From the sequence record OQ174500.1: a stretch of 64,000 bases of DNA; one strand, written 5' to 3'. This document shows, piece by piece, positions 1-64,000 of the stretch. The position numbers and the translations under genes are program-made. The notes beneath the pieces were generated by a model. The model saw nothing but the letters and a program-made list of their open reading frames with translations. It made no database searches and was not told the DNA's origin. The DNA is from Escherichia phage REP1. Numbering within the stretch: position 1 is the stretch's first letter; each line of letters begins with the position of its first letter.

Positions 1-68
1 TTATCGTCGAATTTTTAAAAGCTCGTAAAGCTAAAGTATGTCCTGTTATTGAATATAAGGCTGAATGA
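1..68 (+). CDS. 3' end of an upstream gene (truncated by window edge)
   Basis: Stop-free frame from window edge to TGA at 66-68, overlapping the next start (ATGA). Confidence 0.35.
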   Translation, partial: IVEFLKARKAKVCPVIEYKAE

Positions 69-1078
69 TGAAAACAGTAATGAAAAGCTATTTTGGTAGT
101 CATCTTTATGGAACTTCTACCCCAGAATCTGATGTAGATTTTAAAGAAATCTTTGTTCCTCCTGCTCGTGATATTCTTATCGGAAACGTTAAAGAGCACA
201 TGAGTAAAAACACTAACAACACATCATCTAAAAACACTAAAGATGATATTGACCATGAACTATACAGTCTTAAATATTTCTTTAAATTAGCAGCAGATGG
301 TGAAACTGTAGCATTGGATATGCTTCACACTCCACCTGAACTAGTGGTTAAATCTGATTTGCCTGATGTGTGGAAGTTTATTCAAGACAACCGTTCTCGT
401 TTTTATACGACTAACATGAAATCCTATTTAGGATATGTCCGCAAGCAAGCTTCTAAATACGGTGTCAAGGGTTCTCGTTTGGCTGCATTACGTGATGTAT
501 TGAAAGTAGTTAATCAAATCCCCGAGCAATGGGTTGATTACCAAGAAGACGGTTCCATTAAGCAGCGTCGCACTAAAGTTGAAGATATTAAGCATCGTCT
601 TCCAGAAAACGAATTCTGTGAATGGGTGTTCCATAATCATGAGAAAACAGGCCCACAAACGTTCTACACTGTGTTGGGTCGTAAATATCAGACAACGCTT
701 TCTCTTATTGAGCTTAAGCAGTCACTGAACAAATTAGATGCTGAATATGGTGAACGTGCTCGTAAGGCCGAAGCCAATGAAGGTATTGACTGGAAAGCTC
801 TGAGTCATGCTTGCCGTGGTGGACTCCAACTATTGGAAATTTACAAAACTGGTGACTTGGTTTATCCACTCAAAGATGCTCCATTTATTCTTGACGTGAA
901 GTTGGGTAAGCATCCATTTAAAACGGTTCAAGAGTTTTTGGAAGATGTGGTCGATCAAGTAGAAGCAGCATCTACTGAAGCTTCTAAGAACGGTATGCAG
1001 CAAAAAGTAGACATGAGTTTCTGGGATGACTTCCTTGAGAAGGTCTATCTTGAAAACCACCGAAGTTATTATAAATGA
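65..1078 (+). CDS. Pol-beta-superfamily nucleotidyltransferase-like protein
   Basis: 337 aa; N-terminal hG[GS]-x(9-13)-DhD signature (FGSHLYGTSTPESDVDF) with a downstream acidic residue (ALDMLH). Confidence 0.7.
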   Translation: MMKTVMKSYFGSHLYGTSTPESDVDFKEIFVPPARDILIGNVKEHMSKNTNNTSSKNTKDDIDHELYSLKYFFKLAADGETVALDMLHTPPELVVKSDLPDVWKFIQDNRSRFYTTNMKSYLGYVRKQASKYGVKGSRLAALRDVLKVVNQIPEQWVDYQEDGSIKQRRTKVEDIKHRLPENEFCEWVFHNHEKTGPQTFYTVLGRKYQTTLSLIELKQSLNKLDAEYGERARKAEANEGIDWKALSHACRGGLQLLEIYKTGDLVYPLKDAPFILDVKLGKHPFKTVQEFLEDVVDQVEAASTEASKNGMQQKVDMSFWDDFLEKVYLENHRSYYK

Positions 1079-1080
1079 TA

Positions 1081-1105
1081 GGGAGCCTTCGGGCTCCCTT
1101 TTTAT
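1081..1105 (+). terminator. GC-rich hairpin with UUCG tetraloop and T-run
   Basis: gggagcc-ttcg-ggctccc followed by tttttatttc directly after the stop codon. Confidence 0.6.
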
Positions 1106-1127
1106 TTCAAAAATTTTTCACAAAACT

Positions 1128-1157
1128 GTTTACAAGCATAAAGCTTTATGGTACTAT
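1128..1157 (+). promoter_or_regulatory. T4-type early promoter
   Basis: -35 GTTTAC, 18-bp spacer, extended -10 TGgTACTAT; conserved leader ...ACTATCAACT...GGAGAATAAAATG. Confidence 0.6.
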
Positions 1158-1191
1158 ACAACTATCAACTGATACGGATTTGGAGAATAAA

Positions 1192-2160
1192 ATGAAAACT
1201 GTAACTATCAATAAGGGTATCTACTTCGGTAAAGAAATCTCTGGAACTTTTGAGCTCTTAGGTGAATGGTTCCCAGATAATGCTCCGGTAGATGCACAAG
1301 GAGATGGTAAAGTTTTTGTTGAAATTGACGGTAAGCGTCGCGGTGTTTGGGTTTACAAATCAGACATTTCATATGATGGTGTAAAAGTTGAAGAAGTTAA
1401 AGAATCATATGAAGATATGAAAACCCGCATTAATAAAAGATTTAATGTTATGGGAATGATGACGAATGGTATTATTAACGGAAACATTCGTTCATTAATT
1501 ATCTCGGGAGCAGCAGGTATTGGTAAAACGTATTCTTTAGATAAAGCTTTAAATAAAGCAAATGATATTGGATACATTGAGTATAAAAGCATTAATGGTA
1601 AAATCTCTGGTATCGGTCTTTATGAACAGCTTTGGAATAATCGTGAAGAGAATTCTGTCCTTTTGATTGATGATGTGGATGTTTTCTCTGATATGGACAT
1701 TCTTAATCTTCTGAAAGCTGCTCTGGACACTGGAGAGACCCGTAAAGTCTGCTGGAGCACCGCATCTTCTTACTTAGAAGAAAAAGGCATTGAGCGTGAG
1801 TTTGAATTTAAAGGAACGATTGTTTTTATCACAAACGTTGACATTGACCGCGAATTAGACCGTGGTACTAAACTTGCTCCACATTTACAAGCATTAGTGT
1901 CCCGCTCAGTTTATTTGGATTTGGGTGTTCACACTAATGAAGAAATTATGGTCAGGGTTGAAGATGTTATTCTTTCAACTGACATGATGCAAAAGCGCGG
2001 TCTTTCTGATGAAGAAACTTATAAAGCATTATCATGGATGAAAGTCAATGTTAATCGTTTACGCAATGTTTCACTGCGTACTGCTCTTTATCTTGCTGAC
2101 TTTATTATGACCGACAAAAACGGTTGGGAAGAAATCGCTGAGGTTACTCTTCTGAAATAA
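1192..2160 (+). CDS. P-loop AAA-type ATPase
   Basis: Walker A GAAGIGKT, Walker B VLLIDDVD; start set to ATG 1192 after terminator, promoter and GGAG RBS (track start 1075 reads through them). Confidence 0.7.
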   Translation: MKTVTINKGIYFGKEISGTFELLGEWFPDNAPVDAQGDGKVFVEIDGKRRGVWVYKSDISYDGVKVEEVKESYEDMKTRINKRFNVMGMMTNGIINGNIRSLIISGAAGIGKTYSLDKALNKANDIGYIEYKSINGKISGIGLYEQLWNNREENSVLLIDDVDVFSDMDILNLLKAALDTGETRKVCWSTASSYLEEKGIEREFEFKGTIVFITNVDIDRELDRGTKLAPHLQALVSRSVYLDLGVHTNEEIMVRVEDVILSTDMMQKRGLSDEETYKALSWMKVNVNRLRNVSLRTALYLADFIMTDKNGWEEIAEVTLLK

Positions 2161-2249
2161 TTCATAAGAGGCCTTCTATGACAAAAAGGCAGTTCAGAAA
2201 TAGATTATATGGACTGCCATCAAAAAGATGACTAGAATTAAACTGGTAA

Positions 2250-2564
2250 ATGGAGGTAATGATGTTATACTCAAAGGCTCGTGAAATTTATGAAACTAAA
2301 ATTAAAGAAGCAGTATTTCAGTTCGCAACAACGATGCGATGGACAAATGATTGGGAATATTCAAAAAATCATAAGAAGCCCCTGGTGACAAGAAAGGCTC
2401 ATATGTTAGTGTTAATAGACCGTGAGCAGATTAAAGCCCGAGAAGCCCTCCAGAATCATAAAAAGGCTGCCTTTGAATGGTTTATGGATAACACTGCTCC
2501 TGAGACTAAGAAAGCAGTGAGCGCGTGGTTCAGTGGAAAAAATTGTGAAAGAAGTTTCTTTTAG
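2250..2564 (+). CDS. hypothetical protein
   Basis: 104-codon ORF; GGAGG RBS; true start may be ATG 2259 or 2262. Confidence 0.5.
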   Translation: MEVMMLYSKAREIYETKIKEAVFQFATTMRWTNDWEYSKNHKKPLVTRKAHMLVLIDREQIKAREALQNHKKAAFEWFMDNTAPETKKAVSAWFSGKNCERSFF

Positions 2565-2566
2565 TT

Positions 2567-2596
2567 GTTTACAAGACCGTTCCTCTGTGGTACTAT
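2567..2596 (+). promoter_or_regulatory. T4-type early promoter
   Basis: GTTTAC, 18 bp, TGgTACTAT; same leader family as the element at 1128. Confidence 0.6.
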
Positions 2597-2624
2597 ACAA
2601 CTATCAACTACGGAGGAACAGAAA

Positions 2625-3152
2625 ATGAATGCTAAAGATATTTTCAACTTGGTAAACTACAATGATGGTAAATTTAAATCTGAAGCTCAAAGCAAGTTCT
2701 TTAATGATGTCTCAATCGGTGGTGAAATCACGGTTGATGGAGGACAAATTTACAAATCTCGTTGGAATTGGATCGTTATTATTGATGAGATTGGTATCGT
2801 AGAAATTTATAAAAATACGAATAAAAATCGTACATTACACTGGTCTCGTGATACTAACGAACAGTACAAAAAGGATAAAGCATCTAAATTATCTCGTGTA
2901 ACTCAAGAAGATATTGAGTTCATCAAGAAAGATATTTTGATGTATGATAACTTAATTGCTGAAGAGCAAGCTGTTATTGATAAATTTGATGAGATTAAAG
3001 CTTCTCGTGAAATTCCTGATTTTATGAAAGAATCAGTAAATGAACGATACACTCTCATTTCAGAGCGTATTGAAACTTACAAAAAGCAAAGAGCTGAACG
3101 CCAAAATACTCTTCGGAAGTTTGAAGAACGGTTAAAGACGGTACTCGCATAA
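2625..3152 (+). CDS. hypothetical protein
   Basis: 175 aa from ATG 2625 preceded by GGAGG; track start 2565 lies inside the promoter. Confidence 0.6.
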   Translation: MNAKDIFNLVNYNDGKFKSEAQSKFFNDVSIGGEITVDGGQIYKSRWNWIVIIDEIGIVEIYKNTNKNRTLHWSRDTNEQYKKDKASKLSRVTQEDIEFIKKDILMYDNLIAEEQAVIDKFDEIKASREIPDFMKESVNERYTLISERIETYKKQRAERQNTLRKFEERLKTVLA

Positions 3153-3207
3153 CCGCTTTATACCAAGGATGGTATAATGGTTCTAAGCCCTTTTAATTGA
3201 GATTATT

Positions 3208-3615
3208 ATGAAACAGTTGATAATTAAAAGATTGAATTTATTGATATGTTGTTTATGCGTAGTAGTTGCATATGGTTATTATGCTATTAATGATTATATG
3301 CATTATAAAGATTATGATGTTACTGTAGTTAATACCTTTACAGGAACTCAAGGAAAGGGGTCTAGTTTATCGTTTATTGCCGTATATGAACTCAAAGACG
3401 GTTATAGATTTAGCGAATATATTTCCCCAGAGATGTATTCATCAATAGAAAAAGACGATAATATTACTGTAAGTTTACGTCCTTTCGACGTAAAACAGAC
3501 ATTGTTTGATAATATTGTTTGGTTCTTTGGAATGGTATTAGTTCAATCTGTATGCGGTGCTTATATAGTCTTTTCCATCATATTCTGCGTATTTAGTAAA
3601 ATTGAAATTGAGTGA
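3208..3615 (+). CDS. predicted membrane protein
   Basis: 135 aa, hydrophobic N- and C-terminal segments, very AT-rich. Confidence 0.55.
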   Translation: MKQLIIKRLNLLICCLCVVVAYGYYAINDYMHYKDYDVTVVNTFTGTQGKGSSLSFIAVYELKDGYRFSEYISPEMYSSIEKDDNITVSLRPFDVKQTLFDNIVWFFGMVLVQSVCGAYIVFSIIFCVFSKIEIE

Positions 3616-3622
3616 GGAAAAT

Positions 3623-4510
3623 ATGTCAGTAGTAATTAATAATGTCAATGCAGTAATTAAATCTTTAGTTAATAAAAAATTGAATGAATGGACTGTACTT
3701 CGTCGTGGAGAGCCAGATAAATTTTTTCATAGATTTAACCCAACTTTGGATTTGAATGTTATTGACAGAGATGTTCATGCAGAAATTTTAGATAAGTTTA
3801 AAGTTGATATTGGATTTGGATTAGAAAAACATTTACAGCGAACAAACGGGTCTGGAATGGGTTTATCTAATCGCATCATGAAAGCCCTTAATAAAATTGG
3901 AGCATTGTCTCGCATTAACGCGAGTGAAATTCTTCGCAATTATAATAAAGGATATGACCTTTATGGTCGACTAATGCCGAAATTGTCATTCGATCAAATG
4001 ATTGCGGATTTGTGGGAAAATCAACGACGATTATTAGCATTAGGTGCTCGATTGGCTAAAGGTCTAGATAAACAAATGATTTTTAAGACCAATAATACAG
4101 AAGACCTTAAATGCTTTAAATTTAGTATTCGCGGAGATGATTATTACATCAGAGCTCGCTCTACAGATTATGTTAATATGGGACATCATCTCTGTTTAGC
4201 TTTTGAAGTTTTAAAAGAAACCGGAACATTAGAATATTCGTCTGGTGCAAAATGCCCGATTGGTTCAAGTTGTATTTTAATTTATCGCCCGGATGAATCC
4301 AGTTCATCTAAATTACCTACAAAACCTGTACCAGTTCGTAGTAACGAAAAACATTCTGAACAAATTGATTATTTTAATAAGCAAATTGAAGAGCTGAATA
4401 TTTCTATTCAACAGTATGACGATGAAATTTTCAGACTATCTGGATTGAGTAGTAAAGCTAAATCTGAGCGTGAAAAATTAATTAAAATTGTTGATTTACT
4501 TAAATCTTAA
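3623..4510 (+). CDS. hypothetical protein with C-terminal coiled-coil tail (array member 1 of 4)
   Basis: ATG 3623 after GAGGAAA RBS; C-terminal heptad-like amphipathic segment. Confidence 0.6.
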   Translation: MSVVINNVNAVIKSLVNKKLNEWTVLRRGEPDKFFHRFNPTLDLNVIDRDVHAEILDKFKVDIGFGLEKHLQRTNGSGMGLSNRIMKALNKIGALSRINASEILRNYNKGYDLYGRLMPKLSFDQMIADLWENQRRLLALGARLAKGLDKQMIFKTNNTEDLKCFKFSIRGDDYYIRARSTDYVNMGHHLCLAFEVLKETGTLEYSSGAKCPIGSSCILIYRPDESSSSKLPTKPVPVRSNEKHSEQIDYFNKQIEELNISIQQYDDEIFRLSGLSSKAKSEREKLIKIVDLLKS

Positions 4511-4518
4511 GGAACACC

Positions 4519-5544
4519 ATGAAAACTCGTTCTCAAATTGAAGATATGGTTCGTAATGCCAGCTATACTCGTGATGTTATGACATTTTTGTGCCAAAATA
4601 ATTTAGACCCTGATAAAGTTAATCGTGATATTCACTTTAAGTATATGAATAGCAGTGAATGGTTACGTCATTTTAGTAAAGCGGGATATATTACACAAAT
4701 GACTGCTCGTGAGCAGCTCACCGATTTCTGTAAAACTATTGATTATAAAAATCCTTTATTTGTTCAAGGCGTTGGTCAGAGTAAGGTTGATTTATCAACA
4801 GGATTTTTTAATCCAAATCATTATCGTCTTGAATGGAGATTTATTGCTCTATTCCGTAAACAATTAAAGCAAATTTTGTCTACTGCTAGTCGATTAAAAG
4901 GTTCTGATATTAACTTAAAGAATCTTAAATTTGATGGTTATACTCTTCAGATGGAAGTAAGACCATTAAAGGAAAATAATAGAACTGCGCGAATTAGCTT
5001 TAAGCCTAATACTAAAAATTCTCTTTCAATTTGTGAATGCCTTAAATCACAGTTGACAGAAGCATTTAAGTATATGGATGTTGTTGCTGCTGTTCAATCT
5101 AAGATTTTACCTCGTTTTGAACGATTTAAATTAGACACAACAACATATGAACTTGATATGGTTGTTTCATTTAAATATGATTTTTTGAGAAAGGATGAAG
5201 TCCCGCAAGAGAAAAAGCAGGAAGTACAAGATAACTTAAATTTAAATTTATCCAATTACTTATCAAACGATCCTAAATTTTGGATGTATAGTTCAGGTAA
5301 TAAAGATGCATGGAAATTTAATAAAGTGAATTTTCTTCCTATTGAAAATCCGAGTCTTAAACCTGTTGAAAAATGGCATGCAGATGCGATTGAGAAGTCT
5401 ATCAAGGCAGTAGATGATGAACTCGTTAAAGCAACTAATGAAGTGCTAGAAGCTGAAAAGATGTTGGAAAAAGCTCAAGAAAAAGTCAAAAATCTTACGA
5501 AGCAACGTTCTAAACTGAACAATGCACTAAATGCACTGAACTAG
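4519..5544 (+). CDS. hypothetical protein with C-terminal coiled-coil tail (array member 2 of 4)
   Basis: 341 aa; C-terminal segment VLEAEKMLEKAQEKVKNLTKQRSKLNNALNALN. Confidence 0.6.
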   Translation: MKTRSQIEDMVRNASYTRDVMTFLCQNNLDPDKVNRDIHFKYMNSSEWLRHFSKAGYITQMTAREQLTDFCKTIDYKNPLFVQGVGQSKVDLSTGFFNPNHYRLEWRFIALFRKQLKQILSTASRLKGSDINLKNLKFDGYTLQMEVRPLKENNRTARISFKPNTKNSLSICECLKSQLTEAFKYMDVVAAVQSKILPRFERFKLDTTTYELDMVVSFKYDFLRKDEVPQEKKQEVQDNLNLNLSNYLSNDPKFWMYSSGNKDAWKFNKVNFLPIENPSLKPVEKWHADAIEKSIKAVDDELVKATNEVLEAEKMLEKAQEKVKNLTKQRSKLNNALNALN

Positions 5545-5573
5545 TTTACATTGCCACAAGGATGTGGTATAAT
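5544..5573 (+). promoter_or_regulatory. T4-type early promoter
   Basis: GTTTAC, 18 bp, GTGGTATAAT; near-identical copy at 51393. Confidence 0.6.
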
Positions 5574-5601
5574 GTTCTTACTTTCTACTGAGGAGATTAT
5601 T

Positions 5602-6603
5602 ATGACTCGTAACGAATATATCAAATCATTCAATAGCGTTATTGATGATAAAGCTATACCGATGTTTGGTCAAAATATCGTTCTTTCTATTATCAATCAA
5701 TGGCTCAATAGTGTTGATGCAAGTATTGTTTCTTCTACTAAATTTATTCATGAAATTCGTAAAATTTCTAGCCGTGTAGATAAAGATGTTATCAAGAAAA
5801 CCTTTAAAGAGTCTCGTCTTCTTTCATATTTGGTTAATCGGGATATTCTTGGTAATTTTGGGAAAGAAATTAAACGAACCAAAGATGTAGTAGGATATAA
5901 TTGGTTCGGTGATGTTAATTCTTATCATCTTAATAATAAAGAAGACCCTGAGAATATTTTTACTCGTCGTTGGATTAGTAATTTCAGACTTTTCAAAGGA
6001 CAGATTCTAAAATCAGCTTCTAAATTATGTTATGGCGATTATCGTCAAATTCATCCTTTGGCTTCTGATATGATTATCATAAAAGAATATGAACTTGATA
6101 AAAATAAAGTATCTATTTTTGTGAATTATGGATTTTTTACACCAGAAACTAACCAAAAGAACATTAATAAATTTTTCTCAATTGCTAGCACTATAACTCG
6201 TCAATTAGAGACCGCATTACTTTGTATGGAAACAGTAGAAAATATTCATACATATCCTTTTAAGAATATATGCGGCTGGGAAGGATATAAAATTGTAATT
6301 AGTCTTCGTGAAGTGAAATGTACTTATTCACCTACTAGTAAAGAAATTTACCAACAAAAATGTGATGAAATTGTGAATACTCCTAAAGAAGAAACTACCC
6401 TTGAGGAACTAATGGATAATCTTGATGATTCGCCTGAACCGGCAGAAATTCGTCCAGAAGTTATTGCACTAGAAAAAGCTTATAAAGAAGTTCTAGAAAT
6501 TTCTAATAAAGCGCAGAAAGAATATGAGCAGGCTAAAAGGATTTGGGAAGAATCTGTTAATCGTCTTGATCGTTTAGAACAGGCTTTACAGTTAATTAAG
6601 TAA
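5602..6603 (+). CDS. hypothetical protein with C-terminal coiled-coil tail (array member 3 of 4)
   Basis: 333 aa from ATG 5602 (GAGGAG RBS); track start 5551 is TTG inside the promoter. Confidence 0.6.
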   Translation: MTRNEYIKSFNSVIDDKAIPMFGQNIVLSIINQWLNSVDASIVSSTKFIHEIRKISSRVDKDVIKKTFKESRLLSYLVNRDILGNFGKEIKRTKDVVGYNWFGDVNSYHLNNKEDPENIFTRRWISNFRLFKGQILKSASKLCYGDYRQIHPLASDMIIIKEYELDKNKVSIFVNYGFFTPETNQKNINKFFSIASTITRQLETALLCMETVENIHTYPFKNICGWEGYKIVISLREVKCTYSPTSKEIYQQKCDEIVNTPKEETTLEELMDNLDDSPEPAEIRPEVIALEKAYKEVLEISNKAQKEYEQAKRIWEESVNRLDRLEQALQLIK

Positions 6604-6657
6604 AATTTAAAGCCAAGGATGGCTCGGAGTATAAATCATTAACCAAGTGAGAAGAAC

Positions 6658-7587
6658 ATGAAAACTCGTAAACATTATATTGATTATTTTGACAGTCTTA
6701 TTACTAAACACCGTAATTATCAGATCGGGCACAGAGCAGTAATCAATAATATTCTTCGTGATTTCCTTCAATATGTTGGTCAGGAAAATCATATCTGTAA
6801 AGATACTCAAAACGCTTATTCTCATTCGTTAGGCAATTTGCTTGAATGGTTTAAACGTTCTCGTATGTTATCTTCTACTGTAGCTCGTGAGAACATTAAA
6901 AACTTTATGAAGCCGAGCTTCATTAAATCTGAGACATCTATAACCGATTTGGTTGAATTTACTATTGTTAATGATGTTAAAAAGACCCATTTGGCTGATT
7001 GGTTATCTACCATTCCTGAAACTACATTTGCTGATAAGTTCGCTTGTCAATTCAATGACCAAGTGAATATGCTTTTTAAGCATGCTCGTAAACTATTTAC
7101 CGCGGGCGATGACCGTACAAATACAGTTCATGTTAAGGACTGGGTTATTGCTGATGAAGTAACACACAAGCCAGGTGGTTCATCAGTATTAATTAATATC
7201 CAGGTTCCTTATTATTACTCACGTAATCTTGGCACCATGACAGCTAAAGAAATTAATAAGCACAACAAAACTATTCGTTCGTTGTCTTATAAACTCCGCA
7301 TGATGTTAAAAATTATGGACGTAGTGGAAATGTATGACGAAACCGAAGATAATGGTTCAATGTTATACAGTTCACGCATTCTAATTAAACTGAAGAACCC
7401 TAATACATATAAGACAGTTGTAAAAGAGCCTAAAGTAGAAAAGGTTGATAACCTGAGCGAAGAACGTGAATATCTCAATGCTCGTTTGATTGAAGTTGAA
7501 GCCCAGATTGCCGAACACACCAAATTGTTAAAAGCTCTTAATGCAAAAGCAAATGGTTTACGTAATGCTATTGAGGTATTGAAATGA
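6658..7587 (+). CDS. hypothetical protein with C-terminal coiled-coil tail (array member 4 of 4)
   Basis: 309 aa; C-terminal segment [33 protein letters not shown]. Confidence 0.6.
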   Translation: MKTRKHYIDYFDSLITKHRNYQIGHRAVINNILRDFLQYVGQENHICKDTQNAYSHSLGNLLEWFKRSRMLSSTVARENIKNFMKPSFIKSETSITDLVEFTIVNDVKKTHLADWLSTIPETTFADKFACQFNDQVNMLFKHARKLFTAGDDRTNTVHVKDWVIADEVTHKPGGSSVLINIQVPYYYSRNLGTMTAKEINKHNKTIRSLSYKLRMMLKIMDVVEMYDETEDNGSMLYSSRILIKLKNPNTYKTVVKEPKVEKVDNLSEEREYLNARLIEVEAQIAEHTKLLKALNAKANGLRNAIEVLK

Positions 7588-7973
7588 AAAAGCGTTTATT
7601 AGAAGACATTGCAGCTTCAAGTAATTCCAGTTTAATTAAAATTATTATGGCTGGTGAGGAAGATGATATGGAAATGCGTGGAAAGATTCACGGCTGCGAC
7701 GATTTAGATTTTAAACCTCCAGCATGGGATGCTATTATGGCTATGGTTGAACGCCGCGAAAGGGCTTCTAAAAACGTTCCTAATTGCCCTGAATGCGGTA
7801 CTGAACAAGTTCAATTGATTAACTGGCGTAAACCAGAGCTTGAATATAAATGCCGTCAATGTAAACATAAATTCAGTAAGCATGCTCCGGAAATGGTTAA
7901 ATTGCCTGACTCTACTGAGTTCTTTAAAGAACTTGTGAGTGTTCAACCAATGCCTAATAATATTTTGGATTAA
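7584..7973 (+). CDS. zinc-ribbon protein
   Basis: 129 aa; CPECG...x18...CRQC; start overlaps upstream stop (ATGA). Confidence 0.55.
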
Positions 7974-7975
7974 AA

Positions 7976-8218
7976 ATGACCAAGCGTAAAGAATATATGG
8001 AGGCTGCTGAAAAGGCAGTCCGTGAATTAGCAATAGCTTATTATAATGAACACGGTAAATTTCCTGATAGATACAGCGTGCTTAAATCTGCTTTAACTCG
8101 TTCATACAAAAATATGCTATCAGAAGTAAGTGATATTATATACAAACATAAAGAACAAACAGGCCAAAGTCTTGATTACGATGAGACTTTTAAACAAGTA
8201 CTAGGAATTAAGGAATAA
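7976..8218 (+). CDS. hypothetical protein
   Basis: 80-codon ORF tightly packed with neighbours. Confidence 0.5.
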
Positions 8219-8219
8219 T

Positions 8220-8483
8220 ATGTTTAAAGTATATGGTTATGATAGCAACATCCATAAATGTGTGTATTGTGATAATGCAAAGCGTCTTTTGACCGTGAAG
8301 AAACAGCCGTTTGAATTTATCAACATTATGCCGGAAAAAGGTGTTTTTGATGATGAGAAAATCGCTGAGCTTCTGACTAAACTAGGTCGTGATACTCAAA
8401 TCGGCTTAACAATGCCCCAAGTATTTGCTCCTGATGGAAGTCATATTGGTGGATTTGACCAACTGCGAGAATATTTTAAATGA
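8220..8483 (+). CDS. nrdC: phage thioredoxin/glutaredoxin
   Basis: 87 aa, CVYC active site; matches my recollection of T4 NrdC. Confidence 0.85.
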   Translation: MFKVYGYDSNIHKCVYCDNAKRLLTVKKQPFEFINIMPEKGVFDDEKIAELLTKLGRDTQIGLTMPQVFAPDGSHIGGFDQLREYFK

Positions 8484-8695
8484 TGCTCGAAGGAACTGAC
8501 TATATTCATGATTACCGCGGAAGCGCGGTATATGTAGGTGATGAAGTTGCAGTTTATTATGGGTATGGAACTTTGATGACAGCAAAGGTTATTCAAATTA
8601 AAAATAATCGTGCTAAACTTGAAGTTTATTATTCTAACGGTGAAAAGTCTATTTCTAAGTGGAAATACGGCGATTGTATGGTCAAACTGGGGTAA
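8480..8695 (+). CDS. hypothetical protein
   Basis: 71-codon ORF; ATGA overlap with nrdC stop. Confidence 0.5.
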   Translation: MMLEGTDYIHDYRGSAVYVGDEVAVYYGYGTLMTAKVIQIKNNRAKLEVYYSNGEKSISKWKYGDCMVKLG

Positions 8696-8697
8696 AT

Positions 8698-8868
8698 ATG
8701 ATTTACGATATTAATGTAGCAAGAGCTCCGTCAATGGTTACTATTCCTGCTGAAGAACTAGATCGTCTTCATAAAATTGAAGAACTTCTTTGGGAAATTG
8801 AATCTGATTTGCCATCAGGATTAGAATCCTGGATTGATTATGAAGAACTTAATAAATTGCGAAATTAA
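8698..8868 (+). CDS. hypothetical small protein
   Basis: 56 aa from ATG 8698; track start 8659 overlaps the previous gene. Confidence 0.4.
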   Translation: MIYDINVARAPSMVTIPAEELDRLHKIEELLWEIESDLPSGLESWIDYEELNKLRN

Positions 8869-8878
8869 TTGGTGAAAA

Positions 8879-9199
8879 ATGACTATTGAAAATAAATTAG
8901 ATGTTGATGCAGTTCTGAGCGAAATTATTGAAGACCATGATGCATTTTCGGAAAACTATGATTTCGATTTTTCCGATTATCTTAAACCTGTCGAAATAGA
9001 AGACTGGGTGCAAGATGGTAAATGTCAATATCGTCAGTGTGTTTACTTTAGTCCAAAACATAATGTACATGTAGCGGTAAATGAATCTCGGTCAGGTTCT
9101 TATCATTCTGATTGGTATTATGCAGTTCCTACCGTTGAACTGGTTGAGCTTCGAGAACGTGTAGTAACTCAGACAGTAAGAGAATGGATTACGCTATAA
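8879..9199 (+). CDS. hypothetical acidic protein
   Basis: 106-codon ORF. Confidence 0.5.
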   Translation: MTIENKLDVDAVLSEIIEDHDAFSENYDFDFSDYLKPVEIEDWVQDGKCQYRQCVYFSPKHNVHVAVNESRSGSYHSDWYYAVPTVELVELRERVVTQTVREWITL

Positions 9200-9252
9200 A
9201 ACCTTGGTGGGCGGCTAGATGGGAAACTGTAGAGCCAGAGCCGGAAGAACCG

Positions 9253-9282
9253 GTTTACACTGATGAAGAAACGGTGTATAAT
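9253..9282 (+). promoter_or_regulatory. T4-type early promoter
   Basis: GTTTAC, 18 bp, TGTATAAT, in the intergenic gap upstream of ATG 9323. Confidence 0.55.
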
Positions 9283-9322
9283 GAACCAACGATAAATGAC
9301 TTAATTGATATGGAGATGGGAC

Positions 9323-9808
9323 ATGATTACAGTAGATAAGTGGTTTAGAATTAATCGTGCTGATACAGGGCTGTGTAATTACTGGCCGGAACTTAGTGCA
9401 GGTACTGTCTTTAAAGTTCGTGAACTTGCAAAAGAATGTGAAGATGATATAGAACCTGATACTGGAATTATTGAAATTGAACTTTCTGATGGAAAGATTA
9501 TTAACATCTACGATAAGCCAATTACGTATTGGTGTTTGTGGAATACTGAATCAGTCGAAAATGGCGAAATTGAAGAAGTTGTAGAGCGAACTAATCAAGT
9601 TGTTCAGAAGCCTAAAGCCGATTTTCAAGGTGAACGTATTTCATACGCATTAGCTAAATTAGCTGCACAAGAAAATAACGATGGCTATGAAGGTAACCTG
9701 ATGCAAGCTGCCGCAGAATACATTGAATGGCTTGAAACTCAAATTTCTTTTTCTGACCGAATGATTCAGCAATATAAGCGATTGCATCAAATGTTTTACA
9801 ATACTTGA
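9323..9808 (+). CDS. pin: protease-inhibitor-like protein (T4 Pin position)
   Basis: 161 aa from ATG 9323; size and position immediately upstream of gene 49. Confidence 0.5.
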   Translation: MITVDKWFRINRADTGLCNYWPELSAGTVFKVRELAKECEDDIEPDTGIIEIELSDGKIINIYDKPITYWCLWNTESVENGEIEEVVERTNQVVQKPKADFQGERISYALAKLAAQENNDGYEGNLMQAAAEYIEWLETQISFSDRMIQQYKRLHQMFYNT

Positions 9809-9812
9809 AAAT

Positions 9813-9849
9813 AATAAATACCCTTATCTATTTAAGGTAAGGGTTTATT
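9813..9849 (+). promoter_or_regulatory. late-promoter-like AATAAATA plus hairpin sequestering the gene 49 RBS
   Basis: aataaata at 9813-9820; cccttatc...taaggg stem covers the SD region before ATG 9850. Confidence 0.45.
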
Positions 9850-10323
9850 ATGTTATTGACTGGCAAATTATATAAAGAAGAAAAACAGAAATTTTATGAT
9901 GCACAAAACGGTAAATGCTTAATTTGCCAACGAGAACTAAATCCTGATGTTCAAGCTAATCATCTTGACCATGACCATGAATTAAATGGACCAAAAGCAG
10001 GAAAGGTACGTGGATTGCTTTGTAATCTCTGTAATGCCGCAGAAGGTCAAATGAAGCATAAATTTAATCGTTCTGGCTTAAAGGGACAAGGTGTTGATTA
10101 TCTTGAATGGTTAGAAAATTTACTTACTTATTTAAAATCCGATTACACCCAAAATAATATTCACCCTAACTTTGTTGGAGATAAATCAAAGGAATTTTCT
10201 CGTTTAGGAAAAGAGGAAATGATGGCCGAGATGCTTCAAAGAGGATTTGAATATAATGAATCTGACACCAAAACACAATTAATAGCTTCATTTAAGAAGC
10301 AGCTTAGAAAGAGTTTAAAATGA
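9850..10323 (+). CDS. 49: endonuclease VII (Holliday junction resolvase)
   Basis: 157 aa; CxxC...HLDHDHELN...CNLCN His-Cys box. Confidence 0.8.
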   Translation: MLLTGKLYKEEKQKFYDAQNGKCLICQRELNPDVQANHLDHDHELNGPKAGKVRGLLCNLCNAAEGQMKHKFNRSGLKGQGVDYLEWLENLLTYLKSDYTQNNIHPNFVGDKSKEFSRLGKEEMMAEMLQRGFEYNESDTKTQLIASFKKQLRKSLK

Positions 10324-12137
10324 CAATTGAAAAAGAAATTGAAGGATTGATTCATAAAACTAATAAAGACCTTTTAAACGAGAATGCTAATAAAGATTCT
10401 CGTGTTTTTCCAACTCAACGGGACCTTATGGCTGGTATTGTGTCTAAACACATTGCCAAAAATATGGTCCCGTCTTTTATTATGAAAGCGCATGAAAGCG
10501 GAATTATTCATTTCCATGATATTGATTATTCCCCTGCTCTTCCATTTACTAATTGCTGTTTAGTAGATTTAAAAGGAATGCTTGAGAATGGATTTAAATT
10601 AGGCAATGCTCAAATTGAAACGCCTAAATCGATTGGTGTTGCTACTGCAATTATGGCACAAATTACTGCACAAGTTGCTTCCCATCAATACGGCGGAACG
10701 ACTTTTGCTAATGTAGATAAAGTACTTTCTCCTTATGTTAAACGCACCTATGCAAAACATATTGAGGATGCAGAAAAATGGCAAATCGCTGATGCGTTGA
10801 ATTATGCTCAATCCAAAACAGAAAAAGATGTATACGATGCATTCCAAGCTTATGAATATGAAGTAAATACTCTCTTTAGTTCAAACGGACAAACGCCTTT
10901 TGTAACAATTACATTTGGTACGGGAACTGACTGGACTGAACGAATGATTCAGAAAGCAATTCTGAAAAATCGTATTAAAGGTCTTGGTCGTGATGGAATA
11001 ACTCCTATTTTCCCTAAGCTTGTTATGTTTGTTGAAGAAGGTGTTAATCTTTATAAAGACGATCCGAACTATGATATTAAACAGCTTGCTCTAGAGTGCG
11101 CAAGCAAAAGAATGTATCCTGATATTATTTCAGCTAAGAACAATAAAGCTATCACCGGCTCATCTATTCCTGTTTCTCCAATGGGTTGTCGTAGTTTCTT
11201 GAGTGTGTGGAAAGATTCGACTGGCAATGAAATTCTTGATGGACGTAATAATCTCGGTGTTGTAACACTGAATCTTCCTCGTATCGCGTTAGATTCTTAT
11301 ATTGGAACACAATTCAATGAACAGAAATTTGTTGAGCTATTTAATGAACGAATGGATCTGTGTTTTGAAGCATTGATGTGTAGAATTAGTTCCTTAAAAG
11401 GAGTTAAAGCGACTGTTGCTCCTATTCTTTACCAAGAAGGTGCATTCGGGGTTCGTCTTAAACCTGATGACGATATAATTGAGTTATTTAAAAATGGTAG
11501 AAGTTCAGTGTCTCTAGGATACATTGGTATTCACGAATTGAATATTCTTGTCGGTCGTGATATTGGACGAGAAATTTTAACTAAAATGAATGCTCATCTT
11601 AAGCAGTGGACTGAAAGAACCGGATTTGCTTTTAGTTTATATTCGACTCCTGCTGAAAACCTTTGTTATCGCTTCTGTAAACTTGATACAGAAAAATATG
11701 GAAGTGTAAAAGATGTTACCGATAAAGGCTGGTACACTAACAGTTTCCACGTTTCAGTAGAAGAAAATATTACTCCGTTTGAAAAGATTTCTCGTGAAGC
11801 GCCATATCATTTCATTGCGACAGGTGGTCACATTTCTTATGTTGAACTTCCTGATATGAAAAATAACTTAAAGGGTCTTGAGGCCGTATGGGATTATGCT
11901 GCACAACATTTAGATTATTTTGGTGTTAACATGCCAGTAGATAAATGTTTTACATGTGGAAGTACCCATGAAATGACTCCTACTGAAAATGGATTTGTTT
12001 GTTCTATTTGTGGAGAAACTGATCCTAAAAAGATGAACACAATAAGAAGAACATGTGGTTATTTGGGAAATCCGAACGAACGCGGATTTAATCTCGGCAA
12101 AAATAAAGAAATCATGCATAGGGTTAAGCACCAATGA
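10320..12137 (+). CDS. nrdD: anaerobic ribonucleoside-triphosphate reductase
   Basis: 605 aa; C-terminal zinc ribbon CFTCGS...CSICG and glycyl-radical motif RTCGYLG; uninterrupted. Confidence 0.9.
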   Translation: MTIEKEIEGLIHKTNKDLLNENANKDSRVFPTQRDLMAGIVSKHIAKNMVPSFIMKAHESGIIHFHDIDYSPALPFTNCCLVDLKGMLENGFKLGNAQIETPKSIGVATAIMAQITAQVASHQYGGTTFANVDKVLSPYVKRTYAKHIEDAEKWQIADALNYAQSKTEKDVYDAFQAYEYEVNTLFSSNGQTPFVTITFGTGTDWTERMIQKAILKNRIKGLGRDGITPIFPKLVMFVEEGVNLYKDDPNYDIKQLALECASKRMYPDIISAKNNKAITGSSIPVSPMGCRSFLSVWKDSTGNEILDGRNNLGVVTLNLPRIALDSYIGTQFNEQKFVELFNERMDLCFEALMCRISSLKGVKATVAPILYQEGAFGVRLKPDDDIIELFKNGRSSVSLGYIGIHELNILVGRDIGREILTKMNAHLKQWTERTGFAFSLYSTPAENLCYRFCKLDTEKYGSVKDVTDKGWYTNSFHVSVEENITPFEKISREAPYHFIATGGHISYVELPDMKNNLKGLEAVWDYAAQHLDYFGVNMPVDKCFTCGSTHEMTPTENGFVCSICGETDPKKMNTIRRTCGYLGNPNERGFNLGKNKEIMHRVKHQ

Positions 12138-12604
12138 ATTATGATAGATTTTATCCTTGCGATTTTGTTAATGGTCCTGGCTGCAGGACCGTTCTTTTCG
12201 TTACAGGTTGTTTGCATAAATGCGAAGGGTGTTATAATAAATCAACATGGAATGCTAGAAATGGTGTTCCATTCACTGGTGAAACACTAGAACAATTAAT
12301 TGAATGTTTGAATAATGATTATATAGAAGGATTGACTATAACCGGAGGTGACCCTCTCTATCCTGATAACAGAGACGTGATTCACTCTGTGGTTCAAACT
12401 ATTAAAAATCTTTATCCCAATAAAAGCATTTGGTTGTGGACAGGATATAAGTTTGAAGATATTAAACAACTAGAAATGCTTAAATATGTTGATGTTATTA
12501 TTGATGGGAAGTATGAGAAAAATCTTCCGACTAAAAAGCTGTGGCGAGGATCAGATAATCAGCGACTTTGGTCAAATACCGATGGGGTGTGGAAACATGA
12601 TTAA
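12134..12604 (+). CDS. nrdG: anaerobic RNR activating enzyme (radical SAM)
   Basis: 156 aa; CLHKCEGC (CxxxCxxC) cluster; ATGA overlap with nrdD. Confidence 0.85.
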   Translation: MNYDRFYPCDFVNGPGCRTVLFVTGCLHKCEGCYNKSTWNARNGVPFTGETLEQLIECLNNDYIEGLTITGGDPLYPDNRDVIHSVVQTIKNLYPNKSIWLWTGYKFEDIKQLEMLKYVDVIIDGKYEKNLPTKKLWRGSDNQRLWSNTDGVWKHD

Positions 12605-12719
12605 ATTGAATTATATTATGGACACTATAAATGATATGATTTTTCATTTTGGTCCAGAATTTTATTCGCAATATAGTTTAGTGCTTATCAATGCTTGGTT
12701 AATCAATTAAGGGTAAAAT

Positions 12720-12935
12720 ATGTATAAATTTCGTAAAGGTTTAGCTGATTTTCTTACAACTGTAACGTTCTTTCTGTTTATGGCAGTTGGAGCTATTTTT
12801 CTTATTCCTTTTATTGTTGTATTTTTCGTGATTAGTTTAATTTCTCCAGAAAAGGGCTTATCTTCTAGTGAGTTCAATGAGCGTCTGGATAAAATTACTA
12901 ACAAGCTGAATGCGGTTCTTGATAAAAAGGATTAA
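12720..12935 (+). CDS. small membrane protein
   Basis: 71 aa; long hydrophobic stretch LTTVTFFLFMAVGAIFLIPFIVVFFVISLI. Confidence 0.55.
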   Translation: MYKFRKGLADFLTTVTFFLFMAVGAIFLIPFIVVFFVISLISPEKGLSSSEFNERLDKITNKLNAVLDKKD

Positions 12936-12937
12936 TT

Positions 12938-13249
12938 ATGATTAGTTTTGAGCGGTATGTAGTAGAGAGTTGGAATGGTTTTGATATGTTCGGTAATGAC
13001 TATTATTTCTATGAATGTAGTCTGAACCCAAGCTTCTGGGCTGGACGTGAACAAGACCTCGAAGAAATCAACGCTCGTGCCGATTTGTTAGGTGAACTGC
13101 CTACGGTTTATTTTACCTTTGATGAATCCGGCTTCGTTATCCAGGTTTATTTTCCTGAAGAAAACTCTGGTGAGGATTCTGTTAATCCTCCTTATTGGGC
13201 TTACCAAGGAATTATTTCTCGTGGAACAAAACTCGAACTTAAAGAATAA
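12938..13249 (+). CDS. hypothetical protein
   Basis: 103-codon ORF starting 2 nt after the upstream stop. Confidence 0.55.
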   Translation: MISFERYVVESWNGFDMFGNDYYFYECSLNPSFWAGREQDLEEINARADLLGELPTVYFTFDESGFVIQVYFPEENSGEDSVNPPYWAYQGIISRGTKLELKE

Positions 13250-13544
13250 GATTGAAGTCTATGGAATTCCAGATGAAGTAGGTCGTTGTCCTGGATGTCA
13301 ATCAGTTACAAAACTTCTAAAGGAGCTCAATGCTCCTTTTACTTTTTATAAAGTTCTTACTAATAATGGTAAGATTGAGTATGATCGTCAACTGATTGTA
13401 TCTCTTGCTAAACGCGCTGGATTCACATCTCTTAACATTCGTTATCCAGTCATTTTCATTAATGATTCCAGACAAAAGAACATTAAACACTTCAAAGAAA
13501 CTCTCATTTCACTTGGATATGATAGAGATATCATAGAAGACTAA
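13221..13544 (+). CDS. glutaredoxin/NrdH-like thiol-disulfide oxidoreductase
   Basis: VYG...CPGC active-site context; no in-frame ATG after the upstream stop, candidate GTG start at 13221 with AAGGA 10 nt upstream; overlaps the previous ORF. Confidence 0.55.
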   Translation: MEQNSNLKNKIEVYGIPDEVGRCPGCQSVTKLLKELNAPFTFYKVLTNNGKIEYDRQLIVSLAKRAGFTSLNIRYPVIFINDSRQKNIKHFKETLISLGYDRDIIED

Positions 13545-13545
13545 G

Positions 13546-13566
13546 ATGGGCCCTCTGGGCCTTTCT
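13546..13566 (+). terminator. GC hairpin plus T-rich tract
   Basis: gggccctctgggcc followed by tttctttctt. Confidence 0.5.
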
Positions 13567-13642
13567 TTCTTACATTCTGTATATTACCATTCTAAGCTAT
13601 CGTTCCTTTCTTATCATTCCCTAAAATATTTTTCACAAAGTT

Positions 13643-13672
13643 GTTTACAACAAGTTCAAACCGTGGTATTAT
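13643..13672 (+). promoter_or_regulatory. T4-type early promoter
   Basis: GTTTAC, 18 bp, GTGGTATTAT. Confidence 0.55.
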
Positions 13673-13702
13673 TAACATATGAATTACCTTTGAGGAATTG
13701 AT

Positions 13703-13885
13703 ATGATTATGGTTGATAAAGAAATTAAAAAGGGACAGTATTATCTCATTAATGGTAATGCTGTTCGTGTTACTCATGTAAATAGTTTTGAAGTTTGCTA
13801 TATTATACTCAAGTTACATAAACGCATGATTTGCGATCGTGCTGCATTTAGTTCAGTTGCTAAGGAAATTAAACTCCATGGGTAA
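13703..13885 (+). CDS. hypothetical small protein
   Basis: 60-codon ORF downstream of the promoter with GAGGAA RBS. Confidence 0.5.
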   Translation: MIMVDKEIKKGQYYLINGNAVRVTHVNSFEVCYIILKLHKRMICDRAAFSSVAKEIKLHG

Positions 13886-14171
13886 AACGTATCGTCGTAA
13901 AGATTTAAAAGTACGTGATTATGACTATTTCGGAAAGCGTAAAGCTCCTGATGGTGTAAGTCATAAAGATATGGTTGAAAACATTTTTCGCTCAGATAAA
14001 TGGCGTAGAATGAAAGGCATTGATTCAGAAGTTAAAGATGAGCTAAATCGCCAATTACGTGGTGAAGTAAGAAAGTTGAAAAAATCAGTTTACATTGACG
14101 ATGATTTTGATTATAATACTTCTCAACGAGTTGCTAAACGTAAATCAAACGAGTGTTATCGTTACAGCTGA
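13878..14171 (+). CDS. hypothetical basic protein
   Basis: 97 aa from ATG 13878 overlapping the upstream stop; track start 13839 is upstream in the same frame. Confidence 0.5.
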   Translation: MGKTYRRKDLKVRDYDYFGKRKAPDGVSHKDMVENIFRSDKWRRMKGIDSEVKDELNRQLRGEVRKLKKSVYIDDDFDYNTSQRVAKRKSNECYRYS

Positions 14172-14178
14172 GGAAAAT

Positions 14179-14310
14179 ATGAATATCAAACGAATGCTTT
14201 TTAAGCAGGGGTTATACACTTTAAATGTTACTCCAAAAGGCGATACAACTAAGTGGTCAGTAAATGACTGGATTAAATTCATTGATGAAAATGGTAATTG
14301 GGAAATTTAA
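14179..14310 (+). CDS. hypothetical small protein
   Basis: 43 aa from ATG 14179 with GAGGAAAAT RBS; track start 14095 overlaps the previous gene. Confidence 0.4.
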   Translation: MNIKRMLFKQGLYTLNVTPKGDTTKWSVNDWIKFIDENGNWEI

Positions 14311-14511
14311 ATGAATCCTGAATCTAAATTATCGCAACGAATTGCCGAAGCTCGTCGTCAGTTCTTTGAAAATATGATAGCACAAGGTATTGATGATGAA
14401 GTTTTTCTAAACTGGTTTTGGAATCACAAATATTCAAGTTGCTCAGGAGCAATATTAATATCAGCCGCAATGATGTACGAAGGCTGGAAGGGTGCCAAAA
14501 AGTTTAGCTAA
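14311..14511 (+). CDS. hypothetical small protein
   Basis: 66-codon ORF followed by a UUCG hairpin. Confidence 0.5.
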   Translation: MNPESKLSQRIAEARRQFFENMIAQGIDDEVFLNWFWNHKYSSCSGAILISAAMMYEGWKGAKKFS

Positions 14512-14513
14512 GG

Positions 14514-14535
14514 GCTTCGGCCCTTTTTGGATAAT
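14514..14535 (+). terminator. UUCG-tetraloop hairpin with T-run
   Basis: agggc-ttcg-gccct then ttttgg. Confidence 0.55.
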
Positions 14536-14563
14536 AAAATTTTAACGTAATTGAGGATAATGT

Positions 14564-14890
14564 ATGACTATTCAAATTAAAAACGTCATTAATTCTTACG
14601 CATATGATAAAGTAGTTTCTTTGCTAGAAAAAGGCGATATTGTAACTCCTCAAAGTTTGGATAAATGGGAAAAAGAGCTTCATCAAACGATGAAACAGAA
14701 TGATCAGAAGATTGGACGCAATACTGTCCGTGAATTGTTGGTTCAATATATCTTGTCAGAATTTGATGTTAAAGCTTTTGGTGTAGAATCTAAAGCTTAT
14801 CAAAAGCATGAAATTTCCGATAAAACTATTCGTCGCATGAAAAATCAACGCAAGAAAAAATTTGCAGACCTGAAAATTACTAAGGTATAA
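14564..14890 (+). CDS. hypothetical protein
   Basis: 108-codon ORF with GAGGATAA RBS. Confidence 0.55.
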   Translation: MTIQIKNVINSYAYDKVVSLLEKGDIVTPQSLDKWEKELHQTMKQNDQKIGRNTVRELLVQYILSEFDVKAFGVESKAYQKHEISDKTIRRMKNQRKKKFADLKITKV

Positions 14891-14892
14891 TT

Positions 14893-15108
14893 ATGAACGA
14901 AGCTCTTATTAACGATTTGCGTCTTGCTGGATATGAAGTAAATACAAATGGCATTGGTTTAACTCAAATTGAAGGAAACGGATTCATCCTTGAGTATGAA
15001 TTTAGCCAATGGTGGTTATATGCCAATTATGGCGAATTGATTGAATACGTTGACCAATTTGATTCACTAGATGCAGCTCTTGAAGCGGCTAAGTTGATGA
15101 ATGTATGA
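14893..15108 (+). CDS. hypothetical small protein
   Basis: 71-codon ORF. Confidence 0.5.
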   Translation: MNEALINDLRLAGYEVNTNGIGLTQIEGNGFILEYEFSQWWLYANYGELIEYVDQFDSLDAALEAAKLMNV

Positions 15109-15374
15109 AATTTATTAATATTTCTATTACTATTGAAAATTATGGCATTTTCTATGTTGACCAATACATGAAAATTTCATTTTTCCCAAATAAGACTGGT
15201 GTTGGATATTGGGAAAGCCATGTTTCTGAATTAAATGAAAGTGAATATGTTAGTACACATGAAAAGTTTTTAGACTTTTTATATCATGCTGATCTAACTA
15301 GTCATTATATAGATATTCATGAATTTAAAAAGATGATGGAAAAAGTATTCCAAGCATACTGTTTACTTAGATAA
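15105..15374 (+). CDS. hypothetical protein
   Basis: 89-codon ORF, ATGA overlap with the upstream gene. Confidence 0.5.
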   Translation: MKFINISITIENYGIFYVDQYMKISFFPNKTGVGYWESHVSELNESEYVSTHEKFLDFLYHADLTSHYIDIHEFKKMMEKVFQAYCLLR

Positions 15375-15452
15375 CTGATATCCTCTATGCTTTAAGATAG
15401 ATCTTCAAATATTATGATATAATAGATCTATGAATTGAGCTAAGAGGTGAAA

Positions 15453-16010
15453 ATGTCAGAAACTAAGCCTAAATATAATTACGTAAACAATAAAGAGCTT
15501 TTACAAGCTATTATTGATTGGAAAACAGAATTAGCAAATAATAAAGACCCAAATAAAGTAGTTCGTCAGAATGATACTATCGGATTAGCCATTATGCTTA
15601 TTGCAGAAGGCTTATCTAAGCGTTTCAACTTTTCAGGATACACCCAGTCTTGGAAACAAGAAATGATTGCAGATGGTATAGAAGCTTCTATTAAGGGGCT
15701 TCACAATTTTGATGAAACGAAATATAAAAACCCACATGCATATATAACTCAAGCTTGTTTTAATGCATTCGTCCAGCGTATTAAAAAAGAACGTAAGGAA
15801 GTTGCAAAGAAATATAGTTACTTCGTTCACAATGTCTATGACAGCCGTGACGACGATATGGTTGCGTTAGTAGATGAAACTTTTATTCAAGACATCTATG
15901 ATAAAATGACGCATTACGAAGAATCAACCTATAGAACACCGGGGGCTGAAAAGAAAAGTGTTGTAGACGATTCTCCTAGTTTGGATTTTTTATATGAGGC
16001 TAACGATTAA
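15453..16010 (+). CDS. 55: late-transcription sigma factor gp55
   Basis: 185 aa from ATG 15453 ([20 protein letters not shown]...), matches recalled T4 gp55; AAGAGGTGA RBS. Confidence 0.9.
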
Positions 16011-16212
16011 CCTCTCCGGATTCTTGGAAGAAATACCTGAAGTTGAAGCTATTCCCTATTTACTTAAAATGTATCTCAGGGAAGTTTTAGCTCTTGACAT
16101 TGATATTGATCCAGAAAATCCGTATGATACCGCTTTTAAATCTAATGGTGTAGAATTAAACTATCGGTATCATTTAACAGATGATGATTTTTATTTTATA
16201 TTAGAGAAATAA
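15994..16212 (+). CDS. hypothetical small protein
   Basis: 72-codon ORF overlapping the end of gene 55. Confidence 0.45.
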
Positions 16213-16213
16213 T

Positions 16214-16531
16214 ATGACTGATAAACCCGAAATTAATGATGAAGTGGAAAAGCTTATTTCTTCTATTGAAGAAAAGAACCGTCTTGAAGCAGAAAGAAAA
16301 GCAAATAAGTTATTGTCTAAAAACAAACGCGAACTGAACCGTCTTTATAAACACGCTCAGATTGCAGCTGAAAACAATAATTTTGCTCAATACGAATATG
16401 CTATCAAGAAAAGTCGGGATATTCTAAAACAGCCATATAACGATGAACTTATTAGTATTCTTTGGAAGACTACTAGATCGCAGATTGAGGATATGATTGA
16501 TGCTTACACACGTAAAATTCAAGCGTCTTAA
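16214..16531 (+). CDS. hypothetical coiled-coil protein
   Basis: 105-codon ORF. Confidence 0.5.
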   Translation: MTDKPEINDEVEKLISSIEEKNRLEAERKANKLLSKNKRELNRLYKHAQIAAENNNFAQYEYAIKKSRDILKQPYNDELISILWKTTRSQIEDMIDAYTRKIQAS

Positions 16532-16703
16532 AATTAATGCAGGATTTACTGAATCTTTGAATGGTCATCTTTGTGTGAAAATTTCTGAAAAAGAATACCA
16601 TGATAGTTCAATTAAAGAAGTTAATCCTCCTATTGTAAGAGCAGACCCTAATATGAAAGTGTGGGTTGATTCTTATCAAGTCAAAAAATGGTGGCAACTG
16701 TGA
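16500..16703 (+). CDS. hypothetical small protein
   Basis: 67 aa from ATG 16500, overlapping the previous gene by 32 nt. Confidence 0.4.
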   Translation: MLTHVKFKRLKINAGFTESLNGHLCVKISEKEYHDSSIKEVNPPIVRADPNMKVWVDSYQVKKWWQL

Positions 16704-16877
16704 AAGATGAACGCCCAGACTTGTGAAATAGATTATAATAAAATTCGTTCCTCTAAAGTAGAAATGATGAGACGCTTTAAAGAGTCTCATGATAAAGCTA
16801 AAGCAGAAGGAACTATAACATATAAGCGTATAAAATTTAGAAGCTCTAATGAGCCTCTGTATGGTGTATTATGCGGA

Positions 16878-16893
16878 TAGGAGCTTCGGCTCC
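16878..16893 (+). terminator. UUCG-tetraloop hairpin
   Basis: ggagc-ttcg-gctcc. Confidence 0.45.
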
Positions 16894-16896
16894 TAT

Positions 16897-16921
16897 ATTG
16901 CTTTATAAATTTTTGGTAAAA
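16897..16921 (+). promoter_or_regulatory. MotA-dependent middle promoter candidate for agt
   Basis: MotA box aTTGCTTTA with TAAAAT -10 about 15 nt downstream; same geometry as the gene 45 promoter at 22715. Confidence 0.5.
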
Positions 16922-16946
16922 TAAACCAAAACAATGAGGATATTAA

Positions 16947-18149
16947 ATGAAAGTATGCATTTTTATGGCTCGAGGTCTTGAAGGTTGTGGCGTAACTAAA
17001 TTTTCTCTTGAGCAGCGTGATTGGTTTATTAAAAATGGTCATGAAGTAACTTTGGTTTATGCTAAAGATAAATCATTTACCCGTAATTGCGCGCATGATT
17101 ATAAATCATTTTCAATTCCGGTTTTATTGGCAAAAGAATACGATAAAACACTTAAACTGGTAAATGATTGTGATATTCTAATTATCAATTCAGTTCCTGC
17201 TACTTCGGTTGAAGAAGACACTATTAATAACTATAAAAAAATTATTGATAACATTAAACCTTCTGTTCGTGTTGTAGTTTATCAACATGACCATTCTTCT
17301 CTTTCTTTGCGTCGAAATTTGGGATTAGAAGAAACTGTTCGTCGAGCTGATGTTATTTTTAGCCATTCTGATAATGGTGATTTTAATAAAGTTCTGATGA
17401 AAGAATGGTATCCAGAAACTGTTTCTCTGTTTGATGATATTGAAGAAGCACCGACAGTATATAACTTTCAGCCTCCTATGGATATTGCGAAGGTTCGGTC
17501 AACATACTGGAAAGATGTTTCTGAAATTAACATGAATATCAACCGTTGGATTGGTCGTACGACTACATGGAAAGGTTTTTATCAGATGTTTGATTTTCAT
17601 GAAAAACATCTTAAACCTGCAGGACTAAGTACTATTATGGAAGGTCTGGAACGTTCTCCAGCGTTCATTCCCATTAAAGAAAAAGGAATTCCATACGAGT
17701 ATTATCGTCTTCATCAAGTAGACCAAATTAAAATTGCTCCTAATTTGCCAACGCAAATTCTTGACCGTTATGTAAATAGCGAAATGCTTGAACGTATGAG
17801 TAAATCCGGATTTGGTTATCAGCTGAGTAAGTTGGACAAAAAATATCTACAACGTTCTTTAGAATATACTCATCTCGAGCTTGGTGCATGTGGAACAATT
17901 CCGGTATTTTGGAAATCTACTGGCGAAAATTTAAAATTCCGTGTTGATAATACTCCTTTGACCTCGCATGATAGCGGTATCATTTGGTTTGATGAAAATG
18001 ACATGGAATCAACATTTGAACGTATTAAAGAACTGTCATCTGACCGAGCTCTTTATGACCGTGAGCGAGAAAAAGCATATGAATTTTTGTATCAGCATCA
18101 AGATTCAAGCTTCTGCTTTAAAGAACAGTTTGACATTATTACAAAATAA
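16947..18149 (+). CDS. agt: DNA alpha-glucosyltransferase
   Basis: 400 aa; MKVCIFMARGLEGCGVTKF... matches recalled T4 alpha-gt; position between 55 and 47. Confidence 0.85.
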   Translation: MKVCIFMARGLEGCGVTKFSLEQRDWFIKNGHEVTLVYAKDKSFTRNCAHDYKSFSIPVLLAKEYDKTLKLVNDCDILIINSVPATSVEEDTINNYKKIIDNIKPSVRVVVYQHDHSSLSLRRNLGLEETVRRADVIFSHSDNGDFNKVLMKEWYPETVSLFDDIEEAPTVYNFQPPMDIAKVRSTYWKDVSEINMNINRWIGRTTTWKGFYQMFDFHEKHLKPAGLSTIMEGLERSPAFIPIKEKGIPYEYYRLHQVDQIKIAPNLPTQILDRYVNSEMLERMSKSGFGYQLSKLDKKYLQRSLEYTHLELGACGTIPVFWKSTGENLKFRVDNTPLTSHDSGIIWFDENDMESTFERIKELSSDRALYDREREKAYEFLYQHQDSSFCFKEQFDIITK

Positions 18150-18165
18150 AGGGCTTCGGCCCTTT
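18150..18165 (+). terminator. UUCG-tetraloop hairpin
   Basis: agggc-ttcg-gccct directly after the agt stop. Confidence 0.55.
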
Positions 18166-18325
18166 AGCTTTATGCGGAGTTTGATATAATGATATTTCTT
18201 GGATATGTGATACTTTTTCTTGCATTTTATCTATTCACTAGAGCATGTTGGATTGGGTTCTTTAGCACTCCAGATGGATTTATTTCAATAATTTTATTTT
18301 GCATTTCAATGACGGTTCTTGATAT

Positions 18326-18949
18326 ATGAAAAAATATATAACTTATTTAACAATATATAGTGGAGATAAACTTCCTCCTTTTTATATTGGATCTACATCT
18401 TTAGATAGGCATTTAGCTGGATATCATGGATCAGTTTTATCTAAAAAGTATAAGAAAATTTATAATAAAGAACTTTCAGATAACCCGCATCTATTTGATT
18501 CATGCATTTTAGCTGAATTTGATACGCGTGAAGAAGCTATTAAATGCGAGCTATATTATCAACGATTGCATGATGCAGTTAAAAATCCATTATTCTTTAA
18601 TATGTCATATGCTGCTCCAAAAGGTTCATTTGGAAGAGATATTAAAGGACAAAATCATCCATTATATGGTTCTCATAATTGTAAAGGAAATATACATTCA
18701 CATGATCCATTAACAGGAAAATCTGCATTTTTACCTTATATTCCAGAAGGTTATGTAAAAGGAAGGTCAAATAAATTTAAAGCTTCATCACATAATAAAG
18801 GTAAAAAATGGTATAATAACGGAGTTAAGCAAATGTTATGTCATGAACCTCCTGGTCCTGAATGGACAAAAGGAAAAATTAAAGAACTGGTTTCAAAAGC
18901 AGCTAAATTAGGATGGAAAAGACACCATGAAAATACTAAACTTGGGTGA
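18326..18949 (+). CDS. free-standing GIY-YIG homing-endonuclease-like protein (seg-like)
   Basis: 207 aa; YITY...FYIGST N-terminal motif, conserved acidic ILAEF segment, repeated NUMOD-like G-x-H-x-K motifs; markedly AT-rich; 3' end overlaps gene 47 start. Confidence 0.6.
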   Translation: MKKYITYLTIYSGDKLPPFYIGSTSLDRHLAGYHGSVLSKKYKKIYNKELSDNPHLFDSCILAEFDTREEAIKCELYYQRLHDAVKNPLFFNMSYAAPKGSFGRDIKGQNHPLYGSHNCKGNIHSHDPLTGKSAFLPYIPEGYVKGRSNKFKASSHNKGKKWYNNGVKQMLCHEPPGPEWTKGKIKELVSKAAKLGWKRHHENTKLG

Positions 18950-19946
18950 TTGGCATTTAGGCGTTAAAGCTGATGATGAGTGGATTCGCGGTATTCAAAT
19001 TGATGGAATTAAGCAAGCGATAGAATATTCTAAGAAAAATGGAATTACGGTATGGATTCAATACGGTGATATTTTTGATGTGCGAAAAGCGATCACGCAT
19101 AAAACTATGGAGTTTGCCCGTGAAATAGTTCAAATGCTTGATGGTGCTGGAATCACATTACATACTATTGTAGGAAATCACGATCTCCACTACAAAAATG
19201 TAATGCATCCAAATGCTTCTACTGAGCTTTTGGCTAAATATCCTAATGTTAAAGTATATGATAAGCCTACTACAGTAGATTTTGACGGATGTTTGATTGA
19301 TTTAATTCCTTGGATGTGTGAAGAAAATACTGGTGAAATTCTTGAACACATCAAAACTTCATCTGCTTCTTTTTGTGTTGGTCACTGGGAACTGAATGGA
19401 TTTTATTTTTATAAAGGAATGAAATCTCACGGTCTTGAACCTGATTTCCTTAAGACTTATAAAGAAGTGTGGTCTGGTCACTTCCATACTATCTCTGAGG
19501 CTGCTAACGTCAGATATATTGGGACACCATGGACACTAACTGCAGGTGACGAGAATGACCCTCGCGGGTTCTGGATGTTTGATACAGAAACAGAACGAAT
19601 GGAATTTATTCCAAACAATACTACCTGGCATCGTAGAATTCATTATCCATTTAAAGGAAAAATTGACTATAAAGATTTTACAAATCTATCAGTACGTGTT
19701 ATAGTAACTGAAGTAGACAAAAATCTGACGAAGTTTGAATCTGAACTAGAGAAAGTTGTGCATTCATTACGAGTTGTGTCAAAGATTGATAACTCTGTCG
19801 AGTCAGATGACAGTGAAGAAGTTGAAGTTCAATCTCTTCAGACGTTGATGGAAGAATACATTAATGCAATTCCAGACATCACTGATTCTGATCGCGAAGC
19901 ACTTATTCAATATGCAAATCAGTTATATGTAGAGGCAACACAATGA
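18927..19946 (+). CDS. 47: recombination nuclease subunit gp47 (Mre11-like)
   Basis: 339 aa; phosphoesterase motifs LGDWHLG, GNHD. Confidence 0.85.
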   Translation: MKILNLGDWHLGVKADDEWIRGIQIDGIKQAIEYSKKNGITVWIQYGDIFDVRKAITHKTMEFAREIVQMLDGAGITLHTIVGNHDLHYKNVMHPNASTELLAKYPNVKVYDKPTTVDFDGCLIDLIPWMCEENTGEILEHIKTSSASFCVGHWELNGFYFYKGMKSHGLEPDFLKTYKEVWSGHFHTISEAANVRYIGTPWTLTAGDENDPRGFWMFDTETERMEFIPNNTTWHRRIHYPFKGKIDYKDFTNLSVRVIVTEVDKNLTKFESELEKVVHSLRVVSKIDNSVESDDSEEVEVQSLQTLMEEYINAIPDITDSDREALIQYANQLYVEATQ

Positions 19947-20206
19947 CTTTTGATGAATTTAAAAATGTTATGATGAGTCAGCATTTTGAATGCGAAGTAA
20001 AAGATGATATTGGTCATAAAGAAATTATTGAATATTGGTTTGAACCGCTAGAGGTTGAAGATAATTGTATTAAAAAGGTTACAGTCTGCACTGACTGGGC
20101 TGTATCTTTTAACTTCAACATTTTAGATAATGACACACCTAAATCATTACGAGATATGGCTGTATCTTGTATTAAGGATGCATACTGTGAAGTTTTCGAC
20201 ATTTGA
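19943..20206 (+). CDS. hypothetical small protein
   Basis: 87-codon ORF, ATGA overlap with gene 47. Confidence 0.5.
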   Translation: MTFDEFKNVMMSQHFECEVKDDIGHKEIIEYWFEPLEVEDNCIKKVTVCTDWAVSFNFNILDNDTPKSLRDMAVSCIKDAYCEVFDI

Positions 20207-20393
20207 CATTAATGATGAATTCATAGCAAACATTGATTATACCGAAGAAGATTCTAGATATGTTGGAATAATTTATATTACATCAAAAACAGCACAAGGT
20301 GTTGTTTGCATGGCTGAATTTGATGAATACTTTTTAGATTATGATGATATGATAGAATGGTCTAAAAGATACATTAAAAGGAATCTTTTGTGA
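20178..20393 (+). CDS. hypothetical small protein
   Basis: 71 aa from ATG 20178 with AAGGA RBS; overlaps neighbours on both sides. Confidence 0.4.
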   Translation: MHTVKFSTFDINDEFIANIDYTEEDSRYVGIIYITSKTAQGVVCMAEFDEYFLDYDDMIEWSKRYIKRNLL

Positions 20394-22072
20394 AGAATTT
20401 TAAACTAAACCGAGTTAGGTATCAAAATATAATGTCAGTAGGTGGAAATCCTATTGACATTCAATTAGATAAGGTTCAAAAAACTCTTATTACTGGACGA
20501 AATGGCGGTGGTAAGTCTACTATGTTAGAAGCCATCACATTTGGGCTTTTTGGCAAGCCATTTCGCGATGTAAAGAAAGGTCAATTAATAAACAGCACAA
20601 ATAAGAAAGAACTTTTAGTTGAACTGTGGATGGAATATGATGAGAAAAAGTACTATATCAAAAGAGGACAAAAACCGAACGTTTTTGAAATCACCGTTAA
20701 CGGTACACGTCTTAATGAATCTGCCAGCAGTAAAGATTTCCAAGCAGAATTTGAACAGCTTATCGGAATGTCATATGCCAGTTTCAAGCAGATTGTTGTC
20801 CTTGGTACAGCAGGGTATACCCCTTTCATGGGTTTGTCGACCCCTGCACGAAGAAAGCTTGTGGAAGACCTGCTTGAGGTAGGAACATTAGCTGAAATGG
20901 ATAAGCTTAATAAAGCACTAATACGTGAATTAAATTCGCAGAACCAAGTGCTTGATGTTAAAAAAGATAGTATTATCCAACAAATTAAAATATATAATGA
21001 TAATGTTGAACGCCAGAAAAAATTGTCTGGTGACAACCTTACTCGTCTACAAAATATGTATGATGATTTGGCAAAAGAAGCTAGAACGCTAAAATCGGAA
21101 ATAGAAGAAGCTAATGAAAGATTAGTTAATATTGTTTTGGATGAAGACCCGACTGATGCATTTAATAAAATCGGTCAAGAAGCAGTTTTAATTAAATCAA
21201 AAATTGACTCGTATAATAAAGTCATTAATATGTATCACGAAGGTGGATTATGTCCAACCTGTTTGTCACAATTAAGTTCCGGTGATAAAGTTGTTTCTAA
21301 AATTAAAGATAAAGTTTCTGAATGTACGCATTCGTTTGAACAGCTTTCAACACACCGTGATAATTTAAAAGTTCTTGTCGATGAATACCGAGATAATATT
21401 AAAACCCAACAGTCGTTGGCGAATGATATTCGCAATAAAAAGCAATCCCTAATCACAACGGTAGATAAAGCTAAAAAAGTTAAAGCAGCTATAGAAAAAG
21501 CATCTTCTGAGTTTATTGACCATGCTGATGAAATAGCACTGCTTCAAGAAGAACTTGATAAAATTATTAAGACAAAAACTAATTTAGTAATGGAAAAATA
21601 CCACCGAGGAATTTTGACTGATATGCTCAAAGATTCTGGTATTAAAGGTGCTATTATTAAAAAGTACATTCCATTATTTAATAAGCAGATTAACCATTAT
21701 CTTAAAATAATGGAAGCGGATTATGTGTTTACATTAGATGAAGAATTTAATGAGACAATTAAATCCCGTGGTCGTGAAGATTTTAGTTATGCTTCATTCA
21801 GTCAAGGTGAAAAAGCGCGAATTGATATTGCTCTTTTATTTACTTGGCGTGATATTGCTGAAAAAGTTTCAGGTGTTAAAATAAACACACTAATTCTTGA
21901 TGAAGTTTTTGATTCAGCGACCGACGTTGAAGGTGTAAAAGCTATTTCAACTATTTTAGATAGTTTAAAAAATACTAATGTTTTTGTTATTTCACATAGA
22001 GACCATGACCCGCAAGCATACGGTCAGCATCTTCAAATGAAGAAAGTTGGTCGATTTACTGTAATGGTTTAA
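20390..22072 (+). CDS. 46: recombination nuclease subunit gp46 (Rad50/SbcC-like)
   Basis: 560 aa; Walker A GRNGGGKST, CPTC zinc hook, Walker B ILDEVFDS; GTG start overlapping upstream stop. Confidence 0.85.
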   Translation: MKNFKLNRVRYQNIMSVGGNPIDIQLDKVQKTLITGRNGGGKSTMLEAITFGLFGKPFRDVKKGQLINSTNKKELLVELWMEYDEKKYYIKRGQKPNVFEITVNGTRLNESASSKDFQAEFEQLIGMSYASFKQIVVLGTAGYTPFMGLSTPARRKLVEDLLEVGTLAEMDKLNKALIRELNSQNQVLDVKKDSIIQQIKIYNDNVERQKKLSGDNLTRLQNMYDDLAKEARTLKSEIEEANERLVNIVLDEDPTDAFNKIGQEAVLIKSKIDSYNKVINMYHEGGLCPTCLSQLSSGDKVVSKIKDKVSECTHSFEQLSTHRDNLKVLVDEYRDNIKTQQSLANDIRNKKQSLITTVDKAKKVKAAIEKASSEFIDHADEIALLQEELDKIIKTKTNLVMEKYHRGILTDMLKDSGIKGAIIKKYIPLFNKQINHYLKIMEADYVFTLDEEFNETIKSRGREDFSYASFSQGEKARIDIALLFTWRDIAEKVSGVKINTLILDEVFDSATDVEGVKAISTILDSLKNTNVFVISHRDHDPQAYGQHLQMKKVGRFTVMV

Positions 22073-22127
22073 TTTATAAGAGATTATGCTTTAATTTATT
22101 AGAGTATAATCTCTATGGAGGAAAAAC

Positions 22128-22316
22128 ATGGAATATTCAACTGGACAGCATTTATTAACTTTTCCTGAAATAAAACGATATATTCTGAGAAATAATTTTT
22201 CTAATGAAGAGCATATAGTTACTGAATCTATGCTTAGGAATGCATTTAAAGCAGAATATACAAAAATAATGTCCAATAGAAATGAAGCTTGGACTGTTAC
22301 TGATTATTATGACTAA
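22128..22316 (+). CDS. hypothetical small protein
   Basis: 62-codon ORF with GGAGGAAAAAC RBS. Confidence 0.5.
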   Translation: MEYSTGQHLLTFPEIKRYILRNNFSNEEHIVTESMLRNAFKAEYTKIMSNRNEAWTVTDYYD

Positions 22317-22325
22317 AGGTGTATT

Positions 22326-22715
22326 ATGACTAAAATTACTGTGAATTATACTGTTGACGTAAAAGATATTCAGCCAAAACACGTGCGTTCTGAATCAAAT
22401 CCACAAAACCAAAATAAAATTCGTCGAGCATGGGTTTTGTCTCTTTCTGATAACGCAATGGAAGTTATTCAGAACAAAATTAAATCTGCACCTGCTCGTC
22501 ATGCGTATTATGAAGCTATCGATCGTGAAGTAAGTAATAAATGGATTGAACTAATGCGCAAACATACTACAGAATCCCTAAACGCCGGTGCTAAATTTAT
22601 TATGACTTCATGTGGTGAACGCCTTGAAGATGATTATTGTGGTAATGCAGATGAACGTCTAATTGTTGCTGCTCAAATTGTTGCGGAAACAATTGCGGCT
22701 GATTTTAATCGTTAA
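22326..22715 (+). CDS. rpbA: RNA polymerase-binding protein
   Basis: 129 aa; size and position immediately upstream of gene 45 as in T4. Confidence 0.6.
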
Positions 22716-22744
22716 TTGCTTTATTAAATTAGTTATAAAATTAA
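22715..22744 (+). promoter_or_regulatory. MotA-dependent middle promoter of gene 45
   Basis: MotA box aTTGCTTTA and TATAAA(A) -10 region 26-55 nt upstream of ATG 22771. Confidence 0.55.
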
Positions 22745-22770
22745 ATCTCATTTGAATTGAAGGAAATTAC

Positions 22771-23457
22771 ATGAAACTGTCTAAAGATACTACTGCTCTG
22801 CTTAAAAATTTCGCTACTATTAACTCCGGTATTATGCTTAAATCCGGTCAATTTATTATGACTCGCGCAGTTAATGGTACAACTTATGCGGAAGCAAATA
22901 TTTCTGACGTTATTGATTTTGATGTAGCAATTTACGATTTGAACGGTTTTCTCGGTATTCTGTCTCTAGTTAATGATGATGCAGAAATTTCCCAGTCAGA
23001 AGATGGAAATATTAAAATTGCTGATGCCCGTTCAACAATTTTTTGGCCAGCAGCCGATCCGAGTACAGTAGTTGCTCCTAATAAACCAATTCCATTCCCG
23101 GTAGCATCTGTTGTTACTGAAATTAAAGCTGAAGACCTTCAACAACTGTTGCGTGTATCTCGTGGTCTGCAAATTGATACAATTGCTATCACGGTAAAAG
23201 AAGGTAAAATCGTAATTAACGGTTTTAATAAAGTAGAAGATTCTGCTCTGACCCGTGTTAAATATTCTTTGACTCTTGGTGATTATGATGGTGAAAATAC
23301 ATTTAATTTCATTATCAATATGGCAAATATGAAAATGCAACCAGGAAATTATAAACTTCTGCTCTGGGCAAAAGGTAAACAAGGTGCTGCTAAATTTGAA
23401 GGTGAACATGCGAATTATGTAGTAGCTCTTGAAGCTGATTCTACCCACGATTTTTAA
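22771..23457 (+). CDS. 45: sliding clamp gp45
   Basis: 228 aa; size and synteny with 44/62. Confidence 0.9.
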   Translation: MKLSKDTTALLKNFATINSGIMLKSGQFIMTRAVNGTTYAEANISDVIDFDVAIYDLNGFLGILSLVNDDAEISQSEDGNIKIADARSTIFWPAADPSTVVAPNKPIPFPVASVVTEIKAEDLQQLLRVSRGLQIDTIAITVKEGKIVINGFNKVEDSALTRVKYSLTLGDYDGENTFNFIINMANMKMQPGNYKLLLWAKGKQGAAKFEGEHANYVVALEADSTHDF

Positions 23458-23460
23458 TAG

Positions 23461-23476
23461 AGGGCTTCGGCCCTTT
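23461..23476 (+). terminator. UUCG-tetraloop hairpin
   Basis: agggc-ttcg-gccct after the gene 45 stop. Confidence 0.5.
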
Positions 23477-23508
23477 ATAATTTACACTAAAACTTGAATG
23501 AGGAAATT

Positions 23509-24468
23509 ATGATTACCGTAAATGAAAAAGAACACATTCTTGAACAGAAATATCGTCCATCTACTATCGATGAATGTATTCTTCCCGCCTTTGATAAAGA
23601 AACCTTTAAATCTATTACAAGTAAAGGTAAGATTCCACATATTATTCTTCATTCTCCTTCTCCAGGAACAGGTAAAACAACTGTAGCAAAAGCATTGTGT
23701 CATGATGTAAATGCTGATATGATGTTTGTAAATGGATCAGACTGTAAAATTGATTTCGTTCGTGGTCCTTTAACTAATTTTGCGAGTGCAGCTTCATTTG
23801 ATGGTCGTCAAAAAGTAATCGTTATTGATGAATTTGACCGCTCAGGTTTAGCAGAATCTCAGCGACATCTTCGTTCCTTTATGGAAGCTTATAGTTCAAA
23901 CTGTAGTATTATTATTACTGCTAACAATATTGATGGTATTATTAAACCACTTCAGTCACGCTGCCGAGTTATTACGTTCGGTCAACCGACCGATGAAGAT
24001 AAAATTGAAATGATGAAGCAGATGATTCGTCGATTGACTGAAATCTGTAAACATGAAGGTATTGCTATAGCTGATATGAAAGTTGTAGCAGCTTTGGTTA
24101 AAAAGAATTTTCCTGATTTTCGTAAAACTATTGGCGAGCTCGATAGTTATTCATCTAAAGGTGTTTTGGATGCTGGTATTTTATCACTGGTTACTAACGA
24201 TCGTGGTGCTATTGATGATGTTCTTGAGTCTCTCAAAAATAAAGATGTTAAACAACTCAGAGCTTTAGCACCAAAATATGCAGCCGATTATTCGTGGTTC
24301 GTGGGTAAACTTGCCGAAGAAATCTATTCACGTGTAACTCCACAGAGTATTATTCGTATGTACGAAATTGTCGGCGAAAATAATCAGTATCATGGTATTG
24401 CAGCTAATACTGAATTGCATTTAGCTTATCTTTTCATTCAATTAGCATGCGAAATGCAGTGGAAGTGA
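23509..24468 (+). CDS. 44: clamp loader large subunit gp44 (AAA+)
   Basis: 319 aa from ATG 23509 ([17 protein letters not shown]...); Walker [14 protein letters not shown] motif. Confidence 0.92.
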
Positions 24469-24469
24469 T

Positions 24470-25033
24470 ATGAGCTTATTTGAAGATGATATTCAATTAA
24501 ACGAGCATCAAGTTGCTTGGTATTCTAAAGATTGGACAGCTGTCCAATCTGCTGCTGATACTTTTAAAGAAAAAGCTGAAAATGAATTTTTTGAAATAAT
24601 TGGAGCTATTAATAATAAAACTAAATGCTCTATTGCTCAAAAAGATTATTCAAAATTCATGGTTGAAAATGCATTATCACAATTTCCAGAGTGCATGCCA
24701 GCTGTATATGCTATGAATTTAATTGGATCAGGCTTAAGTGATGAAGCTCATTTTAATTATCTAATGGCTGCAGTTCCTCGTGGTAAAAGATATGGTAAAT
24801 GGGCAAAACTAGTTGAAGATTCCACCGAAGTATTGATTATTAAGTTACTTGCTAAGCGGTATCAAGTTAATACAAATGATGCAATTAACTATAAATCAAT
24901 TCTTACTAAAAATGGAAAACTACCTTTAGTATTAAAAGAACTTAAAGGATTAGTCACGGATGATTTTTTAAAAGAAGTGACTAAGAACGTAAAAGAACAG
25001 AAACAACTCAAAAAACTAGCATTGGAATGGTAA
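24470..25033 (+). CDS. 62: clamp loader small subunit gp62
   Basis: 187 aa; starts 2 nt after the gene 44 stop. Confidence 0.9.
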
Positions 25034-25034
25034 A

Positions 25035-25403
25035 ATGATTGAAATTACTCTTAAAAAACCTGAAGATTTTCTGAAAGTAAAAGAAACTTTGACTCGTATG
25101 GGAATTGCTAATAATAAAGATAAAGTTCTGTATCAGTCCTGTCATATTCTTCAGAAAAAAGGACTATACTATATCGTTCATTTTAAAGAAATGCTTCGTA
25201 TGGATGGCCGTCAAGTTGAAATGACAGAAGAAGATGAAGTTCGTCGTGATTCGATTGCATGGCTGTTAGAAGATTGGGGACTGATTGAAATCGTTCCTGG
25301 ACAAAGAACTTTTATGAAAGATTTAACTAATAACTTCCGAGTTATTTCTTTTAAACAAAAACATGAATGGAAACTCGTTCCTAAATATACGATTGGTAAT
25401 TAA
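25035..25403 (+). CDS. regA: translational repressor RegA
   Basis: 122 aa; MIEITLKKPEDFLKVKETL... matches recalled RegA. Confidence 0.9.
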   Translation: MIEITLKKPEDFLKVKETLTRMGIANNKDKVLYQSCHILQKKGLYYIVHFKEMLRMDGRQVEMTEEDEVRRDSIAWLLEDWGLIEIVPGQRTFMKDLTNNFRVISFKQKHEWKLVPKYTIGN

Positions 25404-25413
25404 GGTAAATTAT

Positions 25414-25638
25414 ATGACACAATCAGAGATTCAGTTTACCGAAGCTTTTCTAATATTCGAAAATCTAAAACAAACATATGGTCTGTCTTCTACCCAACTG
25501 GTTTTTGACCTCCCGGAAGATAAACAAAAAGAATTCCAACGATTAGTTTACCCACGCCAACGCGCATTTCATGCGATTATCAAAACCACAAATAAAGATG
25601 GCAAGTCCGTTATATCGCGTCGTACAATAGAAATTTAA
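25414..25638 (+). CDS. hypothetical small protein between regA and 43
   Basis: 74 aa from ATG 25414 with AAGG RBS, followed by a hairpin. Confidence 0.45.
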   Translation: MTQSEIQFTEAFLIFENLKQTYGLSSTQLVFDLPEDKQKEFQRLVYPRQRAFHAIIKTTNKDGKSVISRRTIEI

Positions 25639-25642
25639 AGCA

Positions 25643-25662
25643 AAGGGGCTTCGGCCCCTTAT
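25643..25662 (+). terminator. UUCG-tetraloop hairpin
   Basis: aggggc-ttcg-gcccct then ttattt. Confidence 0.55.
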
Positions 25663-25682
25663 TTGGAGTATAATATATCAAG

Positions 25683-25721
25683 AGCCTAATAACTCGGGCT
25701 ATAAACTAAGGAATATCTATG
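25683..25721 (+). promoter_or_regulatory. gene 43 translational operator (gp43 autoregulatory RNA hairpin)
   Basis: 5-bp stem with 8-nt loop AAUAACUC followed by the SD and ATG; matches the known gp43-binding hairpin. Confidence 0.75.
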
Positions 25722-28415
25722 AAAGAATTTTATATCTCTATCGAAACAGTCGGAAATAACATTGTTGAACGTTATATTGATGAAAATGGAAAGGAACGTA
25801 CTCGTGAAGTAGAATATCTTCCAACTATGTTTAGACACTGTAAGGAAGAATCAAAATACAAAGACATTTACGGTAAAAACTGTGCTCCTCAAAAATTTCC
25901 ATCAATGAAAGATGCCCGAGATTGGATGAAACGAATGGAAGACATCGGTCTCGAAGCTCTCGGTATGAACGATTTTAAACTCGCTTATATCAGTGATACA
26001 TACGGTTCAGAAATTGTTTATGACCGAAAATTTGTTCGTGTAGCTAACTGTGACATTGAGGTTACTGGTGATAAATTTCCTGACCCAATGAAAGCTGAAT
26101 ATGAAATTGATGCTATCACTCATTACGATTCAATTGATGATCGTTTTTATGTTTTCGACCTTTTGAATTCAATGTATGGTTCAGTATCAAAATGGGATGC
26201 AAAGTTAGCTGCTAAGCTTGACTGTGAAGGTGGTGATGAAGTTCCTCAAGAAATTCTTGACCGAGTAATTTATATGCCATTCGATAATGAGCGTGATATG
26301 CTCATGGAATATATCAATCTCTGGGAACAGAAACGACCTGCTATTTTTACTGGTTGGAATATTGAGGGGTTTGACGTTCCGTATATCATGAATCGCGTTA
26401 AAATGGTTCTCGGTGAACGTAGTATGAAACGCTTCTCTCCAATCGGTCGAGTAAAATCTAAACTAATTCAAAATATGTACGGTAGCAAAGAAATTTATTC
26501 TATTGATGGCGTATCTATTCTTGATTATTTAGATTTGTACAAGAAATTCGCTTTTACTAATTTGCCGTCATTCTCTTTGGAATCAGTTGCTCAACATGAA
26601 ACCAAAAAAGGTAAATTACCATACGACGGTCCTATTAATAAACTTCGTGAGACTAATCATCAACGATACATTAGTTATAACATCATTGACGTAGAATCAG
26701 TTCAAGCAATTGATAAAATTCGCGGGTTTATCGATCTAGTTTTAAGTATGTCTTATTACGCTAAAATGCCTTTTTCCGGTGTAATGAGTCCTATTAAAAC
26801 TTGGGATGCTATTATTTTTAACTCATTGAAAGGTGAACATAAGGTTATTCCTCAACAAGGTTCGCACGTTAAACAGAGTTTTCCGGGTGCATTCGTATTT
26901 GAACCTAAACCAATTGCTCGTCGATATATTATGAGTTTTGACTTGACGTCTCTGTATCCGAGCATTATTCGTCAGGTTAACATTAGTCCTGAGACTATTC
27001 GTGGACAGTTTAAAGTTCATCCAATTCATGAATATATCGCAGGAACAGCTCCTAAACCGAGTGATGAATATTCTTGTTCTCCGAATGGATGGATGTATGA
27101 TAAGCATCAAGAAGGTATCATTCCAAAGGAAATCGCTAAAGTATTTTTCCAGCGTAAAGATTGGAAAAAGAAAATGTTCGCTGAAGAAATGAATGCCGAA
27201 GCTATTAAAAAGATTATTATGAAAGGCGCAGGGTCCTGTTCAACTAAACCAGAAGTTGAACGATATGTTAAGTTCAGTGATGATTTCTTAAATGAACTAT
27301 CGAATTATACTGAATCTGTTCTCAATAGTCTGATTGAGGAATGTGAAAAAGCGGCTACACTTGCTAATACAAATCAACTGAACCGTAAAATTCTCATTAA
27401 CAGTCTTTATGGTGCTCTTGGTAATATTCATTTCCGTTACTATGATTTGCGAAATGCTACTGCTATCACAATTTTCGGCCAAGTTGGTATTCAGTGGATT
27501 GCTCGTAAAATTAATGAATATCTGAATAAAGTATGCGGAACTAATGGTGAAGATTTCATCGCAGCAGGTGATACTGATTCGGTATATGTTTGTGTAGATA
27601 AAGTTATTGAAAAAGTTGGTCTTGACCGATTCAAAGAGCAGAACGATTTGGTTGAATTCATGAATCAGTTCGGTAAGAAAAAGATGGAACCTATGATTGA
27701 TGTTGCATATCGTGAGTTATGTGATTATATGAATAACCGCGAGCATCTGATGCATATGGACCGTGAAGCTATTTCTTGTCCTCCACTTGGTTCAAAGGGC
27801 GTTGGCGGATTTTGGAAAGCGAAAAAGCGTTATGCTCTGAACGTTTATGATATGGAAGATAAGCGTTTTGCTGAACCACATCTAAAAATCATGGGTATGG
27901 AAACTCAGCAGAGTTCAACGCCTAAAGCGGTCCAAGAAGCTCTCGAAGAAAGTATTCGTCGTATTCTTCAGGAAGGTGAAGAGTCTGTCCAAGAATATTA
28001 CAAAAACTTCGAGAAAGAATATCGTCAACTTGACTATAAAGTTATTGCTGAAGTAAAAACTGCGAACGATATAGCGAAATATGATGATAAAGGTTGGCCA
28101 GGATTTAAATGCCCGTTCCATATTCGTGGTGTGCTAACTTATCGTCGAGCTGTTAGTGGTCTGGGTGTAGCTCCAATTTTGGATGGAAATAAGGTAATGG
28201 TTCTTCCATTGCGTGAAGGAAATCCATTTGGTGACAAGTGCATTGCTTGGCCGTCGGGCACAGAACTTCCAAAAGAAATTCGTTCTGATGTACTGTCTTG
28301 GATTGACTACTCAACTTTGTTCCAAAAATCGTTTGTTAAACCGCTTGCGGGTATGTGTGAATCGGCTGGTATGGACTATGAAGAAAAAGCTTCGTTAGAC
28401 TTCCTGTTTGGCTGA
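25719..28415 (+). CDS. 43: DNA polymerase gp43
   Basis: 898 aa; exonuclease motifs, polymerase motifs DxxSLYPS, KILINSLYGALG, GDTDS. Confidence 0.95.
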   Translation: MKEFYISIETVGNNIVERYIDENGKERTREVEYLPTMFRHCKEESKYKDIYGKNCAPQKFPSMKDARDWMKRMEDIGLEALGMNDFKLAYISDTYGSEIVYDRKFVRVANCDIEVTGDKFPDPMKAEYEIDAITHYDSIDDRFYVFDLLNSMYGSVSKWDAKLAAKLDCEGGDEVPQEILDRVIYMPFDNERDMLMEYINLWEQKRPAIFTGWNIEGFDVPYIMNRVKMVLGERSMKRFSPIGRVKSKLIQNMYGSKEIYSIDGVSILDYLDLYKKFAFTNLPSFSLESVAQHETKKGKLPYDGPINKLRETNHQRYISYNIIDVESVQAIDKIRGFIDLVLSMSYYAKMPFSGVMSPIKTWDAIIFNSLKGEHKVIPQQGSHVKQSFPGAFVFEPKPIARRYIMSFDLTSLYPSIIRQVNISPETIRGQFKVHPIHEYIAGTAPKPSDEYSCSPNGWMYDKHQEGIIPKEIAKVFFQRKDWKKKMFAEEMNAEAIKKIIMKGAGSCSTKPEVERYVKFSDDFLNELSNYTESVLNSLIEECEKAATLANTNQLNRKILINSLYGALGNIHFRYYDLRNATAITIFGQVGIQWIARKINEYLNKVCGTNGEDFIAAGDTDSVYVCVDKVIEKVGLDRFKEQNDLVEFMNQFGKKKMEPMIDVAYRELCDYMNNREHLMHMDREAISCPPLGSKGVGGFWKAKKRYALNVYDMEDKRFAEPHLKIMGMETQQSSTPKAVQEALEESIRRILQEGEESVQEYYKNFEKEYRQLDYKVIAEVKTANDIAKYDDKGWPGFKCPFHIRGVLTYRRAVSGLGVAPILDGNKVMVLPLREGNPFGDKCIAWPSGTELPKEIRSDVLSWIDYSTLFQKSFVKPLAGMCESAGMDYEEKASLDFLFG

Positions 28416-28428
28416 TAGAATAAATCTA

Positions 28429-28450
28429 GGGACCTCCGGGTCCCTTTTTC
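28429..28450 (+). terminator. GC hairpin with T-run
   Basis: gggacc-tcc-gggtccc then tttttcat. Confidence 0.55.
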
Positions 28451-28532
28451 ATACAAGTAATATAAATCTATACTTATGAAAAACAGATGATTCTGGACCT
28501 TTAGAATTCCCTAAAAAATTTTTCACAAAACT

Positions 28533-28562
28533 GTTTACAAGACTGTTCCTCTGTGGTACTAT
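28533..28562 (+). promoter_or_regulatory. T4-type early promoter
   Basis: GTTTAC, 18 bp, TGgTACTAT; leader near-identical to the element at 1128. Confidence 0.6.
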
Positions 28563-28596
28563 ACAACTATCAGCTAATACGGATTTGGAGAATAAA

Positions 28597-28833
28597 ATGA
28601 AAATTGTTTATGGTTGCTTAGCAGTGTGTTTAGTTGCATTAGCAGCAGTTCCATTTGTTAGTGTTGAAAATGATACTCAACCTGTGATTGAATCTAGCAC
28701 CGTTATTCACACTAATGGTAAAATATCAGTTAAAATTGATGATAATCTTCATGTGAATACAAATGGATCTTTAGGTGTGCAAATGGGTAATACCTGCATA
28801 AGCACTACTGGAGTAATTACTACTTGCATTTGA
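28597..28833 (+). CDS. small secreted protein (signal-peptide-like N-terminus)
   Basis: 78 aa from ATG 28597; MKIVYGCLAVCLVALAAVPFVSVEN; track start 28585 is TTG. Confidence 0.55.
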   Translation: MKIVYGCLAVCLVALAAVPFVSVENDTQPVIESSTVIHTNGKISVKIDDNLHVNTNGSLGVQMGNTCISTTGVITTCI

Positions 28834-28843
28834 GGAAATTATT

Positions 28844-29224
28844 ATGAAAATCGCTATTTTGGTTATTGCATTAGGTCTTACTGGTTGTGTAGCTCAAGGA
28901 CCGGTAGTAAATCAGTCTGATGTAGGAAAAATTGTAAACTGTTCAAGCAAATTTTATAATCCTAATGTCAAGTGTTATAAAGAAGCTCCAAAACAGACAG
29001 TAGAACAAATGCAGGCGAATTTTGACGAAGCTATTCGTCCAGATGAATCTGCTCAAGCATATCGTAATTCGGATGTAATTACACGCGAAGAAAAAATTGA
29101 AAACTACTGCGCCGAGCTTTGGGCTAATTGGGCTAATAATTACCAATGGCGTACTGGTAAAAATGCTCCGATGGAGTATGTAGTGAATTCTTATAATTCA
29201 TGTGTAAAAAATTTGACTAAGTGA
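28844..29224 (+). CDS. predicted lipoprotein
   Basis: 126 aa; signal peptide with lipobox LTGC. Confidence 0.6.
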   Translation: MKIAILVIALGLTGCVAQGPVVNQSDVGKIVNCSSKFYNPNVKCYKEAPKQTVEQMQANFDEAIRPDESAQAYRNSDVITREEKIENYCAELWANWANNYQWRTGKNAPMEYVVNSYNSCVKNLTK

Positions 29225-29231
29225 GGAAAAC

Positions 29232-29483
29232 ATGGAAACTTTAGTAGCAGGTTCAATTTTTATGGTTTTAGTTTCAGGCGTGTTGGCTATTATTATATAC
29301 ATGCTTCCATGGTTTATCGCCTTGATGCGTGGGTCAAAATCGACAGTAGGAATCTTTTTCACATCTTTACTGTTTAACTGGTCAATTATTGGTTGGTTTA
29401 TTACATTTATTTGGTCAATTGCGGGTGAAACTAAAAAGTCTGCACAGCCAAATCAGGTAATTATCATCAGAGAGAAGGAATGA
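29232..29483 (+). CDS. imm: superinfection immunity membrane protein
   Basis: 83 aa, two hydrophobic helices; position between 43 and 42. Confidence 0.7.
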   Translation: METLVAGSIFMVLVSGVLAIIIYMLPWFIALMRGSKSTVGIFFTSLLFNWSIIGWFITFIWSIAGETKKSAQPNQVIIIREKE

Positions 29484-29629
29484 AAAGCAAAATTATAACA
29501 GTGTTGCTTTTAATCTTGATGATTATAATAAGTATATACTATAGTGTAACGGTTCCTCTTATGATTCCAACTATTATTTTAGGTTGGGGTTTATTACTGT
29601 TACAAGTTAAATATGAATGTATCAATTGA
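29480..29629 (+). CDS. small membrane peptide
   Basis: 49 aa, one long hydrophobic helix; ATGA overlap with the imm stop; not in the ORF track (<60 aa). Confidence 0.4.
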   Translation: MKSKIITVLLLILMIIISIYYSVTVPLMIPTIILGWGLLLLQVKYECIN

Positions 29630-29636
29630 GGTTTAA

Positions 29637-30377
29637 ATGATTAGTGACTCTATGACAGTTGAAGAAATCCGTCTTCATTTGGGGCTTGCATTAAAAGAAA
29701 AAGATTTCGTAGTTGATAAAACTGGTGTTAAAACTATTGAAATTATTGGCGCATCATTTGTAGCAGATGAACCGTTTATTTTTGGCGCTCTTAATGATGA
29801 ATACATTCAGCGTGAACTTGAATGGTATAAATCTAAAAGCTTGTTTGTTAAAGATATTCCAGGTGAAACACCAAAGATTTGGCAGCAGGTAGCATCTTCT
29901 AAAGGCGAAATTAACTCGAATTATGGTTGGGCTATTTGGTCAGAAGATAACTATGCCCAGTATGATATGTGTTTAGCTGAACTTGGTCAAAATCCTGATT
30001 CTCGACGTGGTATCATGATTTATACTCGTCCATCCATGCAATTTGATTACAATAAAGATGGTATGTCAGATTTCATGTGTACTAATACAGTACAGTACCT
30101 GATTCGTGATAAGAAAGTCAATGCAGTAGTAAGCATGCGCTCAAATGATGTGGTCTTCGGATTCCGTAATGATTATGCATGGCAAAAATACGTATTAGAT
30201 AAATTAGTATCTGATTTGAATGCCGGCGATTCAACTCGTCAGTATAAAGCAGGTTCTATTATATGGAATGTTGGAAGTCTTCATGTATATTCTCGTCATT
30301 TTTACTTGGTTGATCATTGGTGGAATACTGGCGAAACTCATATTGTGAAAAAAGATTATAACGGTGAGTGGAAATGA
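29637..30377 (+). CDS. 42: dCMP hydroxymethylase gp42
   Basis: 246 aa; thymidylate-synthase-like fold motifs; size equals T4 gp42. Confidence 0.85.
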   Translation: MISDSMTVEEIRLHLGLALKEKDFVVDKTGVKTIEIIGASFVADEPFIFGALNDEYIQRELEWYKSKSLFVKDIPGETPKIWQQVASSKGEINSNYGWAIWSEDNYAQYDMCLAELGQNPDSRRGIMIYTRPSMQFDYNKDGMSDFMCTNTVQYLIRDKKVNAVVSMRSNDVVFGFRNDYAWQKYVLDKLVSDLNAGDSTRQYKAGSIIWNVGSLHVYSRHFYLVDHWWNTGETHIVKKDYNGEWK

Positions 30378-31216
30378 TTCAATTCGTAATTCCAAGCTAT
30401 CAACGCGTAGGGGCAGTTTCTGCCCTTGATATGTTTCCGACTGATTATGAACCACATATTGTAGTGCGTGAACATGAAGAAAAAGCTTATCATGACGCTT
30501 ATGGGTCTAGAGTTAAAATTATAACTATTCCTGATGATGTAAACGGAATTGCCGGTACTCGTAAAGCAATTACTGATATGTATGCAGGTCAACGAATCTG
30601 GATGATTGACGATGATACTACTATTCGTATGAGTTCAATGCGAAAAAGAGATGATCGTCGTTGCGTAGATAAAGTCAATCAATTGACTCGTGAACAGTTC
30701 TATGAATTGATTCAATATGTTGAGGATGCCATGGATTGTGGGTATTATCATGGCCATGCTCGTCTACCTATTTTTAAAATTACTTCATCTTGGGGTAATT
30801 ATCGTGAAAATTCATATGGATTCACGAATACATGGTATGACCTCGGAAAACTTACGACAGAACAAATTGGGTATGGAAAAATTGATTTATGCGAAGATAT
30901 GTATGCATTTCTCAATTTAATTAATCAAGGTTATCCGCATTTGGCCTTGTTCAAATATCTGGTTGTATCTGGAAAAGCACAAGCTCCTGGCGGGTGCAGT
31001 TCAATTCGCAGTAATTCTAAACATAATAGAGCGCTTGAGCAGATCAATAGAGAGTTTCCAGAGCAAGCTCGTTGGAAAACTTCTAATATTGAAAAACGAA
31101 AATCGTTGGGTGAAGAAGACGAGCCATTAAAGGTTCTTCGTATGTGTGTTTCACGTAAAGAAAAATCAGAAGCATTTCATAAGTTTAATGCTATTCATCC
31201 AATAGCAGTTGATTAA
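30374..31216 (+). CDS. GT-A-type DNA glycosyltransferase at the beta-gt position (possibly beta-glucosyl-HMC alpha-glucosyltransferase)
   Basis: 280 aa from ATG 30374 (ATGA overlap with gene 42); DxD-type WMIDDDTTI motif; unrelated to recalled T4 beta-gt. Confidence 0.55.
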   Translation: MIQFVIPSYQRVGAVSALDMFPTDYEPHIVVREHEEKAYHDAYGSRVKIITIPDDVNGIAGTRKAITDMYAGQRIWMIDDDTTIRMSSMRKRDDRRCVDKVNQLTREQFYELIQYVEDAMDCGYYHGHARLPIFKITSSWGNYRENSYGFTNTWYDLGKLTTEQIGYGKIDLCEDMYAFLNLINQGYPHLALFKYLVVSGKAQAPGGCSSIRSNSKHNRALEQINREFPEQARWKTSNIEKRKSLGEEDEPLKVLRMCVSRKEKSEAFHKFNAIHPIAVD

Positions 31217-31293
31217 TGCCTAAATTTATTGTGTTATAATTACTCTATCTTTAACCAGTGAGGAAAATATAATGATGCCTATGGAAAAAATGA

Positions 31294-32475
31294 ATGTCTA
31301 TTGCAGATTTAAAATCCCGTTTGATTAAAGCTTCCACTTCTAAAATGACTGCTGAACTGACTACATCTAAATTCTTTAATGAAAAGGATGTAATCCGTAC
31401 AAAAATCCCAATGCTTAATATTGCTATTTCTGGTGCGATTGATGGCGGCATGCAGTCTGGTTTAACTATTTTCGCAGGGCCTTCTAAACACTTTAAATCA
31501 AATATGTCTTTGACTATGGTTGCGGCATATTTGAACAAATATCCTGACGCGGTTTGTCTATTCTATGATAGTGAATTTGGTATTACTCCAGCTTATTTGC
31601 GATCCATGGGAGTTGACCCGGAACGAGTAATTCATACGCCGATTCAGTCAGTTGAACAGCTGAAAATTGATATGGTGAACCAGCTTGAAGCTATTGAGCG
31701 TGGTGAAAAGGTTATTGTATTCATCGACTCAATCGGTAATATGGCTTCTAAGAAAGAAACGGAAGATGCCTTAAATGAAAAATCTGTGGCAGATATGACT
31801 CGTGCTAAATCACTGAAGTCATTATTCCGTATTGTTACTCCTTATTTTAGCATTAAAAATATTCCGTGCGTTGCGGTTAACCATACAATTGAAACAATTG
31901 AAATGTTTAGTAAAACCGTGATGACAGGTGGTACAGGCGTAATGTATTCGGCTGATACAGTATTCATTATCGGTAAGCGTCAGATTAAAGATGGTTCTGA
32001 TCTTCAGGGGTATCAATTTGTTCTAAATGTAGAAAAATCTCGTACCGTTAAAGAAAAAAGTAAATTCTTTATTGATGTTAAATTTGACGGTGGTATTGAT
32101 CCTTATTCTGGATTGCTAGATATGGCTCTTGAATTAGGATTTGTAGTAAAACCTAAAAATGGTTGGTATGCTCGTGAATTTCTTGACGAAGAAACCGGCG
32201 AGATGATTCGCGAAGAAAAATCTTGGCGTGCAAAAGATACCAACTGCACTACATTCTGGGGTCCTTTATTTAAGCATCAACCATTCCGAGATGCTATTAA
32301 ACGTGCTTATCAATTAGGTGCTATTGATAGTAATGAAATTGTTGAAGCTGAAGTTGATGAATTGATTAACTCAAAGGTTGAAAAATTTAAATCTCCAGAA
32401 AGTAAAAGTAAATCAGCAGCTGATTTAGAAACTGACCTCGAACAGTTAAGTGATATGGAAGAATTTAATGAATAA
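31294..32475 (+). CDS. uvsX: recombinase UvsX (RecA/Rad51-like)
   Basis: 393 aa; Walker A GPSKHFKS; near-identical to recalled T4 UvsX. Confidence 0.9.
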   Translation: MSIADLKSRLIKASTSKMTAELTTSKFFNEKDVIRTKIPMLNIAISGAIDGGMQSGLTIFAGPSKHFKSNMSLTMVAAYLNKYPDAVCLFYDSEFGITPAYLRSMGVDPERVIHTPIQSVEQLKIDMVNQLEAIERGEKVIVFIDSIGNMASKKETEDALNEKSVADMTRAKSLKSLFRIVTPYFSIKNIPCVAVNHTIETIEMFSKTVMTGGTGVMYSADTVFIIGKRQIKDGSDLQGYQFVLNVEKSRTVKEKSKFFIDVKFDGGIDPYSGLLDMALELGFVVKPKNGWYAREFLDEETGEMIREEKSWRAKDTNCTTFWGPLFKHQPFRDAIKRAYQLGAIDSNEIVEAEVDELINSKVEKFKSPESKSKSAADLETDLEQLSDMEEFNE

Positions 32476-32812
32476 AGATGATTTAGATTTAGATCTAGAA
32501 ATTATCGACGAATCCCCCTCTTCGGAGGGGGAAGAAGAAAGAAAAGAACGTCTTTTTAATGAATCTCTTAAGATAATTAAATCTGCCATGGAAAATGTTA
32601 TCCAGGAGATTGTCATTAAACTAGAAGATGGTTCTACACACATTGTGTATGTGACAAAATTAGATTGGGTTGATGGAAAAGTCGTAATGGACTTTGCTGT
32701 TCTTGACCAAGAAAGAAAAGCTGAGTTAGCTCCTCATGTAGAAAAATGTATTACAATGCAACTACAAGATGCATTTAATAAAAGGTCAAAGAAAAAGTTT
32801 AAATTCTTTTAA
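32450..32812 (+). CDS. 40: gp40 head vertex assembly protein
   Basis: Position between uvsX and 41; start may be ATG 32468 (114 aa). Confidence 0.55.
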   Translation: MIWKNLMNKDDLDLDLEIIDESPSSEGEEERKERLFNESLKIIKSAMENVIQEIVIKLEDGSTHIVYVTKLDWVDGKVVMDFAVLDQERKAELAPHVEKCITMQLQDAFNKRSKKKFKFF

Positions 32813-32821
32813 GGAGTAAGT

Positions 32822-34249
32822 GTGGTAGAAATTATTCTTTCTCATCTCATATTTGATCAAGCTTATTTTTCAAAAGTTTGGCCATATATGGATTCAGAAT
32901 ATTTTGAAAGTGGTCCAGCTAAAAATACATTCAAATTAATTAAATCTCATGTTAACGAGTATCATAGCGTTCCATCTATTAATGCGTTAAATGTTGCGTT
33001 AGAAAATAGTTCATTTACTGAAACAGAATATTCTGGTGTAAAAACACTTATTTCAAAACTGGCTGATTCTCCAGAAGACCACAGTTGGTTAGTAAAAGAA
33101 ACAGAAAAATATGTTCAGCAAAGGGCGATGTTTAATGCTACGTCTAAAATAATCGAAATTCAAACTAATGCTGAACTTCCTCCGGAAAAACGAAATAAGA
33201 AAATGCCGGATGTTGGTGCTATTCCTGACATCATGCGTCAAGCATTATCAATTTCATTTGATAGCTACGTTGGTCATGATTGGATGGATGACTACGAAGC
33301 ACGCTGGCTATCTTATATGAATAAAGCTCGTAAGGTTCCATTTAAACTTCGTATTTTGAATAAAATTACAAAAGGCGGAGCTGAAACAGGAACACTGAAC
33401 GTTTTAATGGCTGGCGTTAACGTTGGTAAATCATTAGGACTTTGCTCATTAGCAGCAGATTATTTGCAGCTTGGTCATAACGTTCTTTATATCTCCATGG
33501 AAATGGCAGAAGAAGTCTGTGCTAAACGTATTGATGCTAACATGCTCGATGTTTCTCTTGACGATATTGATGATGGACATATTTCTTACGCCGAATATAA
33601 AGGAAAAATGGAAAAATGGCGTGAGAAATCTACTCTCGGTCGTTTAATCGTTAAGCAATATCCTACTGGTGGAGCAGACGCTAATACATTCAGGTCTCTC
33701 TTGAATGAATTGAAGCTCAAGAAGAATTTTGTTCCAACAATCATTATTGTCGACTATCTAGGTATTTGTAAATCTTGCCGCATTAGAGTTTATTCAGAAA
33801 ATAGTTACACAACTGTTAAAGCTATCGCAGAGGAATTACGTGCTCTGGCTGTTGAAACAGAAACTGTTCTTTGGACTGCAGCACAGGTTGGTAAACAAGC
33901 TTGGGACTCTTCCGATGTTAACATGAGCGATATTGCAGAATCTGCTGGTCTTCCAGCAACAGCTGATTTTATGCTTGCGGTCATTGAAACCGAGGAGCTA
34001 GCAGCTGCTGAACAACAACTCATTAAGCAAATCAAATCACGATATGGTGATAAGAATAAGTGGAATAAGTTTTTGATGGGTGTTCAAAAAGGAAATCAAA
34101 AGTGGGTAGAAATTGAACAAGATTCTACTCCAACTGAAGTGAGTGAAGTAGCAGGTTCACAACAGATTCAGGCTGAACAGAATCGCTATCAAAGAAATGA
34201 ATCCACTCGAGCTCAGTTAGATGCTTTGGCAAATGAATTAAAATTTTAG
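32822..34249 (+). CDS. 41: replicative DNA helicase gp41 (DnaB family)
   Basis: 475 aa, GTG start; Walker A GVNVGKS; matches recalled T4 gp41. Confidence 0.92.
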   Translation: MVEIILSHLIFDQAYFSKVWPYMDSEYFESGPAKNTFKLIKSHVNEYHSVPSINALNVALENSSFTETEYSGVKTLISKLADSPEDHSWLVKETEKYVQQRAMFNATSKIIEIQTNAELPPEKRNKKMPDVGAIPDIMRQALSISFDSYVGHDWMDDYEARWLSYMNKARKVPFKLRILNKITKGGAETGTLNVLMAGVNVGKSLGLCSLAADYLQLGHNVLYISMEMAEEVCAKRIDANMLDVSLDDIDDGHISYAEYKGKMEKWREKSTLGRLIVKQYPTGGADANTFRSLLNELKLKKNFVPTIIIVDYLGICKSCRIRVYSENSYTTVKAIAEELRALAVETETVLWTAAQVGKQAWDSSDVNMSDIAESAGLPATADFMLAVIETEELAAAEQQLIKQIKSRYGDKNKWNKFLMGVQKGNQKWVEIEQDSTPTEVSEVAGSQQIQAEQNRYQRNESTRAQLDALANELKF

Positions 34250-34278
34250 TTTACAAGCTGGCAAGACTATGGTATAGT
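34249..34278 (+). promoter_or_regulatory. T4-type early promoter
   Basis: GTTTAC (overlapping the gene 41 stop), 18 bp, TGGTATAGT. Confidence 0.55.
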
Positions 34279-34307
34279 AGTCTTGTTGGTTAAATGAGGA
34301 GATTGTT

Positions 34308-34490
34308 ATGGAATTAGTAAAGGTAGTTTTTATGGGGTGGTTTAAGAATGAAAGCATGTTTACTAAAGAAATCACAATGATGAAAGATGACGTTCAATGG
34401 GCTACTACTCAATATGCTGAAGTTAATAAAGCATTAGTTAAAGCTTTCATTGATGACAAGCAAGTGTGTGAAGTAGATTGCAGAGGATAA
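34308..34490 (+). CDS. dmd: Dmd antitoxin (inhibitor of RnlA/LsoA)
   Basis: 60 aa; first gene after 41 as for T4 61.5. Confidence 0.65.
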   Translation: MELVKVVFMGWFKNESMFTKEITMMKDDVQWATTQYAEVNKALVKAFIDDKQVCEVDCRG

Positions 34491-34491
34491 T

Positions 34492-34749
34492 ATGCATATT
34501 GTTTTATTTAAACCTACTCCGTATAATGTTAGGAAAAATACTCAATTCAAGGCACTTATTGCGGATACGTGGGAATTGGTGTTAGATATTCCAGCAGAAG
34601 AAAGTCCTCCATTTGGTCGAGTGGAATTTATTAAGTTTGCTGTGCGCCCTACGAAGCGACAGATTCGCCAATGCAAAAGATACTTTCGTAAAATCGTCAA
34701 GTTAGAGAAACAGTTTGTAACATGTGATTATGCAGAAGTTTTAAAATAG
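34492..34749 (+). CDS. hypothetical protein (61.4 position)
   Basis: 85-codon ORF. Confidence 0.5.
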   Translation: MHIVLFKPTPYNVRKNTQFKALIADTWELVLDIPAEESPPFGRVEFIKFAVRPTKRQIRQCKRYFRKIVKLEKQFVTCDYAEVLK

Positions 34750-34751
34750 CT

Positions 34752-34780
34752 GTTTACTTTTGTTGGAAATTGATATACTA
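34752..34780 (+). promoter_or_regulatory. T4-type early promoter
   Basis: GTTTAC, 16-17 bp, TATACT. Confidence 0.5.
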
Positions 34781-34809
34781 TATAAACATAAACTACTGAG
34801 GAGATTATC

Positions 34810-35103
34810 ATGAAAAAATTTATTTTTGCTACAATTTTTACTTTGGCTTCTTGTGCTGCTCAGCCTTCTATGGCAGGATATGATAAAGATTTGTGTGAAT
34901 GGTCTATGACTGCAGATCAGACTGAAGTTGAAACTCAAATTGAAGCGGATATTATGAATATCGTTGAGCGCGATCGTCCTGAAATGAAAGCTGAAGTGCA
35001 AAAACAACTTAAGTCTGGTGGTGTAATGCAGTATAATTATGTTCTGTATTGCGATAAAAACTTTAATAACAAAAATATCGTAACCGAAATCACAGGCGAA
35101 TAA
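34810..35103 (+). CDS. sp: periplasmic superinfection exclusion protein (Spackle-like)
   Basis: 97 aa with N-terminal signal peptide; position and size of T4 sp (61.3). Confidence 0.6.
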   Translation: MKKFIFATIFTLASCAAQPSMAGYDKDLCEWSMTADQTEVETQIEADIMNIVERDRPEMKAEVQKQLKSGGVMQYNYVLYCDKNFNNKNIVTEITGE

Positions 35104-35104
35104 T

Positions 35105-35737
35105 ATGATTTATTATATGCACAAAAATCCACCGTTTAAATACGGTAAATTTCCTGATGCACAATGTTATAATATAACGCCTGATGAAAATAACCGTGGA
35201 TATCTTATTGGCACAATTTTTGTAATTGTTAAAGATAACGAAATCGTTGCCTGGGCAGATTTTAAAGGTACAACATATGATGTTAATCCGGTGCCTTTCA
35301 CATATTACAATTTAATGGATTTGGCATACGATTATAATTGGTTTAATCATGACACTTTGGCTCATATTGAAGGTGTAGGATTTGATATTTCATATTCGGA
35401 ATACACTTTAAGCCCTATGAGTCGAGCCCATAAAGAACCTGAATATTTTTCATTTAGGAAACGTTTAAACTTTAAACGCAGCACAGAGTATGTCGGTGGA
35501 ATCTTTGTTAAAGATAATCGAATTATTCGTATTAATTATGCTTTGAGCGTTAGTCAAAAAGATATTGATGTTGATTTAGATTTCACTGAAAATAATATTA
35601 ATAATATTGCTTCTGTGTATTTTGGTATCGATCACAAAATTGTAATATGTGGATATGAATTACCGTTTGAAGAACAGCCTAAAGTAAAAGTTTCTATTGA
35701 CGATCAAATTTTTAATGCTTTTATGAATAAAGGTTAA
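35105..35737 (+). CDS. hypothetical protein (61.2 position)
   Basis: 210 aa; C-terminus IDDQIFNAFMNKG shared with the next ORF. Confidence 0.55.
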   Translation: MIYYMHKNPPFKYGKFPDAQCYNITPDENNRGYLIGTIFVIVKDNEIVAWADFKGTTYDVNPVPFTYYNLMDLAYDYNWFNHDTLAHIEGVGFDISYSEYTLSPMSRAHKEPEYFSFRKRLNFKRSTEYVGGIFVKDNRIIRINYALSVSQKDIDVDLDFTENNINNIASVYFGIDHKIVICGYELPFEEQPKVKVSIDDQIFNAFMNKG

Positions 35738-35738
35738 T

Positions 35739-36095
35739 ATGTATAGTTCTGAATTTTCATATTTAAAAATGGAAAAAATTTCATACGATTTTATAGATGA
35801 AAAGGTTTATTACAGTTTCCATGAACCGCGTTTTAATAGTGAGGTTGGGTTTATTGTAGTAAAAGACAATTTCATTTTAAAGATATATTCGGCATTAAAG
35901 GATTTTCACTACGAAAATATTAACCTAAAATTTGATAAAGAAAACGTTCGTAATTGTGCAGTAACAATTACAGGAAATAAAGGTACATGTGTTATGCTAT
36001 CTGATGAAATTAATGATTTGCTAAATGATGCAGAAAATATTACTGCGCCATCTATTGATGACCAAATTTTTAATGCTTTTATGAATAGAGGTTAA
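35739..36095 (+). CDS. hypothetical protein (61.1 position)
   Basis: 118 aa; C-terminus IDDQIFNAFMNRG shared with the previous ORF. Confidence 0.55.
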   Translation: MYSSEFSYLKMEKISYDFIDEKVYYSFHEPRFNSEVGFIVVKDNFILKIYSALKDFHYENINLKFDKENVRNCAVTITGNKGTCVMLSDEINDLLNDAENITAPSIDDQIFNAFMNRG

Positions 36096-36096
36096 T

Positions 36097-36261
36097 ATGA
36101 AAACATATAAAGAATTTATTAAAGAAGATATGGTCGCTGGAGATTCAGGTGGTAATCCTGAAAATATCTCTACTGGAACAACGTCAGGTGCTGTAGTAAA
36201 TAAAGGTCCTGAACAGATTCCTAAAAAGAAAAAAGAGGAATCTAAAGAAAAAGAAGAGTAA
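36097..36261 (+). CDS. hypothetical small lysine/glutamate-rich protein
   Basis: 54 aa, tightly packed between neighbours; not in the ORF track. Confidence 0.4.
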   Translation: MKTYKEFIKEDMVAGDSGGNPENISTGTTSGAVVNKGPEQIPKKKKEESKEKEE

Positions 36262-36263
36262 AA

Positions 36264-37292
36264 ATGTCATCAATACCTTGGATTGATAATGAGTTTGCAT
36301 ACCGTGCATTAGCTCATCTACCTAAATTCACACAAGTAAATAATAGTTCAACTTTTAAATTACGGTTTAGATGTCCTGTTTGTGGAGATTCAAAAACCGA
36401 TCAAAATAAAGCCCGTGGATGGTATTATGGCGATAATAATGAAGGAAATATTCATTGTTATAACTGTAATTATCATGCACCAATCGGAATATATTTAAAG
36501 GAGTTTGAACCTGATTTATATCGTGAGTATATCTTTGAAATAAGAAAAGAAAAAGGTAAAAGTCGTCCAGTAGAAAAACCTAAAGAACTTCCTAAGCAAC
36601 CTGAGAAGAAAATAATTAAATCTCTTCCGTCATGTGTTAGATTAGATAAACTGGCGGAAGACCATCCAATTATAAAATATGTAAAAGCTCGTTGTATTCC
36701 AAAGGATAAATGGAAATATCTTTGGTTTACAACCGAATGGCCTAAATTAGTTAATAGCATAGCACCGGGAACATACAAAAAGGAAATTTCTGAGCCTCGT
36801 CTTGTTATTCCAATTTATAATGCTAATGGAAAAGCTGAGTCTTTTCAAGGACGTGCATTAAAGAAAGATGCTCCACAAAAGTATATCACCATCAAAGCTT
36901 ATCCTGAGGCAACAAAAATTTACGGTGTTGAACGAGTTAAAGATGGTGATGTATATGTTCTAGAAGGACCCATCGATTCACTTTTTATTGAAAATGGTAT
37001 AGCCATTACTGGCGGTCAATTAGACCTAGAAGTTGTTCCATTTAAAGATAGACGAGTGTGGGTTTTAGATAATGAACCTCGTCACCCTGACACTATCAAA
37101 CGAATGACTAAATTAGTTGATGCAGGAGAAAGGGTTATGTTTTGGGATAAATCTCCCTGGAAATCAAAAGATGTTAATGATATGATTAGAAAGGAAGGTG
37201 CAACCCCTGAACAAATTATGGAATATATGAAAAATAATATTGCCCAGGGGTTGATGGCTAAAATGCGGTTATCTAAATATGCTAAGATTTAA
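36264..37292 (+). CDS. 61: DNA primase gp61
   Basis: 342 aa; N-terminal zinc ribbon CPVCGDS...CYNC; TOPRIM-like region. Confidence 0.9.
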   Translation: MSSIPWIDNEFAYRALAHLPKFTQVNNSSTFKLRFRCPVCGDSKTDQNKARGWYYGDNNEGNIHCYNCNYHAPIGIYLKEFEPDLYREYIFEIRKEKGKSRPVEKPKELPKQPEKKIIKSLPSCVRLDKLAEDHPIIKYVKARCIPKDKWKYLWFTTEWPKLVNSIAPGTYKKEISEPRLVIPIYNANGKAESFQGRALKKDAPQKYITIKAYPEATKIYGVERVKDGDVYVLEGPIDSLFIENGIAITGGQLDLEVVPFKDRRVWVLDNEPRHPDTIKRMTKLVDAGERVMFWDKSPWKSKDVNDMIRKEGATPEQIMEYMKNNIAQGLMAKMRLSKYAKI

Positions 37293-37489
37293 ATTAACCC
37301 AACTAAAGCAAATGCTAAATCTACAAATGTATCAAGAGTAACCACTGGAATATTAATACCATGTGCAATTGCAATAGGTGATAGAATAAAGTTCCAGAGT
37401 AAAATTCCTACCATAGCAGAAATAGTAAAAGCTATACGTTTTTTATTACCTTTTATGGCATTAACAAGTGCCATTAATTTTTGTACCAT
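37289..37489 (-). CDS. small membrane protein on the opposite strand
   Basis: 66 aa with two hydrophobic helices; fills the 61-56 gap, 3' end overlaps the gene 61 stop. Confidence 0.4.
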   Translation of the reverse strand: MVQKLMALVNAIKGNKKRIAFTISAMVGILLWNFILSPIAIAHGINIPVVTLDTFVDLAFALVGLI

Positions 37490-37500
37490 ATATCCTCCTT

Positions 37501-37525
37501 ATTGCTTTATATTTATTGTATAATT
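37501..37525 (+). promoter_or_regulatory. MotA-dependent middle promoter candidate for gene 56
   Basis: MotA box aTTGCTTTA plus TGTATAAT. Confidence 0.45.
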
Positions 37526-37558
37526 AATCTACTAACCCATGAATTGAAAGGAAAAATA

Positions 37559-38077
37559 ATGGCTTACTTTAATGAATGTGCTCATTTGATCGAAGGTGTT
37601 GATAAAGCAAATCGTGCATATGCTGAGAATATTATGCACAATATTGACCCACTGCAGGTTATGCTTGATATGCAGCGGCATTTACAGATTCGTTTGGCTA
37701 ATGATAAACCAGAAACAAATCGTCATCCTGATTCACTTGAAACTGCAGGAGAAGTTCTTGCTTGGTTGCGAAACCAAGACGATTATATCGCAGATGAAAC
37801 TCGCGAGCTATATACTTCTCTTGGTGGTATGAGTAATGGTGAAAAAGAAGCTTCTGCCGTATGGAAACCTTGGAAGAAACGTTATTCTGAAATGCAATCC
37901 AAGAAAATTCAAGACTTATCTCCTGAAGATCAGCTTGAAATTAAATTTGAACTGATTGACCAATTTCACTTTTTCATGAATAAATTTATTGCTCTTGGAA
38001 TGTCAGCTGAAGAAATCTTTAAACTTTATTACCTGAAAAATGCTGAAAACTTCGCTCGTCAAGACCGAGGTTATTAA
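37559..38077 (+). CDS. 56: dCTP/dCDP pyrophosphatase gp56
   Basis: 172 aa from ATG 37559; MazG-like acidic helical protein; track start 37481 lies on top of the antisense ORF and promoter. Confidence 0.65.
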   Translation: MAYFNECAHLIEGVDKANRAYAENIMHNIDPLQVMLDMQRHLQIRLANDKPETNRHPDSLETAGEVLAWLRNQDDYIADETRELYTSLGGMSNGEKEASAVWKPWKKRYSEMQSKKIQDLSPEDQLEIKFELIDQFHFFMNKFIALGMSAEEIFKLYYLKNAENFARQDRGY

Positions 38078-38271
38078 TGGCTCGTTTAAATAAGCGTCAG
38101 CTTAAGAAAGCTCATAAGAAACGTATTGACCAACTATTTAAAGATTATGACAAGGAGCTCGTGTGTGAGCTCTTAACTAATCAACTTCGTATGGTTGAAG
38201 TTATAGAAGGTCCTGACGAAATTTTTGTCAGTGAAGAAGCTTTAAAATTAATTATAGAGCATTCAAAATGA
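38077..38271 (+). CDS. hypothetical small protein
   Basis: 64-codon ORF, ATGA overlap with gene 56. Confidence 0.5.
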   Translation: MARLNKRQLKKAHKKRIDQLFKDYDKELVCELLTNQLRMVEVIEGPDEIFVSEEALKLIIEHSK

Positions 38272-38441
38272 AAATATCCAAAGAAGAATTTATTAGACGT
38301 CAAAAAGCTTTAATTAATTTACACGAGTGGTATGCTTATCAACTTAAAGTAGATAGCTCTAATATAAATGCTGTAATGGCTTTATATAAACAAATTCAAG
38401 ATGAACACGAATTCCTGGCACAAGTTTTCATTGAAGACTGA
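38268..38441 (+). CDS. hypothetical small protein
   Basis: 57 aa, ATGA overlap with the upstream gene; not in the ORF track. Confidence 0.4.
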   Translation: MKISKEEFIRRQKALINLHEWYAYQLKVDSSNINAVMALYKQIQDEHEFLAQVFIED

Positions 38442-38449
38442 TATAAATA
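38442..38449 (+). promoter_or_regulatory. late promoter (TATAAATA) for soc
   Basis: Exact TATAAATA 32 nt upstream of the soc ATG. Confidence 0.65.
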
Positions 38450-38480
38450 CACCTGTAATTAAACAATAAAGGAGTTTATT

Positions 38481-38717
38481 ATGGGTGGTTTCGTTAACAT
38501 CAAGACCTTTACTCATCCAGCAGGTGAAGGCAAAGAAGTTAAAGGTATGGAAGTTTCTGTAGCATTTGATGTATATTCAAATGAACACCGTATTGCAGAT
38601 TCTCATTATCAAATCTTTCCGTCAGAAAAAGCAGCTTATTCTGATGTAGTTTCCGATGCAGCAACTTGGAAAACTAAGAATGCTGCAATGTTTACACCTA
38701 CAGAAATAGGTGGTTAA
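38481..38717 (+). CDS. soc: small outer capsid protein
   Basis: 78 aa; VNIKTF...VSVAF...HYQIFPSEKAAYS resembles recalled T4 Soc. Confidence 0.75.
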   Translation: MGGFVNIKTFTHPAGEGKEVKGMEVSVAFDVYSNEHRIADSHYQIFPSEKAAYSDVVSDAATWKTKNAAMFTPTEIGG

Positions 38718-38725
38718 TAATTCAA

Positions 38726-38748
38726 GGACTCCTTCGGGAGTCCTTTTT
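38726..38748 (+). terminator. UUCG-tetraloop hairpin with T-run
   Basis: ggactcc-ttcg-ggagtcc then tttttc. Confidence 0.6.
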
Positions 38749-38758
38749 CATTTTACTG

Positions 38759-38788
38759 GTTTACTTTCCAAAATGAGTATGGTATAAT
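38759..38788 (+). promoter_or_regulatory. T4-type early promoter
   Basis: GTTTAC, 18 bp, TGGTATAAT. Confidence 0.6.
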
Positions 38789-38814
38789 AGAATTATCTTA
38801 TAGAGGAGAGTACT

Positions 38815-39021
38815 ATGTTAAATCGTTGGATTAAACCAAATGAAGATTTAGATATTATCATTTCACGGCATGTAATGAAGAAATATGAACTGCAGCCATG
38901 GTCTACAGAAGTTGTTGTGCACTCATTTATGATGTACGCAGATGGTTCTGTCGAATTTAATGCAGAGATTCGATATGATTATGGCGAAAAGCAAGTCGAA
39001 TTCAAGAGAGGCTTTTTGTAA
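38815..39021 (+). CDS. hypothetical small protein
   Basis: 68-codon ORF with GAGGAGAG RBS. Confidence 0.5.
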   Translation: MLNRWIKPNEDLDIIISRHVMKKYELQPWSTEVVVHSFMMYADGSVEFNAEIRYDYGEKQVEFKRGFL

Positions 39022-39362
39022 TGTTTATCTTTAATTGGTTTAAAAGTTTCTTTACGGATTTTTTCTCTACAACTCCGGGGGAAGGTGTAGTTCCTATTTC
39101 AAATGACTACCTTCCTTTAACTGTAGTTGAGTATGTTTATATGGGAGATGGAACAGTAGAAGCAGTCACTATGACTTATGAAGAAGCCCAAGAATATTAT
39201 AAAAATCCTTGGCGCTGGTCAGTACCTACTACATCATCTAACACACAGAATACACAGTCTAGTTCTGATTCATATGACACTAATGTTCCTGTTCATGTAT
39301 GGACGGGCGATTCGTGTGGAAGTTCTTGCGATTCTAGTTGTTCATCTACATCTTGTGATTGA
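39021..39362 (+). CDS. hypothetical protein with Ser/Cys-rich C-terminal tail
   Basis: 113 aa; tail [18 protein letters not shown]. Confidence 0.5.
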
Positions 39363-39370
39363 GGAAAATT

Positions 39371-39856
39371 ATGGAAGCGATTTTGTTTGAAATGTATATT
39401 AGCAGTAATAGTATGTCGTTTGCTAAAGACGTTCCAATTACCGTAGCAGTAATGATTGATAAGGGTTATTGTGACCCAATGTATCTCGTAGAAAATTTTG
39501 TTTCAATGCCAGTTCCAGAAGATGCTGAAATAAAACTTAAAAAGATCGGAATTATTGAAACTGTACCAAATATTCCGTTTAGAGCAATTGAAGCATTTAC
39601 TAAATCCGAATACATTAATGTTAGCGCAGAACAATATAATGATAAACCTTTATCTTTCTATTCGTATGATTCAGTATATAGCTGGAAAATAGATAAAGGA
39701 AATAAATTTATAATTGTGAGTGAAGATGCTTTATCATACTTTATTTCTTCTGTATGGAATAGTTTACATCCAAATTTGCTAAAAATTCATGAATTTGATG
39801 ATGCTCCTACTGTTGTTTTAGGTAAAACAAATGAAAGTTCTGAAGAAAATGCTTGA
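39371..39856 (+). CDS. hypothetical protein
   Basis: 161 aa from ATG 39371 with GAGGAAAATT RBS; track start 39359 is TTG. Confidence 0.55.
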
Positions 39857-40034
39857 ATGGTTCAGTAGACCAAACTCAATGTACATTGATGATGGCTGGG
39901 TTGAACAAGCAAATAAAGAAATGCAGAACGAATCAGAAGAATGGATGAAATCAATGATTAGTGCTGAGAAAGAAAAGAAATTAGAACGCTCAGCGCTTAA
40001 ATTGATGAGAGACATCTATGGTGATAAATCATGA
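39831..40034 (+). CDS. hypothetical small protein
   Basis: 67-codon ORF; alternative start ATG 39849. Confidence 0.4.
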
Positions 40035-40195
40035 TCAAAGATATGACGTTGGAAGAGGCAAAGGCTAAAGCAAATGAAGCCTTGGATTTGCTTCTTAAAA
40101 TTGGCAGTAAAATGATGGAAGAAAATGAAAAATACATTCAGGAAAATAAAATTCCTGACGGTCCATTAGTAGGCAAAAGGAAATCACATGATTGA
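40031..40195 (+). CDS. hypothetical small protein
   Basis: 54 aa; ATGA overlap upstream; not in the ORF track. Confidence 0.35.
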
Positions 40196-40658
40196 AGTAG
40201 CAAAATTATATTCAATAGAATTTATGTCTAAAGAAGGTAAATCAGTAAATACACTTGATAAAAAATGCTCGTTAATTATTCCTTTAGCAGAAAATCCGGA
40301 TATTTTAATTAAAGATATAAAAGAAAGAAAATATCCAGAAAATGTTATTCTAATTATAAAGCATACTGAAGATATTTTGCAGAATACAGATTCACCATTT
40401 TCTTCTTCTGAAGCTTTAACTATTAAAGGCTATAAAAGAGCTCATGAATATGGTCTTTTTGACATGTTTGAAGACGATAAAGTTAAATTAGCGAGTCAAC
40501 CTTCTAAAAGTAAAACATTCATTATTGAAGATATTAAAGATATAAATGCATTTGTTAGGATGGTCTGGGCTCATTTTGATGTTGGACTACGCTGGAGAAT
40601 GTCCGAAGAAGAAAGAAAGATTATTGAAGCTAATCGTCAATTTGGTTTTTATCGCTAG
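40188..40658 (+). CDS. hypothetical protein
   Basis: 156-codon ORF. Confidence 0.55.
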
Positions 40659-40666
40659 GAATTAGT

Positions 40667-40849
40667 ATGGATTTATTTGAGATGTTAGAAGATAATCATT
40701 CTACGAATATCCAGAATGATTCTAGTGATTATAAGAAAGAATACCGTATAGTATTACAGAATTATGGAATTGAAGCCCCAGATGCTCTTCTAGAAGAACT
40801 AGCTTCATACCATCTTGACCCTCCGCCTTGGGCTCCCTGGGCAAAATAA
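40667..40849 (+). CDS. hypothetical small acidic protein
   Basis: 60-codon ORF. Confidence 0.45.
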   Translation: MDLFEMLEDNHSTNIQNDSSDYKKEYRIVLQNYGIEAPDALLEELASYHLDPPPWAPWAK

Positions 40850-40860
40850 TTCAAAAAGTT

Positions 40861-40890
40861 GTTTACTTTCCTTTCTAACGATGATATGAT
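40861..40890 (+). promoter_or_regulatory. T4-type early promoter
   Basis: GTTTAC, 18 bp, TATGAT. Confidence 0.5.
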
Positions 40891-40916
40891 AGCTTCTGAA
40901 GTATACGGAGGCTATC

Positions 40917-41540
40917 ATGATTATTAATCTTGCAGATGTTGAACAGTTATCTATAAAAGCTGAAAGCGTTGATTTTCAATATGATATGTATAAAAAGGTC
41001 TGTGAAAAATTTACTGACTTTGAGCAGTCTGTTCTTTGGCAATGTATGGAAGCTAAAAAGAATGAAGCTCTTCATCGGCAGTTGAATAAAATCGTTAAAA
41101 AGCATTTAACTAAATCACCTTATCAGTTATATCGCGGTATATCAAAATCGACAAAAGAACTTATTAAAGATTTACAGGTTGGAGAAGTGTTTTCAACGAA
41201 CAGGGTAGATTCATTTACTACTAGTTTGCATACAGCGTGTTCTTTTTCTTATGCTGAATATTTCACTGAAACAATACTTCGTTTAAAAACTGATAAAGCT
41301 TTTAATTATTCTGACCATATCAGCGATATTATACTTTCTTCTCCTAATACTGAGTTTAAGTATACATATGAAGACACTGATGGATTAGATTCAGAAAGAA
41401 CTGATAACTTAATGATGATTGTACATGAACAAGAATGGATGATTCCAATTGGAAAGTATAAAATAACTTCTATTTCAAAAGAAAAATTACACGATTCATT
41501 TGGAACATTTAAAGTTTATGATATTGAGGTAGTTGAATGA
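40917..41540 (+). CDS. modB: ADP-ribosyltransferase ModB
   Basis: 207 aa; R-S-E ART signature (LYRG, STS, EQEWMIP); paralog of the next gene. Confidence 0.7.
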   Translation: MIINLADVEQLSIKAESVDFQYDMYKKVCEKFTDFEQSVLWQCMEAKKNEALHRQLNKIVKKHLTKSPYQLYRGISKSTKELIKDLQVGEVFSTNRVDSFTTSLHTACSFSYAEYFTETILRLKTDKAFNYSDHISDIILSSPNTEFKYTYEDTDGLDSERTDNLMMIVHEQEWMIPIGKYKITSISKEKLHDSFGTFKVYDIEVVE

Positions 41541-42139
41541 AATACTCAGTAATGCAACTAAAAGATTTTAAAATAAAATCAATGGATGCATCGGTGCGTG
41601 CTTCTATTCGTGAAGAATTACTTTCTGAAGGGTTTAATTTATCTGAAATTGAACTTTTAATTCATTGTATTACCAACAAACCAGATGACCATACTTGGTT
41701 AAATGAAATAATCAAATCTCGTTTGGTTCCAAACGATAAACCTCTTTGGAGAGGTGTTCCAGTCGAGACTAAGCAGGTGTTAAATCAAGGAATTGATATT
41801 ATTACATTTGATAAAGTCGTATCAGCTTCATATGATAAAAATATAGCTCTACATTTTGCTTCCGGTTTAGAGTATAACACACAGGTTATTTTTGAATTCA
41901 AAGCTCCTATGGTATTCAATTTCCAGGAGTATGCTATAAAAGCTCTACGCTGTAAAGAATACAATCCAAACTTTAAGTTTCCGGATAGCCATCGTTATCG
42001 TAATATGGAATTAGTTTCAGATGAACAAGAAGTAATGATACCAGCTGGAAGTGTATTTAAAATTGCAGATAGATATGAGTACAAAAAGTATTCAACATAC
42101 ACTATCTATACTCTTGATTTTGAAGGATTTAATCTATAA
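41537..42139 (+). CDS. modA: ADP-ribosyltransferase ModA
   Basis: 200 aa; LWRG, SAS, EQEVMIP; ATGA overlap with modB. Confidence 0.7.
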   Translation: MKYSVMQLKDFKIKSMDASVRASIREELLSEGFNLSEIELLIHCITNKPDDHTWLNEIIKSRLVPNDKPLWRGVPVETKQVLNQGIDIITFDKVVSASYDKNIALHFASGLEYNTQVIFEFKAPMVFNFQEYAIKALRCKEYNPNFKFPDSHRYRNMELVSDEQEVMIPAGSVFKIADRYEYKKYSTYTIYTLDFEGFNL

Positions 42140-42195
42140 TGGAAGGACTTAGATTCATTATACCATGAAATTTTTAAAGCATTTTTACATAAAGT

Positions 42196-42227
42196 TGTTT
42201 ACAATCTGAAGTAAAAATGTTATAGTA
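42196..42227 (+). promoter_or_regulatory. T4-type early promoter
   Basis: GTTTAC with TGTTATAGT -10 region. Confidence 0.5.
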
Positions 42228-42264
42228 TAAGTAGTTAACCCGTCCGTGAGAAAAATAGAAAAAT

Positions 42265-43011
42265 ATGAAACTGACTAATAATCAAATTCGTAAAATTAAA
42301 CGTCGTTTAGAGCACACTCAGGCATCTGCAAAAAGACGTTCTAAAGATTTTAACTTAGACTTCAATTACATTAAGAATATTTTAGATCAAAAAGTTTGTG
42401 CCTATTCAGGAGAACCTTTTGATAATCGTATTGAAGGAGAGAAATTATCATTAGAACGTTTTGATAATAACATTGGATACATTAAAGGGAATGTTATTGC
42501 AGTAAAGAAAAAGTATAATACATTTCGTTCTGATTACACTTTAGAAGAGTTGATTGAAAAGCGTGATTTATTTGCTTTGCGAATTGGTCGTTCATCTGCG
42601 AAAAAAGTTCATAAACTAAATTTAGATGAAAAGAAATGGGCTAAAATCAAAAAGACTTATAATCAAATTAAAGCTATACAGAAAAAACGTGAAAACCGAA
42701 TTGAACACATTTCTCAGCTTTCTAAATCAAAACAGACCTCTGACATTAAGCTAAGGATTATAGCACTTAAAGCTCGTATTGATGGTTCTCGCATAGCAGA
42801 AGGCGCTGAAGTTGTTAAACTGAACGTTCTTCTTAAAGGCTCGGATTGGAAAATTGTGAAAAAGTTGTCAGAAGCAGAAATGCAATATGATATGTGTGAT
42901 AAAATTATTCAAGGTGTAGAGCGGTATCAAAACTTGTCTTTTATTGATAAACTTAAACTGAAAAGAGGATACCCGCTAAATTGTTCAATTTTTAAACTTA
43001 TCCGAGGATAA
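42265..43011 (+). CDS. srd: Srd-like protein
   Basis: 248 aa basic protein; position between modA and dda. Confidence 0.5.
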   Translation: MKLTNNQIRKIKRRLEHTQASAKRRSKDFNLDFNYIKNILDQKVCAYSGEPFDNRIEGEKLSLERFDNNIGYIKGNVIAVKKKYNTFRSDYTLEELIEKRDLFALRIGRSSAKKVHKLNLDEKKWAKIKKTYNQIKAIQKKRENRIEHISQLSKSKQTSDIKLRIIALKARIDGSRIAEGAEVVKLNVLLKGSDWKIVKKLSEAEMQYDMCDKIIQGVERYQNLSFIDKLKLKRGYPLNCSIFKLIRG

Positions 43012-43012
43012 T

Positions 43013-43324
43013 ATGGTTTATGTATATGCGATAGTTTACCGAGACAAAGACGGATTTACTGCGCCAGTTCCACTTGATGAACATCGTCCTGCTGTGTTTT
43101 TTGAAAGAGAGATTGCTGATAGAGTTTTTACTACTCTCAAAGACCAATATCGACTAGCTTTAGGTATGGGAATTCCAAGACTAGTTGAGACTCCACGCAA
43201 GTTTTGGTTTAATAAAATAGAAGTTAAACATGTTAAGCCTGATGTAGATACACAAAGATTATATCAACGAATTCTAGATACTGGGCGTATTGTTAGTATT
43301 CCAATTGCAGGGACTTTCCGATGA
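43013..43324 (+). CDS. hypothetical protein (dda.1 position)
   Basis: 103-codon ORF, ATGA overlap with dda. Confidence 0.55.
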   Translation: MVYVYAIVYRDKDGFTAPVPLDEHRPAVFFEREIADRVFTTLKDQYRLALGMGIPRLVETPRKFWFNKIEVKHVKPDVDTQRLYQRILDTGRIVSIPIAGTFR

Positions 43325-44640
43325 CATTTGATGATTTGACAGAAGGCCAGAAAAATGCCTTTAACATCGTTATGAGGGCTATTAAAGAAAAGAAACATCA
43401 TGTAACTATTAATGGACCTGCTGGTACTGGTAAGACTACTCTTACTAAGTTCATCATTGAAGCTTTAATATCAACAGGCGAAACTGGTATCATTTTGGCA
43501 GCTCCTACACATGCAGCTAAAAAGATTCTTTCAAAACTGTCGGGGAAAGAAGCGAGTACTATTCACAGTATTCTTAAAATTAACCCAGTTACGTATGAAG
43601 AAAACGTTCTTTTTGAACAGAAGGAAGTACCAGATTTAGCTAAATGCAGGGTATTAATCTGCGACGAAGTGTCAATGTATGATAGAAAGCTATTTAAAAT
43701 TCTGCTTTCAACTATTCCACCTTGGTGTACTATAATTGGAATAGGTGATAATAAGCAAATTAGACCTGTTGATCCAGGAGAAAATACTGCTTATATCAGT
43801 CCATTCTTTACACACAAAGATTTTTATCAGTGTGAACTTACTGAAGTTAAACGCAGTAATGCTCCTATTATTGATGTAGCTACTGATGTTCGCAACGGTA
43901 AGTGGATTTATGATAAAGTTGTTGACGGGCATGGAGTACGTGGATTTACTGGTGATACCGCTTTACGCGATTTTATGGTAAATTATTTTTCAATCGTAAA
44001 ATCATTAGATGATTTGTTTGAAAATCGCGTAATGGCATTTACGAATAAATCTGTTGACAAGTTAAATAGCATTATTCGTAAAAAGATTTTTGAAACTGAT
44101 AAAGATTTTATTGTTGGTGAAATTATTGTAATGCAGGAACCATTAATTAAAACATATAAAATTGATGGAAAGCCTGTGTCAGAAATTATTTTTAATAACG
44201 GACAATTAGTTCGTATTATAGAAGCAGAGTATACATCAACGTTTGTTAAAGCTCGTGGTGTTACTGGAGAATACTTAATTCGTCATTGGGATTTAACAGT
44301 AGAAACTTATGGCGATGATGAATATTATCGTGAAAAGATTAAAATAATTTCATCTGATGAAGAGCTATATAAGTTTAACCTGTTTTTAGGTAAAACGGCA
44401 GAAACTTATAAAAATTGGAACAAAGGCGGAAAAGCTCCGTGGAGTGATTTTTGGGATGCTAAATCACAGTTTAGTAAAGTGAAAGCACTTCCTGCATCAA
44501 CATTCCATAAAGCTCAGGGTATGTCTGTAGACCGTGCTTTCATTTATACGCCTTGTATTCATTATGCAGATGCTGAACTAGCTCAACAACTTCTTTATGT
44601 TGGTGTAACACGTGGTCGTTATGATGTATTTTATGTGTGA
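43321..44640 (+). CDS. dda: SF1 DNA helicase Dda
   Basis: 439 aa; Walker A GPAGTGKTT, Walker B LICDEVSM. Confidence 0.9.
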   Translation: MTFDDLTEGQKNAFNIVMRAIKEKKHHVTINGPAGTGKTTLTKFIIEALISTGETGIILAAPTHAAKKILSKLSGKEASTIHSILKINPVTYEENVLFEQKEVPDLAKCRVLICDEVSMYDRKLFKILLSTIPPWCTIIGIGDNKQIRPVDPGENTAYISPFFTHKDFYQCELTEVKRSNAPIIDVATDVRNGKWIYDKVVDGHGVRGFTGDTALRDFMVNYFSIVKSLDDLFENRVMAFTNKSVDKLNSIIRKKIFETDKDFIVGEIIVMQEPLIKTYKIDGKPVSEIIFNNGQLVRIIEAEYTSTFVKARGVTGEYLIRHWDLTVETYGDDEYYREKIKIISSDEELYKFNLFLGKTAETYKNWNKGGKAPWSDFWDAKSQFSKVKALPASTFHKAQGMSVDRAFIYTPCIHYADAELAQQLLYVGVTRGRYDVFYV

Positions 44641-44646
44641 GGCTAT

Positions 44647-44907
44647 ATGATTAACATCAATTCAAAATATTTAAATCGTCTAATAGATGGTATAAGGAAG
44701 CATACTAATAAGCAAGATAATCTCGATGTTATGGTAACAGGAGCTGAGCTCCTTCATAAGCTTTATCTTATAAGTGATACTATATTAGCAATTAAACGAA
44801 TTGAAAAACAATCATATCACAGTAATACAGATACGGTAATTACACTAGATGAAAGTGTCTGTAAATTACTAATTAAATTTGAGGAAGCTATTCGTGGAAA
44901 TAACTAA
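44647..44907 (+). CDS. hypothetical protein (tandem paralog 1 of 3)
   Basis: 86 aa; shared pattern with the next two ORFs. Confidence 0.5.
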   Translation: MININSKYLNRLIDGIRKHTNKQDNLDVMVTGAELLHKLYLISDTILAIKRIEKQSYHSNTDTVITLDESVCKLLIKFEEAIRGNN

Positions 44908-45139
44908 AGATCAGTTTTATCTTCTTCAGGATAAAGTTAGCGAAATTTATGAAATTGCTCATGGTAAAAATCGTGAAACTGTAAAAATTGAATCTAGTAA
45001 GTTGATGCTTCAATTAGAAGAAATTGAACGAGATTTAATTGCGTTAGAATTCTTTTGCGGTGAAGTGAAAACTGTTACAATTAATGATTATGTTTTAGGC
45101 GAAATTAGCTATCTTTATGAGGCGATTATTAATGATTGA
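44879..45139 (+). CDS. hypothetical protein (tandem paralog 2 of 3)
   Basis: 86 aa; overlaps neighbours. Confidence 0.5.
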   Translation: MRKLFVEITKDQFYLLQDKVSEIYEIAHGKNRETVKIESSKLMLQLEEIERDLIALEFFCGEVKTVTINDYVLGEISYLYEAIIND

Positions 45140-45374
45140 ATTAAGTTGGTACCAATTTAAATCTCTTATGACAAATGTTAAAGCTGTCATTGAAGAAAAT
45201 TCAGGACCTGATAATGTTACTATTCGCGAAAAAGCTTTAAAGATAGTATACAGTCTTGAAGAGATACAAAAAGATATTGAATCTATGGCAAAATTTATTG
45301 ATGAGCCTATTAATAAAGTTTATATTCAAGACTATACTGTAGGTCAAATTCGCGATTTAGCAAGGAAAATTTAA
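45117..45374 (+). CDS. hypothetical protein (tandem paralog 3 of 3)
   Basis: 85 aa; similar to the previous ORF (LEEIE/QKDI, DY-x-GQI). Confidence 0.5.
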   Translation: MRRLLMIELSWYQFKSLMTNVKAVIEENSGPDNVTIREKALKIVYSLEEIQKDIESMAKFIDEPINKVYIQDYTVGQIRDLARKI

Positions 45375-46057
45375 TGTTTGATTTTATTATAGATTTTGAA
45401 ACAATGGGAAGTGGTGAAAAAGCAGCTGTTATTGATTTGGCTGTAATTGCTTTTGACCCTAATCCAGAAGTCGTTGAAACATTTGATGAATTAGTTTCAC
45501 GTGGCATTAAAATCAAATTTGATTTAAAAAGCCAAAAAGGACATCGTCTTTTTACTAAAAGCACTATCGAATGGTGGAAGAATCAATCCCCTGAAGCTCG
45601 AAAAAATATTGCGCCATCAGATGAAGATGTAAGCACTATCGATGGTATTGCAAAATTTAATGATTACATCAATGCGCATAATATCGATCCTTGGAAATCT
45701 CAAGGCTGGTGCCGTGGAATGTCGTTTGATTTTCCAATTTTAGTCGATCTCATTCGCGATATTCAACGTCTTAACGGCGTTTCCGAGAATGAGCTTGATA
45801 CATTTAAGTTAGAACCGTGTAAATTCTGGAATCAGCGTGATATTCGTACCAGAATTGAAGCACTTCTCCTTGTTCGTGATATGACTACGTGTCCTCTTCC
45901 AAAAGGAACTTTAGATGGATTCGTTGCGCATGATTCCATTCATGACTGTGCGAAAGACATCCTGATGATGAAGTATGCTTTGCGCTATGCTATGGGTCTT
46001 GAAGATGCTCCGTCAGAGGAAGAGTGCGATCCTCTATCTCTTCCAACAAAACGATAA
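45374..46057 (+). CDS. dexA: exonuclease A
   Basis: 227 aa; DnaQ-like exonuclease motifs; size equals T4 DexA. Confidence 0.8.
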   Translation: MFDFIIDFETMGSGEKAAVIDLAVIAFDPNPEVVETFDELVSRGIKIKFDLKSQKGHRLFTKSTIEWWKNQSPEARKNIAPSDEDVSTIDGIAKFNDYINAHNIDPWKSQGWCRGMSFDFPILVDLIRDIQRLNGVSENELDTFKLEPCKFWNQRDIRTRIEALLLVRDMTTCPLPKGTLDGFVAHDSIHDCAKDILMMKYALRYAMGLEDAPSEEECDPLSLPTKR

Positions 46058-46063
46058 AAAGTT

Positions 46064-46093
46064 GTTTACTTCCTCGGTTAGTTGTGGTATTAT
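46064..46093 (+). promoter_or_regulatory. T4-type early promoter
   Basis: GTTTAC, 18 bp, GTGGTATTAT. Confidence 0.55.
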
Positions 46094-46120
46094 AACACCA
46101 TAGCTACTGAGGATAATAAA

Positions 46121-46624
46121 ATGAAAATTTATCGTGTTGAATCATCATTTAGTATTCTTAATTATGAAGATGCTATAACAATACGTCGAGATCTTTGTGT
46201 TCAAATAACTCCGTACAGGAGTATAATGGATTCATGGAGCGAAGAGTGGTTATTACACGTAGGTTATGACAGACCTAATTTTATGCATCATAGTAATGAT
46301 AATAAAAGAATTCCTCTTCCGCACGAAGACAAACTATTAGTTAAAAATGCTAATATAGCAATTAATACTAATTTTGAGAAAGAAGAATATGTAGGCGTAG
46401 ATCACTATATTCCAGGATGGTTTATAGCTCTTTATCATTTTGCTTTTGCTAGTGAATATGATATGATGAGATGGTTCACACGAGAAGAGCGTGAAGAATT
46501 AGCTTCTAAAGGATTTTATCTCGCTGTATACGAAGTACCTGAAGATAAAGTTATCATTGGTGGGCATCAAGTAATGTTCCGCAAGTCACATGCCGAATTA
46601 AAAGGCTTTATTACCTTAGATTAA
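46121..46624 (+). CDS. hypothetical protein (motB region)
   Basis: 167 aa from ATG 46121 with GAGGATAATAAA RBS. Confidence 0.5.
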   Translation: MKIYRVESSFSILNYEDAITIRRDLCVQITPYRSIMDSWSEEWLLHVGYDRPNFMHHSNDNKRIPLPHEDKLLVKNANIAINTNFEKEEYVGVDHYIPGWFIALYHFAFASEYDMMRWFTREEREELASKGFYLAVYEVPEDKVIIGGHQVMFRKSHAELKGFITLD

Positions 46625-46634
46625 AGAGAAAATT

Positions 46635-47072
46635 ATGATTAAAAATAATGCTGTTTATCAATTGAAAAAATTTGATGAAATTAAGAATTTTTCGGTACTG
46701 TCTAATACAGCTCATAATAAGTTTTGTGAACTTCTTGGTTTAACTGGCGGATATCCTTTTACTGTTATTAGTGTTAATAGCGGAATTCTTATCGGTATGA
46801 TGTATATTGAAATTAGAAACTATTATGGAATGGTATCACCGCTTATTATTTATGAAAAAGATTTTAGTCTATTGACAGAAATTGAAAAACCTGAAGATCC
46901 AACTGATCTGCTGTGTAAGGCAGTTTATATTCGTCGTCCATTCGCGAATCCTGTGGGTGGATGGGTGACTGATCAGTGGATTGAAGATGGTGTTGAACTT
47001 CTGAACGTAGTTCATGCTGGAGAGTACTCTGTAGTTCCTCGCAGCGCAGTGATTAATGTTCGTGTAAGCTAG
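46635..47072 (+). CDS. hypothetical protein (DQW-EDG family, member 1 of 3)
   Basis: 145 aa; C-terminal TDQWIEDGVELLNVVHAGEYSVVP. Confidence 0.55.
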   Translation: MIKNNAVYQLKKFDEIKNFSVLSNTAHNKFCELLGLTGGYPFTVISVNSGILIGMMYIEIRNYYGMVSPLIIYEKDFSLLTEIEKPEDPTDLLCKAVYIRRPFANPVGGWVTDQWIEDGVELLNVVHAGEYSVVPRSAVINVRVS

Positions 47073-47100
47073 TTTACAAACTCTTGGACCAGAGTATAAT
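47072..47100 (+). promoter_or_regulatory. T4-type early promoter
   Basis: GTTTAC overlapping the upstream stop, 17 bp, TATAAT; followed by a TATAAATC element at 47113. Confidence 0.55.
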
Positions 47101-47143
47101 GGTCCTGCGGAGTATAAATCTTAACAACAAAGAGAGAAAAATT

Positions 47144-47617
47144 ATGATTACTATCGGTGAAATTAAGCGTGTATCGTCTGCATCTCGTTCTAAAGCTGCA
47201 GGTCGTCTAGTTGAAGTGGTAGGACTTCGTACTAATGGTACTGGTCGTGTTAAAGAAGTTAAAGTTCGAATCATTCCTAGTTCTGGAAAAACTGAAACTC
47301 AGTACGCTTACGTAAGTCCTAAATTTCTGGAAACTCGTGTTAGCTCTCATTTTGCTTCTGTTGAAGAAGTTGAATCCACTGAGTCTAATGCACAATTTAA
47401 ATGGGCGTTGTGTAAAGGCGTTGAATTTGTAACTGATGAAGAATTCGATTATATTGATGATTTCGCTGGTCCAAGTAAAACTGATAGGATGTGTGGCTTC
47501 ATCACAGACCAATGGGTTGAAGATGGTGAAAAGCTCTACAATATCGTATTCTTAGGTGACTTCCGGGTTGTTGAAGAATCTGAAATCACTCGTTATGCTT
47601 CTCCTCATAAAGCTTAA
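47144..47617 (+). CDS. hypothetical protein (DQW-EDG family, member 2 of 3)
   Basis: 157 aa from ATG 47144; ITDQWVEDGEKLYNIVFLGDFRVV. Confidence 0.55.
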   Translation: MITIGEIKRVSSASRSKAAGRLVEVVGLRTNGTGRVKEVKVRIIPSSGKTETQYAYVSPKFLETRVSSHFASVEEVESTESNAQFKWALCKGVEFVTDEEFDYIDDFAGPSKTDRMCGFITDQWVEDGEKLYNIVFLGDFRVVEESEITRYASPHKA

Positions 47618-47626
47618 GGAATTATT

Positions 47627-48046
47627 ATGAATATTGTAAATCTCTCTACTGGTGATTACGTATATGTATCCGTTGCTTCTCGTTCTAAAGTTGCAGGAAA
47701 GCTGGTTGAAGTTCTTTCTGTAAGTGATCCAGTTTTTGGTCGTAACGAGGTTAAAGTTCGTGACGCTGATGGTAACATTGGTTATGTCTCAAGTCAGTTC
47801 ATTGAGCCAGAAGAAAGCGCATTTAAATGGAAACTTTGTTCTTCAGTTTTAGTTGTAAAAGACCATAAATTCACAATTGCGGCGGCAACAGATGGAACTC
47901 CATGGACAACGAATCAAGTCGCTGGTTTTATTTCGGACCGTTGGGTAGAAGATGGTGTCAAGCTCTACAATATTGTTTTTGCAGGCCAGTTCATGGTAGT
48001 TCCTGAATTCCAAATTAAAAAATGGTGCGAAGCAGCTTTAGCATAA
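47627..48046 (+). CDS. hypothetical protein (DQW-EDG family, member 3 of 3)
   Basis: 139 aa; ISDRWVEDGVKLYNIVFAGQFMVVP; N-terminal ASRSKVAGKLVEV shared with member 2. Confidence 0.55.
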   Translation: MNIVNLSTGDYVYVSVASRSKVAGKLVEVLSVSDPVFGRNEVKVRDADGNIGYVSSQFIEPEESAFKWKLCSSVLVVKDHKFTIAAATDGTPWTTNQVAGFISDRWVEDGVKLYNIVFAGQFMVVPEFQIKKWCEAALA

Positions 48047-48100
48047 ATTTGCATAAAGTTTAAAATTTTTCATAAAACTATATACATCAGTAGTTGATTA

Positions 48101-48109
48101 TGGTACTAT
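48101..48109 (+). promoter_or_regulatory. early-promoter-like extended -10 with conserved leader (no canonical -35)
   Basis: TGgTACTAT plus leader ...ATCAACTACTGATACAG...GGAGAATAAAATG. Confidence 0.4.
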
Positions 48110-48152
48110 ATCAATATCAACTACTGATACAGAAAACAACTTGGAGAATAAA

Positions 48153-48422
48153 ATGGAAAATTTAATTATCATCGAGCAATCTTTCAATGATTATGGTATG
48201 GCTTATGGTTATCGTGCGATAATGGAAGATTCTCGTGGATGTGTTATCGATATTGCTGAATGTAAAGATTTACTGCAGCTTTTGAAGATTGTTCGCAAAA
48301 ATTGGGATTGTGAAAATATTAAAGTTCGAGTTGTTACAGAAGAAGAAACTGTTTTTCATGATGTAAAATTTGCCAAAGGTGCTGCTACTCTTCTGAAACG
48401 CATCGCTCCACTGTTCAATTAA
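48153..48422 (+). CDS. hypothetical protein
   Basis: 89 aa from ATG 48153; track start 48141 is TTG. Confidence 0.5.
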   Translation: MENLIIIEQSFNDYGMAYGYRAIMEDSRGCVIDIAECKDLLQLLKIVRKNWDCENIKVRVVTEEETVFHDVKFAKGAATLLKRIAPLFN

Positions 48423-48435
48423 TGAGGAAATTGTA

Positions 48436-48651
48436 ATGAAACGTAAAATTGTTCAGAATTGCACTAATGACGAATTTGAAGATGTATTATTTGATCCAGA
48501 TTTGGTAGTGGTTCAAAAGGAACATACCGTTAAGTTTACTCACTTGACTTCGGTTTATGTGTATGAGAAAGTCGGTGATAAACAGCCAATTTACGGTGTA
48601 TTTCGTGAAATTACTGAAAACGGCACAACTTACTGGAAGGAAATTTATTAA
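48436..48651 (+). CDS. hypothetical small protein
   Basis: 71-codon ORF with GAGGAAATTG RBS. Confidence 0.5.
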
Positions 48652-49064
48652 TGGCTATTAAATTTGAAGTTAATAAATGGTATCAATTTAAAAATAAACA
48701 AGCTCAAGAAAATTTTATTAAAGACCATACTGAAAACGGACTCTACGCACGACGTTTAGGTATGTATCCTTTTAAAATTTTAGATGTGGACGCTCTTGGG
48801 CGTCCAATTAAAATTTTGTCATCTACTGGAAATTTAGTACTATCTTCTGGTAAAGATGTTTTGGATGAAGACTTTATTTGGCTTTCAAAAAGTGAAGCTG
48901 GGTTCTTTGATGAAGTGGAAAATCCATATCAGGCAGCTGAAGAGCAGGAAGACCCTGCACCAGTAATTGACCCATCTGAGTTTCCTTTAATGAAAATTAC
49001 TATTGAAAATAATTACCAAGCATGGTCTTTATATCAGATGCTGAAAGCTCACTTTAAGGAATAA
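48651..49064 (+). CDS. hypothetical protein
   Basis: 137-codon ORF; TAATG overlap. Confidence 0.5.
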
Positions 49065-49066
49065 TT

Positions 49067-49243
49067 ATGCCACTTTATGATTATAAATGTCAATTCAAAG
49101 ACTGTGCAAAAGAATACGAAAAAATCAAGAAAATTTCTGAAAGGGATACTGATGTATGTCCTGATTGTTATCGGCTGGCTGTTCGGTTAGTTTCCGCTCC
49201 TAAGCGTGTGAATGGCGGATTTTACGACTTGCTTAAAGGGTAA
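49067..49243 (+). CDS. FmdB-family zinc-ribbon small protein
   Basis: 58 aa; MPLYDYKCQFKDC...CPDC; not in the ORF track. Confidence 0.5.
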   Translation: MPLYDYKCQFKDCAKEYEKIKKISERDTDVCPDCYRLAVRLVSAPKRVNGGFYDLLKG

Positions 49244-49245
49244 TT

Positions 49246-49506
49246 ATGAAATATGTTAATCGTTCTATCGCAGCATTAGTATTAGCAGTATCTTTAGTAG
49301 GATGTACTGATGCTGATAATGCAACTAAAATTTTATCATCAAGTGGTTTTACTAATATTGAAATCACTGGATATAACTGGTTCGGTTGCTCTGAAAATGA
49401 TTTCCAACATACTGGATTTCGTGCTATTGGACCTACCGGGCAGAAAGTAGAAGGAACAGTATGTTCTGGGCTGTTCTTTAAGGATTCAACTATTCGTTTT
49501 AAATAA
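49246..49506 (+). CDS. predicted lipoprotein
   Basis: 86 aa; signal peptide with lipobox LVGC. Confidence 0.55.
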   Translation: MKYVNRSIAALVLAVSLVGCTDADNATKILSSSGFTNIEITGYNWFGCSENDFQHTGFRAIGPTGQKVEGTVCSGLFFKDSTIRFK

Positions 49507-49508
49507 AA

Positions 49509-49525
49509 GGCCTTCGGGCCTTTAG
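49509..49525 (+). terminator. UUCG-tetraloop hairpin
   Basis: ggcc-ttcg-ggcc then ttt. Confidence 0.5.
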
Positions 49526-49575
49526 CTTTATGATTACTGGAGTATAATATTCCCGAAACCAAACGAGGATAAGTG

Positions 49576-51393
49576 ATGATTAAGAATGAAATTAAAATTC
49601 TGAGCGATATTGAACATATCAAAAAGCGTAGCGGCATGTACATTGGCTCTTCAGCTAATGAAATGCATGAGCGCTTTCTGTTTGGTAAATGGGAAAGTGT
49701 TCAGTATGTACCTGGTCTTGTTAAGCTTATTGATGAAATTATCGATAACTCAGTAGATGAAGGTATTCGTACTAAGTTTAAATTCGCGAATAAAATTAAT
49801 GTTACCATTAAAAATAATCAGGTAACAGTTGAAGATAATGGTCGCGGTATTCCACAAGCGATGGTTAAAACACCTACCGGTGAAGAAATTCCTGGTCCAG
49901 TTGCTGCTTGGACTATTCCAAAAGCAGGTGGTAACTTCGGTGATGATAAAGAACGCGTCACTGGTGGTATGAATGGTGTTGGTTCTAGTTTGACAAACAT
50001 TTTTTCTGTGATGTTTGTCGGTGAAACTGGCGATGGTCAAAATAATATTGTAGTTCGTTGTTCAAATGGCATGGAAAATAAATCATGGGAAGATATTCCT
50101 GGAAAATGGAAAGGAACCCGTGTTACTTTCATTCCTGATTTTATGTCATTTGAAACTAATGAGCTGTCCCAAGTTTATCTTGACATTACACTAGATCGTC
50201 TCCAAACACTTGCTGTTGTTTATCCTGATATTCAATTTACCTTTAATGGTAAAAAGGTTCAGGGTAATTTTAAGAAATACGCACGCCAATATGATGAACA
50301 TGCTATCGTTCAAGAACAAGAAAATTGTTCTATTGCGGTTGGTCGTTCACCGGATGGATTTCGTCAGTTAACTTATGTGAATAACATTCACACTAAGAAT
50401 GGTGGCCATCATATTGACTGTGTTATGGATGATATTTGTGAAGACCTTATTCCACAAATCAAACGTAAGTTCAAAATTGATGTAACTAAAGCACGCGTTA
50501 AAGAATGTTTGACTATCGTTATGTTTGTTCGTGATATGAAAAACATGCGATTTGATTCTCAAACTAAAGAGCGTTTGACTTCTCCATTTGGCGAAATTCG
50601 TAGTCATATTCAACTTGATGCTAAAAAGATTTCACGTGCTATTCTAAATAATGAAGCAATTCTAATGCCAATTATTGAAGCAGCATTAGCTCGTAAATTG
50701 GCAGCAGAAAAAGCAGCAGAAACTAAAGCAGCTAAAAAGGCTTCTAAAGCTAAGGTTCATAAACATATTAAAGCGAATCTTTGCGGTAAAGATGCTGACA
50801 CTACTCTTTTCTTGACTGAAGGTGATTCTGCTATCGGATATCTTATTGATGTTCGTGATAAAGAACTTCATGGTGGTTATCCATTACGTGGTAAAGTTCT
50901 TAATAGTTGGGGTATGTCATATGCTGATATGCTTAAAAACAAAGAACTATTTGATATTTGCGCAATCACTGGATTAGTTCTTGGTGAAAAGGCTGAAAAC
51001 TTGAATTATCATAATATTGCTATTATGACCGATGCTGACCATGATGGTCTAGGAAGCATTTATCCTTCTCTGCTCGGATTTTTTAGTAATTGGCCAGAAT
51101 TGTTTGAGCAAGGACGAATTCGCTTTGTCAAAACTCCTGTAATCATCGCTCAGGTCGGTAAAAAACAAGAATGGTTTTATACAGTCGCTGAATATGAGAG
51201 TGCCAAAGATGCTCTACCTAAACATAGCATCCGTTATATTAAAGGACTTGGCTCTTTGGAAAAATCTGAATATCGTGAGATGATTCAAAACCCAGTATAT
51301 GATGTTGTTAAACTTCCTGAGAACTGGAAAGAGCTTTTTGAAATGCTCATGGGGGATAATGCTGACCTTCGTAAAGAATGGATGAGCCAGTAG
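49576..51393 (+). CDS. 39: DNA topoisomerase II large (ATPase, GyrB-like) subunit, unsplit
   Basis: 605 aa from ATG 49576; GHKL ATPase and TOPRIM-like motifs; a single ORF covers both the 39 and 60 portions. Confidence 0.85.
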   Translation: MIKNEIKILSDIEHIKKRSGMYIGSSANEMHERFLFGKWESVQYVPGLVKLIDEIIDNSVDEGIRTKFKFANKINVTIKNNQVTVEDNGRGIPQAMVKTPTGEEIPGPVAAWTIPKAGGNFGDDKERVTGGMNGVGSSLTNIFSVMFVGETGDGQNNIVVRCSNGMENKSWEDIPGKWKGTRVTFIPDFMSFETNELSQVYLDITLDRLQTLAVVYPDIQFTFNGKKVQGNFKKYARQYDEHAIVQEQENCSIAVGRSPDGFRQLTYVNNIHTKNGGHHIDCVMDDICEDLIPQIKRKFKIDVTKARVKECLTIVMFVRDMKNMRFDSQTKERLTSPFGEIRSHIQLDAKKISRAILNNEAILMPIIEAALARKLAAEKAAETKAAKKASKAKVHKHIKANLCGKDADTTLFLTEGDSAIGYLIDVRDKELHGGYPLRGKVLNSWGMSYADMLKNKELFDICAITGLVLGEKAENLNYHNIAIMTDADHDGLGSIYPSLLGFFSNWPELFEQGRIRFVKTPVIIAQVGKKQEWFYTVAEYESAKDALPKHSIRYIKGLGSLEKSEYREMIQNPVYDVVKLPENWKELFEMLMGDNADLRKEWMSQ

Positions 51394-51422
51394 TTTACTT
51401 TACCACAAGGATGTGGTATAAT
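51393..51422 (+). promoter_or_regulatory. T4-type early promoter
   Basis: GTTTAC, 18 bp, GTGGTATAAT; near-identical to the element at 5544. Confidence 0.6.
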
Positions 51423-51447
51423 TAATTGGGCAAATGAGGATATTGAA

Positions 51448-51651
51448 ATGAAATCATATAAAGTAAATTTAGAACTTTTTGATAAAGCAGTTCATCGAGA
51501 ATATAGAATCATTCAACGCTTTTTCGATATGGGAGAAGCCGAAGAATTTAAAAACCGCTTTAAAGATATTAGAGATAAAATTCAATCCGACACCGCAACT
51601 AAAGATGAACTACTAGAAGTTGCTGAAGTTATTAAGCGTAATATGAATTAA
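51448..51651 (+). CDS. hypothetical small protein (rIIA.1 position)
   Basis: 67-codon ORF with GAGGATATTGAA RBS. Confidence 0.5.
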
Positions 51652-51661
51652 TGAGGAAATT

Positions 51662-53839
51662 ATGATTATCACCACTGAAAAAGAAACAATTCTTGGTAAT
51701 GGTTCTAAATCAAAAGCATTTAGCATCACAGCATCTCCTAAAGTATTTAAAATTCTGTCATCTGATTTGTATACAAACAAAATTCGCGCAGTTGTTCGTG
51801 AATTGATTACCAACATGATTGATGCCCATGCTCTCAATGGAAATCCTGAAAAATTTATCATACAAGTTCCTGGACGTTTAGATCCACGATTTGTTTGCCG
51901 AGATTTTGGTCCGGGTATGAGCGATTTTGATATTCAGGGTGATGATAATTCTCCTGGTCTGTATAATTCATACTTCAGTTCATCTAAGGCTGAATCTAAC
52001 GATTTCATTGGCGGATTTGGTTTAGGTTCTAAATCTCCGTTTAGTTATACTGATACGTTTAGTATTACTTCGTATCATAAAGGTGAAATTCGTGGTTATG
52101 TAGCTTACATGGATGGTGATGGCCCACAGATTAAACCTACATTCGTAAAAGAAATGGGTCCAGATGATAAAACTGGTATTGAAATCGTAGTTCCAGTTGA
52201 AGAAAAAGACTTTAGAAACTTTGCTTATGAAGTTTCTTATATCATGCGACCGTTCAAAGATTTGGCTATCATTAATGGTCTTGACCGCGAAATTGATTAT
52301 TTTCCTGATTTTGATGATTATTATGGTGTAAATCCAGAAAGATACTGGCCTGATCGTGGTGGATTATATGCTATCTATGGCGGTATTGTTTATCCTATCG
52401 ATGGTGTTATTAGAGACCGTAACTGGCTAAGCATTCGCAATGAAGTGAATTACATTAAGTTTCCAATGGGTTCACTTGATATTGCTCCATCTCGCGAGGC
52501 TCTTTCACTAGATGATCGCACTCGTAAAAATATCATTGAACGAGTTAAAGAACTCAGTGAGAAAGCATTTAATGAAGATGTAAAACGATTTAAAGAATCT
52601 ACATCTCCTCGTCACACATATCGCGAATTAATGAAGATGGGGTATTCTGCTCGAGATTATATGATTAGTAATTCAGTCAAATTCACGACTAAAAATCTGT
52701 CATATAAAAAGATGCAGAGCATGTTTGAACCTGACAGTAAGTTATGCAATGCAGGAGTTGTGTATGAAGTAAATCTTGACCCTCGACTGAAACGCATTAA
52801 GCAAAGTCATGAAACTTCAGCCGTTGCATCAAGTTATCGTCTGTTTGGTATTAATACAACAAAAATTAATATCGTTATTGATAATATTAAAAATCGTGTT
52901 AATATTGTTCGTGGATTAGCACGTGCGTTAGATGATAGTGAATTTAATAACACTTTGAATATTCATCATAACGAACGCCTTTTGTTTATTAACCCAGAAA
53001 TAGAATCGCAGATTGATTTACTTCCTGATATTATGGCGATGTTTGAAAGTGATGAAGTTAACATTCATTATTTGTCAGAAATTGAAGCTTTAGTAAAAAG
53101 TTATATTCCAAAGGTAGTTAAAAGTAAAGCTCCTCGTCCTAAAGCTGCTACAGCATTTAAGTTTGAAATTAAAGATGGGCGTTGGGAAAAAGAGGAATTA
53201 TTTACACTTACGTCAGAAGCAGATGAAATTACTGGTTATGTAGCGTATATGCATCGTTCTGATATTTTCTCTATGGATGGTACTACATCACTTTGTCATC
53301 CATCTATGAATATTTTGATTCGTATGGCTAATCTTATTGGCATTAATGAATTTTATGTTATTCGTCCGCTTTTACAGAAAAAGGTAAAAGAACTCGGTCA
53401 GTGCCAATGTATTTTTGAAGCTTTGCGTGATTTATATGTAGATGCTTTTGATGATGTAGATTATGATAAGTATGTAGGTTATTCAAGTTCAGCTCAACGA
53501 TATATTGATAAAATTATCAAGTATCCTGAACTAGATTTTATGATGAAGTACTTCAGTACAGATGAAGTTTCTGAAGAATATACACGACTTGGTAATATGG
53601 TTAGTTCATTACGCGGTGTGTATTTCAATGGTGGAAAAGATACCATCGGTCATGATATCTGGACAGTAACTAATCTCTTTGATGAATTATCACGTAATGC
53701 TTCAAAAAATAGTGATAAAATGGTTGCTGAGTTTACCAAGAAATTCCGTATTGTTTCCGACTTCATCGGTTATCGCAACTCTTTAAGTGATGATGAAGTT
53801 TCCCAAATCGCTAAAACTATGAAGGCCCTTGCGGCCTAA
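51662..53839 (+). CDS. rIIA: rIIA protein
   Basis: 725 aa; N-terminal GHKL-like ATPase motifs; size and position. Confidence 0.9.
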
Positions 53840-53850
53840 TAAGGAAAATT

Positions 53851-54789
53851 ATGTACAATATTAAATGCCTGACCAAAAACGAACAAGCTGAAATTGTTAA
53901 GCTGTATTCAAGTGGTAATTACACCCAACAGGAATTGGCTGATTGGCAAGGTGTATCGGTTGACACAATTCGTCGTGTTTTGAAAAATGCTGAAGAAGCT
54001 AAACGCTCTAAAGTTACTATTAGCGGTGATATTACAATTAAAGTTAATAGCGATGCAGTTATTGCTCCAGTTGCTAAATCTGACATTATTTGGAATGCAT
54101 CTAAAAAATTCATTTCAATTACTGTTGACGGTGTAACTTATAACGCAACTCCTAATACTCATTCAAACTTCCAGGAAATTCTTAATCTGCTTGTAGCAGA
54201 TAAGTTGGAAGAAGCGGCACAAAAAATTAATGTTCGTCGCGCTGTTGAAAAATATATTTCCGGCGATGTTCGAATTGAAGGCGGAAGCTTGTTCTATCAA
54301 AATATCGAATTACGGTCTGGTTTAGTTGATCGTATTCTCGATTCGATGGAAAAAGGTGAAAACTTTGAATTTTATTTTCCGTTCTTGGAAAATCTGCTGG
54401 AAAACCCAAGCCAGAAAGCGGTATCTCGACTCTTTGATTTCTTGGTAGCAAACGATATTGAAATTACAGAAGATGGTTACTTCTATGCTTGGAAAGTAGT
54501 TCGTGACAACTACTTTGACTGTCACTCAAACACCTTTGATAACAGTCCTGGTAAAGTAGTTAAAATGCCGCGTACTCGTGTGAATGACGATGATACACAA
54601 ACTTGTTCTCGTGGTCTGCATGTATGTTCTAAATCTTATATTCGTCACTTTGGCAGTTCAACCAGCCGAGTTGTAAAAGTTAAAGTACATCCACGTGATG
54701 TAGTATCAATTCCGATTGATTACAACGATGCTAAAATGCGTACCTGCCAATACGAAGTAGTTGAAGACGTTACTGAACAATTTAAATAA
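53851..54789 (+). CDS. rIIB: rIIB protein
   Basis: 312 aa; N-terminus MYNIKCLTKNEQAEIVKLY matches the classic rIIB start. Confidence 0.92.
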   Translation: MYNIKCLTKNEQAEIVKLYSSGNYTQQELADWQGVSVDTIRRVLKNAEEAKRSKVTISGDITIKVNSDAVIAPVAKSDIIWNASKKFISITVDGVTYNATPNTHSNFQEILNLLVADKLEEAAQKINVRRAVEKYISGDVRIEGGSLFYQNIELRSGLVDRILDSMEKGENFEFYFPFLENLLENPSQKAVSRLFDFLVANDIEITEDGYFYAWKVVRDNYFDCHSNTFDNSPGKVVKMPRTRVNDDDTQTCSRGLHVCSKSYIRHFGSSTSRVVKVKVHPRDVVSIPIDYNDAKMRTCQYEVVEDVTEQFK

Positions 54790-54806
54790 GGGCTTCGGCC
54801 CTTATC
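54789..54806 (+). terminator. UUCG-tetraloop hairpin
   Basis: agggc-ttcg-gccct overlapping the rIIB stop. Confidence 0.5.
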
Positions 54807-54821
54807 ATATTAAGGAAAATT

Positions 54822-55016
54822 ATGTTAGGTTATCAAGCACGAGTAAAAGAAGAATACGATCAATTAATGCTCAAAATTAATGCACTGAGCAAATTTTTAG
54901 AAAGCGCAAAGTTTCTAACAGTTAACGCAGTTGAGCAAGAACTGCTACTTTCGCAGTTCATCTCAATGAAATCTTATGCTGAGTGTCTAGAGAAAAGAAT
55001 CGCACAATTCAAATAA
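54822..55016 (+). CDS. hypothetical small protein
   Basis: 64-codon ORF flanked by two UUCG hairpins. Confidence 0.5.
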   Translation: MLGYQARVKEEYDQLMLKINALSKFLESAKFLTVNAVEQELLLSQFISMKSYAECLEKRIAQFK

Positions 55017-55020
55017 AATA

Positions 55021-55040
55021 AGGGCTTCGGCCCTTTTGTT
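55021..55040 (+). terminator. UUCG-tetraloop hairpin with T-run
   Basis: agggc-ttcg-gccct then tttgtttt. Confidence 0.55.
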
Positions 55041-55079
55041 TTAAGAGAAATTATGATTCCGACATAAAGGAAAGTTTAA

Positions 55080-55637
55080 ATGCAGAAAACGAATCCGGGT
55101 TTACAGAGACTATTTCAGATTCCGACATTTACCCTATCGAACAGTGACTTGACTAGTGAAATGAAGGTCAAAATTGCTGATACAGCAAGATACTCTTTAA
55201 AACAAAACCCGAACCAGGATAAAGCAGAAGTTATCGAAAGATGCCGTATCGCTGTGTACGCAGAGTTTTTTGTGGCAGATTGGCTAAGCGGATATGTCAA
55301 TAAAGGCCAAGAAAATGTCGATGATCCGTACACGTATGCATGGGATGTTTTAGCGCATCCAAAATATTGCGGGCTTCGTGTAGAAGTCAAAACACATCAA
55401 ACTGACTCGCGTTGGATTTCGGTAACAACGGGATGCAGCGGAGAGTATCCATATGGTTCTGGAATAAATTTAGGGCCCATTCTAAATCATCAAGTCGCTG
55501 ACTGTATAATTATATTCAACACTAAAGAAATTCATCCAGGTGTCATCCAGTACACTCCGAAGTTCATCGGTGACAGAGAAGACCTTCGTAAGGTTGTAAG
55601 AAAAAGCAACTACAACGGATGGTATCTTTCCATTTAA
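55080..55637 (+). CDS. denB: endonuclease IV (DenB)
   Basis: 185 aa; size and position after rIIB. Confidence 0.6.
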   Translation: MQKTNPGLQRLFQIPTFTLSNSDLTSEMKVKIADTARYSLKQNPNQDKAEVIERCRIAVYAEFFVADWLSGYVNKGQENVDDPYTYAWDVLAHPKYCGLRVEVKTHQTDSRWISVTTGCSGEYPYGSGINLGPILNHQVADCIIIFNTKEIHPGVIQYTPKFIGDREDLRKVVRKSNYNGWYLSI

Positions 55638-55655
55638 AAATTTTTTCACAAAACG

Positions 55656-55685
55656 GTTTACATACCACAAGGACCGTGGTACTAT
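55656..55685 (+). promoter_or_regulatory. T4-type early promoter
   Basis: GTTTAC, 18 bp, TGgTACTAT, conserved leader. Confidence 0.6.
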
Positions 55686-55722
55686 ACAACTATCAACTAC
55701 TGATACGGATTTGGAGAATAAA

Positions 55723-55986
55723 ATGAAATTTAAATTTTATTACGCTAAACATAAAATAACTGATGAGTTTGTGTCAGTTGAATATTCGAGCGATGATGAA
55801 GGCATGATTTATACTCGCTTAGGATTATCGCATTGGGAGTCTGATCAGCCTTATTTTTCAACTCCTGAAGAAATTACACGCTTAGTTAATGGTCATATGA
55901 ATGACCACTGGAATGTAATTCTTTCAGATAGTCTTAAAGAGGCTATTAATAGTAATGAAATGAAAATCGCTGAGATTGAGCTATGA
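55723..55986 (+). CDS. hypothetical protein
   Basis: 87 aa from ATG 55723; track start 55711 is TTG. Confidence 0.5.
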   Translation: MKFKFYYAKHKITDEFVSVEYSSDDEGMIYTRLGLSHWESDQPYFSTPEEITRLVNGHMNDHWNVILSDSLKEAINSNEMKIAEIEL

Positions 55987-56171
55987 GTTCACTATGGTGG
56001 TGTTTCGTTTGGTTAATTAGTATTCCATTAATTTGTTTAACATTTACTTTTGTAATGAGGTTATTATGAAAATTTTGAATTCTGTACTTATTGCTTGCGC
56101 GTGGTGGGTTGCACAGGTTTCAGCGGTAGTAGTTGGTATTCACATTTATTACGAATATTTTTAAAAAAGTT

Positions 56172-56201
56172 GTTTACAAGACTGTTCTTCCGTGGTACTA
56201 T
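56172..56201 (+). promoter_or_regulatory. T4-type early promoter
   Basis: GTTTAC, 18 bp, TGgTACTAT; leader as at 2567. Confidence 0.55.
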
Positions 56202-56229
56202 TACCCTATCAACTACGGAGGAACAGAAA

Positions 56230-56343
56230 ATGAAAAAGATTATTAAAGCTATATGGAATGTAGTTATAATACTAATAGTTTTGAGTATATTCCCAATCGT
56301 TTTAATGATTGATGTATTAAACGTTTACTTTGGATTTATGTGA
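56230..56343 (+). CDS. micro membrane peptide
   Basis: 37 aa, single hydrophobic helix; GGAGGAACAG RBS. Confidence 0.4.
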   Translation: MKKIIKAIWNVVIILIVLSIFPIVLMIDVLNVYFGFM

Positions 56344-56350
56344 GGAAAAT

Positions 56351-56548
56351 ATGAAGCGTAAACGCAGTGCTTTTACATTTATTGAATGGTTTTTCGATAA
56401 TATTTTTCCGGCTTTATTCATTTTCATGCTGATTTTTGCCTTAGGTTCAGTTGTAGTTGGAATCTATTTGATGACAGTAGTCGGAATTGATATTCATCAA
56501 AATGGTTTAAAATCCGTGGTTGAAACAATTTGGAACGGTGTAAAATGA
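56351..56548 (+). CDS. small membrane protein
   Basis: 65 aa from ATG 56351, two hydrophobic segments; GAGGAAAAT RBS. Confidence 0.5.
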   Translation: MKRKRSAFTFIEWFFDNIFPALFIFMLIFALGSVVVGIYLMTVVGIDIHQNGLKSVVETIWNGVK

Positions 56549-56655
56549 TGAATTTGTTGAGCGGTTGGTTTTATATTCTTATGTTTTACATTGGTGCAAA
56601 TTTTCCATATTGGATGGGATGGTCAACAACTGCATTCGGATTTTATACTCCTTGA
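56545..56655 (+). CDS. micro membrane peptide
   Basis: 36 aa hydrophobic/aromatic; ATGA overlap upstream. Confidence 0.35.
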   Translation: MMNLLSGWFYILMFYIGANFPYWMGWSTTAFGFYTP

Positions 56656-56663
56656 GGTAAATT

Positions 56664-56879
56664 ATGAAAAGTTTTAAAGATGTAAAAGTTGGTGAAATTT
56701 TTTGTTTAGATAACGGTGATCAGTTAATTCGTATTTCACCTCTTAAGAGCACCAGCGAGAAAATGACAGTTAACGCTACTTTAGCAAATAACAGTAATGA
56801 ACGTTTCTGTATTGAAAATGATACTGAAACTTACACCGTAGAAGAATTCTGGGAATTGAGCGTCGACTGCGACGATTAA
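56664..56879 (+). CDS. hypothetical small protein
   Basis: 71-codon ORF. Confidence 0.5.
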   Translation: MKSFKDVKVGEIFCLDNGDQLIRISPLKSTSEKMTVNATLANNSNERFCIENDTETYTVEEFWELSVDCDD

Positions 56880-56939
56880 TTTAATGGCCGTGTGTATTCA
56901 TGCGGCCTTGGAGTAGAAAATAATTTAGAGGAAATTAAT

Positions 56940-57383
56940 ATGAAATACATGACTGTTACTGATCTGAATGATGCAGGCGCTACTGTTATTGGTACAATCA
57001 AGGGTGGTGAGTGGTTTTTGGGAACTCCGCATAAAGATATTTTATCTAAACCTGGATTTTACTTTTTAGTAAGTGAATTCGATGGTTCATGCGTATCTGC
57101 ACGATTTTATGTAGGTAATCAGCGTTCTAAGCAAGGATTCAGTGCAGTTCTAAGTCATATTCGTCAACGCCGGTCTCAACTTGCGCGTACTATTGCAAAT
57201 AACAATATGGTATACGCAGTGTTTTATCTGCCTGCTTCTAAGATGAAACCTCTGACGACGGGATTTGGAAAAGGTCAGTTAGCTTTGGCGTTTACTCGTA
57301 ATCATCATTCTGAGTATCAAACACTTGAAGAAATGAACCGTATGTTGGCTGATAACTTTAAATTCGTTTTGCAGGCATATTAA
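56940..57383 (+). CDS. ndd: nucleoid disruption protein
   Basis: 147 aa from ATG 56940 ([30 protein letters not shown]...), closely matches recalled T4 Ndd. Confidence 0.8.
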
Positions 57384-57463
57384 TGAGTAATTTCCATAAC
57401 GAACATGTGATGCAGTTTTATCGTAATAATTTTAAAACTAAAGGCGTCTTCGGACGCCAGTGA
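57383..57463 (+). CDS. stp: Stp peptide (host PrrC/EcoprrI interaction)
   Basis: 26 aa [26 protein letters not shown], one substitution from recalled T4 Stp; start overlaps the ndd stop (TAATG). Confidence 0.85.
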
Positions 57464-57470
57464 GGAAAAT

Positions 57471-57626
57471 ATGAATATTGCAAAATTATTAGGAGTTATT
57501 TCATTTATTTGTTGGATAGTAGCATGTGTTTTAACTATCTGTATTGATGCCAGCAGTGTGTTTTCGCAGGCTTTAGCCCAAGGTATGTGTGCATATTTAA
57601 CATTTGTGTTGTTATCTAATGATTAA
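57471..57626 (+). CDS. ac: small membrane protein at the ac (acriflavine resistance) position
   Basis: 51 aa hydrophobic protein after stp with GAGGAAAAT RBS. Confidence 0.55.
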   Translation: MNIAKLLGVISFICWIVACVLTICIDASSVFSQALAQGMCAYLTFVLLSND

Positions 57627-57759
57627 GAAAATCTTGGGCTATTCATTAGCCCTTGCTATTTTATTGATAGCGTTATATTACGGAATAATGTTCGGATTAA
57701 TTCAAGTCGTGCTTTTCATTTCTGATGTTATTATGGCACTACATTCACTAGTATGGTAA
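57619..57759 (+). CDS. micro membrane peptide
   Basis: 46 aa, overlaps the ac stop; ends 4 nt before gene 52. Confidence 0.4.
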   Translation: MIKKILGYSLALAILLIALYYGIMFGLIQVVLFISDVIMALHSLVW

Positions 57760-57763
57760 ATTT

Positions 57764-59092
57764 ATGCAACTGAATAATCGCGATTTAAAAAGTATCATTG
57801 ATAATGAAGCATTGGCTTATGCTATGTACACGGTTGAAAATCGTGCTATCCCAAATATGATTGACGGATTTAAGCCAGTTCAACGATTTGTTATTGCTCG
57901 AGCTCTTGATTTGGCACGAGGAAATAAAGATAAGTTTCACAAACTCGCTTCTATTGCAGGTGGTGTAGCGGACCTTGGATATCATCATGGTGAAAACTCC
58001 GCACAAGACGCAGGCGCTTTGATGGCTAATACTTGGAATAATAACTTTCCTCTGTTAGATGGTCAAGGAAACTTTGGTTCTCGTACCGTTCAAAAGGCAG
58101 CTGCGAGTCGTTATATTTTTGCTCGTGTAAGTAAAAATTTCTATAGCGTATATAAAGATACTGAATATGCTCCGGTACATCAAGATAAAGAACACATTCC
58201 GCCTGCTTTTTATTTGCCTATTATTCCTACTGTTCTTCTTAATGGTGTTTCCGGTATTGCAACTGGTTATGCAACTTACATTCTTCCTCATAGCGTTTCT
58301 TCTGTCAAGAAAGCTGTACTGCAAGCTCTTCAAGGAAAGAAAGTAACTAAACCGAAGGTTGAATTCCCAGAATTTCGTGGTGAAGTCGTTGAAATTGACG
58401 GTCAATATGAAATTCGTGGAACATACAAGTTTACTTCACGAACTCAAATGAATATCACTGAGATTCCGTATAAGTATGATCGTGAAACTTATGTGAGTAA
58501 AATCTTAGACCCACTTGAAGATAAAGGCTTCATTACATGGGATGATGCTTGTGGTGAGCACGGCTTCGGCTTTAAAGTTAAATTCCGTAAAGAATATTCT
58601 TTGAGCGATAACGAAGAAGAACGCCATGCAAAAATTATGAAAGACTTCGGGTTGATTGAGCGTCGTTCTCAGAATATTACCGTCATTAATGAGAAAGGAA
58701 AGCTACAAGTTTACGATAACGTAGTTGATTTAATTAAAGATTTCGTTGAAGTTCGTAAAACTTATGTCCAAAAACGAATTGATAACAAAATTAAAGAAAC
58801 TGAGTCAGCTTTTCGTTTAGTCTTTGCCAAGGCGCATTTCATTAAGAAAGTAATTTCAGGTGAAATTGTTGTACAAGGTAAAACTCGTAAAGAACTGACC
58901 GAAGAACTTTCTAAAATTGATATGTATTCTTCTTATGTTGATAAACTAGTTGGTATGAACATTTTTCATATGACTTCCGACGAAGCAAAGAAACTTGCTG
59001 AAGAAGCTAAAGCTAAAAAAGAAGAAAACGAATATTGGAAAACTACTGATGTAGTTACAGAATACACTAAAGATTTAGAGGAAATCAAATGA
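57764..59092 (+). CDS. 52: DNA topoisomerase II medium (DNA-binding/cleavage, GyrA-like) subunit gp52
   Basis: 442 aa; GyrA N-terminal-like region (FKPVQRFV...). Confidence 0.85.
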   Translation: MQLNNRDLKSIIDNEALAYAMYTVENRAIPNMIDGFKPVQRFVIARALDLARGNKDKFHKLASIAGGVADLGYHHGENSAQDAGALMANTWNNNFPLLDGQGNFGSRTVQKAAASRYIFARVSKNFYSVYKDTEYAPVHQDKEHIPPAFYLPIIPTVLLNGVSGIATGYATYILPHSVSSVKKAVLQALQGKKVTKPKVEFPEFRGEVVEIDGQYEIRGTYKFTSRTQMNITEIPYKYDRETYVSKILDPLEDKGFITWDDACGEHGFGFKVKFRKEYSLSDNEEERHAKIMKDFGLIERRSQNITVINEKGKLQVYDNVVDLIKDFVEVRKTYVQKRIDNKIKETESAFRLVFAKAHFIKKVISGEIVVQGKTRKELTEELSKIDMYSSYVDKLVGMNIFHMTSDEAKKLAEEAKAKKEENEYWKTTDVVTEYTKDLEEIK

Positions 59093-59238
59093 GTCCATTC
59101 ATTGGTATCACAAGCGCTGCATTAGTATCTGGTAGCATTTTACTGGCGGGTTTAGGTGTTGTTCTAGCCGTAGCAGGAGGTCTTCTTGCATTCGGAATTC
59201 AACGTGTTATCATGACAGTTATCACAGTCATGCAGTAA
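59089..59238 (+). CDS. micro membrane peptide
   Basis: 49 aa glycine/alanine-rich hydrophobic; ATGA overlap with the gene 52 stop. Confidence 0.4.
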   Translation: MSPFIGITSAALVSGSILLAGLGVVLAVAGGLLAFGIQRVIMTVITVMQ

Positions 59239-59243
59239 TTTTA

Positions 59244-59270
59244 GGGAGAGCCGAGGCTCTCCCTTTTTTA
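59244..59270 (+). terminator. GC hairpin with T-run
   Basis: gggagagcc-ga-ggctctccc then tttttta. Confidence 0.6.
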
Positions 59271-59294
59271 TTTCAAAAATTTTTTCACAAAACG

Positions 59295-59324
59295 GTTTAC
59301 AACCAAAGCATACTATGGTACTAT
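59295..59324 (+). promoter_or_regulatory. T4-type early promoter
   Basis: GTTTAC, 18 bp, TGgTACTAT, conserved leader; upstream of motA. Confidence 0.6.
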
Positions 59325-59365
59325 ACAACTATCAACTATTGATACAGAATTACGGAGATTAGAAA

Positions 59366-60001
59366 ATGTCTAAAGTAACTTACATCATCAAAGCTTCTAA
59401 CGATGTTCTGAATGAAAAAACCGCTGCGATTTTAATTACTATTGCTAAGAAAGATTTCATTACAGCTGCAGAAGTTCGTGAGGTGCATCCAGATTTAGGT
59501 AACGCAGTAGTTAATAGTAATATTGGGGTGTTGATTAAAAAAGGCCTGGTGGAGAAATCAGGTGATGGACTAATCATTACTGGTGAAGCTCAGGATATTA
59601 TTTCAAATGCAGCAACTTTATACGCACAGGAAAACGCTCCTGAACTGCTGAAAAAACGAGCAACTCGTAAAGCTCGCGAAATTACTTCTGATATGGAAGA
59701 AGATAAAGACTTCATGTTAAAACTTTTAGATGAAAATGGATTTGTTCTTAAAAAGGTTGAAACTTATCGTAGTAACTATCTCGCTATTTTAGAAAAACGC
59801 ACTCACGGAATTCGTAATTTTGAAATTAATAACAATGGAAATATGCGAATTTTTGGATACAAAATGATGGAACATCATATTCAGAAATTTACTGATATCG
59901 GAATGTCATGTAAAATCGCTAAAAACGGTAATGTGTATCTTGACATTAAACGCTCGGAAGAAAACATTGAAGCAGTAATCACTGTAGCATCTGAACTGTG
60001 A
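59366..60001 (+). CDS. motA: middle-transcription activator MotA
   Basis: 211 aa; size and position between 52 and asiA. Confidence 0.75.
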   Translation: MSKVTYIIKASNDVLNEKTAAILITIAKKDFITAAEVREVHPDLGNAVVNSNIGVLIKKGLVEKSGDGLIITGEAQDIISNAATLYAQENAPELLKKRATRKAREITSDMEEDKDFMLKLLDENGFVLKKVETYRSNYLAILEKRTHGIRNFEINNNGNMRIFGYKMMEHHIQKFTDIGMSCKIAKNGNVYLDIKRSEENIEAVITVASEL

Positions 60002-60011
60002 GGAATAAATA

Positions 60012-60341
60012 ATGAACAAGTTAGAAATTATCAATGAACTTCGTCGTTGTGCAGAACCCACTCAAGAGGGGTGGGATATCTGGTACCATGGAGCTTATCT
60101 TGGAACTATCGTAAAGATTAAGACTGGTAAATACATGATTATTCGTGAAAGTAAAGATGCTCCAGTAGGTATTCGCAATAATTTCATGGCAGCGATAAGT
60201 TCCTTTACAGATGCAGCTTACGAAATTTACCTTGCCGATTATAAAGAATTCCAGGAATCTCAACCGGTTATTCGCTCAATTGGCGTTAACAAAGCTCGAC
60301 AGAAAACTTTGTGGCAGCGTATTAAAGGATGGTTTAAATGA
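60012..60341 (+). CDS. hypothetical protein
   Basis: 109-codon ORF with GAGGAATAAATA RBS. Confidence 0.5.
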
Positions 60342-60799
60342 ACCCATTTATCAATCGTTTAAAAATGCTGAATGTTCCTTTATCTCGTGAGACTCCAGAA
60401 AGTCTTGTTGAAAAATTTAAAGCGCATGGTTATAAATGCACAGAAGAAGATATTCTGAAAGAAGTTCCTGAAATCTGTTGGCAGACTGCGTATTGGGATG
60501 AAAACCAAAAGTATCAACGACGAATTGTCTGTGCAGCCAACCGTTTTAAATTAAAAGATGGACGAACTCTTATTATTCCAGGTGCTCGTCATTATTCTAA
60601 AGATATGGCAGAAGTTTTAGATGTAGTTAAACCTCAATTAGTTACTCAACAAGTTTGTAATGATGACCAAGGGTTTATTGACCAATATAGTAATTATTGG
60701 ACACGTGAAGAAGCAATGATTATTGCAACTTACGCTGGACAAGTACGTATTGAACGTGGTGGTAATGAAAAAGAACTTTACTCTGAGGACCTTTACTAA
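60338..60799 (+). CDS. hypothetical protein
   Basis: 153-codon ORF, ATGA overlap. Confidence 0.5.
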
Positions 60800-61095
60800 T
60801 GAATATTAAAAAGTTTCAAATTGATGGAATTAAGAATCAAATCCAGGCGTTGGAATATGCTAATAAAATGATGTCAACTAATTGGGGAATTTATGCCAAT
60901 GAACCGGGATTTAAGTTCTGCGATATGGAATTCACTAAAAAGCTTGTAGGAAAAGATTATGTATGTCCATTTAGTTCTATAATAAATGACATGTTAAAAC
61001 CCGCTTTACGCGATCTTTATATTGCGATGAACGAAGAAATGATAAAAGAACTAAAACGTCAACTGAAGGTGATTCAATTTGGCCAGGGAAATTAA
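60799..61095 (+). CDS. hypothetical protein
   Basis: 98-codon ORF, TAATG overlap. Confidence 0.5.
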   Translation: MNIKKFQIDGIKNQIQALEYANKMMSTNWGIYANEPGFKFCDMEFTKKLVGKDYVCPFSSIINDMLKPALRDLYIAMNEEMIKELKRQLKVIQFGQGN

Positions 61096-61297
61096 TTCAA
61101 AATCCGATTATTTTAATTCTCTTAATGATAAAGATAAAAATCTAATACGGCATTTTATCGTTGAGATGGGATATACTGATACACGTGATTTAAGAGAACA
61201 TATATTTGAATGTGGTGTAGCTAAAAAGTTTTCATTCACATGCAAATGTTTGAGAGAGGTAATTCAGCACTATGAACAATTTAGTCGCAAAACATAA
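61079..61297 (+). CDS. hypothetical small protein (start uncertain)
   Basis: Track ORF starts at TTG; first in-frame ATG is at 61166. Confidence 0.3.
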   Translation: MAREINSKSDYFNSLNDKDKNLIRHFIVEMGYTDTRDLREHIFECGVAKKFSFTCKCLREVIQHYEQFSRKT

Positions 61298-61380
61298 TTT
61301 TAATAAAGCTTCTGTTCATAAGGATAAGAAGAAAGCGTTTAAAGAATCTAATCGCAAACAGAAACATAAGGGGAAGGTCT

Positions 61381-61659
61381 ATGATTATTGATTCTCAATC
61401 CGTGGTTCAATACACAATCAAAATTGATATTCTAGAAAAGCTATATAAGTTTCTACCAAACCTATACCATTCAATTGTTAATGAATTAGTTGAAGAACTG
61501 CATCTTGAGAATAATGATTTCTTGATTGGAACTTATAAAGACCTCTCAAAAGCAGGATATTTTTACGTAATTCCAGCTCCAGGAAAAAGTATTGATGATG
61601 TATTAAAAATTATAATGATTTATGTCCATGATTACGAAATTGAAGATTATTTCGAATGA
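61381..61659 (+). CDS. arn: anti-restriction nuclease (Arn)-like acidic protein
   Basis: 92 aa acidic protein immediately upstream of asiA. Confidence 0.5.
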   Translation: MIIDSQSVVQYTIKIDILEKLYKFLPNLYHSIVNELVEELHLENNDFLIGTYKDLSKAGYFYVIPAPGKSIDDVLKIIMIYVHDYEIEDYFE

Positions 61660-61808
61660 GTCATAATCTTGAAAAAGTAATCGAGCATAATGTAGCTCAG
61701 GAACGTAAGTCGTTCAAGGAATTCGTAGAAAAAATTTTTGAAGAAAATAACACAGACCAGTTTACAAATCAAGCGTCTGATGATATTATAACAAAGTCAA
61801 CTAATTGA
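61656..61808 (+). CDS. hypothetical small protein
   Basis: 50 aa; ATGA overlap with the upstream gene; not in the ORF track. Confidence 0.35.
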   Translation: MSHNLEKVIEHNVAQERKSFKEFVEKIFEENNTDQFTNQASDDIITKSTN

Positions 61809-61820
61809 GTGGTATAGTTA

Positions 61821-62093
61821 ATGAATAAAAACATTGATACAGTTCGTGAAATTATTACTGTTGCGTCTATTTTGATTAAATTTTCCAGAGAAGATATTGT
61901 TGAGAATCGTGCTAATTTTATTGCATTTCTGAATGAGATTGGAGTAACGCATGAAGGTAGAAAATTAAATCAGAATTCATTCCGTAAAATTGTTTCTGAA
62001 TTAACTCAAGAAGATAAGAAAACCCTCATCGACGAATTCAACGAGGGTTTTGAGGGTGTATATCGATATCTAGAGATGTATACGAACAAATAA
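61821..62093 (+). CDS. asiA: anti-sigma-70 factor AsiA
   Basis: 90 aa; MNKNIDTVREIITVASILIKFSREDIVENRANFIAFLNEIGVTHEGRKLN... matches recalled T4 AsiA. Confidence 0.92.
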   Translation: MNKNIDTVREIITVASILIKFSREDIVENRANFIAFLNEIGVTHEGRKLNQNSFRKIVSELTQEDKKTLIDEFNEGFEGVYRYLEMYTNK

Positions 62094-62750
62094 TTATTTA
62101 GCCCTTCCTAATATTCTGGCCGCCTGGGCACATATTGATTCAAGGCGGTCATTACTTATATGATCATTTCTATACCAGTACATGGTTATCGTTCCAGCAT
62201 AGATATTATCCAAATTAAAATATGGACAACTGTACATGTAGTTTATTTCAGGAGTAGGCTTTTTAGTTGGTAAAAAAGCAAATTTTGAGTTGGAATAATA
62301 ATGACGTCCATTTAAATGAACTGTATATTCATCCATAGTTTTATCAACAGGATATCCTCCAAGTGATTTTTCAGTTATTGTTGAAGGTAATCTTCCTTCG
62401 TATGCTATAATATCAACAAAATAGTTTAAGTTTTTAGGGCGGAAAGAATACACCGCACTAAAGTCTGCCTCAGATGATATATGAACTATCTGGAGTTGTT
62501 CCAGGGCGACAGATTCAAAGCGTGCATTTCTTTCCTTTTCAATAATTTCACTGTATGTTTCATACTTTGATTGCTTATAGTACTCAAAGAAACTATCTCC
62601 CCTATACCAAACAATCGCCATCATAAATAAAAGAATTACGACAGCTACCCGGGAAGCAAGAACCTTCCCGGTAGCGTTATCTTTGAACAAGCGATCTAGA
62701 ACACCAAACAGAATATCAGAGGGCGAAAATGATATTCTAGGTGCTGCCAT
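62094..62750 (-). CDS. t: holin T
   Basis: 218 aa; N-terminal cytoplasmic region, single TM (VAVVILLFMMAIVWY), large periplasmic domain. Confidence 0.85.
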   Translation of the reverse strand: MAAPRISFSPSDILFGVLDRLFKDNATGKVLASRVAVVILLFMMAIVWYRGDSFFEYYKQSKYETYSEIIEKERNARFESVALEQLQIVHISSEADFSAVYSFRPKNLNYFVDIIAYEGRLPSTITEKSLGGYPVDKTMDEYTVHLNGRHYYSNSKFAFLPTKKPTPEINYMYSCPYFNLDNIYAGTITMYWYRNDHISNDRLESICAQAARILGRAK

Positions 62751-62769
62751 AGACCCTCCTTTTAAGGAT

Positions 62770-62778
62770 ATTTATTCA
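62770..62778 (-). promoter_or_regulatory. late-promoter-like element (AATAAATA) upstream of t
   Basis: Minus strand reads gaATAAATAtcc about 20 nt upstream of AAGGAGG and the t ATG. Confidence 0.4.
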
Positions 62779-62781
62779 AAA

Positions 62782-63567
62782 TTATACTCTTGAACCATAT
62801 ATTGTACCAACTTTAGTCCAAGATGGAGCATTACCAGTAACAGCTTTACCAGCAGCGCCGCCGTTATATTCTGATCCTTGACCGCGAATATTACATTTAC
62901 CTCCTGCGGCACCGGCATCACCACCATTCCCGCCATTATAGATACCATTGACAGACCCTTTACCGGGCGCAGAAATAGTACCAGCAGTAGCACCCTGTTC
63001 CATATTAGCAGACCCACCAGCAGCACCAAATGGACGACCACCTCCACCGCCAAAAGTCAATCTCATTTGTGAAAAAGGAGAGTAGTATCCGCCGCCACCG
63101 CCGCCACCGCCACCTGCGATAACACCATTGTTATTAATACGTAATCTAGTTCCAATTCCGTTATTTATTGCAGTTCCTCCTGCTCCGCCAGCAGAGTTAT
63201 TTCCACCATTCCCGCCGCGACCCCAAACATGCACGCCTGAATTGATATTAAGTGTCACGTATGCATTAGTTAATGAACTAGGAAAATCTAAGCAAGGTTG
63301 CCCAGCTGATGAAGAAACAATATTTCCTGTAATAGTAACAACAACAGGAGTACTACCTTGAGATTTGAGATAATTTATTAGCGTGTCTTTATTATATGAA
63401 TTACTAGCGCCAATACTGTAATATACTTCTTTAGATTGCCCAGCCATTGAACTCATCCAACCGGGAACTGAAACACGAACTGCTCTCATCGCAGCATCCA
63501 TCCAACGTTGTCCAGTTTCATTCACGGCAGATTCGCCAATCCAGCCAGGAACACCTACAATTGCCAT
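62782..63567 (-). CDS. 38: long tail fiber tip adhesin gp38, T2-type (glycine-rich)
   Basis: 261 aa; conserved N-terminal region then several poly-Gly islands separated by variable segments; lies between 37 and t. Confidence 0.8.
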   Translation of the reverse strand: MAIVGVPGWIGESAVNETGQRWMDAAMRAVRVSVPGWMSSMAGQSKEVYYSIGASNSYNKDTLINYLKSQGSTPVVVTITGNIVSSSAGQPCLDFPSSLTNAYVTLNINSGVHVWGRGGNGGNNSAGGAGGTAINNGIGTRLRINNNGVIAGGGGGGGGGYYSPFSQMRLTFGGGGGRPFGAAGGSANMEQGATAGTISAPGKGSVNGIYNGGNGGDAGAAGGKCNIRGQGSEYNGGAAGKAVTGNAPSWTKVGTIYGSRV

Positions 63568-63578
63568 TAAAAATCCTT

Positions 63579-63596
63579 AGAGGGCCGAAGCCCTCT
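63579..63596 (+). terminator. UUCG-tetraloop hairpin between genes 37 and 38
   Basis: agagggc-cgaa-gccctct palindrome; folds on either strand. Confidence 0.45.
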
Positions 63597-63597
63597 T

Positions 63598-64000
63598 TTA
63601 CATAAGTTTAGATTCAAGTTCTTTTACACGAGAAGAAAGTGTTTTCACAGCTTCAACCAGAAGAGCAATCTGGGATTGAGAAGAAACAGTGAGTATTTTA
63701 TTACCCTTAATATCTTCAACTTCACGAACTGCTTCTGGTAAAACATCTTGCAGTGTTTGAGCCACAATACCCGCTTCAGTTTGAACAATTTCACCGCCTA
63801 TATAGTCAGCTTTATCATAGATTAAACCATCAAGCTGTTCAACCTTTTCAAGAGCATTTTCAATAGGTCTGAAATTAGATTTCAAACGAATATCAGAACG
63901 AATATAAACGTTTGGGGCATTTATATTCATGTCAGAATAAGTGTCACCCGTTTGGAATCTCATTCGGCGTGCGGCATTAGTAATGATATCAAGAACTCCG
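63598..64000 (-). CDS. 37: long tail fiber distal subunit gp37, C-terminal part (truncated by window edge)
   Basis: Frame stays open to the window end; C-terminal segment resembles an intramolecular chaperone/autoproteolytic domain (SDIRLK motif). Confidence 0.7.
   Translation of the reverse strand, partial: GVLDIITNAARRMRFQTGDTYSDMNINAPNVYIRSDIRLKSNFRPIENALEKVEQLDGLIYDKADYIGGEIVQTEAGIVAQTLQDVLPEAVREVEDIKGNKILTVSSQSQIALLVEAVKTLSSRVKELESKLM

Follow-up and report, generated by a model that had tools for sequence, protein, structure and literature searches.

Identity and genomic setting of the repeat

Near position 1128 of the Escherichia phage REP1 DNA analysed here (record OQ174500.1; 64 000 nt, hereafter the window), a promoter-like sequence and a short leader stand directly before a gene, and almost the same composite recurs before other genes further along. 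What is this repeat, and why should it be found ahead of unrelated genes? The answer that we favour, and hold with high confidence, is that the copies are T-even early promoters (Pe) in the form of compact intergenic regulatory cassettes, the T4-type 'PeSL' elements. The repeat is real and ordinary, and has already been described in the T4 literature.

The window comes from a T-even phage, a Tequatrovirus, with approximately 95% identity to T4 (95–98% to Tequatrovirus genomes), and is collinear with T4 in reverse orientation (56,449→1→168,903→160,197). Each of the seven family copies has a T4 counterpart of nearly the same sequence at the orthologous site, in every case an early-promoter position (Table 1), and the genes behind the copies belong to seven unrelated PHROG families. 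A search of IMG/VR for relatives gave 24 DNA stretches (26 matches) on eight contigs.

The arrangement GTTTAC-N15-TGGTACTAT followed by the common leader is found at 1128, 2567, 28533, 55656, 56172 and 59295 (copies are named here by their -35 positions). These are six of the seven matches in the window to the strict pattern GTTTAC-N(16–20)-TACTAT, all on the + strand, where shuffled sequences predict 0.04; the remaining match, at 34752, is the sp early promoter and not a family member. The copy at 48080/48101 has a degenerate -35 (ATATAC, 48080) and misses the strict pattern, yet it aligns with the family, and the recurrence of promoter and leader described in the initial annotation is thus borne out at every locus named there. 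A looser early-promoter pattern gave 13 matches against 0.07 expected. A generic sigma-70 scan, by comparison, returned promoter-like sites in this AT-rich DNA at no more than the shuffled expectation (31 vs 25.1; 32 vs 31.6), so that it is the T4-specific extended pattern alone that carries information.

In a repeat search the promoter copies formed the largest direct-repeat families of the window (D1–D4), and an ungapped 94-nt alignment of 1109–1202 with 28514–28607 shows 88% identity. The two leader variants that had been proposed are both present, one ending ...GGATTTGGAGAATAAAATG at 1128, 28533 and 55656 (and, in a related version, at 48101) and the other, type B, ending ...ACGGAGGAACAGAAAATG at 2567 and 56172; the motA leader (59295) is a further variant, ...ACGGAGATTAGAAAATG. 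The claim of a second promoter family at 5544 and 51393 also holds (repeat D13; 94% identity over 32 nt), and its spacer type is present at 55656 too.

Table 1. Positions in the window of the promoter cassettes and of the features associated with them
Feature	Position	Strand	Details	T4 counterpart
Intrinsic terminator, nrdC.11 homologue (ORF 65–1078)	1080..1109	+	Stem AGGGAGCC / GGCTCCCT (8 pairs, 6 G-C), UUCG loop, T-run; tail TTTTTATTTC	
nrdC.10 homologue cassette	1106..1194	+	UP 1106–1127; -35 GTTTAC 1128–1133; TGGTACTAT 1149–1157; predicted start A1164; leader 28 nt; GGAG 1182–1185; ATG 1192	55384
nrdC.10 RegB site GGAGAATAAAA	1182..1192	+	Exact optimal site; overlaps Shine-Dalgarno and A of ATG	
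nrdC.8 homologue cassette (type B leader)	2545..2627	+	-35 2567–2572; TGGTACTAT 2588–2596; predicted start A2603; GGAGG 2612–2616; ATG 2625	53943
-10-bracketing hairpin, nrdC.8 copy	2579..2619	+	-22.3 kcal/mol, z = -3.9; 0/200 shuffles fold as well	
'Second family' promoter, nrdC.4 homologue	5544..5604	+	GTTTAC-ATTGCCACAAGGATG-TGGTATAAT	
imm.1 (Pe26.4) orthologous cassette	28511..28599	+	-35 28533; TGGTACTAT 28554–28562; predicted start A28569; RegB site 28587–28597; ATG 28597	27080
78-aa ORF, phrog_4189	28597..28833	+	Between leader and imm.1 (ATG 28844); junction repeat ATGAAAAT	Absent
Degenerate copy upstream of cef	48058..48155	+	-35 ATATAC 48080–48085; TGGTACTAT 48101–48109; predicted start A48116; RegB site 48143–48153; ATG 48153	Same degenerate copy near 6630
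89-aa ORF, phrog_3720	48153..48422	+	Deletion junction AAAATT	Frameshifted remnant only
'Second family' promoter, rIIA.1 homologue	51393..51450	+	Spacer hairpin as at 5544	2458
ndd.6-promoter cassette, downstream of denB	55634..55725	+	-35 55656; TGGTACTAT 55677–55685; predicted start A55692; RegB site 55713–55723; ATG 55723	167086
87-aa ORF, phrog_2390	55723..55986	+	Junction AAATGAAA	Last 8 codons (MKIAEIEL) fused to leader ATG
ndd.4 homologue cassette (type B leader)	56150..56232	+	-35 56172; TGGTACTAT 56193–56201; predicted start A56208; GGAGG 56217–56221; ATG 56230	166807
Intrinsic terminator after motA.1 homologue (ORF 59089–59238)	59243..59272	+	Stem GGGAGAGCC / GGCTCTCCC, T-run; non-UUCG loop	
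motA early promoter and leader	59273..59368	+	-35 59295; TGGTACTAT 59316–59324; predicted start A59331; GGAGATTAGAA 59354–59364; ATG 59366	163673

Promoter architecture

T4 early promoters have been described as 'UP/-35/TGn/-10 plus additional regions of consensus' (Hinton, 2010; PMC2988021). The -35 GTTTAC and -10 TAnnAT of T4-type Pe are found here, and the sigma-70 register TTTACA-17-TACTAT is exact in 6/7 copies, the exception being that at 48080. In all seven, TGG directly precedes TACTAT, giving an extended -10 (TGgTAcTAT). A/T-rich UP tracts resembling AAAAATTTTTCACAAAAC lie upstream of five copies, with looser A/T tracts at 2567 and 56172. The consensus drawn from 24 T4 and 13 window promoters, aAaaat.TTtcA.AAA.ttGTTTAC...tGTGgTAcTATa..actATCaacTa, fits the published description and places the copies in the 'UP/-35/TGn/-10' class. 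That these are early promoters, as had been suggested, agrees both with these elements and with the T4 orthology of all seven positions. The REP1 promoters differ from those of T4 in nothing essential, sharing with them UP, GTTTAC, TGn, TAnnAT and a consensus that continues past the -10, and depart only in a few spacer base changes and in the retention of three small ORFs that T4 has lost.

A map unit of 27,044 has been given in T4 for the region downstream of Pe26.4 (PMC6024815), and in the T4 imm.1 promoter this coordinate falls on an A, 7 nt past the -10. We infer that transcription starts approximately 7 nt past the -10, at the A of CTATC. With that start the leaders are 22–37 nt long and not the 30–40 nt first put forward; they open with AUCAACUA and end in a GGAG Shine-Dalgarno sequence and ATG. 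At +1 lies the conserved block CTATCAAC(T/A)AC, which different genera have in common. With its poor -35, the copy at 48080 may be weak or dead, and its T4 counterpart likewise. T4 orthology is the basis on which we ascribe transcription starts, active promoters and RegB cleavage to REP1. As established for T4, host sigma-70 RNA polymerase would fire these promoters right after infection without requiring any phage protein.

The resemblance among the copies has two layers. One is the functional consensus of the whole class, which takes in UP, -35, TG, -10, the GGAG-A-rich ribosome-binding site and, at +1, CTATCAAC; the second, genuine paralogy, is maintained by recombination among the dispersed copies.

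Leaders and the predicted RegB/S1 site

Four leaders, those of the 1128, 28533, 48080 and 55656 copies, have GGAGAATAAAA as their last 11 nt (at 1182, 28587, 48143 and 55713), and these are the only four matches in the window to GGAGRAYARAA, against 0.46 expected. In T4, efficient cleavage of early mRNAs by RegB with ribosomal protein S1 depends on GGAGAAUAAAA, which has to be in single-stranded form (Durand et al., 2006; PMC1702504). A probable identity can be given to the shared post-transcriptional control site suggested in the initial annotation, since the GGAGAAUAAAA that closes these four leaders corresponds exactly to the optimal RegB/S1 site of that study. Shuffled sequences are predicted to fold as stably as the leaders do (z -1.1 to +0.9), and by this prediction the RegB sites would be single-stranded. 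A conserved hairpin in the 5' part of the leader (TATCA..TGATA) was considered and rejected: it can be drawn in some copies, does not survive the 3-nt indels and base changes seen among orthologues and paralogues, and is no more stable than in shuffles. The regB gene is annotated approximately 6 kb past the left edge of the window in the closest relative (OR525702), outside the window itself.

REP1 thus resembles the described RegB/S1 targets (PMC1702504; reviewed in PMC3014915) in carrying GGAGAAUAAAA within an unstructured translation-initiation region, in four exact copies. It differs in that its type B leaders (GGAGGAACAGA) and its motA leader (GGAGAUUAGAA) depart from the 11-mer, and in that cleavage is predicted here. 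The motA sequence, GGAGATTAGAA, has a single mismatch to the RegB consensus and the type B leaders do not match it; in T4, motA RNA is a good RegB substrate and nrdC.8, which has the other leader type, is moderately cleaved (PMC1702504). By analogy with T4, where the process is established, RegB and S1 would cut the Shine-Dalgarno sequence of GGAGAAUAAAA leaders and so silence these early mRNAs within minutes.

It could be argued that the leader instead binds a regulator other than RegB, such as a RegA-type translational repressor, a small RNA or an early-promoter shut-off factor. The +1 block is kept across genera without an assigned function, the mechanism by which early promoters are shut off is not understood according to reviews, and the operators of RegA are A/U-rich and lie close to the AUG, all of which would suit such a factor. 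We nevertheless consider it improbable. A search of the whole window at Rfam gathering thresholds gave no matches, the leaders are predicted to be unstructured and no sign of such a factor was seen here, while the 3-nt indels and substitutions found in the middle of the leader among orthologues argue against a tight operator at that place. RegB, for its part, does not depend on any particular sequence on the 5' side of GGAG (Durand et al., 2006; PMC1702504).

Mosaic modules and accessory ORFs

Spacers and leaders are joined differently from copy to copy. The copy ahead of imm.1 joins a spacer of the nrdC.8/ndd.4 type (93% as in nrdC.8) to a leader of the nrdC.10 type (95% as in nrdC.10), and the copy ahead of ndd.6 joins the nrdC.4/rIIA.1 spacer type (CCACAAGGACCGTGG) to the nrdC.10 leader. 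Behind three of the four GGAGAATAAAA leaders lie small ORFs missing from T4 (Table 1), with junction repeats of 6–8 nt at the ATGAAA of the leader, and gaps in the alignment with T4 begin directly after the copies at 28533, 48080 and 55656, so that the cassettes adjoin indels or replacements between close relatives, as PeSL elements do. In two relatives (L015 and L019) the motA or nrdC.10 gene is separated from its promoter by extra units of ORF plus promoter, on either side of which the leader is directly repeated (CTATCAAATAAATGAACTGAAAC and CTATCAAAACAAA). Cassette shuffling by recombination, which had been proposed from the conserved leaders, is supported by all three observations: the mosaic sub-modules, the T4-absent ORFs behind leaders and the repeat-flanked units.

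The shuffling has its bounds. The three variable ORFs occur in 260–320 of roughly at least 480 related genomes: phrog_4189 in 320 phage records, phrog_3720 in 260 and phrog_2390 in about 300 at 80% identity or more, with more distant copies of the last in Mosigvirus. Each is found at one place per genome, which points to presence or absence at fixed loci and led us to reject movement of these ORFs from one locus to another. Two of the three differences from T4 look like microhomology deletions in T4 and not like an exchange involving two complete cassettes. Our working model is that recombination among dispersed copies would reassort spacer and leader modules, and that small accessory ORFs would be gained or lost exactly at the 3' edge of the cassette or within the leader.

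Two other origins for the likeness may be set against this model of recombining promoter cassettes. The first is pure functional convergence, that is, independent selection at each locus for a maximal sigma-70 promoter, a strong ribosome-binding site and a RegB site, with neither recombination nor common descent. Much of the shared sequence (UP, GTTTAC, TG, TAnnAT, CTATCAAC and the GGAG-A-rich tract) is indeed a class-wide consensus, present also in unrelated early promoters of a Mosigvirus and of T4. The identity, however, runs on through segments that have no known function or class consensus: the spacers at 28533 and 2567 agree at 14/15 positions and the linker TGATACGGATTT is common to 1128, 28533 and 55656, whereas the eight remaining early promoters in the window show just 48% likeness in the spacer and 60% in the leader. 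With the mosaic combinations and the ORF-plus-promoter units between leader repeats in relatives also weighing against it, convergence as the whole explanation appears very unlikely. The second, a small autonomous mobile element (MITE-like or a transposon-borne promoter) inserting itself at new sites, would account for dispersed copies of approximately 90 nt before unrelated genes and for a nearly identical core, TAGGACTATGnTATAGTAGTCCTATC, at different loci in a Mosigvirus and a T-even contig, but we reject it as extremely unlikely, since all seven copies occupy T4-orthologous positions, neither terminal inverted repeats nor target-site duplications were seen in the copy alignment, no transposase is associated, and exchange in such phages has been ascribed to general T4 recombination on short homologies with no dedicated recombinase (Arbiol et al., 2010; PMC2839356).

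The stem-loop component

The initial annotation had each promoter preceded by a UUCG-tetraloop hairpin, and in this respect it must be corrected. A G+C-rich hairpin with a T-run lies upstream of only two of the seven copies, at 1080–1099 and 59243–59264; the UUCG loop belongs to the first alone (the second has CGAG), and five copies have no upstream terminator. Both hairpins would serve the preceding genes as ordinary intrinsic terminators, and they happen to lie beside two copies.

Three further copies have a hairpin that brackets the -10 hexamer. In the nrdC.8 copy the 5' arm (2579–2591) consists of spacer plus TG, the 3' arm (2607–2619) of leader including the Shine-Dalgarno GGAGG, and the loop of 15 nt contains the -10; the stop codon of the upstream ORF (2562–2564) adjoins the -35 of this cassette. 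The ndd.4 copy has a 15-bp hairpin (56182–56196 / 56212–56226; z = -4.2) around the -10 that also takes in the Shine-Dalgarno sequence, and the copy upstream of cef has a 13-bp inverted repeat (48086–48098 / 48116–48128; z = -5.3) likewise bracketing the -10. No significant structure was found in the 28533 copy, structure at 55656 is limited to a 4-bp spacer hairpin, and the spacer of the nrdC.4 promoter at 5544 forms a 5-bp hairpin (CCACA-AGGA-TGTGG). The -10-bracketing hairpins, seen in some copies, are less documented than the remaining features of the cassette.

Window promoters with spacer–leader complementarity are those at 2567, 56172 and 46064 and the degenerate copy at 48080, each with the -10 in the loop of a 13–17-bp hairpin. 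In T4 this pairing is specific to the promoter, and so it is, with other arm sequences, in a Mosigvirus (0/5000 permutations each). At 2567, 56172 and 46064 the 5' strand of the Shine-Dalgarno-containing hairpin lies upstream of the start site, so that a read-through RNA could fold and the promoter's own RNA could not. We hypothesize, as a doubtful possibility only, that roughly one T-even early promoter in three has a -35/-10 spacer showing specific complementarity to its own leader and that a start-dependent switch may result. Alternatively, the hairpins may be by-products of templated (quasipalindrome) mutation, or recombination signals acting at the DNA level.

Masking of the Shine-Dalgarno sequence as the specific purpose of the hairpins was rejected: pairing of the spacer with at least three of its four bases was seen in 33% of the read-through folds of cognate T4 sequences and in 41% of non-cognate chimeras, with a similar outcome in the Mosigvirus and in the window. 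Such masking is not promoter-specific, while the overall spacer–leader complementarity is. The REP1 hairpins at 2567, 56172 and 46064 resemble known read-through switches in having the 5' strand upstream of the start; the known switches lie at late promoters and were tested experimentally, whereas those of REP1 are at early promoters and their masking looks no different from a generic complementarity of spacer and Shine-Dalgarno sequence.

Relation to known systems and significance

PeSL elements were described as repeated intergenic composites in T4/PST (Comeau, Arbiol & Krisch, 2014; PMC4122927) and in RB49/phi1 (Arbiol et al., 2010; PMC2839356), and the ndd.4–ndd.6 region is a worked example in the former report. 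In the published composite an AT-rich region is joined to an early promoter, a stem-loop, a Shine-Dalgarno sequence and an ATG. Leaving the stem-loop aside, the REP1 copies share these repeated parts, as well as a position in hyperplastic regions beside indels between close relatives, and the published T4/PST consensus TTTACW-N17-TAYWAT fits all of them. They differ in that the stem-loop is inconsistent within this sub-family (upstream terminator in 2/7, around the -10 in 3/7, weak, spacer-internal or none in 2/7). In T4/PST the stem-loops lie just upstream of the promoter (PMC4122927), and hairpins overlapping the -10 have been described in RB49/phi1, the only phages for which mini-circles were shown (PMC2839356). 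Integron gene cassettes and lambdoid 'morons', the analogies drawn by Arbiol et al. (2010), similarly comprise small accessory ORFs that travel with their own expression signals; unlike integron cassettes, those of REP1 have neither integrase nor attC, and exchange appears to proceed by general homologous or microhomology recombination in promoter and leader.

Catalogues of T4 early promoters go back to the late 1980s. The RegB leader site was defined in 2006, and the role of the cassettes in accessory-gene shuffling was published in 2010 and 2014. A reading of raw sequence was able to recognize a real regulatory repeat, and the element itself is textbook T4. The window adds clean examples, namely three T4-missing ORFs behind identical leaders and mosaic spacer/leader modules, which back the published model and leave it unchanged.

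The promoter-specific hairpin bracketing the -10 is the sole point that might merit further work. If selection has acted on it, what becomes of the downstream cistron would depend on the start point of its transcript: read-through RNA would fold, mask the Shine-Dalgarno sequence, resist RegB and perhaps be attenuated, and RNA from the cassette's own promoter would stay open. Were this true, the switch of T4 genes e, soc, 49 and I-TevI would be extended to early promoters, and the 'stem-loop' of the T4-type PeSL would gain a function.

RESULTS AND DISCUSSION

A promoter and leader family shared with T4

The initial annotation described an early promoter with a near-identical leader recurring at several loci, and this observation proved real. 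The pattern GTTTAC-N(16-20)-TACTAT has seven matches in the window, on the + strand only, against 0.04 expected; six are sites listed in that annotation and the seventh, at 34752, is the sp promoter. A looser T4 early-promoter pattern, GTTTAC-N(15-21)-TGNTANNAT, has 13 matches against 0.07 expected, so that conservation exceeds chance. The remaining site of the family, 48101, marks the extended -10 of a further copy; its -35, at 48080, reads ATATAC. The copies (-35 positions 1128, 2567, 28533, 48080, 55656, 56172 and 59295) form the largest families from an unbiased repeat search of the window: 1109-1202 and 28514-28607 share 88 % identity over 94 nt, ungapped, and the blocks TGGTACTAT and TATCA are invariant across a gapped alignment of all seven. 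The proposed second family, at 5544 and 51393, was also recovered by the repeat search (94 % identity over 32 nt). The exception concerns the UUCG hairpin, which had been taken as a recurring part of the repeat: a G+C-rich hairpin with a T-run stands upstream of only two of the seven copies, and these hairpins are intrinsic terminators of the preceding ORFs, adjoining the repeat and outside it. Apart from this detail, the earlier interpretation is right.

Coordinates of features in the window and in T4
Feature	Position or extent	Remarks
UP element	22 nt, typically AAAAATTTTTCACAAAAC	located in every copy
-35 GTTTAC, 15-nt spacer, then TGGTACTAT		located per copy; ATATAC at 48080
Predicted start	A of CTATC, 7 nt past -10 hexamer	every copy
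Leader	22-37 nt with GGAG, then ATG	every copy
G+C-rich hairpin + T-run, UUCG loop	1080-1099	upstream ORF ends 1078
G+C-rich hairpin + T-run, CGAG loop	59243-59264	upstream ORF ends 59238
Spacer-leader hairpins	2579-2619, 56182-56226, 48086-48128, 46071-46113	fold vs shuffles
Dispersed repeat (A)AGGGCTTCGGCCCTT(T)	14500-14540, 18144-18181, 23455-23492, 49502-49539, 54778-54818, 55010-55052	repeat search
Alignment breaks at T4 mobile-element loci	10855-10858, 12134-12154, 16931-16956, 30359-31306, 50993-51058	BLAST vs T4
T4 orthologues	55384 (nrdC.10), 53943 (nrdC.8), 27080 (imm.1), 167086 (ndd.6), 166807 (ndd.4), 163673 (motA)	T4 coordinates
T4 orthologue of 48080	about 6630, upstream of cef	-35 equally degenerate
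T4 members beyond window's range	70696 (e.8), 146875 (frd.3), 73572 (ipI)	T4 coordinates

In sequence searches the first 6 kb of the window is 95-98 % identical to several hundred Tequatrovirus genomes and the last 25 kb 95-97 % identical to the best-matching records. Local BLAST against NC_000866 gave reverse-orientation collinearity with T4 56,449→1→168,903→160,197, and the window therefore spans the early-gene arc nrdC.11 → rIIA/rIIB → asiA. Gaps in this alignment fall at differing T4 homing-endonuclease genes or small ORFs. The T4 loci at the breaks are the nrdD intron with I-TevII, mobC, mobB, segA/beta-gt, and mobA with the gene 60/gene 39 split; judged from the alignment, these mobile elements appear to be missing or substituted in the window phage. 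Near-identical sequences occupy the orthologous T4 sites for all seven copies.

The likeness between copies might reflect no more than the consensus of their promoter class. T4 early promoters comprise UP, -35, TGn and -10 elements with 'additional regions of consensus' (Hinton review, PMC2988021). Alignment of 24 strict T4 early promoters gave aAaaat.TTtcA.AAA.ttGTTTACat.cc..t.....tGTGgTAcTATa..actATCaacTa, nearly equal to the consensus of the 13 window promoters; because block CTATCAAC, just past the -10, is present in this consensus and agrees with the Hinton description, it is class-wide, and it is also found in a Mosigvirus. Mean identity within the family is nevertheless 70 % in the UP element and 73 % in the leader, against 49 and 60 % for the eight early promoters of the window that do not belong to it, and the leaders of the closest trio (1128, 28533 and 55656) are 90-95 % identical. 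These values indicate that the seven copies are true paralogues beyond the class consensus.

The extended block CTATCAAC(T/A)AC directly after the -10 (+1 to +10) is conserved across genera in the window, T4 and a Mosigvirus, and crossovers between cassettes in relatives fall at it; it lacks an assigned function. Two genera have a near-identical promoter core, TAGGACTATG(A/T)TATAGTAGTCCTATC, in which an 8-bp inverted repeat surrounds the -10: it lies at 650-700 of a Mosigvirus sequence (L031) and just upstream of nrdC.10 in a T-even contig (L019), and the genes that follow it differ.

The start site was inferred for all copies. Map unit 27,044, the position that PMC6024815 assigns to the stretch following T4 Pe26.4, is precisely the CTATC A of the T4 imm.1 promoter. 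Family mRNAs would begin AUCAACU, with AUCAGCU at 28533 the exception.

Evidence for recombination at the cassettes

The suggestion of cassette shuffling gains support from four lines of sequence evidence: mosaic modules, edge indels, population polymorphism and cassette arrays in relatives. The spacer of 28533 (upstream of imm.1) matches those of nrdC.8 (93 %) and ndd.4 (87 %), and its leader that of nrdC.10 (95 %); 55656 (upstream of ndd.6) combines a spacer of the nrdC.4/rIIA.1 type (75 %) with the nrdC.10 leader. At the imm.1 locus T4 carries the ndd.4 spacer variant and the window the nrdC.8 variant.

Gaps in the T4 alignment start immediately 3' of 28533, 48080 and 55656, where the window encodes ORFs (78, 89 and 87 aa) that fall into three PHROGs, unrelated to one another and of unknown function. 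In T4 the leader ATG at the first locus is fused straight to imm.1 via the repeat ATGAAAAT, the second retains a frameshifted ORF remnant (junction AAAATT), and the third only the last eight codons (junction AAATGAAA); given these remnants, at least two of the three differences are T4 deletions. The T4 'intergenic' stretch at about 6570-6480 is thus a frameshifted fragment upstream of cef (intact ORF at window 48153-48422), and T4 167017-166991 encodes MKIAEIEL, a mini-ORF of eight codons with its stop codon overlapping the start of ndd.6 (intact ORF at window 55723-55986). Phage records with the 78-, 87- and 89-aa ORFs number 320, about 300 and 260, respectively, compared with at least 483 for the neighbouring nrdC region; each ORF has a single place per genome.

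In contigs of IMG/VR relatives, a 75-aa ORF and then a second early promoter separate the motA promoter from motA, and the two leaders have CTATCAAATAAATGAACTGAAAC in common; after the nrdC.10 promoter come three additional ORFs and another two promoters, with CTATCAAA(A/T)CAAA repeated in their leaders. This evidence fits the account of promoter-early stem-loop (PeSL) cassettes by Arbiol et al. (2010; PMC2839356). Comeau et al. (2014; PMC4122927) later applied the concept to the T4/PST pair, with TTTACW-N17-TAYWAT as consensus and the ndd.4/ndd.5 region as an example. In one relative (L014 and L026, both IMGVR_UViG_2974787500_000001), the motA and nrdC.10 promoters lack the UP element and -35, a deletion having brought the terminator hairpin of the upstream side directly against the spacer. 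They are 'half PeSLs' or, possibly, assembly artefacts.

Hairpins bracketing the -10

When DNA from -35 to ATG was folded as read-through RNA and compared with 200 shuffles, copies 1128, 28533, 55656 and 59295 (type A) were unstructured (z about 0). Hairpins of 13-15 bp formed at 2567, 56172 and 48080 and at the unrelated motB.2 promoter (46064), with z of -3.9 to -5.3 and 0/200 shuffles folding as well; the spacer is the 5' arm, the -10 hexamer the loop and the leader the 3' arm. Genome-wide in T4, spacer-leader duplex energy averaged -11.3 kcal/mol for cognate versus -7.7 kcal/mol for non-cognate pairs (0/5000 permutations), with nine of 28 promoters, that of regB among them, beyond the 5th percentile of non-cognate pairs. 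Mosigvirus OZ035759 gave the same result (0/5000 permutations; six of 29 promoters), and its arms differ yet stay complementary. Spacer-leader pairing is promoter-specific in a subset of early promoters in T4 and in this Mosigvirus, and templated mutation is a candidate origin of the hairpins.

Stem-loops overlapping the -10 in RB49 and phi1 PeSLs have been read as terminators or attenuators (PMC2839356), and those of T4/PST were placed upstream of the promoter (Comeau et al., 2014). No U-runs follow the -10 hairpins, which are therefore not canonical terminators; their layout recalls the late-promoter-in-hairpin switches of T4 e, soc, 49 and I-TevI. Masking of the Shine-Dalgarno sequence is not in itself promoter-specific: its bases were spacer-paired in 41 % of non-cognate chimeras versus 33 % of cognate sequences.

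A predicted RegB/S1 site in the leaders

The 'common post-transcriptional control site' that had been envisaged finds a counterpart in GGAGAATAAAA, which terminates the leaders of four copies (1128, 28533, 48080 and 55656; type-A leaders) and matches the RegB/S1 target motif. GGAGRAYARAA has four matches in 64 kb, all in these leaders, against 0.46 expected, and the leaders are predicted to be unstructured (z -1.1 to +0.9 against shuffles). RegB, aided by S1, cleaves within the Shine-Dalgarno sequence, early mRNAs being inactivated in minutes. In T4, 68 intergenic GGAG/U motifs have been tested (Durand et al., 2006; PMC1702504). The regB gene lies outside the window; in the closest relative it is annotated about 6 kb past the window's left edge. 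The motif match indicates that a common control site exists in the leaders as a predicted RegB/S1 site.

Other repeats

A 49-bp direct repeat (35693-35741 and 36051-36099, 94 % identical) flanks a 118-aa ORF (35739-36095) that has no T4 counterpart and whose C-terminus echoes that of the preceding 61.2 homologue (…SIDDQIFNAFMN[KR]G); a partial tandem duplication and a repeat-bounded cassette are both candidate explanations. Paralogous segments resembling motB, two to three in tandem, with repeats of three families 429-536 bp apart, occupy 46954-48046, where T4 has a single motB. The (A)AGGGCTTCGGCCCTT(T) repeats are short intergenic UUCG-tetraloop hairpins, a second dispersed family, and are probably terminators or RNA-stabilizing elements.

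Significance

The main aspects are already known, as T4 early promoters, PeSL cassettes and RegB/S1 target sites. T4, which carries the family, is the best-studied phage, and the finding is thus one of its properties too.

Follow-up and report, generated by a model that had tools for sequence, protein, structure and literature searches.

At the nrdC locus of Escherichia phage REP1 (sequence record OQ174500.1) lie four consecutive open reading frames (ORFs), and the question that they raise is whether they are chance neighbours or copies of one gene and, if the latter, what a phage would gain from keeping several of them. An earlier note, made from the letters of the sequence, had described them as a tandem, diversifying paralog family with a common C-terminal oligomerisation or docking module. 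Here, this reading is examined in the whole 64,000-nt stretch of DNA that was analysed (hereafter, the window) and in related phages.

Four adjacent genes of the T4 early type

All four ORFs are present on the plus strand, as the note had listed them: ORF A (3623..4510; 295 aa), ORF B (4519..5544; 341 aa), ORF C (5602..6603; 333 aa) and ORF D (6658..7587; 309 aa). By sequence comparison they are the orthologues of nrdC.6, nrdC.5, nrdC.4 and nrdC.3 of Tequatrovirus, which are T4-type early genes. ORFs A and C are each 97.6% identical to T4 NrdC.6 and NrdC.4, and ORF B, at the same genomic position, is 93.9% identical to NrdC.5. ORF D shares only 60.6% identity with T4 NrdC.3, in a setting where the flanking genes are 94–100% identical, and represents a divergent allele. 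The two starts with MKTR that had been noticed belong to ORFs B and D, and ORF C begins MTRNEY. The ATG codons at 3623 (ORF A) and 5602 (ORF C) were preferred over longer TTG-start ORFs (3602 and 5551) because a Shine-Dalgarno sequence lies just 5′ of each ATG (GAGGAA and GAGGAG, respectively).

The intergenic gap between ORFs A and B is 8 nt and the one before ORF C is 57 nt. Directly upstream of ORF C, at 5545..5573 on the plus strand, is a promoter-like site of the sigma-70/T4-early type (TTTACA-17-TATAAT, the second hexamer being preceded by TG). Of the 12 consensus positions this site matches 11, and no other site in the interval 2000–8600 matches as well; a second match (9 of 12 positions) is found at 2568–2596, before nrdC.8, and overall the region has no more promoter-like sites than shuffled sequences do. 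The early promoter suspected in front of one member was thereby recovered as a consensus pattern match.

One family behind three database entries

Databases distribute the four proteins among three separate families. ORF A matches phrog_2257 over its full length (E=1.1e-152), and the precomputed Pfam family PF26899 is assigned to 105 of 105 of its homologues. ORF B matches phrog_2351 and the Pfam family DUF7235 (PF23882; 411.4 bits, E=3.4e-123, model positions 1–307 of 307, with a gathering cut-off of 30), which gave no match at E≤1 in ORFs A, C and D. ORFs C and D both match phrog_1435 over their full length (E=3.4e-168 and 9.2e-116, respectively), and the homologues of ORF D carry the precomputed Pfam label PF26897. 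In the same vein, the only relation that pairwise BLASTP found was the one between C and D (E=2e-7).

Profile–profile comparison with hhalign went much deeper. The C and D profiles matched with P=1e-12, B matched the C+D profile with P=6e-7, and A matched the B+C+D and C+D profiles with P=6e-5 and P=2.7e-4, compared with P≥0.086 in all ten reversed-profile controls; the direct A–B and A–C profile comparisons were not significant. Further evidence came from Entb_43, a single-copy protein of Karamvirus. Since this protein is matched both by the A-HMM (E=7e-10) and by the BCD-HMM (E=4e-7; both values per comparison), it bridges A to the other three. The N-terminal regions are approximately 10–25% identical between paralogs, and two motifs, 'sR.LS...A+..L.NF.K' and 'F...f....+..iL..a.+L..Gd', align in all four proteins. 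The most conserved core of the superfamily, defined by the columns aligned in every significant hhalign match and in the multiple alignment, lies in ORF A at 3905..4063 of the plus strand ('LSRINASEILRNYNK ... FDQMIADLW..QRRLLALGARLAKG'), and its equivalents by alignment, on the same strand, are at 4690–4902 in B, 5821–6036 in C and 6868–7107 in D. Together with the order of secondary-structure elements described below, these results bear out the proposed tandem paralog family: it is well supported that the four ORFs are true but very diverged paralogs, with A attached by the weakest link. The resulting NrdC.3–6 superfamily joins DUF7235, PF26897/phrog_1435 and PF26899/phrog_2257, and it also takes in single-copy proteins of Karamvirus, Moonvirus and an Acinetobacter Lazarusvirus.

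A fast-evolving head and a variable linker

The two-part plan proposed earlier, an N-terminal domain of roughly 250 aa followed by a helix of 40–50 aa, holds in outline, but the head is shorter (about 221–247 aa), the tail spans 46–60 aa and a linker of variable length separates them. Each protein is thus best described as a globular head, a variable linker and a conserved heptad-repeat tail. In ORF A the head covers residues 1–223, a low-confidence linker 224–244 and the tail 245–295; in ORF B the corresponding limits are 1–221, 222–281 and 282–341. Alignment places the boundaries of ORF C at 1–240, 241–286 and 287–333, and those of ORF D at 1–247, 248–261 and 262–309. Linker length therefore ranges from 14 to 60 aa across the four ORFs, and the linkers of the modelled proteins have pLDDT values below 50.

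AF2 predictions were made for ORFs A and B as monomers. The model of A reached a pLDDT of 79 and a pTM of 0.64, and that of B was poor (pLDDT 57.5, pTM 0.34). The order of secondary-structure elements is nevertheless identical in these independent models, and agreement along the sequence alignment (Q3) was 0.69 versus 0.41±0.07 for shifted controls. The likeness of the two is one of secondary structure, accompanied by low TM-scores (0.23–0.52) and, for B, by a pLDDT of 57.5. In the proposed architecture, N-terminal helices and then a hairpin-helix-hairpin arrangement make up a fast-evolving alpha/beta head of about 220–247 aa. In BFVD, both models match uncharacterised Straboviridae proteins of the phages Cronus (A0A2S1GM98) and Merlin (A0A0K1LMI4), and no relative was found among solved structures.

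The absence of an obvious catalytic motif, remarked on at first sight, was upheld by searches of all four ORFs against enzyme families, including those of Pfam and NCBIfam, none of which matched. A tyrosine-recombinase SAM-like domain in residues 30–86 of ORF D was considered and rejected: its NCBIfam score of 17.3 bits (E=0.002) fell far short of the cut-off, which is 279, the Pfam resemblance had E=0.11 and the recombinase-type likeness was seen in only two of 32 family members.

A C-terminal tail with a shared register

The tails, all on the plus strand, correspond to positions 4355..4507 in A (an amphipathic, heptad-like helix-turn-helix ending LIKIVDLLKS), 5362..5541 in B (a heptad-like helix ending LNNALNALN), 6460..6600 in C (a heptad-like helix with stutters, ending LEQALQLIK) and 7441..7584 in D (a heptad-like helix ending LRNAIEVLK). 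The heptad-like character noted for the C-termini was confirmed in all four, which have a hydrophobicity period of 3.43–3.50 residues (z=2.8–5.2). The periods were 3.46 residues in A (z=4.2), 3.50 in B (z=4.9), 3.50 in C (z=5.2) and 3.43 in D (z=2.8), and the observed power was reached by 4, 1, 0 and 19 of 1000 composition shuffles, respectively. Each tail carries the hydrophobic repeat of 3.5 residues, maintained through four or more heptads, that is expected of coiled-coil proteins. A crude a/d heptad score was significant for A, B (z=4.6) and D (z=2.9) and not for C, and many weak Pfam coiled-coil matches are located on the tails. In the AF2 models, the tail of B is a single helix (282–340, pLDDT 64–89) and that of A folds as a helix-turn-helix hairpin (245–271 and 277–294, pLDDT about 76–93), which, if the model is right, could be a self-contained binding surface.

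The four tails have more in common than periodicity. All four ORFs close with the motif L..[AI][LIV]..[LI][KN](x)-stop; because the motif was derived post hoc from these same tails, it counts as evidence only through its absence elsewhere, and it was found neither at the end of any other among the 140 ORFs of at least 60 aa in the window nor elsewhere in 15,687 residues of plus-strand ORFs. The tails also agree in heptad register when this is counted back from their C-terminal ends. Similarity of the C-anchored tails exceeded that of all 5000 of 5000 full shuffles, and it was reached by 76–121 of 5000 shuffles that preserve the register (1.5–2.4%).

Comparison of orthologues showed that tail conservation exceeds head conservation in 14 of 14 pairs. 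Between genera, the tail and head identities are 59–71% and 31–39% for ORF A and 61–63% and 27–48% for ORF C; the orthologues of ORF D have 75–83% in the tail and 55–77% in the head. Mean tail conservation at least equals that of the head at all three classes of heptad position in each of the four families. The surface positions b, c and f of the tail are conserved nearly as well as its core, most clearly in C (0.86 vs 0.85 for a/d), and this pattern suits docking to a partner no less than it suits plain self-association. At the level of sequence, the common tail module proposed earlier can be retained, with its shared C-anchored register and as the most conserved part of the protein in every orthologue set.

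Copy number, allele exchange and selection

The family adjoins nrdC across Straboviridae in one to four copies. There are four in Tequatrovirus and three in Gaprivervirus, Dhakavirus and Mosigvirus, and one member was identified at the locus in Karamvirus, in Moonvirus and in an Acinetobacter Lazarusvirus, those of the last two lying close upstream of nrdC. The single-copy phages retain the tail. Natural in-frame chimeras and deletions of array genes occur, among them an NrdC.6–NrdC.4 chimera in phage Manna, and viable isolates exist that are without one or two members. The array genes are described as early and non-essential in the laboratory host. The nrdC.1–6 block is absent from a viable genome-reduced T4, and insertions in T4 nrdC.3–6 are tolerated at 96–100% of sites.

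The diversifying character of the family is borne out only in part. The heads diverge faster than the tails, copy number varies from one to four and alleles are swapped, but the gene-wide dN/dS of the array is 0.04–0.29, which indicates purifying rather than positive selection. The values are 0–0.09 for conserved neighbours (nrdC.1, nrdC.8–11, nrdC, gene 49 and nrdD) and up to 0.32 for the membrane-protein gene nrdC.7.

What the array may do for the phage

A functional clue comes from T4, where NrdC.5, called an early gene product, antagonises the Dsr1 sirtuin defence: on cells that carry dsr1, a deletion mutant forms plaques again when nrdC.5 is supplied from a plasmid (Srikant, Guegler, & Laub, 2022, eLife, PMC9391042). 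The experiment used the T4 allele, 94% identical to ORF B, and is compatible with direct or indirect action. Since NrdC.5 disarms Dsr1, the other three paralogs, nrdC.3, nrdC.4 and nrdC.6, are good candidates for counter-defence genes. Neither the paralogy, the domain plan nor a mechanism is part of that study: ORF B is the orthologue of the T4 protein, and A, C and D, which are without a DUF7235 match, are remotely related paralogs that follow its plan of head, linker and tail, C and D within PF26897/phrog_1435 (NrdC.3, NrdC.4) and A within PF26899/phrog_2257 (NrdC.6). Between nrdC.11 and gene 49, the block of non-essential early accessory genes to which the array belongs also holds other counter-defence genes, namely those for NrdC.1 (80 aa here), which acts against Septu, and Gp49.2, which acts against OLD. 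Unlike the four-member array, these are single genes, and a scan of the window found no homology between them and the array. As far as the available part of the HIDEN-SEQ source goes, nrdC.1 is named as an anti-defence hit on the hosts tested, and nrdC.3, nrdC.4 and nrdC.6 are not. A possible functional analogue outside T4-like phages is DSAD1, a non-enzymatic SPbeta-phage protein that, according to published abstracts, binds and thereby neutralises DSR2, a SIR2-domain NADase defence; a resemblance to DSAD1 in sequence or fold was looked for and not found.

On balance, the array is probably one early counter-defence or host-range family, in which variable target-binding heads are set on a conserved coiled-coil tail. 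The four ORFs would have grown from one gene by tandem duplication in T-even-like phages. Each head would bind a particular host target, directly or indirectly the Dsr1 sirtuin defence in the case of NrdC.5, and the tails would self-associate as a coiled coil, giving a multivalent protein with several heads at once to set against oligomeric defence proteins. New specificities would then come from duplication, from the exchange of alleles and from recombination between heads and tails. Anti-defence action of A, C and D, direct target binding by the heads and self-association of the tails are what this explanation leads one to expect.

Two other explanations have a real claim, although each is rather unlikely. 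In the first, the tail is a docking module for one common partner, a host machine or another phage early protein, to which each head would bring an activity of its own. The presence in all four paralogs of the exact motif at the C-terminus and of one heptad register, the solvent-facing positions conserved about as well as the core, the compact intramolecular hairpin modelled for A and the retention of the tail in single-copy phages would all suit it. The common partner is hypothetical, however, and the tails are very different for a shared docking site: one paralog's tail resembles another's only in its heptad pattern and in about nine final residues, and register-preserving shuffles match this likeness at the frequency given above. 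In the second, NrdC.5 would be the sole counter-defence factor and the others would serve in other early steps of host takeover, such as modulation of nucleic-acid or membrane processes of the host. Functional data among the four are confined to NrdC.5, the heads are so dissimilar that their targets may be unrelated, and the N-terminus of ORF D faintly recalls a SAM-like DNA-binding domain. Yet that recombinase match is far under threshold and rare in its family, the region holds three other counter-defence genes and all four members bear the same evolutionary signature, being non-essential, copy-variable and allele-swapping, with fast-evolving heads.

A single hetero-oligomer of the paralogs, joined by way of the tails and bearing three or four different heads, is improbable. 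In its favour, the genes lie side by side in one orientation and are probably transcribed together, with 8 nt between A and B and a promoter-like site before C–D, and the tails share register and terminus; against this, several genera with one identified copy retain the tail, isolates without one or two members are viable and the rescue plasmid supplied nrdC.5 alone (PMC9391042), into a mutant that may still carry the other paralogs. Finally, the view that four unrelated genes with helical, Lys/Glu-rich tails became neighbours by coincidence, to which the single BLASTP link and the three database families might lead, is already contradicted by the profile P-values (1e-12 to 6e-5), the bridging sequence, the common secondary-structure order and a terminal motif that no other ORF among the 140 possesses, and scarcely deserves further credit.

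The favoured explanation, a counter-defence or host-range family of variable heads on a conserved tail, has a bolder and fairly doubtful extension, a modular platform driven by recombination. Heads that act as decoys or inhibitors, every one adapted to a different immune sensor of the host, would be exchanged on a conserved coiled-coil tail, which would dock them to a common hub or bundle them as multivalent assemblies, and NrdC.3, NrdC.4 and NrdC.6 would each neutralise a distinct defence system. If this is true, new specificities would arise in these phages through duplication, allele exchange between genera and head-tail swaps like the one that may be seen in the Manna chimera.

The nrdC.6-nrdC.3 locus

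The window belongs to a T4-like phage, a Tequatrovirus, and runs opposite to the T4 map; its 3000-8000 stretch is 98.2% identical to phage vB_Eco_T-01 and matches 738 phage records. Between flanking genes encoding NrdC.11, NrdC.10, the NrdC thioredoxin, endonuclease VII and NrdD lie four consecutive ORFs, called here A to D, which an earlier note had placed correctly and described as 300-340 aa long. By position and similarity they were assigned to nrdC.6 (A, 3623-4510, 295 aa), nrdC.5 (B, 4519-5544, 341 aa), nrdC.4 (C, 5602-6603, 333 aa) and nrdC.3 (D, 6658-7587, 309 aa); two of them, B and D, do begin with MKTR. A matches phrog_2257, B matches phrog_2351 and, over its full length, Pfam DUF7235 (411 bits), and both C and D match phrog_1435, all of them families for which no function is known.

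The promoter announced for one member corresponds to a promoter-like site in the 57 nt that separate B from C (5545-5573), TTTACA-17-TATAAT with a TG before the second hexamer, which is the best consensus match in the region. C is preceded by the Shine-Dalgarno sequence GAGGAG (within 5587-5601), and in the C-D spacer (6603-6657) a GGAG comes after a short stem-loop, GCCAAGGATGGC. T4 RegB cleaves early mRNAs at GGAG, and from their sequence both places may be RegB sites.

Two neighbouring genes differ from their T4 counterparts. The NrdC.2-like ORF (7584-7973, 129 aa), whose first 4 nt are shared with the end of D, gives weak, sub-threshold zinc-ribbon matches (CxxC...CxxC) and aligns with NrdC.2 of T4, Shfl2 and Manna over its first ~99 aa only (78-88% identity), so that the C-terminal ~30 aa differ in this phage. 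The nrdD gene (10320-12137) is, like that of Shfl2, a single uninterrupted ORF of 605 aa; the annotations of T4 and Manna split it around a homing-endonuclease gene, an insertion that the window phage therefore lacks.

Paralogy of the four proteins

Compared as single sequences, only C and D are related (pairwise BLASTP, E=2e-7). Profile comparison with hhalign, in which each family alignment combined homologues with sequences from other phage genera, linked C to D (P=1e-12), B to C+D (P=6e-7), and A to C+D (P=2.7e-4) and to B+C+D (P=6e-5). The matches fell consistently on equivalent columns, and ten reversed-profile controls gave P>=0.086. A core common to all four can be read by eye as '..sR.LS...A+..L.NF.K..' followed by 'F...f......iL..a.+L..Gd'. 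Proteins present in one copy in other genera also match these profiles: that of Enterobacter phage Entb_43 (Karamvirus) is recognised by the profile of the A family (E=7e-10) and by the joint B+C+D profile (E=4e-7), and those of Citrobacter phage Moon and Acinetobacter phage DLP3, both encoded just upstream of nrdC, match the joint profile at about 1e-6 and 3e-5.

Structural models were compared for A and B. In both AF2 models the elements follow one another in a common order (helices, long helix, hairpin, helix, hairpin, linker, tail), and their secondary structures, superposed on the sequence alignment, agree with Q3=0.69 against 0.41±0.07 for shifted controls. The B model is poor (pLDDT 57.5) because its alignment averages 91% identity; a mixed B+C+D alignment was left out of AF2, since MAFFT misplaced the central helix. 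In a Foldseek search of BFVD the A model ranks its own family first, followed by full-length uncharacterised proteins of 300-370 aa from many Straboviridae (E 3e-7 to 2e-3), two of which (Cronus A0A2S1GM98 and Merlin A0A0K1LMI4) are also matched by the B model. A 313-aa fold-search match is absent from the examined stretch of Yersinia phage fHe-Yen9-01. Homology is certain among B, C and D and very probable for A; the tandem paralog family foreseen in the earlier note is borne out by the hhalign values (1e-12 to 6e-5), the Entb_43 bridge and the element order common to A and B.

A scan of the window found no further paralog. NrdC.8 was rejected as a fifth member, as its hhalign matches (P>=0.0065) are tail to tail only and it lacks the terminal motif of the array. 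The NrdC.8-like ORF (2625-3152, 175 aa) likewise closes with a heptad-like helix (aa 136-175, z=2.9), its conservation between genera is far above that of the array, and a promoter-like TTTACA-17-TACTAT with TG lies just upstream (2568-2596).

Heads, linkers and tails

Hydrophobicity in the C-terminal tails peaks at 3.43-3.50 residues per turn in all four proteins, the value of a heptad repeat and not 3.6, which upholds the amphipathic, heptad-like helix of the earlier note. Against shuffled sequences this periodicity reaches z = 4.2 (A), 4.9 (B), 5.2 (C) and 2.8 (D); a simple a/d heptad score is significant in A, B and D and not in C, whose tail contains stutters. All four C-termini read L..[AI][LIV]..[LI][KN](x), a motif derived post hoc from these tails once seen, which closes no other of the window's 140 ORFs of at least 60 aa and has no further occurrence in the 15,687 residues of + strand ORFs. 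Aligned from their C-termini, the tails of all paralogs share one heptad register; their extra similarity beyond it is modest, with scores at least as high as the observed one in 1.5-2.4% of register-preserving shuffles.

The N-terminal head and C-terminal tail had been described as a two-part protein. Both parts stand, and the models add a third: a stretch with pLDDT < 50 precedes the tail in A (227-242) and in B (222-278), so that the plan is head, linker, tail. The tail itself was modelled as one helix in B (282-340) and as two in A (245-271 and 277-294, pLDDT about 76-93).

Tail identity exceeded head identity in 14 out of 14 orthologue comparisons; among C orthologues, for example, tails are 61-63% identical versus 27-48% for heads. 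In all four families mean tail conservation at least equals the head mean at core, flanking and outward-facing heptad positions. The conserved heptad tail would form a coiled coil, through which the tails would self-associate and make the protein multivalent. The main rival explanation makes the tail a docking element for one common partner, with which the conservation of outward-facing positions and the hairpin modelled for the A tail would agree.

Searches of Pfam, NCBIfam and PADLOC with the four proteins and 32 diverse members returned DUF7235 for the B family and otherwise sub-threshold coiled-coil noise; no enzyme or defence family matched the heads, in keeping with the lack of an obvious catalytic motif remarked on earlier. 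Profile searches of the PDB gave nothing useful, and no known fold was matched by the heads. Several resemblances were discarded. Residues 30-86 of D (6745-6915) resemble the N-terminal SAM-like domain of tyrosine recombinases such as XerD far below threshold (NCBIfam E=0.002, 17 bits, cut-off 279; Pfam E=0.11), and, being seen in only 2 of 32 family members, this is probably chance. Mimicry of a tail protein by the head was suggested by weak BFVD matches of the B model to tail-completion and tail-terminator proteins (E 5e-3 to 3e-2) and was set aside given the low confidence of that model and the absence of such BFVD matches for A. The MKT... N-termini, which resemble those of T4 internal proteins, were rejected as capsid-targeting sequences because MKT is a frequent start in this region (nrdC.10 and nrdC.11 ORFs); the L/I-x-E cleavage motif of the T4 prohead protease is also missing near residue 10.

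Copy number, chimeras and allele exchange

As a sequence family the array is very narrow: among 1.84 billion cluster representatives a C+D profile matched only 8, all of them close relatives, and yielded no new bridging sequences. The array is complete, with four copies, in Tequatrovirus; three are found in Gaprivervirus and Dhakavirus, without nrdC.3, and in Mosigvirus, without nrdC.4, and a single member was recognised in each of Karamvirus, Moonvirus and an Acinetobacter Lazarusvirus. Phages with one identified copy retain the tail, which makes it less likely that the tails serve to assemble the paralogs into a hetero-oligomer. Gaprivervirus and Dhakavirus loci carry an additional 71-aa ORF between nrdC.6 and nrdC.5 (L002, 4844-5059; L003, 4857-5072; equivalents in L005-L007). 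It is hydrophobic, probably a membrane protein, and absent from the window, where the nrdC.6-nrdC.5 gap is 8 nt.

Viable isolates contain in-frame rearrangements within the family. In Salmonella phage Manna (L004, 5215-6252), which has no nrdC.5, NrdC.6 from aa 1 to about 270 is joined to NrdC.4 aa 263-333 at the microhomology QQ..DEI, giving the NrdC.6 head and first tail helix followed by the NrdC.4 linker and tail. NrdC.6 of Shigella phage Sf25 (P0058) has grown to 378 aa by internal duplication of aa 176-258, and in a metagenomic protein (P0056) the middle of NrdC.5 runs on into the C-terminal half of NrdC.3. Whole genes also seem to move. D is only 60.6% identical to T4 NrdC.3 (dS about 1.1), with neighbouring genes at 94-100%, and is nearer the Mosigvirus allele (head 77% and tail 83% identical to Shf125875; 83-86% nucleotide identity of Mosigvirus records across 6658-7587). 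These identities suggest that the entire D allele was exchanged between genera. The array is under purifying selection, with dN/dS (0.04-0.29) above that of conserved neighbours (0-0.09), although nrdC.7 reaches 0.32, and gene-wide dN/dS gave no positive selection over whole genes.

A possible role in counter-defence

The array behaves as an accessory locus. T4 nrdC.3-6 tolerate insertions at 96-100% of sites, according to the HIDEN-SEQ supplement, and the nrdC.1-6 block is missing from a viable genome-reduced T4 (PMC9825161). With the early T4 gene nrdC.5, a T4 deletion mutant again forms plaques on cells that carry dsr1, the sirtuin defence gene of ECOR17 (PMC9391042); among the neighbours, NrdC.1 inhibits Septu and Gp49.2 inhibits OLD. 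A full-text literature search found no published functional study of nrdC.3, nrdC.4 or nrdC.6 and no published description of the nrdC.3-6 paralogy.

On the most likely mechanism, all four proteins would be early, dispensable counter-defence or host-range proteins, with A, C and D acting in counter-defence as NrdC.5 does. The variable head would recognise a host target by direct binding (for NrdC.5, Dsr1 or something upstream of it), and the flexible linker would supply reach. New specificities would come from gene duplication, exchange of alleles and recombination between heads and tails.

Earlier work had established the genes, three database families and the NrdC.5 phenotype, and the array is no new kind of system. 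What is new is that nrdC.3-6 and the single-copy Straboviridae proteins make up one superfamily, built on a head-linker-tail plan in which the tail is under the strongest constraint, and that natural chimeras exist within it. Three 'unknown function' database families are thereby united into a Straboviridae-wide superfamily, whose plan offers a clear basis for experimental design and whose evolution illustrates tandem expansion from one to four copies, whole-allele exchange between genera and in-frame chimeras. Provided that they descend from a common ancestor with NrdC.5, the Dsr1 antagonist, as diverged paralogs, nrdC.3, nrdC.4 and nrdC.6 of T4, the best-studied phage, become three specific, testable counter-defence candidates.

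Follow-up and report, generated by a model that had tools for sequence, protein, structure and literature searches.

In the window that we analysed, the whole 64,000-nt stretch of Escherichia phage REP1 (OQ174500.1), a 207-aa ORF with an ATG start that resembles GIY-YIG homing endonucleases (HEG; 18326-18949) precedes gene 47, which encodes an SbcD/Mre11-like nuclease subunit, a metallophosphoesterase (18927-19946; Pfam Metallophos match). The question raised by this locus is whether HEG is a mobile, free-standing homing endonuclease gene of the seg type, as an earlier note on this DNA had proposed from the letters alone, and what its place by gene 47 means. The window holds a T4-like (Tequatrovirus) genome, whose best public match was phage FriedrichMiescher (98.1% identity over 24 kb), and all of the features described here for the window lie on the + strand. 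Gene 55 (15447-16010) is followed by small a-gt.x ORFs and agt (16947-18149; Pfam AGT, E 2e-237), while 46.2 and 46.1 lie between gene 47 and gene 46 (20390-22072). HEG paralogs were sought within the window, and none was found. We consider it likely that HEG, which is precisely inserted between genes 47.1 and 47, belongs to the free-standing homing endonuclease genes of the Seg (GIY-YIG) type, its nuclease activity being deduced from the protein sequence and its predicted structure.

Alignment of the window with the HEG-less genomes of phages T2, PE37 and T4 revealed a single clean insertion of 601 bp between 47.1 and 47, which spans 18326-18926 or, equivalently, given the repeat that flanks it, 18333-18933. 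This is a 7-nt direct repeat, ATGAAAA, the left copy of which (18326-18332) covers the HEG start codon region and the right copy of which (18927-18933) begins gene 47; where the site is empty, gene 47 begins with the left ATGAAAA itself. In carriers, 601 nt separate the end of 47.1 from the ATG of gene 47, as against 0 nt in non-carriers, and the ORF was absent from most relatives, so that the comparison with insert-less phages suggested in the earlier note came out as expected for an insertion. The note had put the insert between agt and gene 47, and its actual place is between 47.1 and 47. At the left junction in the window, the stop codon of 47.1 overlaps the start of HEG (ATGA), and at the right one the 3' end of HEG does overlap gene 47 as described, the ATG of gene 47 (18927) lying 23 nt inside it. 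To count carriers, we used BLAST with 100-nt hybrid junction queries and found the filled junction in 73 records and the empty one in ~509 (~580 Tequatrovirus records, ~12.5% carriers); this sporadic presence and the precision of the empty site support the reading as a seg-type homing endonuclease. Together with the fold described below, they mean that the core of the note's reading withstood both of the refutations that the note had named. A scan of IMG/VR with a pattern for the start of gene 47 yielded 6 loci, all of them empty sites and too few for statistics.

The approximately 175 bp upstream of HEG (18150-18325) had been taken as non-coding; they hold a hairpin, a promoter-like site and gene 47.1. 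Gene 47.1 (18189-18329) encodes a conserved predicted membrane protein of 46 aa (phrog_6693, E 1.5e-31), with GGAG at 18176 as its Shine-Dalgarno sequence. It was found in ~500 phage records and is annotated as 47.1, a predicted membrane protein, in T2 and T4; in public records, it is frequently left unannotated. Just before it, a reading by eye picked out TAGCTTTA, a 12-nt spacer and TATAAT (18165-18190), and we presume that TAGCTTTA resembles the T4 MotA box and that its arrangement with TATAAT resembles a T4 middle promoter. A promoter is annotated in this stretch by one public record (H178), and the promoter-like site is probably the source of the 47.1-HEG-47 transcript, for which it is our candidate. 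Directly 3' of the agt stop codon, a scan for terminator-like structures gave the hairpin AAAGGGC-TTCG-GCCCTTT (18148-18165), which the annotation of phage GiZh lists as a putative terminator and which is identical in T2, PE37 and T4, and thus kept in insert-less phages. The promoter-like site, too, is shared with phages that lack the insert, and we read both it and the hairpin as context that lies outside the mobile insert.

The GC content of HEG is 29.8%, compared with 34.5% for agt and 36.2% for gene 47; the mean over the window is 34.6% (sd 2.8). Its low GC, noted before as a much higher AT content than that of its neighbours, is real (29.8% vs 34.6%), but 'much' overstates a modest shift, which places HEG in the lowest 4.5% of 601-nt windows. 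Six intact copies of HEG from different phages differed at 25 synonymous and 8 non-synonymous variable codons, which indicates that the protein is under purifying selection. The flanks of the carriers are mosaic, with several haplotype groups both upstream (3' end of agt) and downstream (gene 47 beyond +45), and the insert therefore occurs on several backgrounds. The copy in KNP1/KNP5 that appeared to be internally deleted turned out to be a stretch of N, in a record flagged UNVERIFIED, and it was left out of the evidence.

The GIY-YIG-like N-terminus that had been recognised in the ORF (YITY...FYIGST) is present, and the Pfam GIY-YIG profile (PF01541) aligned with residues 4-84 over profile positions 2-74 of 78, with an E value of 3e-4 and 21.4 bits, just below the gathering score of 22.6 bits. 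At E<=0.01, the same profile matched 15 of 59 homologs. The two motifs, Y4-I5-T6-Y7 and F19-Y20-I21-G22, lie in the modelled strands E4-11 and E19-25. Two residues, E75 and N92, do not vary across the 59 homologs, and conservation is at least 90% at Y7, Y20, I21, G22 and R68; E75 aligns with E75 of I-TevI. The equivalent of the catalytic Arg of I-TevI is R28 in HEG and K in many homologs, and the catalytic domain as a whole (Y7, Y20-I21-G22, R28, E75, N92) is assigned to codons 4-95 (18335-18610). An AlphaFold2 model made with the 59 homologs reached a pLDDT of >95 over residues 1-95, and when it was compared with the PDB by Foldseek, the best three matches were the I-TevI catalytic domain (probability 0.99), with UvrC and other GIY-YIG nucleases among the further best matches, in agreement with the fold that had been proposed. 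T4 EndoII and the defence nuclease PD-T4-3 were also among the structural matches of the model. Sequence and profile searches of the PDB with HEG found nothing, NCBIfam gave no match, and an hhalign comparison of HEG with I-TevI was not significant. We counted the blank PDB searches and the hhalign result, like the sub-threshold Pfam score and the K of many homologs, against the homing endonuclease reading.

To place the protein among known enzymes, we took the full set of T4 homing endonucleases from record T4T and scored it with a family HMM of the N-terminal 110 residues. The best match was SegE (26.9 bits, ~85 residues aligned) and the second best SegG (24.3 bits), followed by SegB (15.6 bits), SegD (14.7 bits), SegA (11.1 bits) and SegC (9.1 bits), while I-TevI, I-TevII, SegF and the HNH proteins MobA and MobB scored at background. 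By tblastn at E<=1e-5, HEG matched no T4 seg gene. On these results, the HEG protein is seg-like, through a weak relationship, and is the ortholog of no T4 seg gene. Behind the nuclease domain, residues 100-155 were modelled with low confidence, as a flexible linker, and codons 157-202 (18794-18931) form a confidently modelled C-terminal module with a beta-hairpin (KKWYNNG...QMLC), a short strand and a long helix, which we presume from the model to be the DNA-binding domain. This region of HEG matched no known DNA-binding module, a further point against the reading. The claim of NUMOD-like repeats was not borne out, as Pfam NUMOD3 (PF07460) had no match in HEG even at E<=1, and a single degenerate half-motif, 'GQNHPLYG' (GxNHPxYG), is left where homologs bear NUMOD3 repeats. 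The same profile matched 32 of the 59 homologs, which share the N-terminal nuclease domain.

In six further genera, full-length orthologs of HEG (50-76% identity) immediately precede gene 47, namely in Gelderlandvirus (phage SEA1), Jiaodavirus (phage KP185), Winklervirus (phage LC53), Dhakavirus (phage QL01), Mosigvirus (phage AV116) and Biquartavirus (Aeromonas phage L9-6). Their upstream neighbour varies, being agt, a-gt.2-like ORFs or other genes. Within Gelderlandvirus, HEG is again sporadic, and S16 has an unrelated ORF at the same position. The members of a sister clade, found in Yersinia phage TG1 and Escherichia phage Bp7, lie 5' of the topoisomerase II large-subunit gene. Like HEG, they adjoin a conserved gene of DNA metabolism and run into its start, and their N-terminal nuclease domain is ~65% identical to that of HEG, whereas they differ from it in the flanking gene and in the NUMOD3 repeats of their C-terminal region. 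The target-adjacent position thus changes together with the C-terminal region, as a modular homing endonuclease predicts, and the gene 47 and topoisomerase clades look like a textbook case of the recombination of one nuclease domain with different DNA-binding modules.

Several of these traits are shared with characterised T4 enzymes. SegE, like HEG, has about 200 aa and the core 'YIG...S...(D)GY.GS', and its gene lies between inh and uvsW, in the same orientation as, and directly upstream of, its target uvsW (PMC2988022, Table 1; order in T4T). HEG, too, immediately precedes a repair/recombination gene on the same strand. The two differ in their insertion sites, in that the target of SegE is uvsW and that of HEG presumably gene 47, in their C-terminal regions, which are unrelated, and in that the activity of SegE was shown experimentally, whereas we infer that of HEG from its sequence and model. 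T4 SegG and SegF carry out intronless homing, with localised marker exclusion of genes 32 and 56 (PMC2988022). HEG resembles them as a promoter-less cassette in an operon and in the expected double-strand break repair with co-conversion of the flanks. I-TevI is encoded in the T4 td intron, whereas HEG is free-standing, and the sequence similarity between the two is not significant; neither the zinc finger nor the helix-turn-helix of I-TevI was detected in HEG with Pfam.

No late promoter (TATAAATA) was found within 19 kb, and sigma-70-like matches occurred at chance level only; no late-promoter motif near the insert and no insert-specific promoter was found. We examined RNA folds for a part in translation control or as a reason for the silent substitutions described below, and the structures at both junctions and at the empty junction folded no better than shuffles. 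The description that suits the insert best is that of a cassette without its own promoter within the 47.1-47-46 operon; segC, segF, segG and several mob genes are likewise promoter-less cassettes in operons (Edgell, Gibb and Belfort review, PMC2988022). HEG would be expressed from the 47.1-47-46 transcript without a promoter of its own. In empty genomes, an ATGA overlap joins the stop of 47.1 to the start of gene 47, and in the window HEG has taken over this start/stop coupling to 47.1.

In the HEG protein, a flexible linker joins the N-terminal GIY-YIG nuclease domain (residues 1-95) to a small C-terminal module, the presumed DNA binder. In a mixed infection, the enzyme would cut the genome of an insert-less competitor where gene 47 begins, at the 47.1/47 junction or close to it, and the break would be mended by the phage recombination machinery with the HEG-carrying genome as the template. 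Repair of this kind would copy HEG and the adjacent nucleotides into the competitor, which is homing and would be seen as localised marker exclusion. The gene 47 nuclease is itself listed as possibly involved in homing (PMC2988022). In carriers, the insert would interrupt the site and thereby protect it, with probable further protection from four changes in codons 3-6 of gene 47 that are silent for gp47. We would place the recognition or cleavage site at the 47.1/47 junction together with the opening codons of gene 47. Site-specific cleavage of the allele that lacks HEG would have indirect support from the constant position by gene 47 in seven genera and from the insert-linked substitutions in codons 3-6.

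These four HEG-linked substitutions are at gene 47 +9, +10, +15 and +18 (18935-18944), where the carriers have ATA CTA AAC TTG and T4-type genomes ATT TTA AAT TTA. All four are silent for gp47, but they change amino acids in the overlapping frame of HEG, where the tail up to the stop reads NTKLG rather than NFKFR. The window-type codons were present in 72 of the 73 carriers vs about 7 of the 509 non-carriers (Fisher p ~1e-82, a value that overstates the evidence because the genomes are related and the sites closely linked). The only carrier with T4-type codons was ERS-1, an UNVERIFIED_ORG record with a frameshift-ridden copy, which is uninformative and was left out. The empty-junction records with window-type codons are SHFML-26, BCPEco_001, BCPSen_003 and Ec_YwIITB1 and, probably, PBM-1, UGKSEcP1 and EPIMAM01; phage P922 has three of the four linked changes. 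Empty genomes of this type are consistent with precise loss of the insert between the 7-nt repeats or with resistant alleles that existed beforehand. Four differences in 10 nt, set against a background divergence of ~3%, have a probability of about 2e-4, and no other flanking polymorphism was found to co-vary with the insert. The next 26 nt are invariant in the Tequatrovirus genomes compared. They include GGTGATTGGCATTTAGG (18945-18961), which codes for the GDWHLG metallophosphoesterase motif of gp47, contains the TGA stop of HEG and is nearly invariant across genera (six genera compared, plus S16); GGTGATTGGCATTTAGG is a candidate for the anchor of the HEG recognition site.

The four substitutions would fit either immunity of the target site or tight co-conversion with the insert. 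As concerns immunity, and immunity only, the strongest alternative is that the substitutions are a hitch-hiking remnant of the donor or were selected for the C-terminal tail of HEG, which we hold to be a real possibility, a little short of an even chance. In its favour, crossovers are rare within the 9-18 nt that separate the changes from the insertion point, the changes are missense for HEG itself, the HEG tail varies between genera, and the excess of differences near the start of gene 47 between SEA1 and S16 (3/40 in the first 24 nt) is weak. The clustering of the changes before 26 invariant nt and the exact preservation of the gp47 sequence speak against this account. Selection on the tail is in addition unlikely because the model shows it as disordered (pLDDT about 52) and because it is not conserved. 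Sites 9-18 nt from an insert co-convert with it regardless of selection. We also counted against the immunity reading that the four substitutions are no more than 18 nt from the insert, so that physical linkage alone could hold them there. Co-conversion and immunity can both hold.

The place of these changes bears on where HEG would cut. Among the Seg enzymes that have been characterised, cleavage often takes place far away from the site of insertion (PMC2988022), and therefore the cleavage site of HEG need not be at codons 3-6. HEG departs from the Seg enzymes of that review, according to which free-standing enzymes cleave at a distance of hundreds of bp or more from the genes that encode them, in that its sole insert-linked polymorphisms are 9-18 nt from the insertion point. 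This gives a hint that the HEG target may coincide with its own insertion point, an arrangement resembling that of an intron. A fuller version of this idea, in which a free-standing HEG behaves in an intron-like way, with a site that spans the start codon of gene 47, is anchored on the DNA encoding GDWHLG and is tracked through at least seven genera, with immunised carriers and with gene 47 made dependent on HEG, is tentative, and we think it rather doubtful as a whole. If it were true, an essential recombination nuclease (gene 47) would have been made dependent on the element.

Dependence of gene 47 on HEG is also the core of an account without present mobility, according to which a former homing endonuclease gene, now immobile, has been kept because translation of gene 47 needs it and has spread by ordinary recombination and descent. 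The ATGA coupling has moved from gene 47 to HEG, gene 47 starts 23 nt inside HEG, and neither a promoter of its own nor a late-promoter motif nearby was found for HEG, all of which would suit such an element, as does the observation that embedded host expression signals favour the retention of such genes (PMC2988022). Nevertheless, we regard this account as unlikely, because purifying selection acts across the whole protein including the catalytic domain, with E75 and N92 intact, because the insert is found on several different flanking haplotypes, and because it would take site-specific invasion to account readily for orthologs at one and the same site in seven genera. Moreover, the seven insert-less genomes with window-type codons imply that a phage takes no harm from the loss or absence of the insert. 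Less probable still is that HEG is a GIY-YIG nuclease with a role other than homing, such as the degradation of host or competitor DNA or a part in phage-phage or anti-defence conflict, that settled in a permissive spot. The GIY-YIG fold does occur in T4 EndoII and in defence nucleases such as PD-T4-3, and a T-even seg gene was recently linked to immune evasion (PMC13096335), which we counted in favour of this alternative. Against it, the position by gene 47 is strictly kept in seven genera with varied upstream neighbours, the insertion is precise and sporadic, and the closest sequence relatives are Seg proteins; conserved position, precise insertion and Seg kinship are signatures of a site-specific selfish element rather than of a general nuclease.

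Literature searches for this gene before gene 47 found no characterising paper, and HEG is most likely a previously uncharacterised member of the free-standing T-even GIY-YIG homing endonuclease class. What goes slightly beyond a routine addition to this class is the fidelity to the site by gene 47 in seven genera, the close grouping of the linked substitutions, none of which alters gp47, and the hint at a target that coincides with the insertion point. If active, HEG would add to the natural marker-exclusion elements of T-even phages, located at the gene 46/47 recombination-nuclease region, and it would bias the outcome of co-infections among Tequatrovirus phages, which are now widely isolated for therapy. 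Sequenced phages supply filled sites, empty sites and empty sites with 'immune-type' codons (SHFML-26), and thereby a compact test system, which bears on the choice and loss of targets by GIY-YIG homing enzymes and on their re-targeting through swaps of DNA-binding modules.

The last alternative, that HEG is an HNH endonuclease as labelled in PHROG 10820 (phrog_10820) and many RefSeq records, draws its support from annotation only and can be set aside with near certainty, as it is already contradicted by the lack of any Pfam HNH family match at E<=1, by best structural matches that are all GIY-YIG nucleases and by a family profile that misses T4 MobA and MobB. Most public records label the family 'HNH endonuclease' or 'hypothetical protein', and the name 'putative homing endonuclease' is already used in some of them (phages FriedrichMiescher, PaulHMueller and Killian).

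The stop codon of the homing-endonuclease-like gene (HEG; window 18326-18949, + strand) is a TGA formed by GGTGAT (window 18945-18949), which encodes the Gly-Asp of the invariant GDWHLG metallophosphoesterase motif in gp47, the gene 47 product. The HEG ortholog of SEA1, a Gelderlandvirus carrying the insert, terminates on the same conserved bases (SEA1 locus L010, around 2114-2118). When the gene 47 start of SEA1 (L010 2096-2120) was compared with that of S16, a phage lacking the insert (locus L028), the two differed at +12, +15 and +24, and all three differences were silent; overall, 40 differences were found in 1023 nt, these three included. In this single genome pair, the silent differences faintly echo the gene 47 pattern of Tequatrovirus. 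Two records at first seemed to be telling exceptions, namely ERS-1 (PP337211.1, locus L021), a carrier with T4-type codons (gene 47 codons 3-6 as typical of phages without HEG), and KNP5 (KX452698.1, locus L027), whose copy seemed to have an internal deletion. Each of them bears an UNVERIFIED flag, and because the ERS-1 copy is frameshift-ridden and KNP5 contains a run of N, neither was usable as evidence.

The HEG family is labelled 'HNH endonuclease' in PHROG 10820 and in many RefSeq records, a label contradicted by its fold and its motifs, both of which are GIY-YIG, and many GenBank records list it as 'hypothetical protein'. Gene 47.1 (window 18189-18329) is unannotated in many records, PE37 and GiZh being examples. 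A sister clade, ~65% identical to HEG in the N-terminal GIY-YIG domain and containing NUMOD3 in its C-termini, is represented in Yersinia phage TG1 (locus L029, 1498-2181) and phage Bp7 (locus L030, 1504-2184), where the gene lies immediately 5' of the topoisomerase II large-subunit gene and overlaps it. In T4, the same topoisomerase gene region harbors mobA, an unrelated HNH gene, between genes 39 and 60.

Some relatives have a different annotated homing endonuclease gene, placed between 46.1 and gene 46 (T2, locus L001 3390-3431; SHFML-26, L024 3504-4100; BCPEco_001, L022 3504-4100). In the window there is no endonuclease gene between these two genes, the 46.1 stop overlapping the gene 46 start at 20390; thus, optional endonuclease genes flank the 47-46 region in different phages. 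At 16707-16947 the window also lacks mobB, which in T4 is an HNH endonuclease gene between a-gt.2 and agt (T4T record, locus L031 37872-38666). In the T4 strain 147 record (locus L003 1311-1681), agt and mobB are both absent, so that 47.1 directly follows a-gt.2.

Follow-up and report, generated by a model that had tools for sequence, protein, structure and literature searches.

Which glycosyltransferase does a T-even-like phage carry at the place where T4 has its beta-gt, and how far would that enzyme modify the phage DNA? The question is raised by a 64,000-nucleotide stretch of DNA from Escherichia phage REP1 (OQ174500.1), hereafter called the window, in which the initial annotation had placed a 280-aa protein between gene 42 and uvsX. 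We conclude that this protein is very probably a beta-glucosyl-HMC-alpha-glucosyltransferase of the T2/T6 type, i.e., an enzyme of GT-A fold that depends on a DxD motif and uses UDP-glucose. Enzymes with this activity are listed as EC 2.4.1.28, and the T2 and T6 genes were cloned in the early 1990s. The coordinates of the features discussed here are collected in Table 1.

Table 1. Features of the window that bear on the assignment of ba-gt
Feature	Coordinates	Strand	Basis
alpha-gt, DNA alpha-glucosyltransferase (GT-B)	16947..18149	+	Pfam PF11440, PDB 1XV5, PHROG 2888
Gene 42, dCMP hydroxymethylase	29637..30377	+	PHROG 160, E 5.4e-67; annotated gene 42 at the aligned position in T2, T4T and T6
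ba-gt (ggt, TAGT), beta-glucosyl-HMC-alpha-glucosyltransferase CDS, 280 aa	30374..31216	+	
ATGA, in which the ba-gt start overlaps the TGA stop of gene 42	30374..30377	+	Read from the sequence; same junction in T2 and T6
DDD codons (residues 79-81), DxD motif binding metal and nucleotide-sugar	30608..30616	+	Invariant in homologues; position in the model
uvsX recombinase, 3' flank of ba-gt	31294..32475	+	PHROG 97, E 7.4e-110; synteny with T2, T6 and Phaginator

The reading frame is real and intact, running from the ATG to a TAA through 280 codons with zero internal stops, and the two flanking genes named by the initial annotation were confirmed by PHROG matches and synteny. A mechanical list of open reading frames also offers a GTG start at 30368, two codons 5' of the ATG; the ATG agrees with the annotations of T2 and T6 (NC_054907). 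The overlap of this start codon with the stop of gene 42 makes translational coupling of the two genes probable. The encoded protein falls into PHROG 842 ('beta-glucosyl-HMC-alpha-glucosyltransferase') with an E value of 6.9e-89 over residues 1-275, and its score of 41.4 bits for the Pfam family PF20691 (TET-associated glycosyltransferase, TAGT) exceeds the gathering cut-off of 27.5 bits, with residues 3-207 aligned to positions 2-205 of the 205-position profile. By megablast, the gene was found at a nucleotide identity of at least 90% in 474 deposited phage genomes, the hosts being mostly Escherichia, Shigella, Yersinia and Salmonella, with identities of 98.2% to T2 and 98.9% to Shigella phage Phaginator. 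At the protein level, it differs from its counterparts by one residue in Phaginator, two in Solly, three in QOTSP and four in T2, and at five positions in T6 (NC_054907), in line with the earlier proposal of a T2/T6-like arrangement for adding a second glucose. The 24-kb stretch around the gene is 97-98% identical to many Tequatrovirus genomes, and the source of the window is an ordinary T-even-like coliphage.

The gene order 42, ba-gt, uvsX is the same in the window, T2, T6 and Phaginator; in T4T the order is 42, b-gt (340 aa), segA, uvsX, and no segA is present between ba-gt and uvsX in the window. This comparison with T4T agrees with the placement of the gene where T4 carries beta-gt, and TAGT has been described as syntenic with T4 beta-GT (PMC13390438). 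The product of the upstream gene matches the thymidylate-synthase/dCMP hydroxymethylase family. The T4-like alpha-gt that had been reported at 16947 was recovered both by Pfam PF11440 (E 1.8e-237) and by PDB 1XV5, the latter along its full length (residues 1-400, E 5.6e-258). Thus, the two enzymes that make the acceptor, those of gene 42 and alpha-gt, both accompany ba-gt in the same window. The combination of alpha-gt and ba-gt is the usual arrangement in T4-like coliphages and the majority state in the genus, so it is ordinary; the T4 pair of alpha-gt and beta-gt is the rare one, present in 6 of 753 phage genomes (PMC13216743).

Three further observations concern the surroundings of these genes. 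In T4T, about 25 nt (3095-3119) share 96% identity with the final codons of ba-gt and its stop in the window (31194-31218; AATAGCAGTTGATTAATG). This relic of the 3' end of ba-gt stands immediately upstream of, or at the start of, segA in a phage that has beta-gt instead of ba-gt, and its position suggests that segA moved with its flanks from a ba-gt-bearing phage and so may have come into the T4 lineage together with that flanking DNA. Directly 3' of alpha-gt in the window lies a homing-endonuclease ORF of 207 aa (18326-18949, +). It matches PHROG 314 (homing endonuclease) and, with an E value of 1.3e-94, PHROG 10820, which bears the label HNH endonuclease; its Pfam GIY-YIG score is 21.4 bits, just below the cut-off of 22.6. 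Probably this is a homing endonuclease of the seg type that has inserted itself in the interval from alpha-gt to gene 47. Finally, an 82-aa ORF with a hydrophobic N-terminus (28585-28833, +) is located between gene 43 (DNA polymerase) and imm.1; its PHROG match is 4189 (unknown function), Phaginator has it annotated as gp48, and the T4T annotation contains no CDS counterpart, the gap between 43 and imm.1 being approximately 240 nt shorter there.

The shared genomic slot, together with several GenBank records that call the orthologue 'b-gt' or 'putative beta-glucosyltransferase', might point to a divergent homologue of T4 beta-gt, which would put a beta-linked glucose directly on HMC. Homology to T4 beta-gt was rejected by BLASTP, with a best E value of 2.1, as the initial annotation had anticipated in finding no resemblance between the two proteins. 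The Pfam family of the window protein is PF20691 and not PF09198, which it did not match even at an E limit of 10; T4 beta-gt matches PF09198 at 8.7e-98. Likewise, PDB chains gave nothing below E 1.5, the predicted fold is GT-A rather than GT-B, and no beta-glucosyl-mdC was found by LC-MS in relatives (PMC13390438). This reading is already refuted by Pfam, BLASTP and the fold comparison, and its chances are vanishingly small. A tblastn search with T4 beta-gt for such a gene elsewhere within the 64-kb window gave a best E value of 1.1, and in the relatives none was present among the annotated features under the matches. What the T2/T6-type enzyme would have in common with T4 beta-gt (PF09198, GT-B, PDB 1JG7) is the slot after gene 42, the use of UDP-glucose and a substrate of HMC-containing phage DNA; the two are unrelated in sequence and differ in fold, and T4 beta-gt converts bare HMC to beta-glucosyl-HMC and does not act on alpha-glucosyl-HMC.

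The protein had also been described as a GT-A-type enzyme with a DDD (DxD) motif, and both parts of this description are supported by the alignment and the fold comparison. DDD 79-81 is the sole D-x-D in the protein. In an alignment of 10 sequences, comprising the window protein and nine homologues from the homologue search with identities from 98% down to 32%, this motif is invariant, as are P7, S8, Y9 and R11, where the first strand ends. AlphaFold2 gave a model with a mean pLDDT of 70 and a pTM of 0.72; prediction is good for the N-terminal half, which binds the nucleotide, as is evident from pLDDT values of 84-94 over residues 1-80, and values below 50 occur at residues 125-151 and 203-211. 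The model is thus moderately confident, and the acceptor-binding half is therefore poorly defined in it. In this model, DDD comes directly after the strand at residues 74-77, the canonical GT-A position. The fold as modeled is GT-A, with the conserved DxD after strand 4, and not GT-B, and the T6 enzyme has likewise been modeled as GT-A with AlphaFold3 (PMC13216743). A solved structure of a relative was not found by sequence, the search of PDB chains giving no match below E 1.5. Among the cellular GT2-type GT-A enzymes BcsA (9FMV), TarP (6H1J) and RmlT (8BZ4), identity among these three is 8-16%, and enzymes of this type have a polysaccharide or teichoic acid as acceptor, whereas that of the ba-gt product would be a sugar on DNA.

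Altogether, the assignment has its basis in orthology, fold, motif, synteny, the intact reading frame and the partner genes found alongside, and membership of the gene in the T2/T6 ba-gt group holds for every feature testable in silico. The pathway proposed from this assignment would run in three steps. The product of gene 42 would supply hydroxymethyl-dCMP and thereby HMC in the phage DNA; the alpha-gt product (16947) would then glucosylate roughly three quarters of these HMC residues in alpha linkage; and the ba-gt product would add a second glucose, linked beta-1,6 to the first, to give gentiobiosyl-HMC. Such a pathway would leave the phage with no beta-glucosyl-HMC and with some HMC bare. 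We infer the catalysis itself, i.e., beta-1,6 addition of the glucose of UDP-glucose to alpha-glucosyl-HMC in DNA, and its extent from close relatives and the literature. TAGT of T2 and T6 makes 5-gentiobiosylmethylcytosine by adding glucose to HMC that is already alpha-glucosylated (PMC13216743), and HPLC/MS of ten Tequatrovirus phages with alpha-GT and TAGT and no beta-GT detected hmdC, alpha-glucosyl-mdC and alpha-gentiobiosyl-mdC (PMC13390438).

The initial annotation had further expected an effect on modification-dependent defence, an expectation that accords with published genetics and enzymology. In T6 delta-ba-gt, only alpha-glucosyl-hmC was reported, and this mutant shows increased susceptibility to the glycosylase Brig1 (PMC11078745). 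The glucosyl hydrolase BapA freed glucose from T6 delta-g-gt DNA but little if any from the DNA of wild-type T6 (bioRxiv 10.64898/2026.02.25.707755). Conversion of alpha-glucosyl-HMC to gentiobiosyl-HMC would remove the substrate of defences that read alpha-glucosyl-HMC, Brig1 being an example.

The Pfam TAGT family is broad, and a member with another donor or acceptor, e.g., one acting on bare HMC or transferring another sugar, has to be weighed, as proposed for solitary TAGT homologues of other phages; a TAGT homologue with neither alpha-GT nor beta-GT is carried by 288 of 753 phage genomes (PMC13216743). The window protein, however, is nearly identical to enzymes of phages that have been analysed by LC-MS or genetics, and alpha-gt co-occurs with ba-gt, which makes another donor or acceptor very improbable here.

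[quoted passage not shown] Gentiobiosyl-HMC amounts to approximately 5% in T2 and 72% in T6 (bioRxiv 10.64898/2026.02.25.707755; PMC13390438). Phages EL, BGP and Geo contain hmdC, glucosyl and gentiobiosyl species at roughly 1:2:2, with about 40% of the modified C gentiobiosylated, and Solly and QOTSP, both Tequatrovirus phages from the Durham Collection, contain about one-third 5hmC and two-thirds alpha-gentiobiosyl-mdC by HPLC/MS (PMC13390438). Because near-identical enzymes give such different gentiobiosyl fractions, presence of the gene alone does not fix the extent, and a literature search on the cause of the difference between T2 and T6, and on the original cloning, yielded no readable source besides those cited here.

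The alleles differ at few places. The window gene shares with those of T2 and T6 the product length of 280 aa, the ATGA overlap, the position between gene 42 and uvsX, the alpha-gt partner and the DDD motif of the family, which reads DD in the NC_054907 record. Compared to the T2 enzyme, the window protein has R11 where T2 has H, H40 (Y in T2), V47 (A) and P251 (S); compared to that of T6 (NC_054907), it has H40 (N in T6), V47 (A), D55 (G) and R106 (H), in addition to DDD for DD. The differences from Solly, at the same locus, are H40Y and V47A, and those from QOTSP are H40Y, V47A and D24N, each at a family-variable position; at H40 and V47 the window protein departs from most relatives. The T2 enzyme (LC348380) equals that of Solly plus R11H and P251S, the two codons corresponding to window positions 30404-30406 and 31124-31126.

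The same enzyme could nonetheless have low activity or low expression, as in T2, in which case the virion DNA would be mostly mono-alpha-glucosylated with a few percent of gentiobiosyl-HMC. The T2 protein differs at only four residues and yet is associated with a reported level of about 5%, the extent varies among relatives, and a terminator-like hairpin inside the 5' end of ba-gt (30408-30428) could limit expression. Against this, the window protein has R11 and P251, the sole two residues that separate T2 from the high-gentiobiosyl Solly, and in the family R11 is invariant and P251 is conserved at 90% or more in an alignment reaching down to 32% identity; the hairpin does not discriminate, because it is also present in T6 and T2. 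We consider weak activity or expression unlikely. Since the allele is closest to those of Solly and QOTSP and lacks the T2-specific R11H and P251S changes, a high gentiobiosyl fraction is predicted, and with moderate confidence we expect about two-thirds gentiobiosyl-HMC in the virion DNA of this phage rather than the 5% or so of T2.

R11 adjoins strand 1 of the nucleotide-binding fold. It is conceivable, although we hold the idea only tentatively, that the T2 enzyme is hypomorphic owing to R11H, P251S or both, which would explain the long-known contrast between the T2 and T6 levels. The exact 70-nt T2 allele with R11H was found in 8 records of GenBank phages, seven of T2 and one of SV76, and IMG/VR gave 0 matches with H11 and 3 with R11. 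The rarity of the T2 allele is suggestive support for the R11H idea, the numbers being small.

The hairpin mentioned above, GGGGCAG-TTT-CTGCCCT, is rich in G+C. It lies at 30408-30428 (+) within codons 12-18 of ba-gt, gene 42 having ended about 30 nt earlier, and was the sole terminator-like match in the scan. T2 and T6 conserve it, and the features that the GenBank record of DalCa lists where the first 70 nt of its ba-gt lie include a terminator. The hairpin could act as an attenuator of read-through into ba-gt from gene 42, although the local fold is not better than that of shuffles, with a z of -0.94 for the 91-nt stretch that contains it. Promoter-like sites around ba-gt numbered 15 against 8.6 ± 2.8 expected, these being consensus-level matches.

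T6 is represented in GenBank by two independent records, each with its own apparent lesion in ba-gt; neither lesion is present in the window gene. In MH550421, codon 10 is TAG (3951-3953, -, of the compared locus, corresponding to window 30401-30403), and the protein is annotated from M21 as 261 aa; this codon is CAA in the window and T2 and CAG in NC_054907. In NC_054907/AP018814, an in-frame deletion of 3 nt near position 335 of the compared locus (window 30608-30616) turns DDD into DD, and the protein of this record, YP_010067197.1, served as the T6 TAGT reference for a published homologue search (PMC13216743). Because T6 is the classical high-gentiobiosyl phage, each lesion may reflect a sequencing error, a variant that is tolerated, or a loss-of-function mutation confined to the stock sequenced.

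The gene itself is already known as that of the T2/T6 second-glucose enzyme, the arrangement is described in published work, and nothing in the identification is new; the only addition to the known facts is the prediction of gentiobiosyl extent from the allele, and the importance of the finding is limited to annotation and phenotype prediction. With regard to annotation, many orthologues are labelled 'hypothetical protein', 'beta-glucosyltransferase' or 'b-gt' in GenBank, and consistent naming of ba-gt across these records would help. With regard to phenotype, by analogy with the characterized relatives, the virion DNA is expected to be free of beta-glucosyl-HMC and to contain gentiobiosyl-HMC and alpha-glucosyl-HMC, with part of the HMC bare. 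Reduced exposure to Brig1-like glycosylases that read alpha-glucosyl-HMC and resistance to glucose removal by BapA are predicted; GmrSD/BrxU-type enzymes are predicted to be still effective against the phage, as are defences specific for 5hmC (e.g., Brig3), since part of the HMC would stay bare. If the proposal for R11H and P251S is true, the gentiobiosyl level of any Tequatrovirus would be readable from its ba-gt sequence, with the phage studied here predicted to be high.
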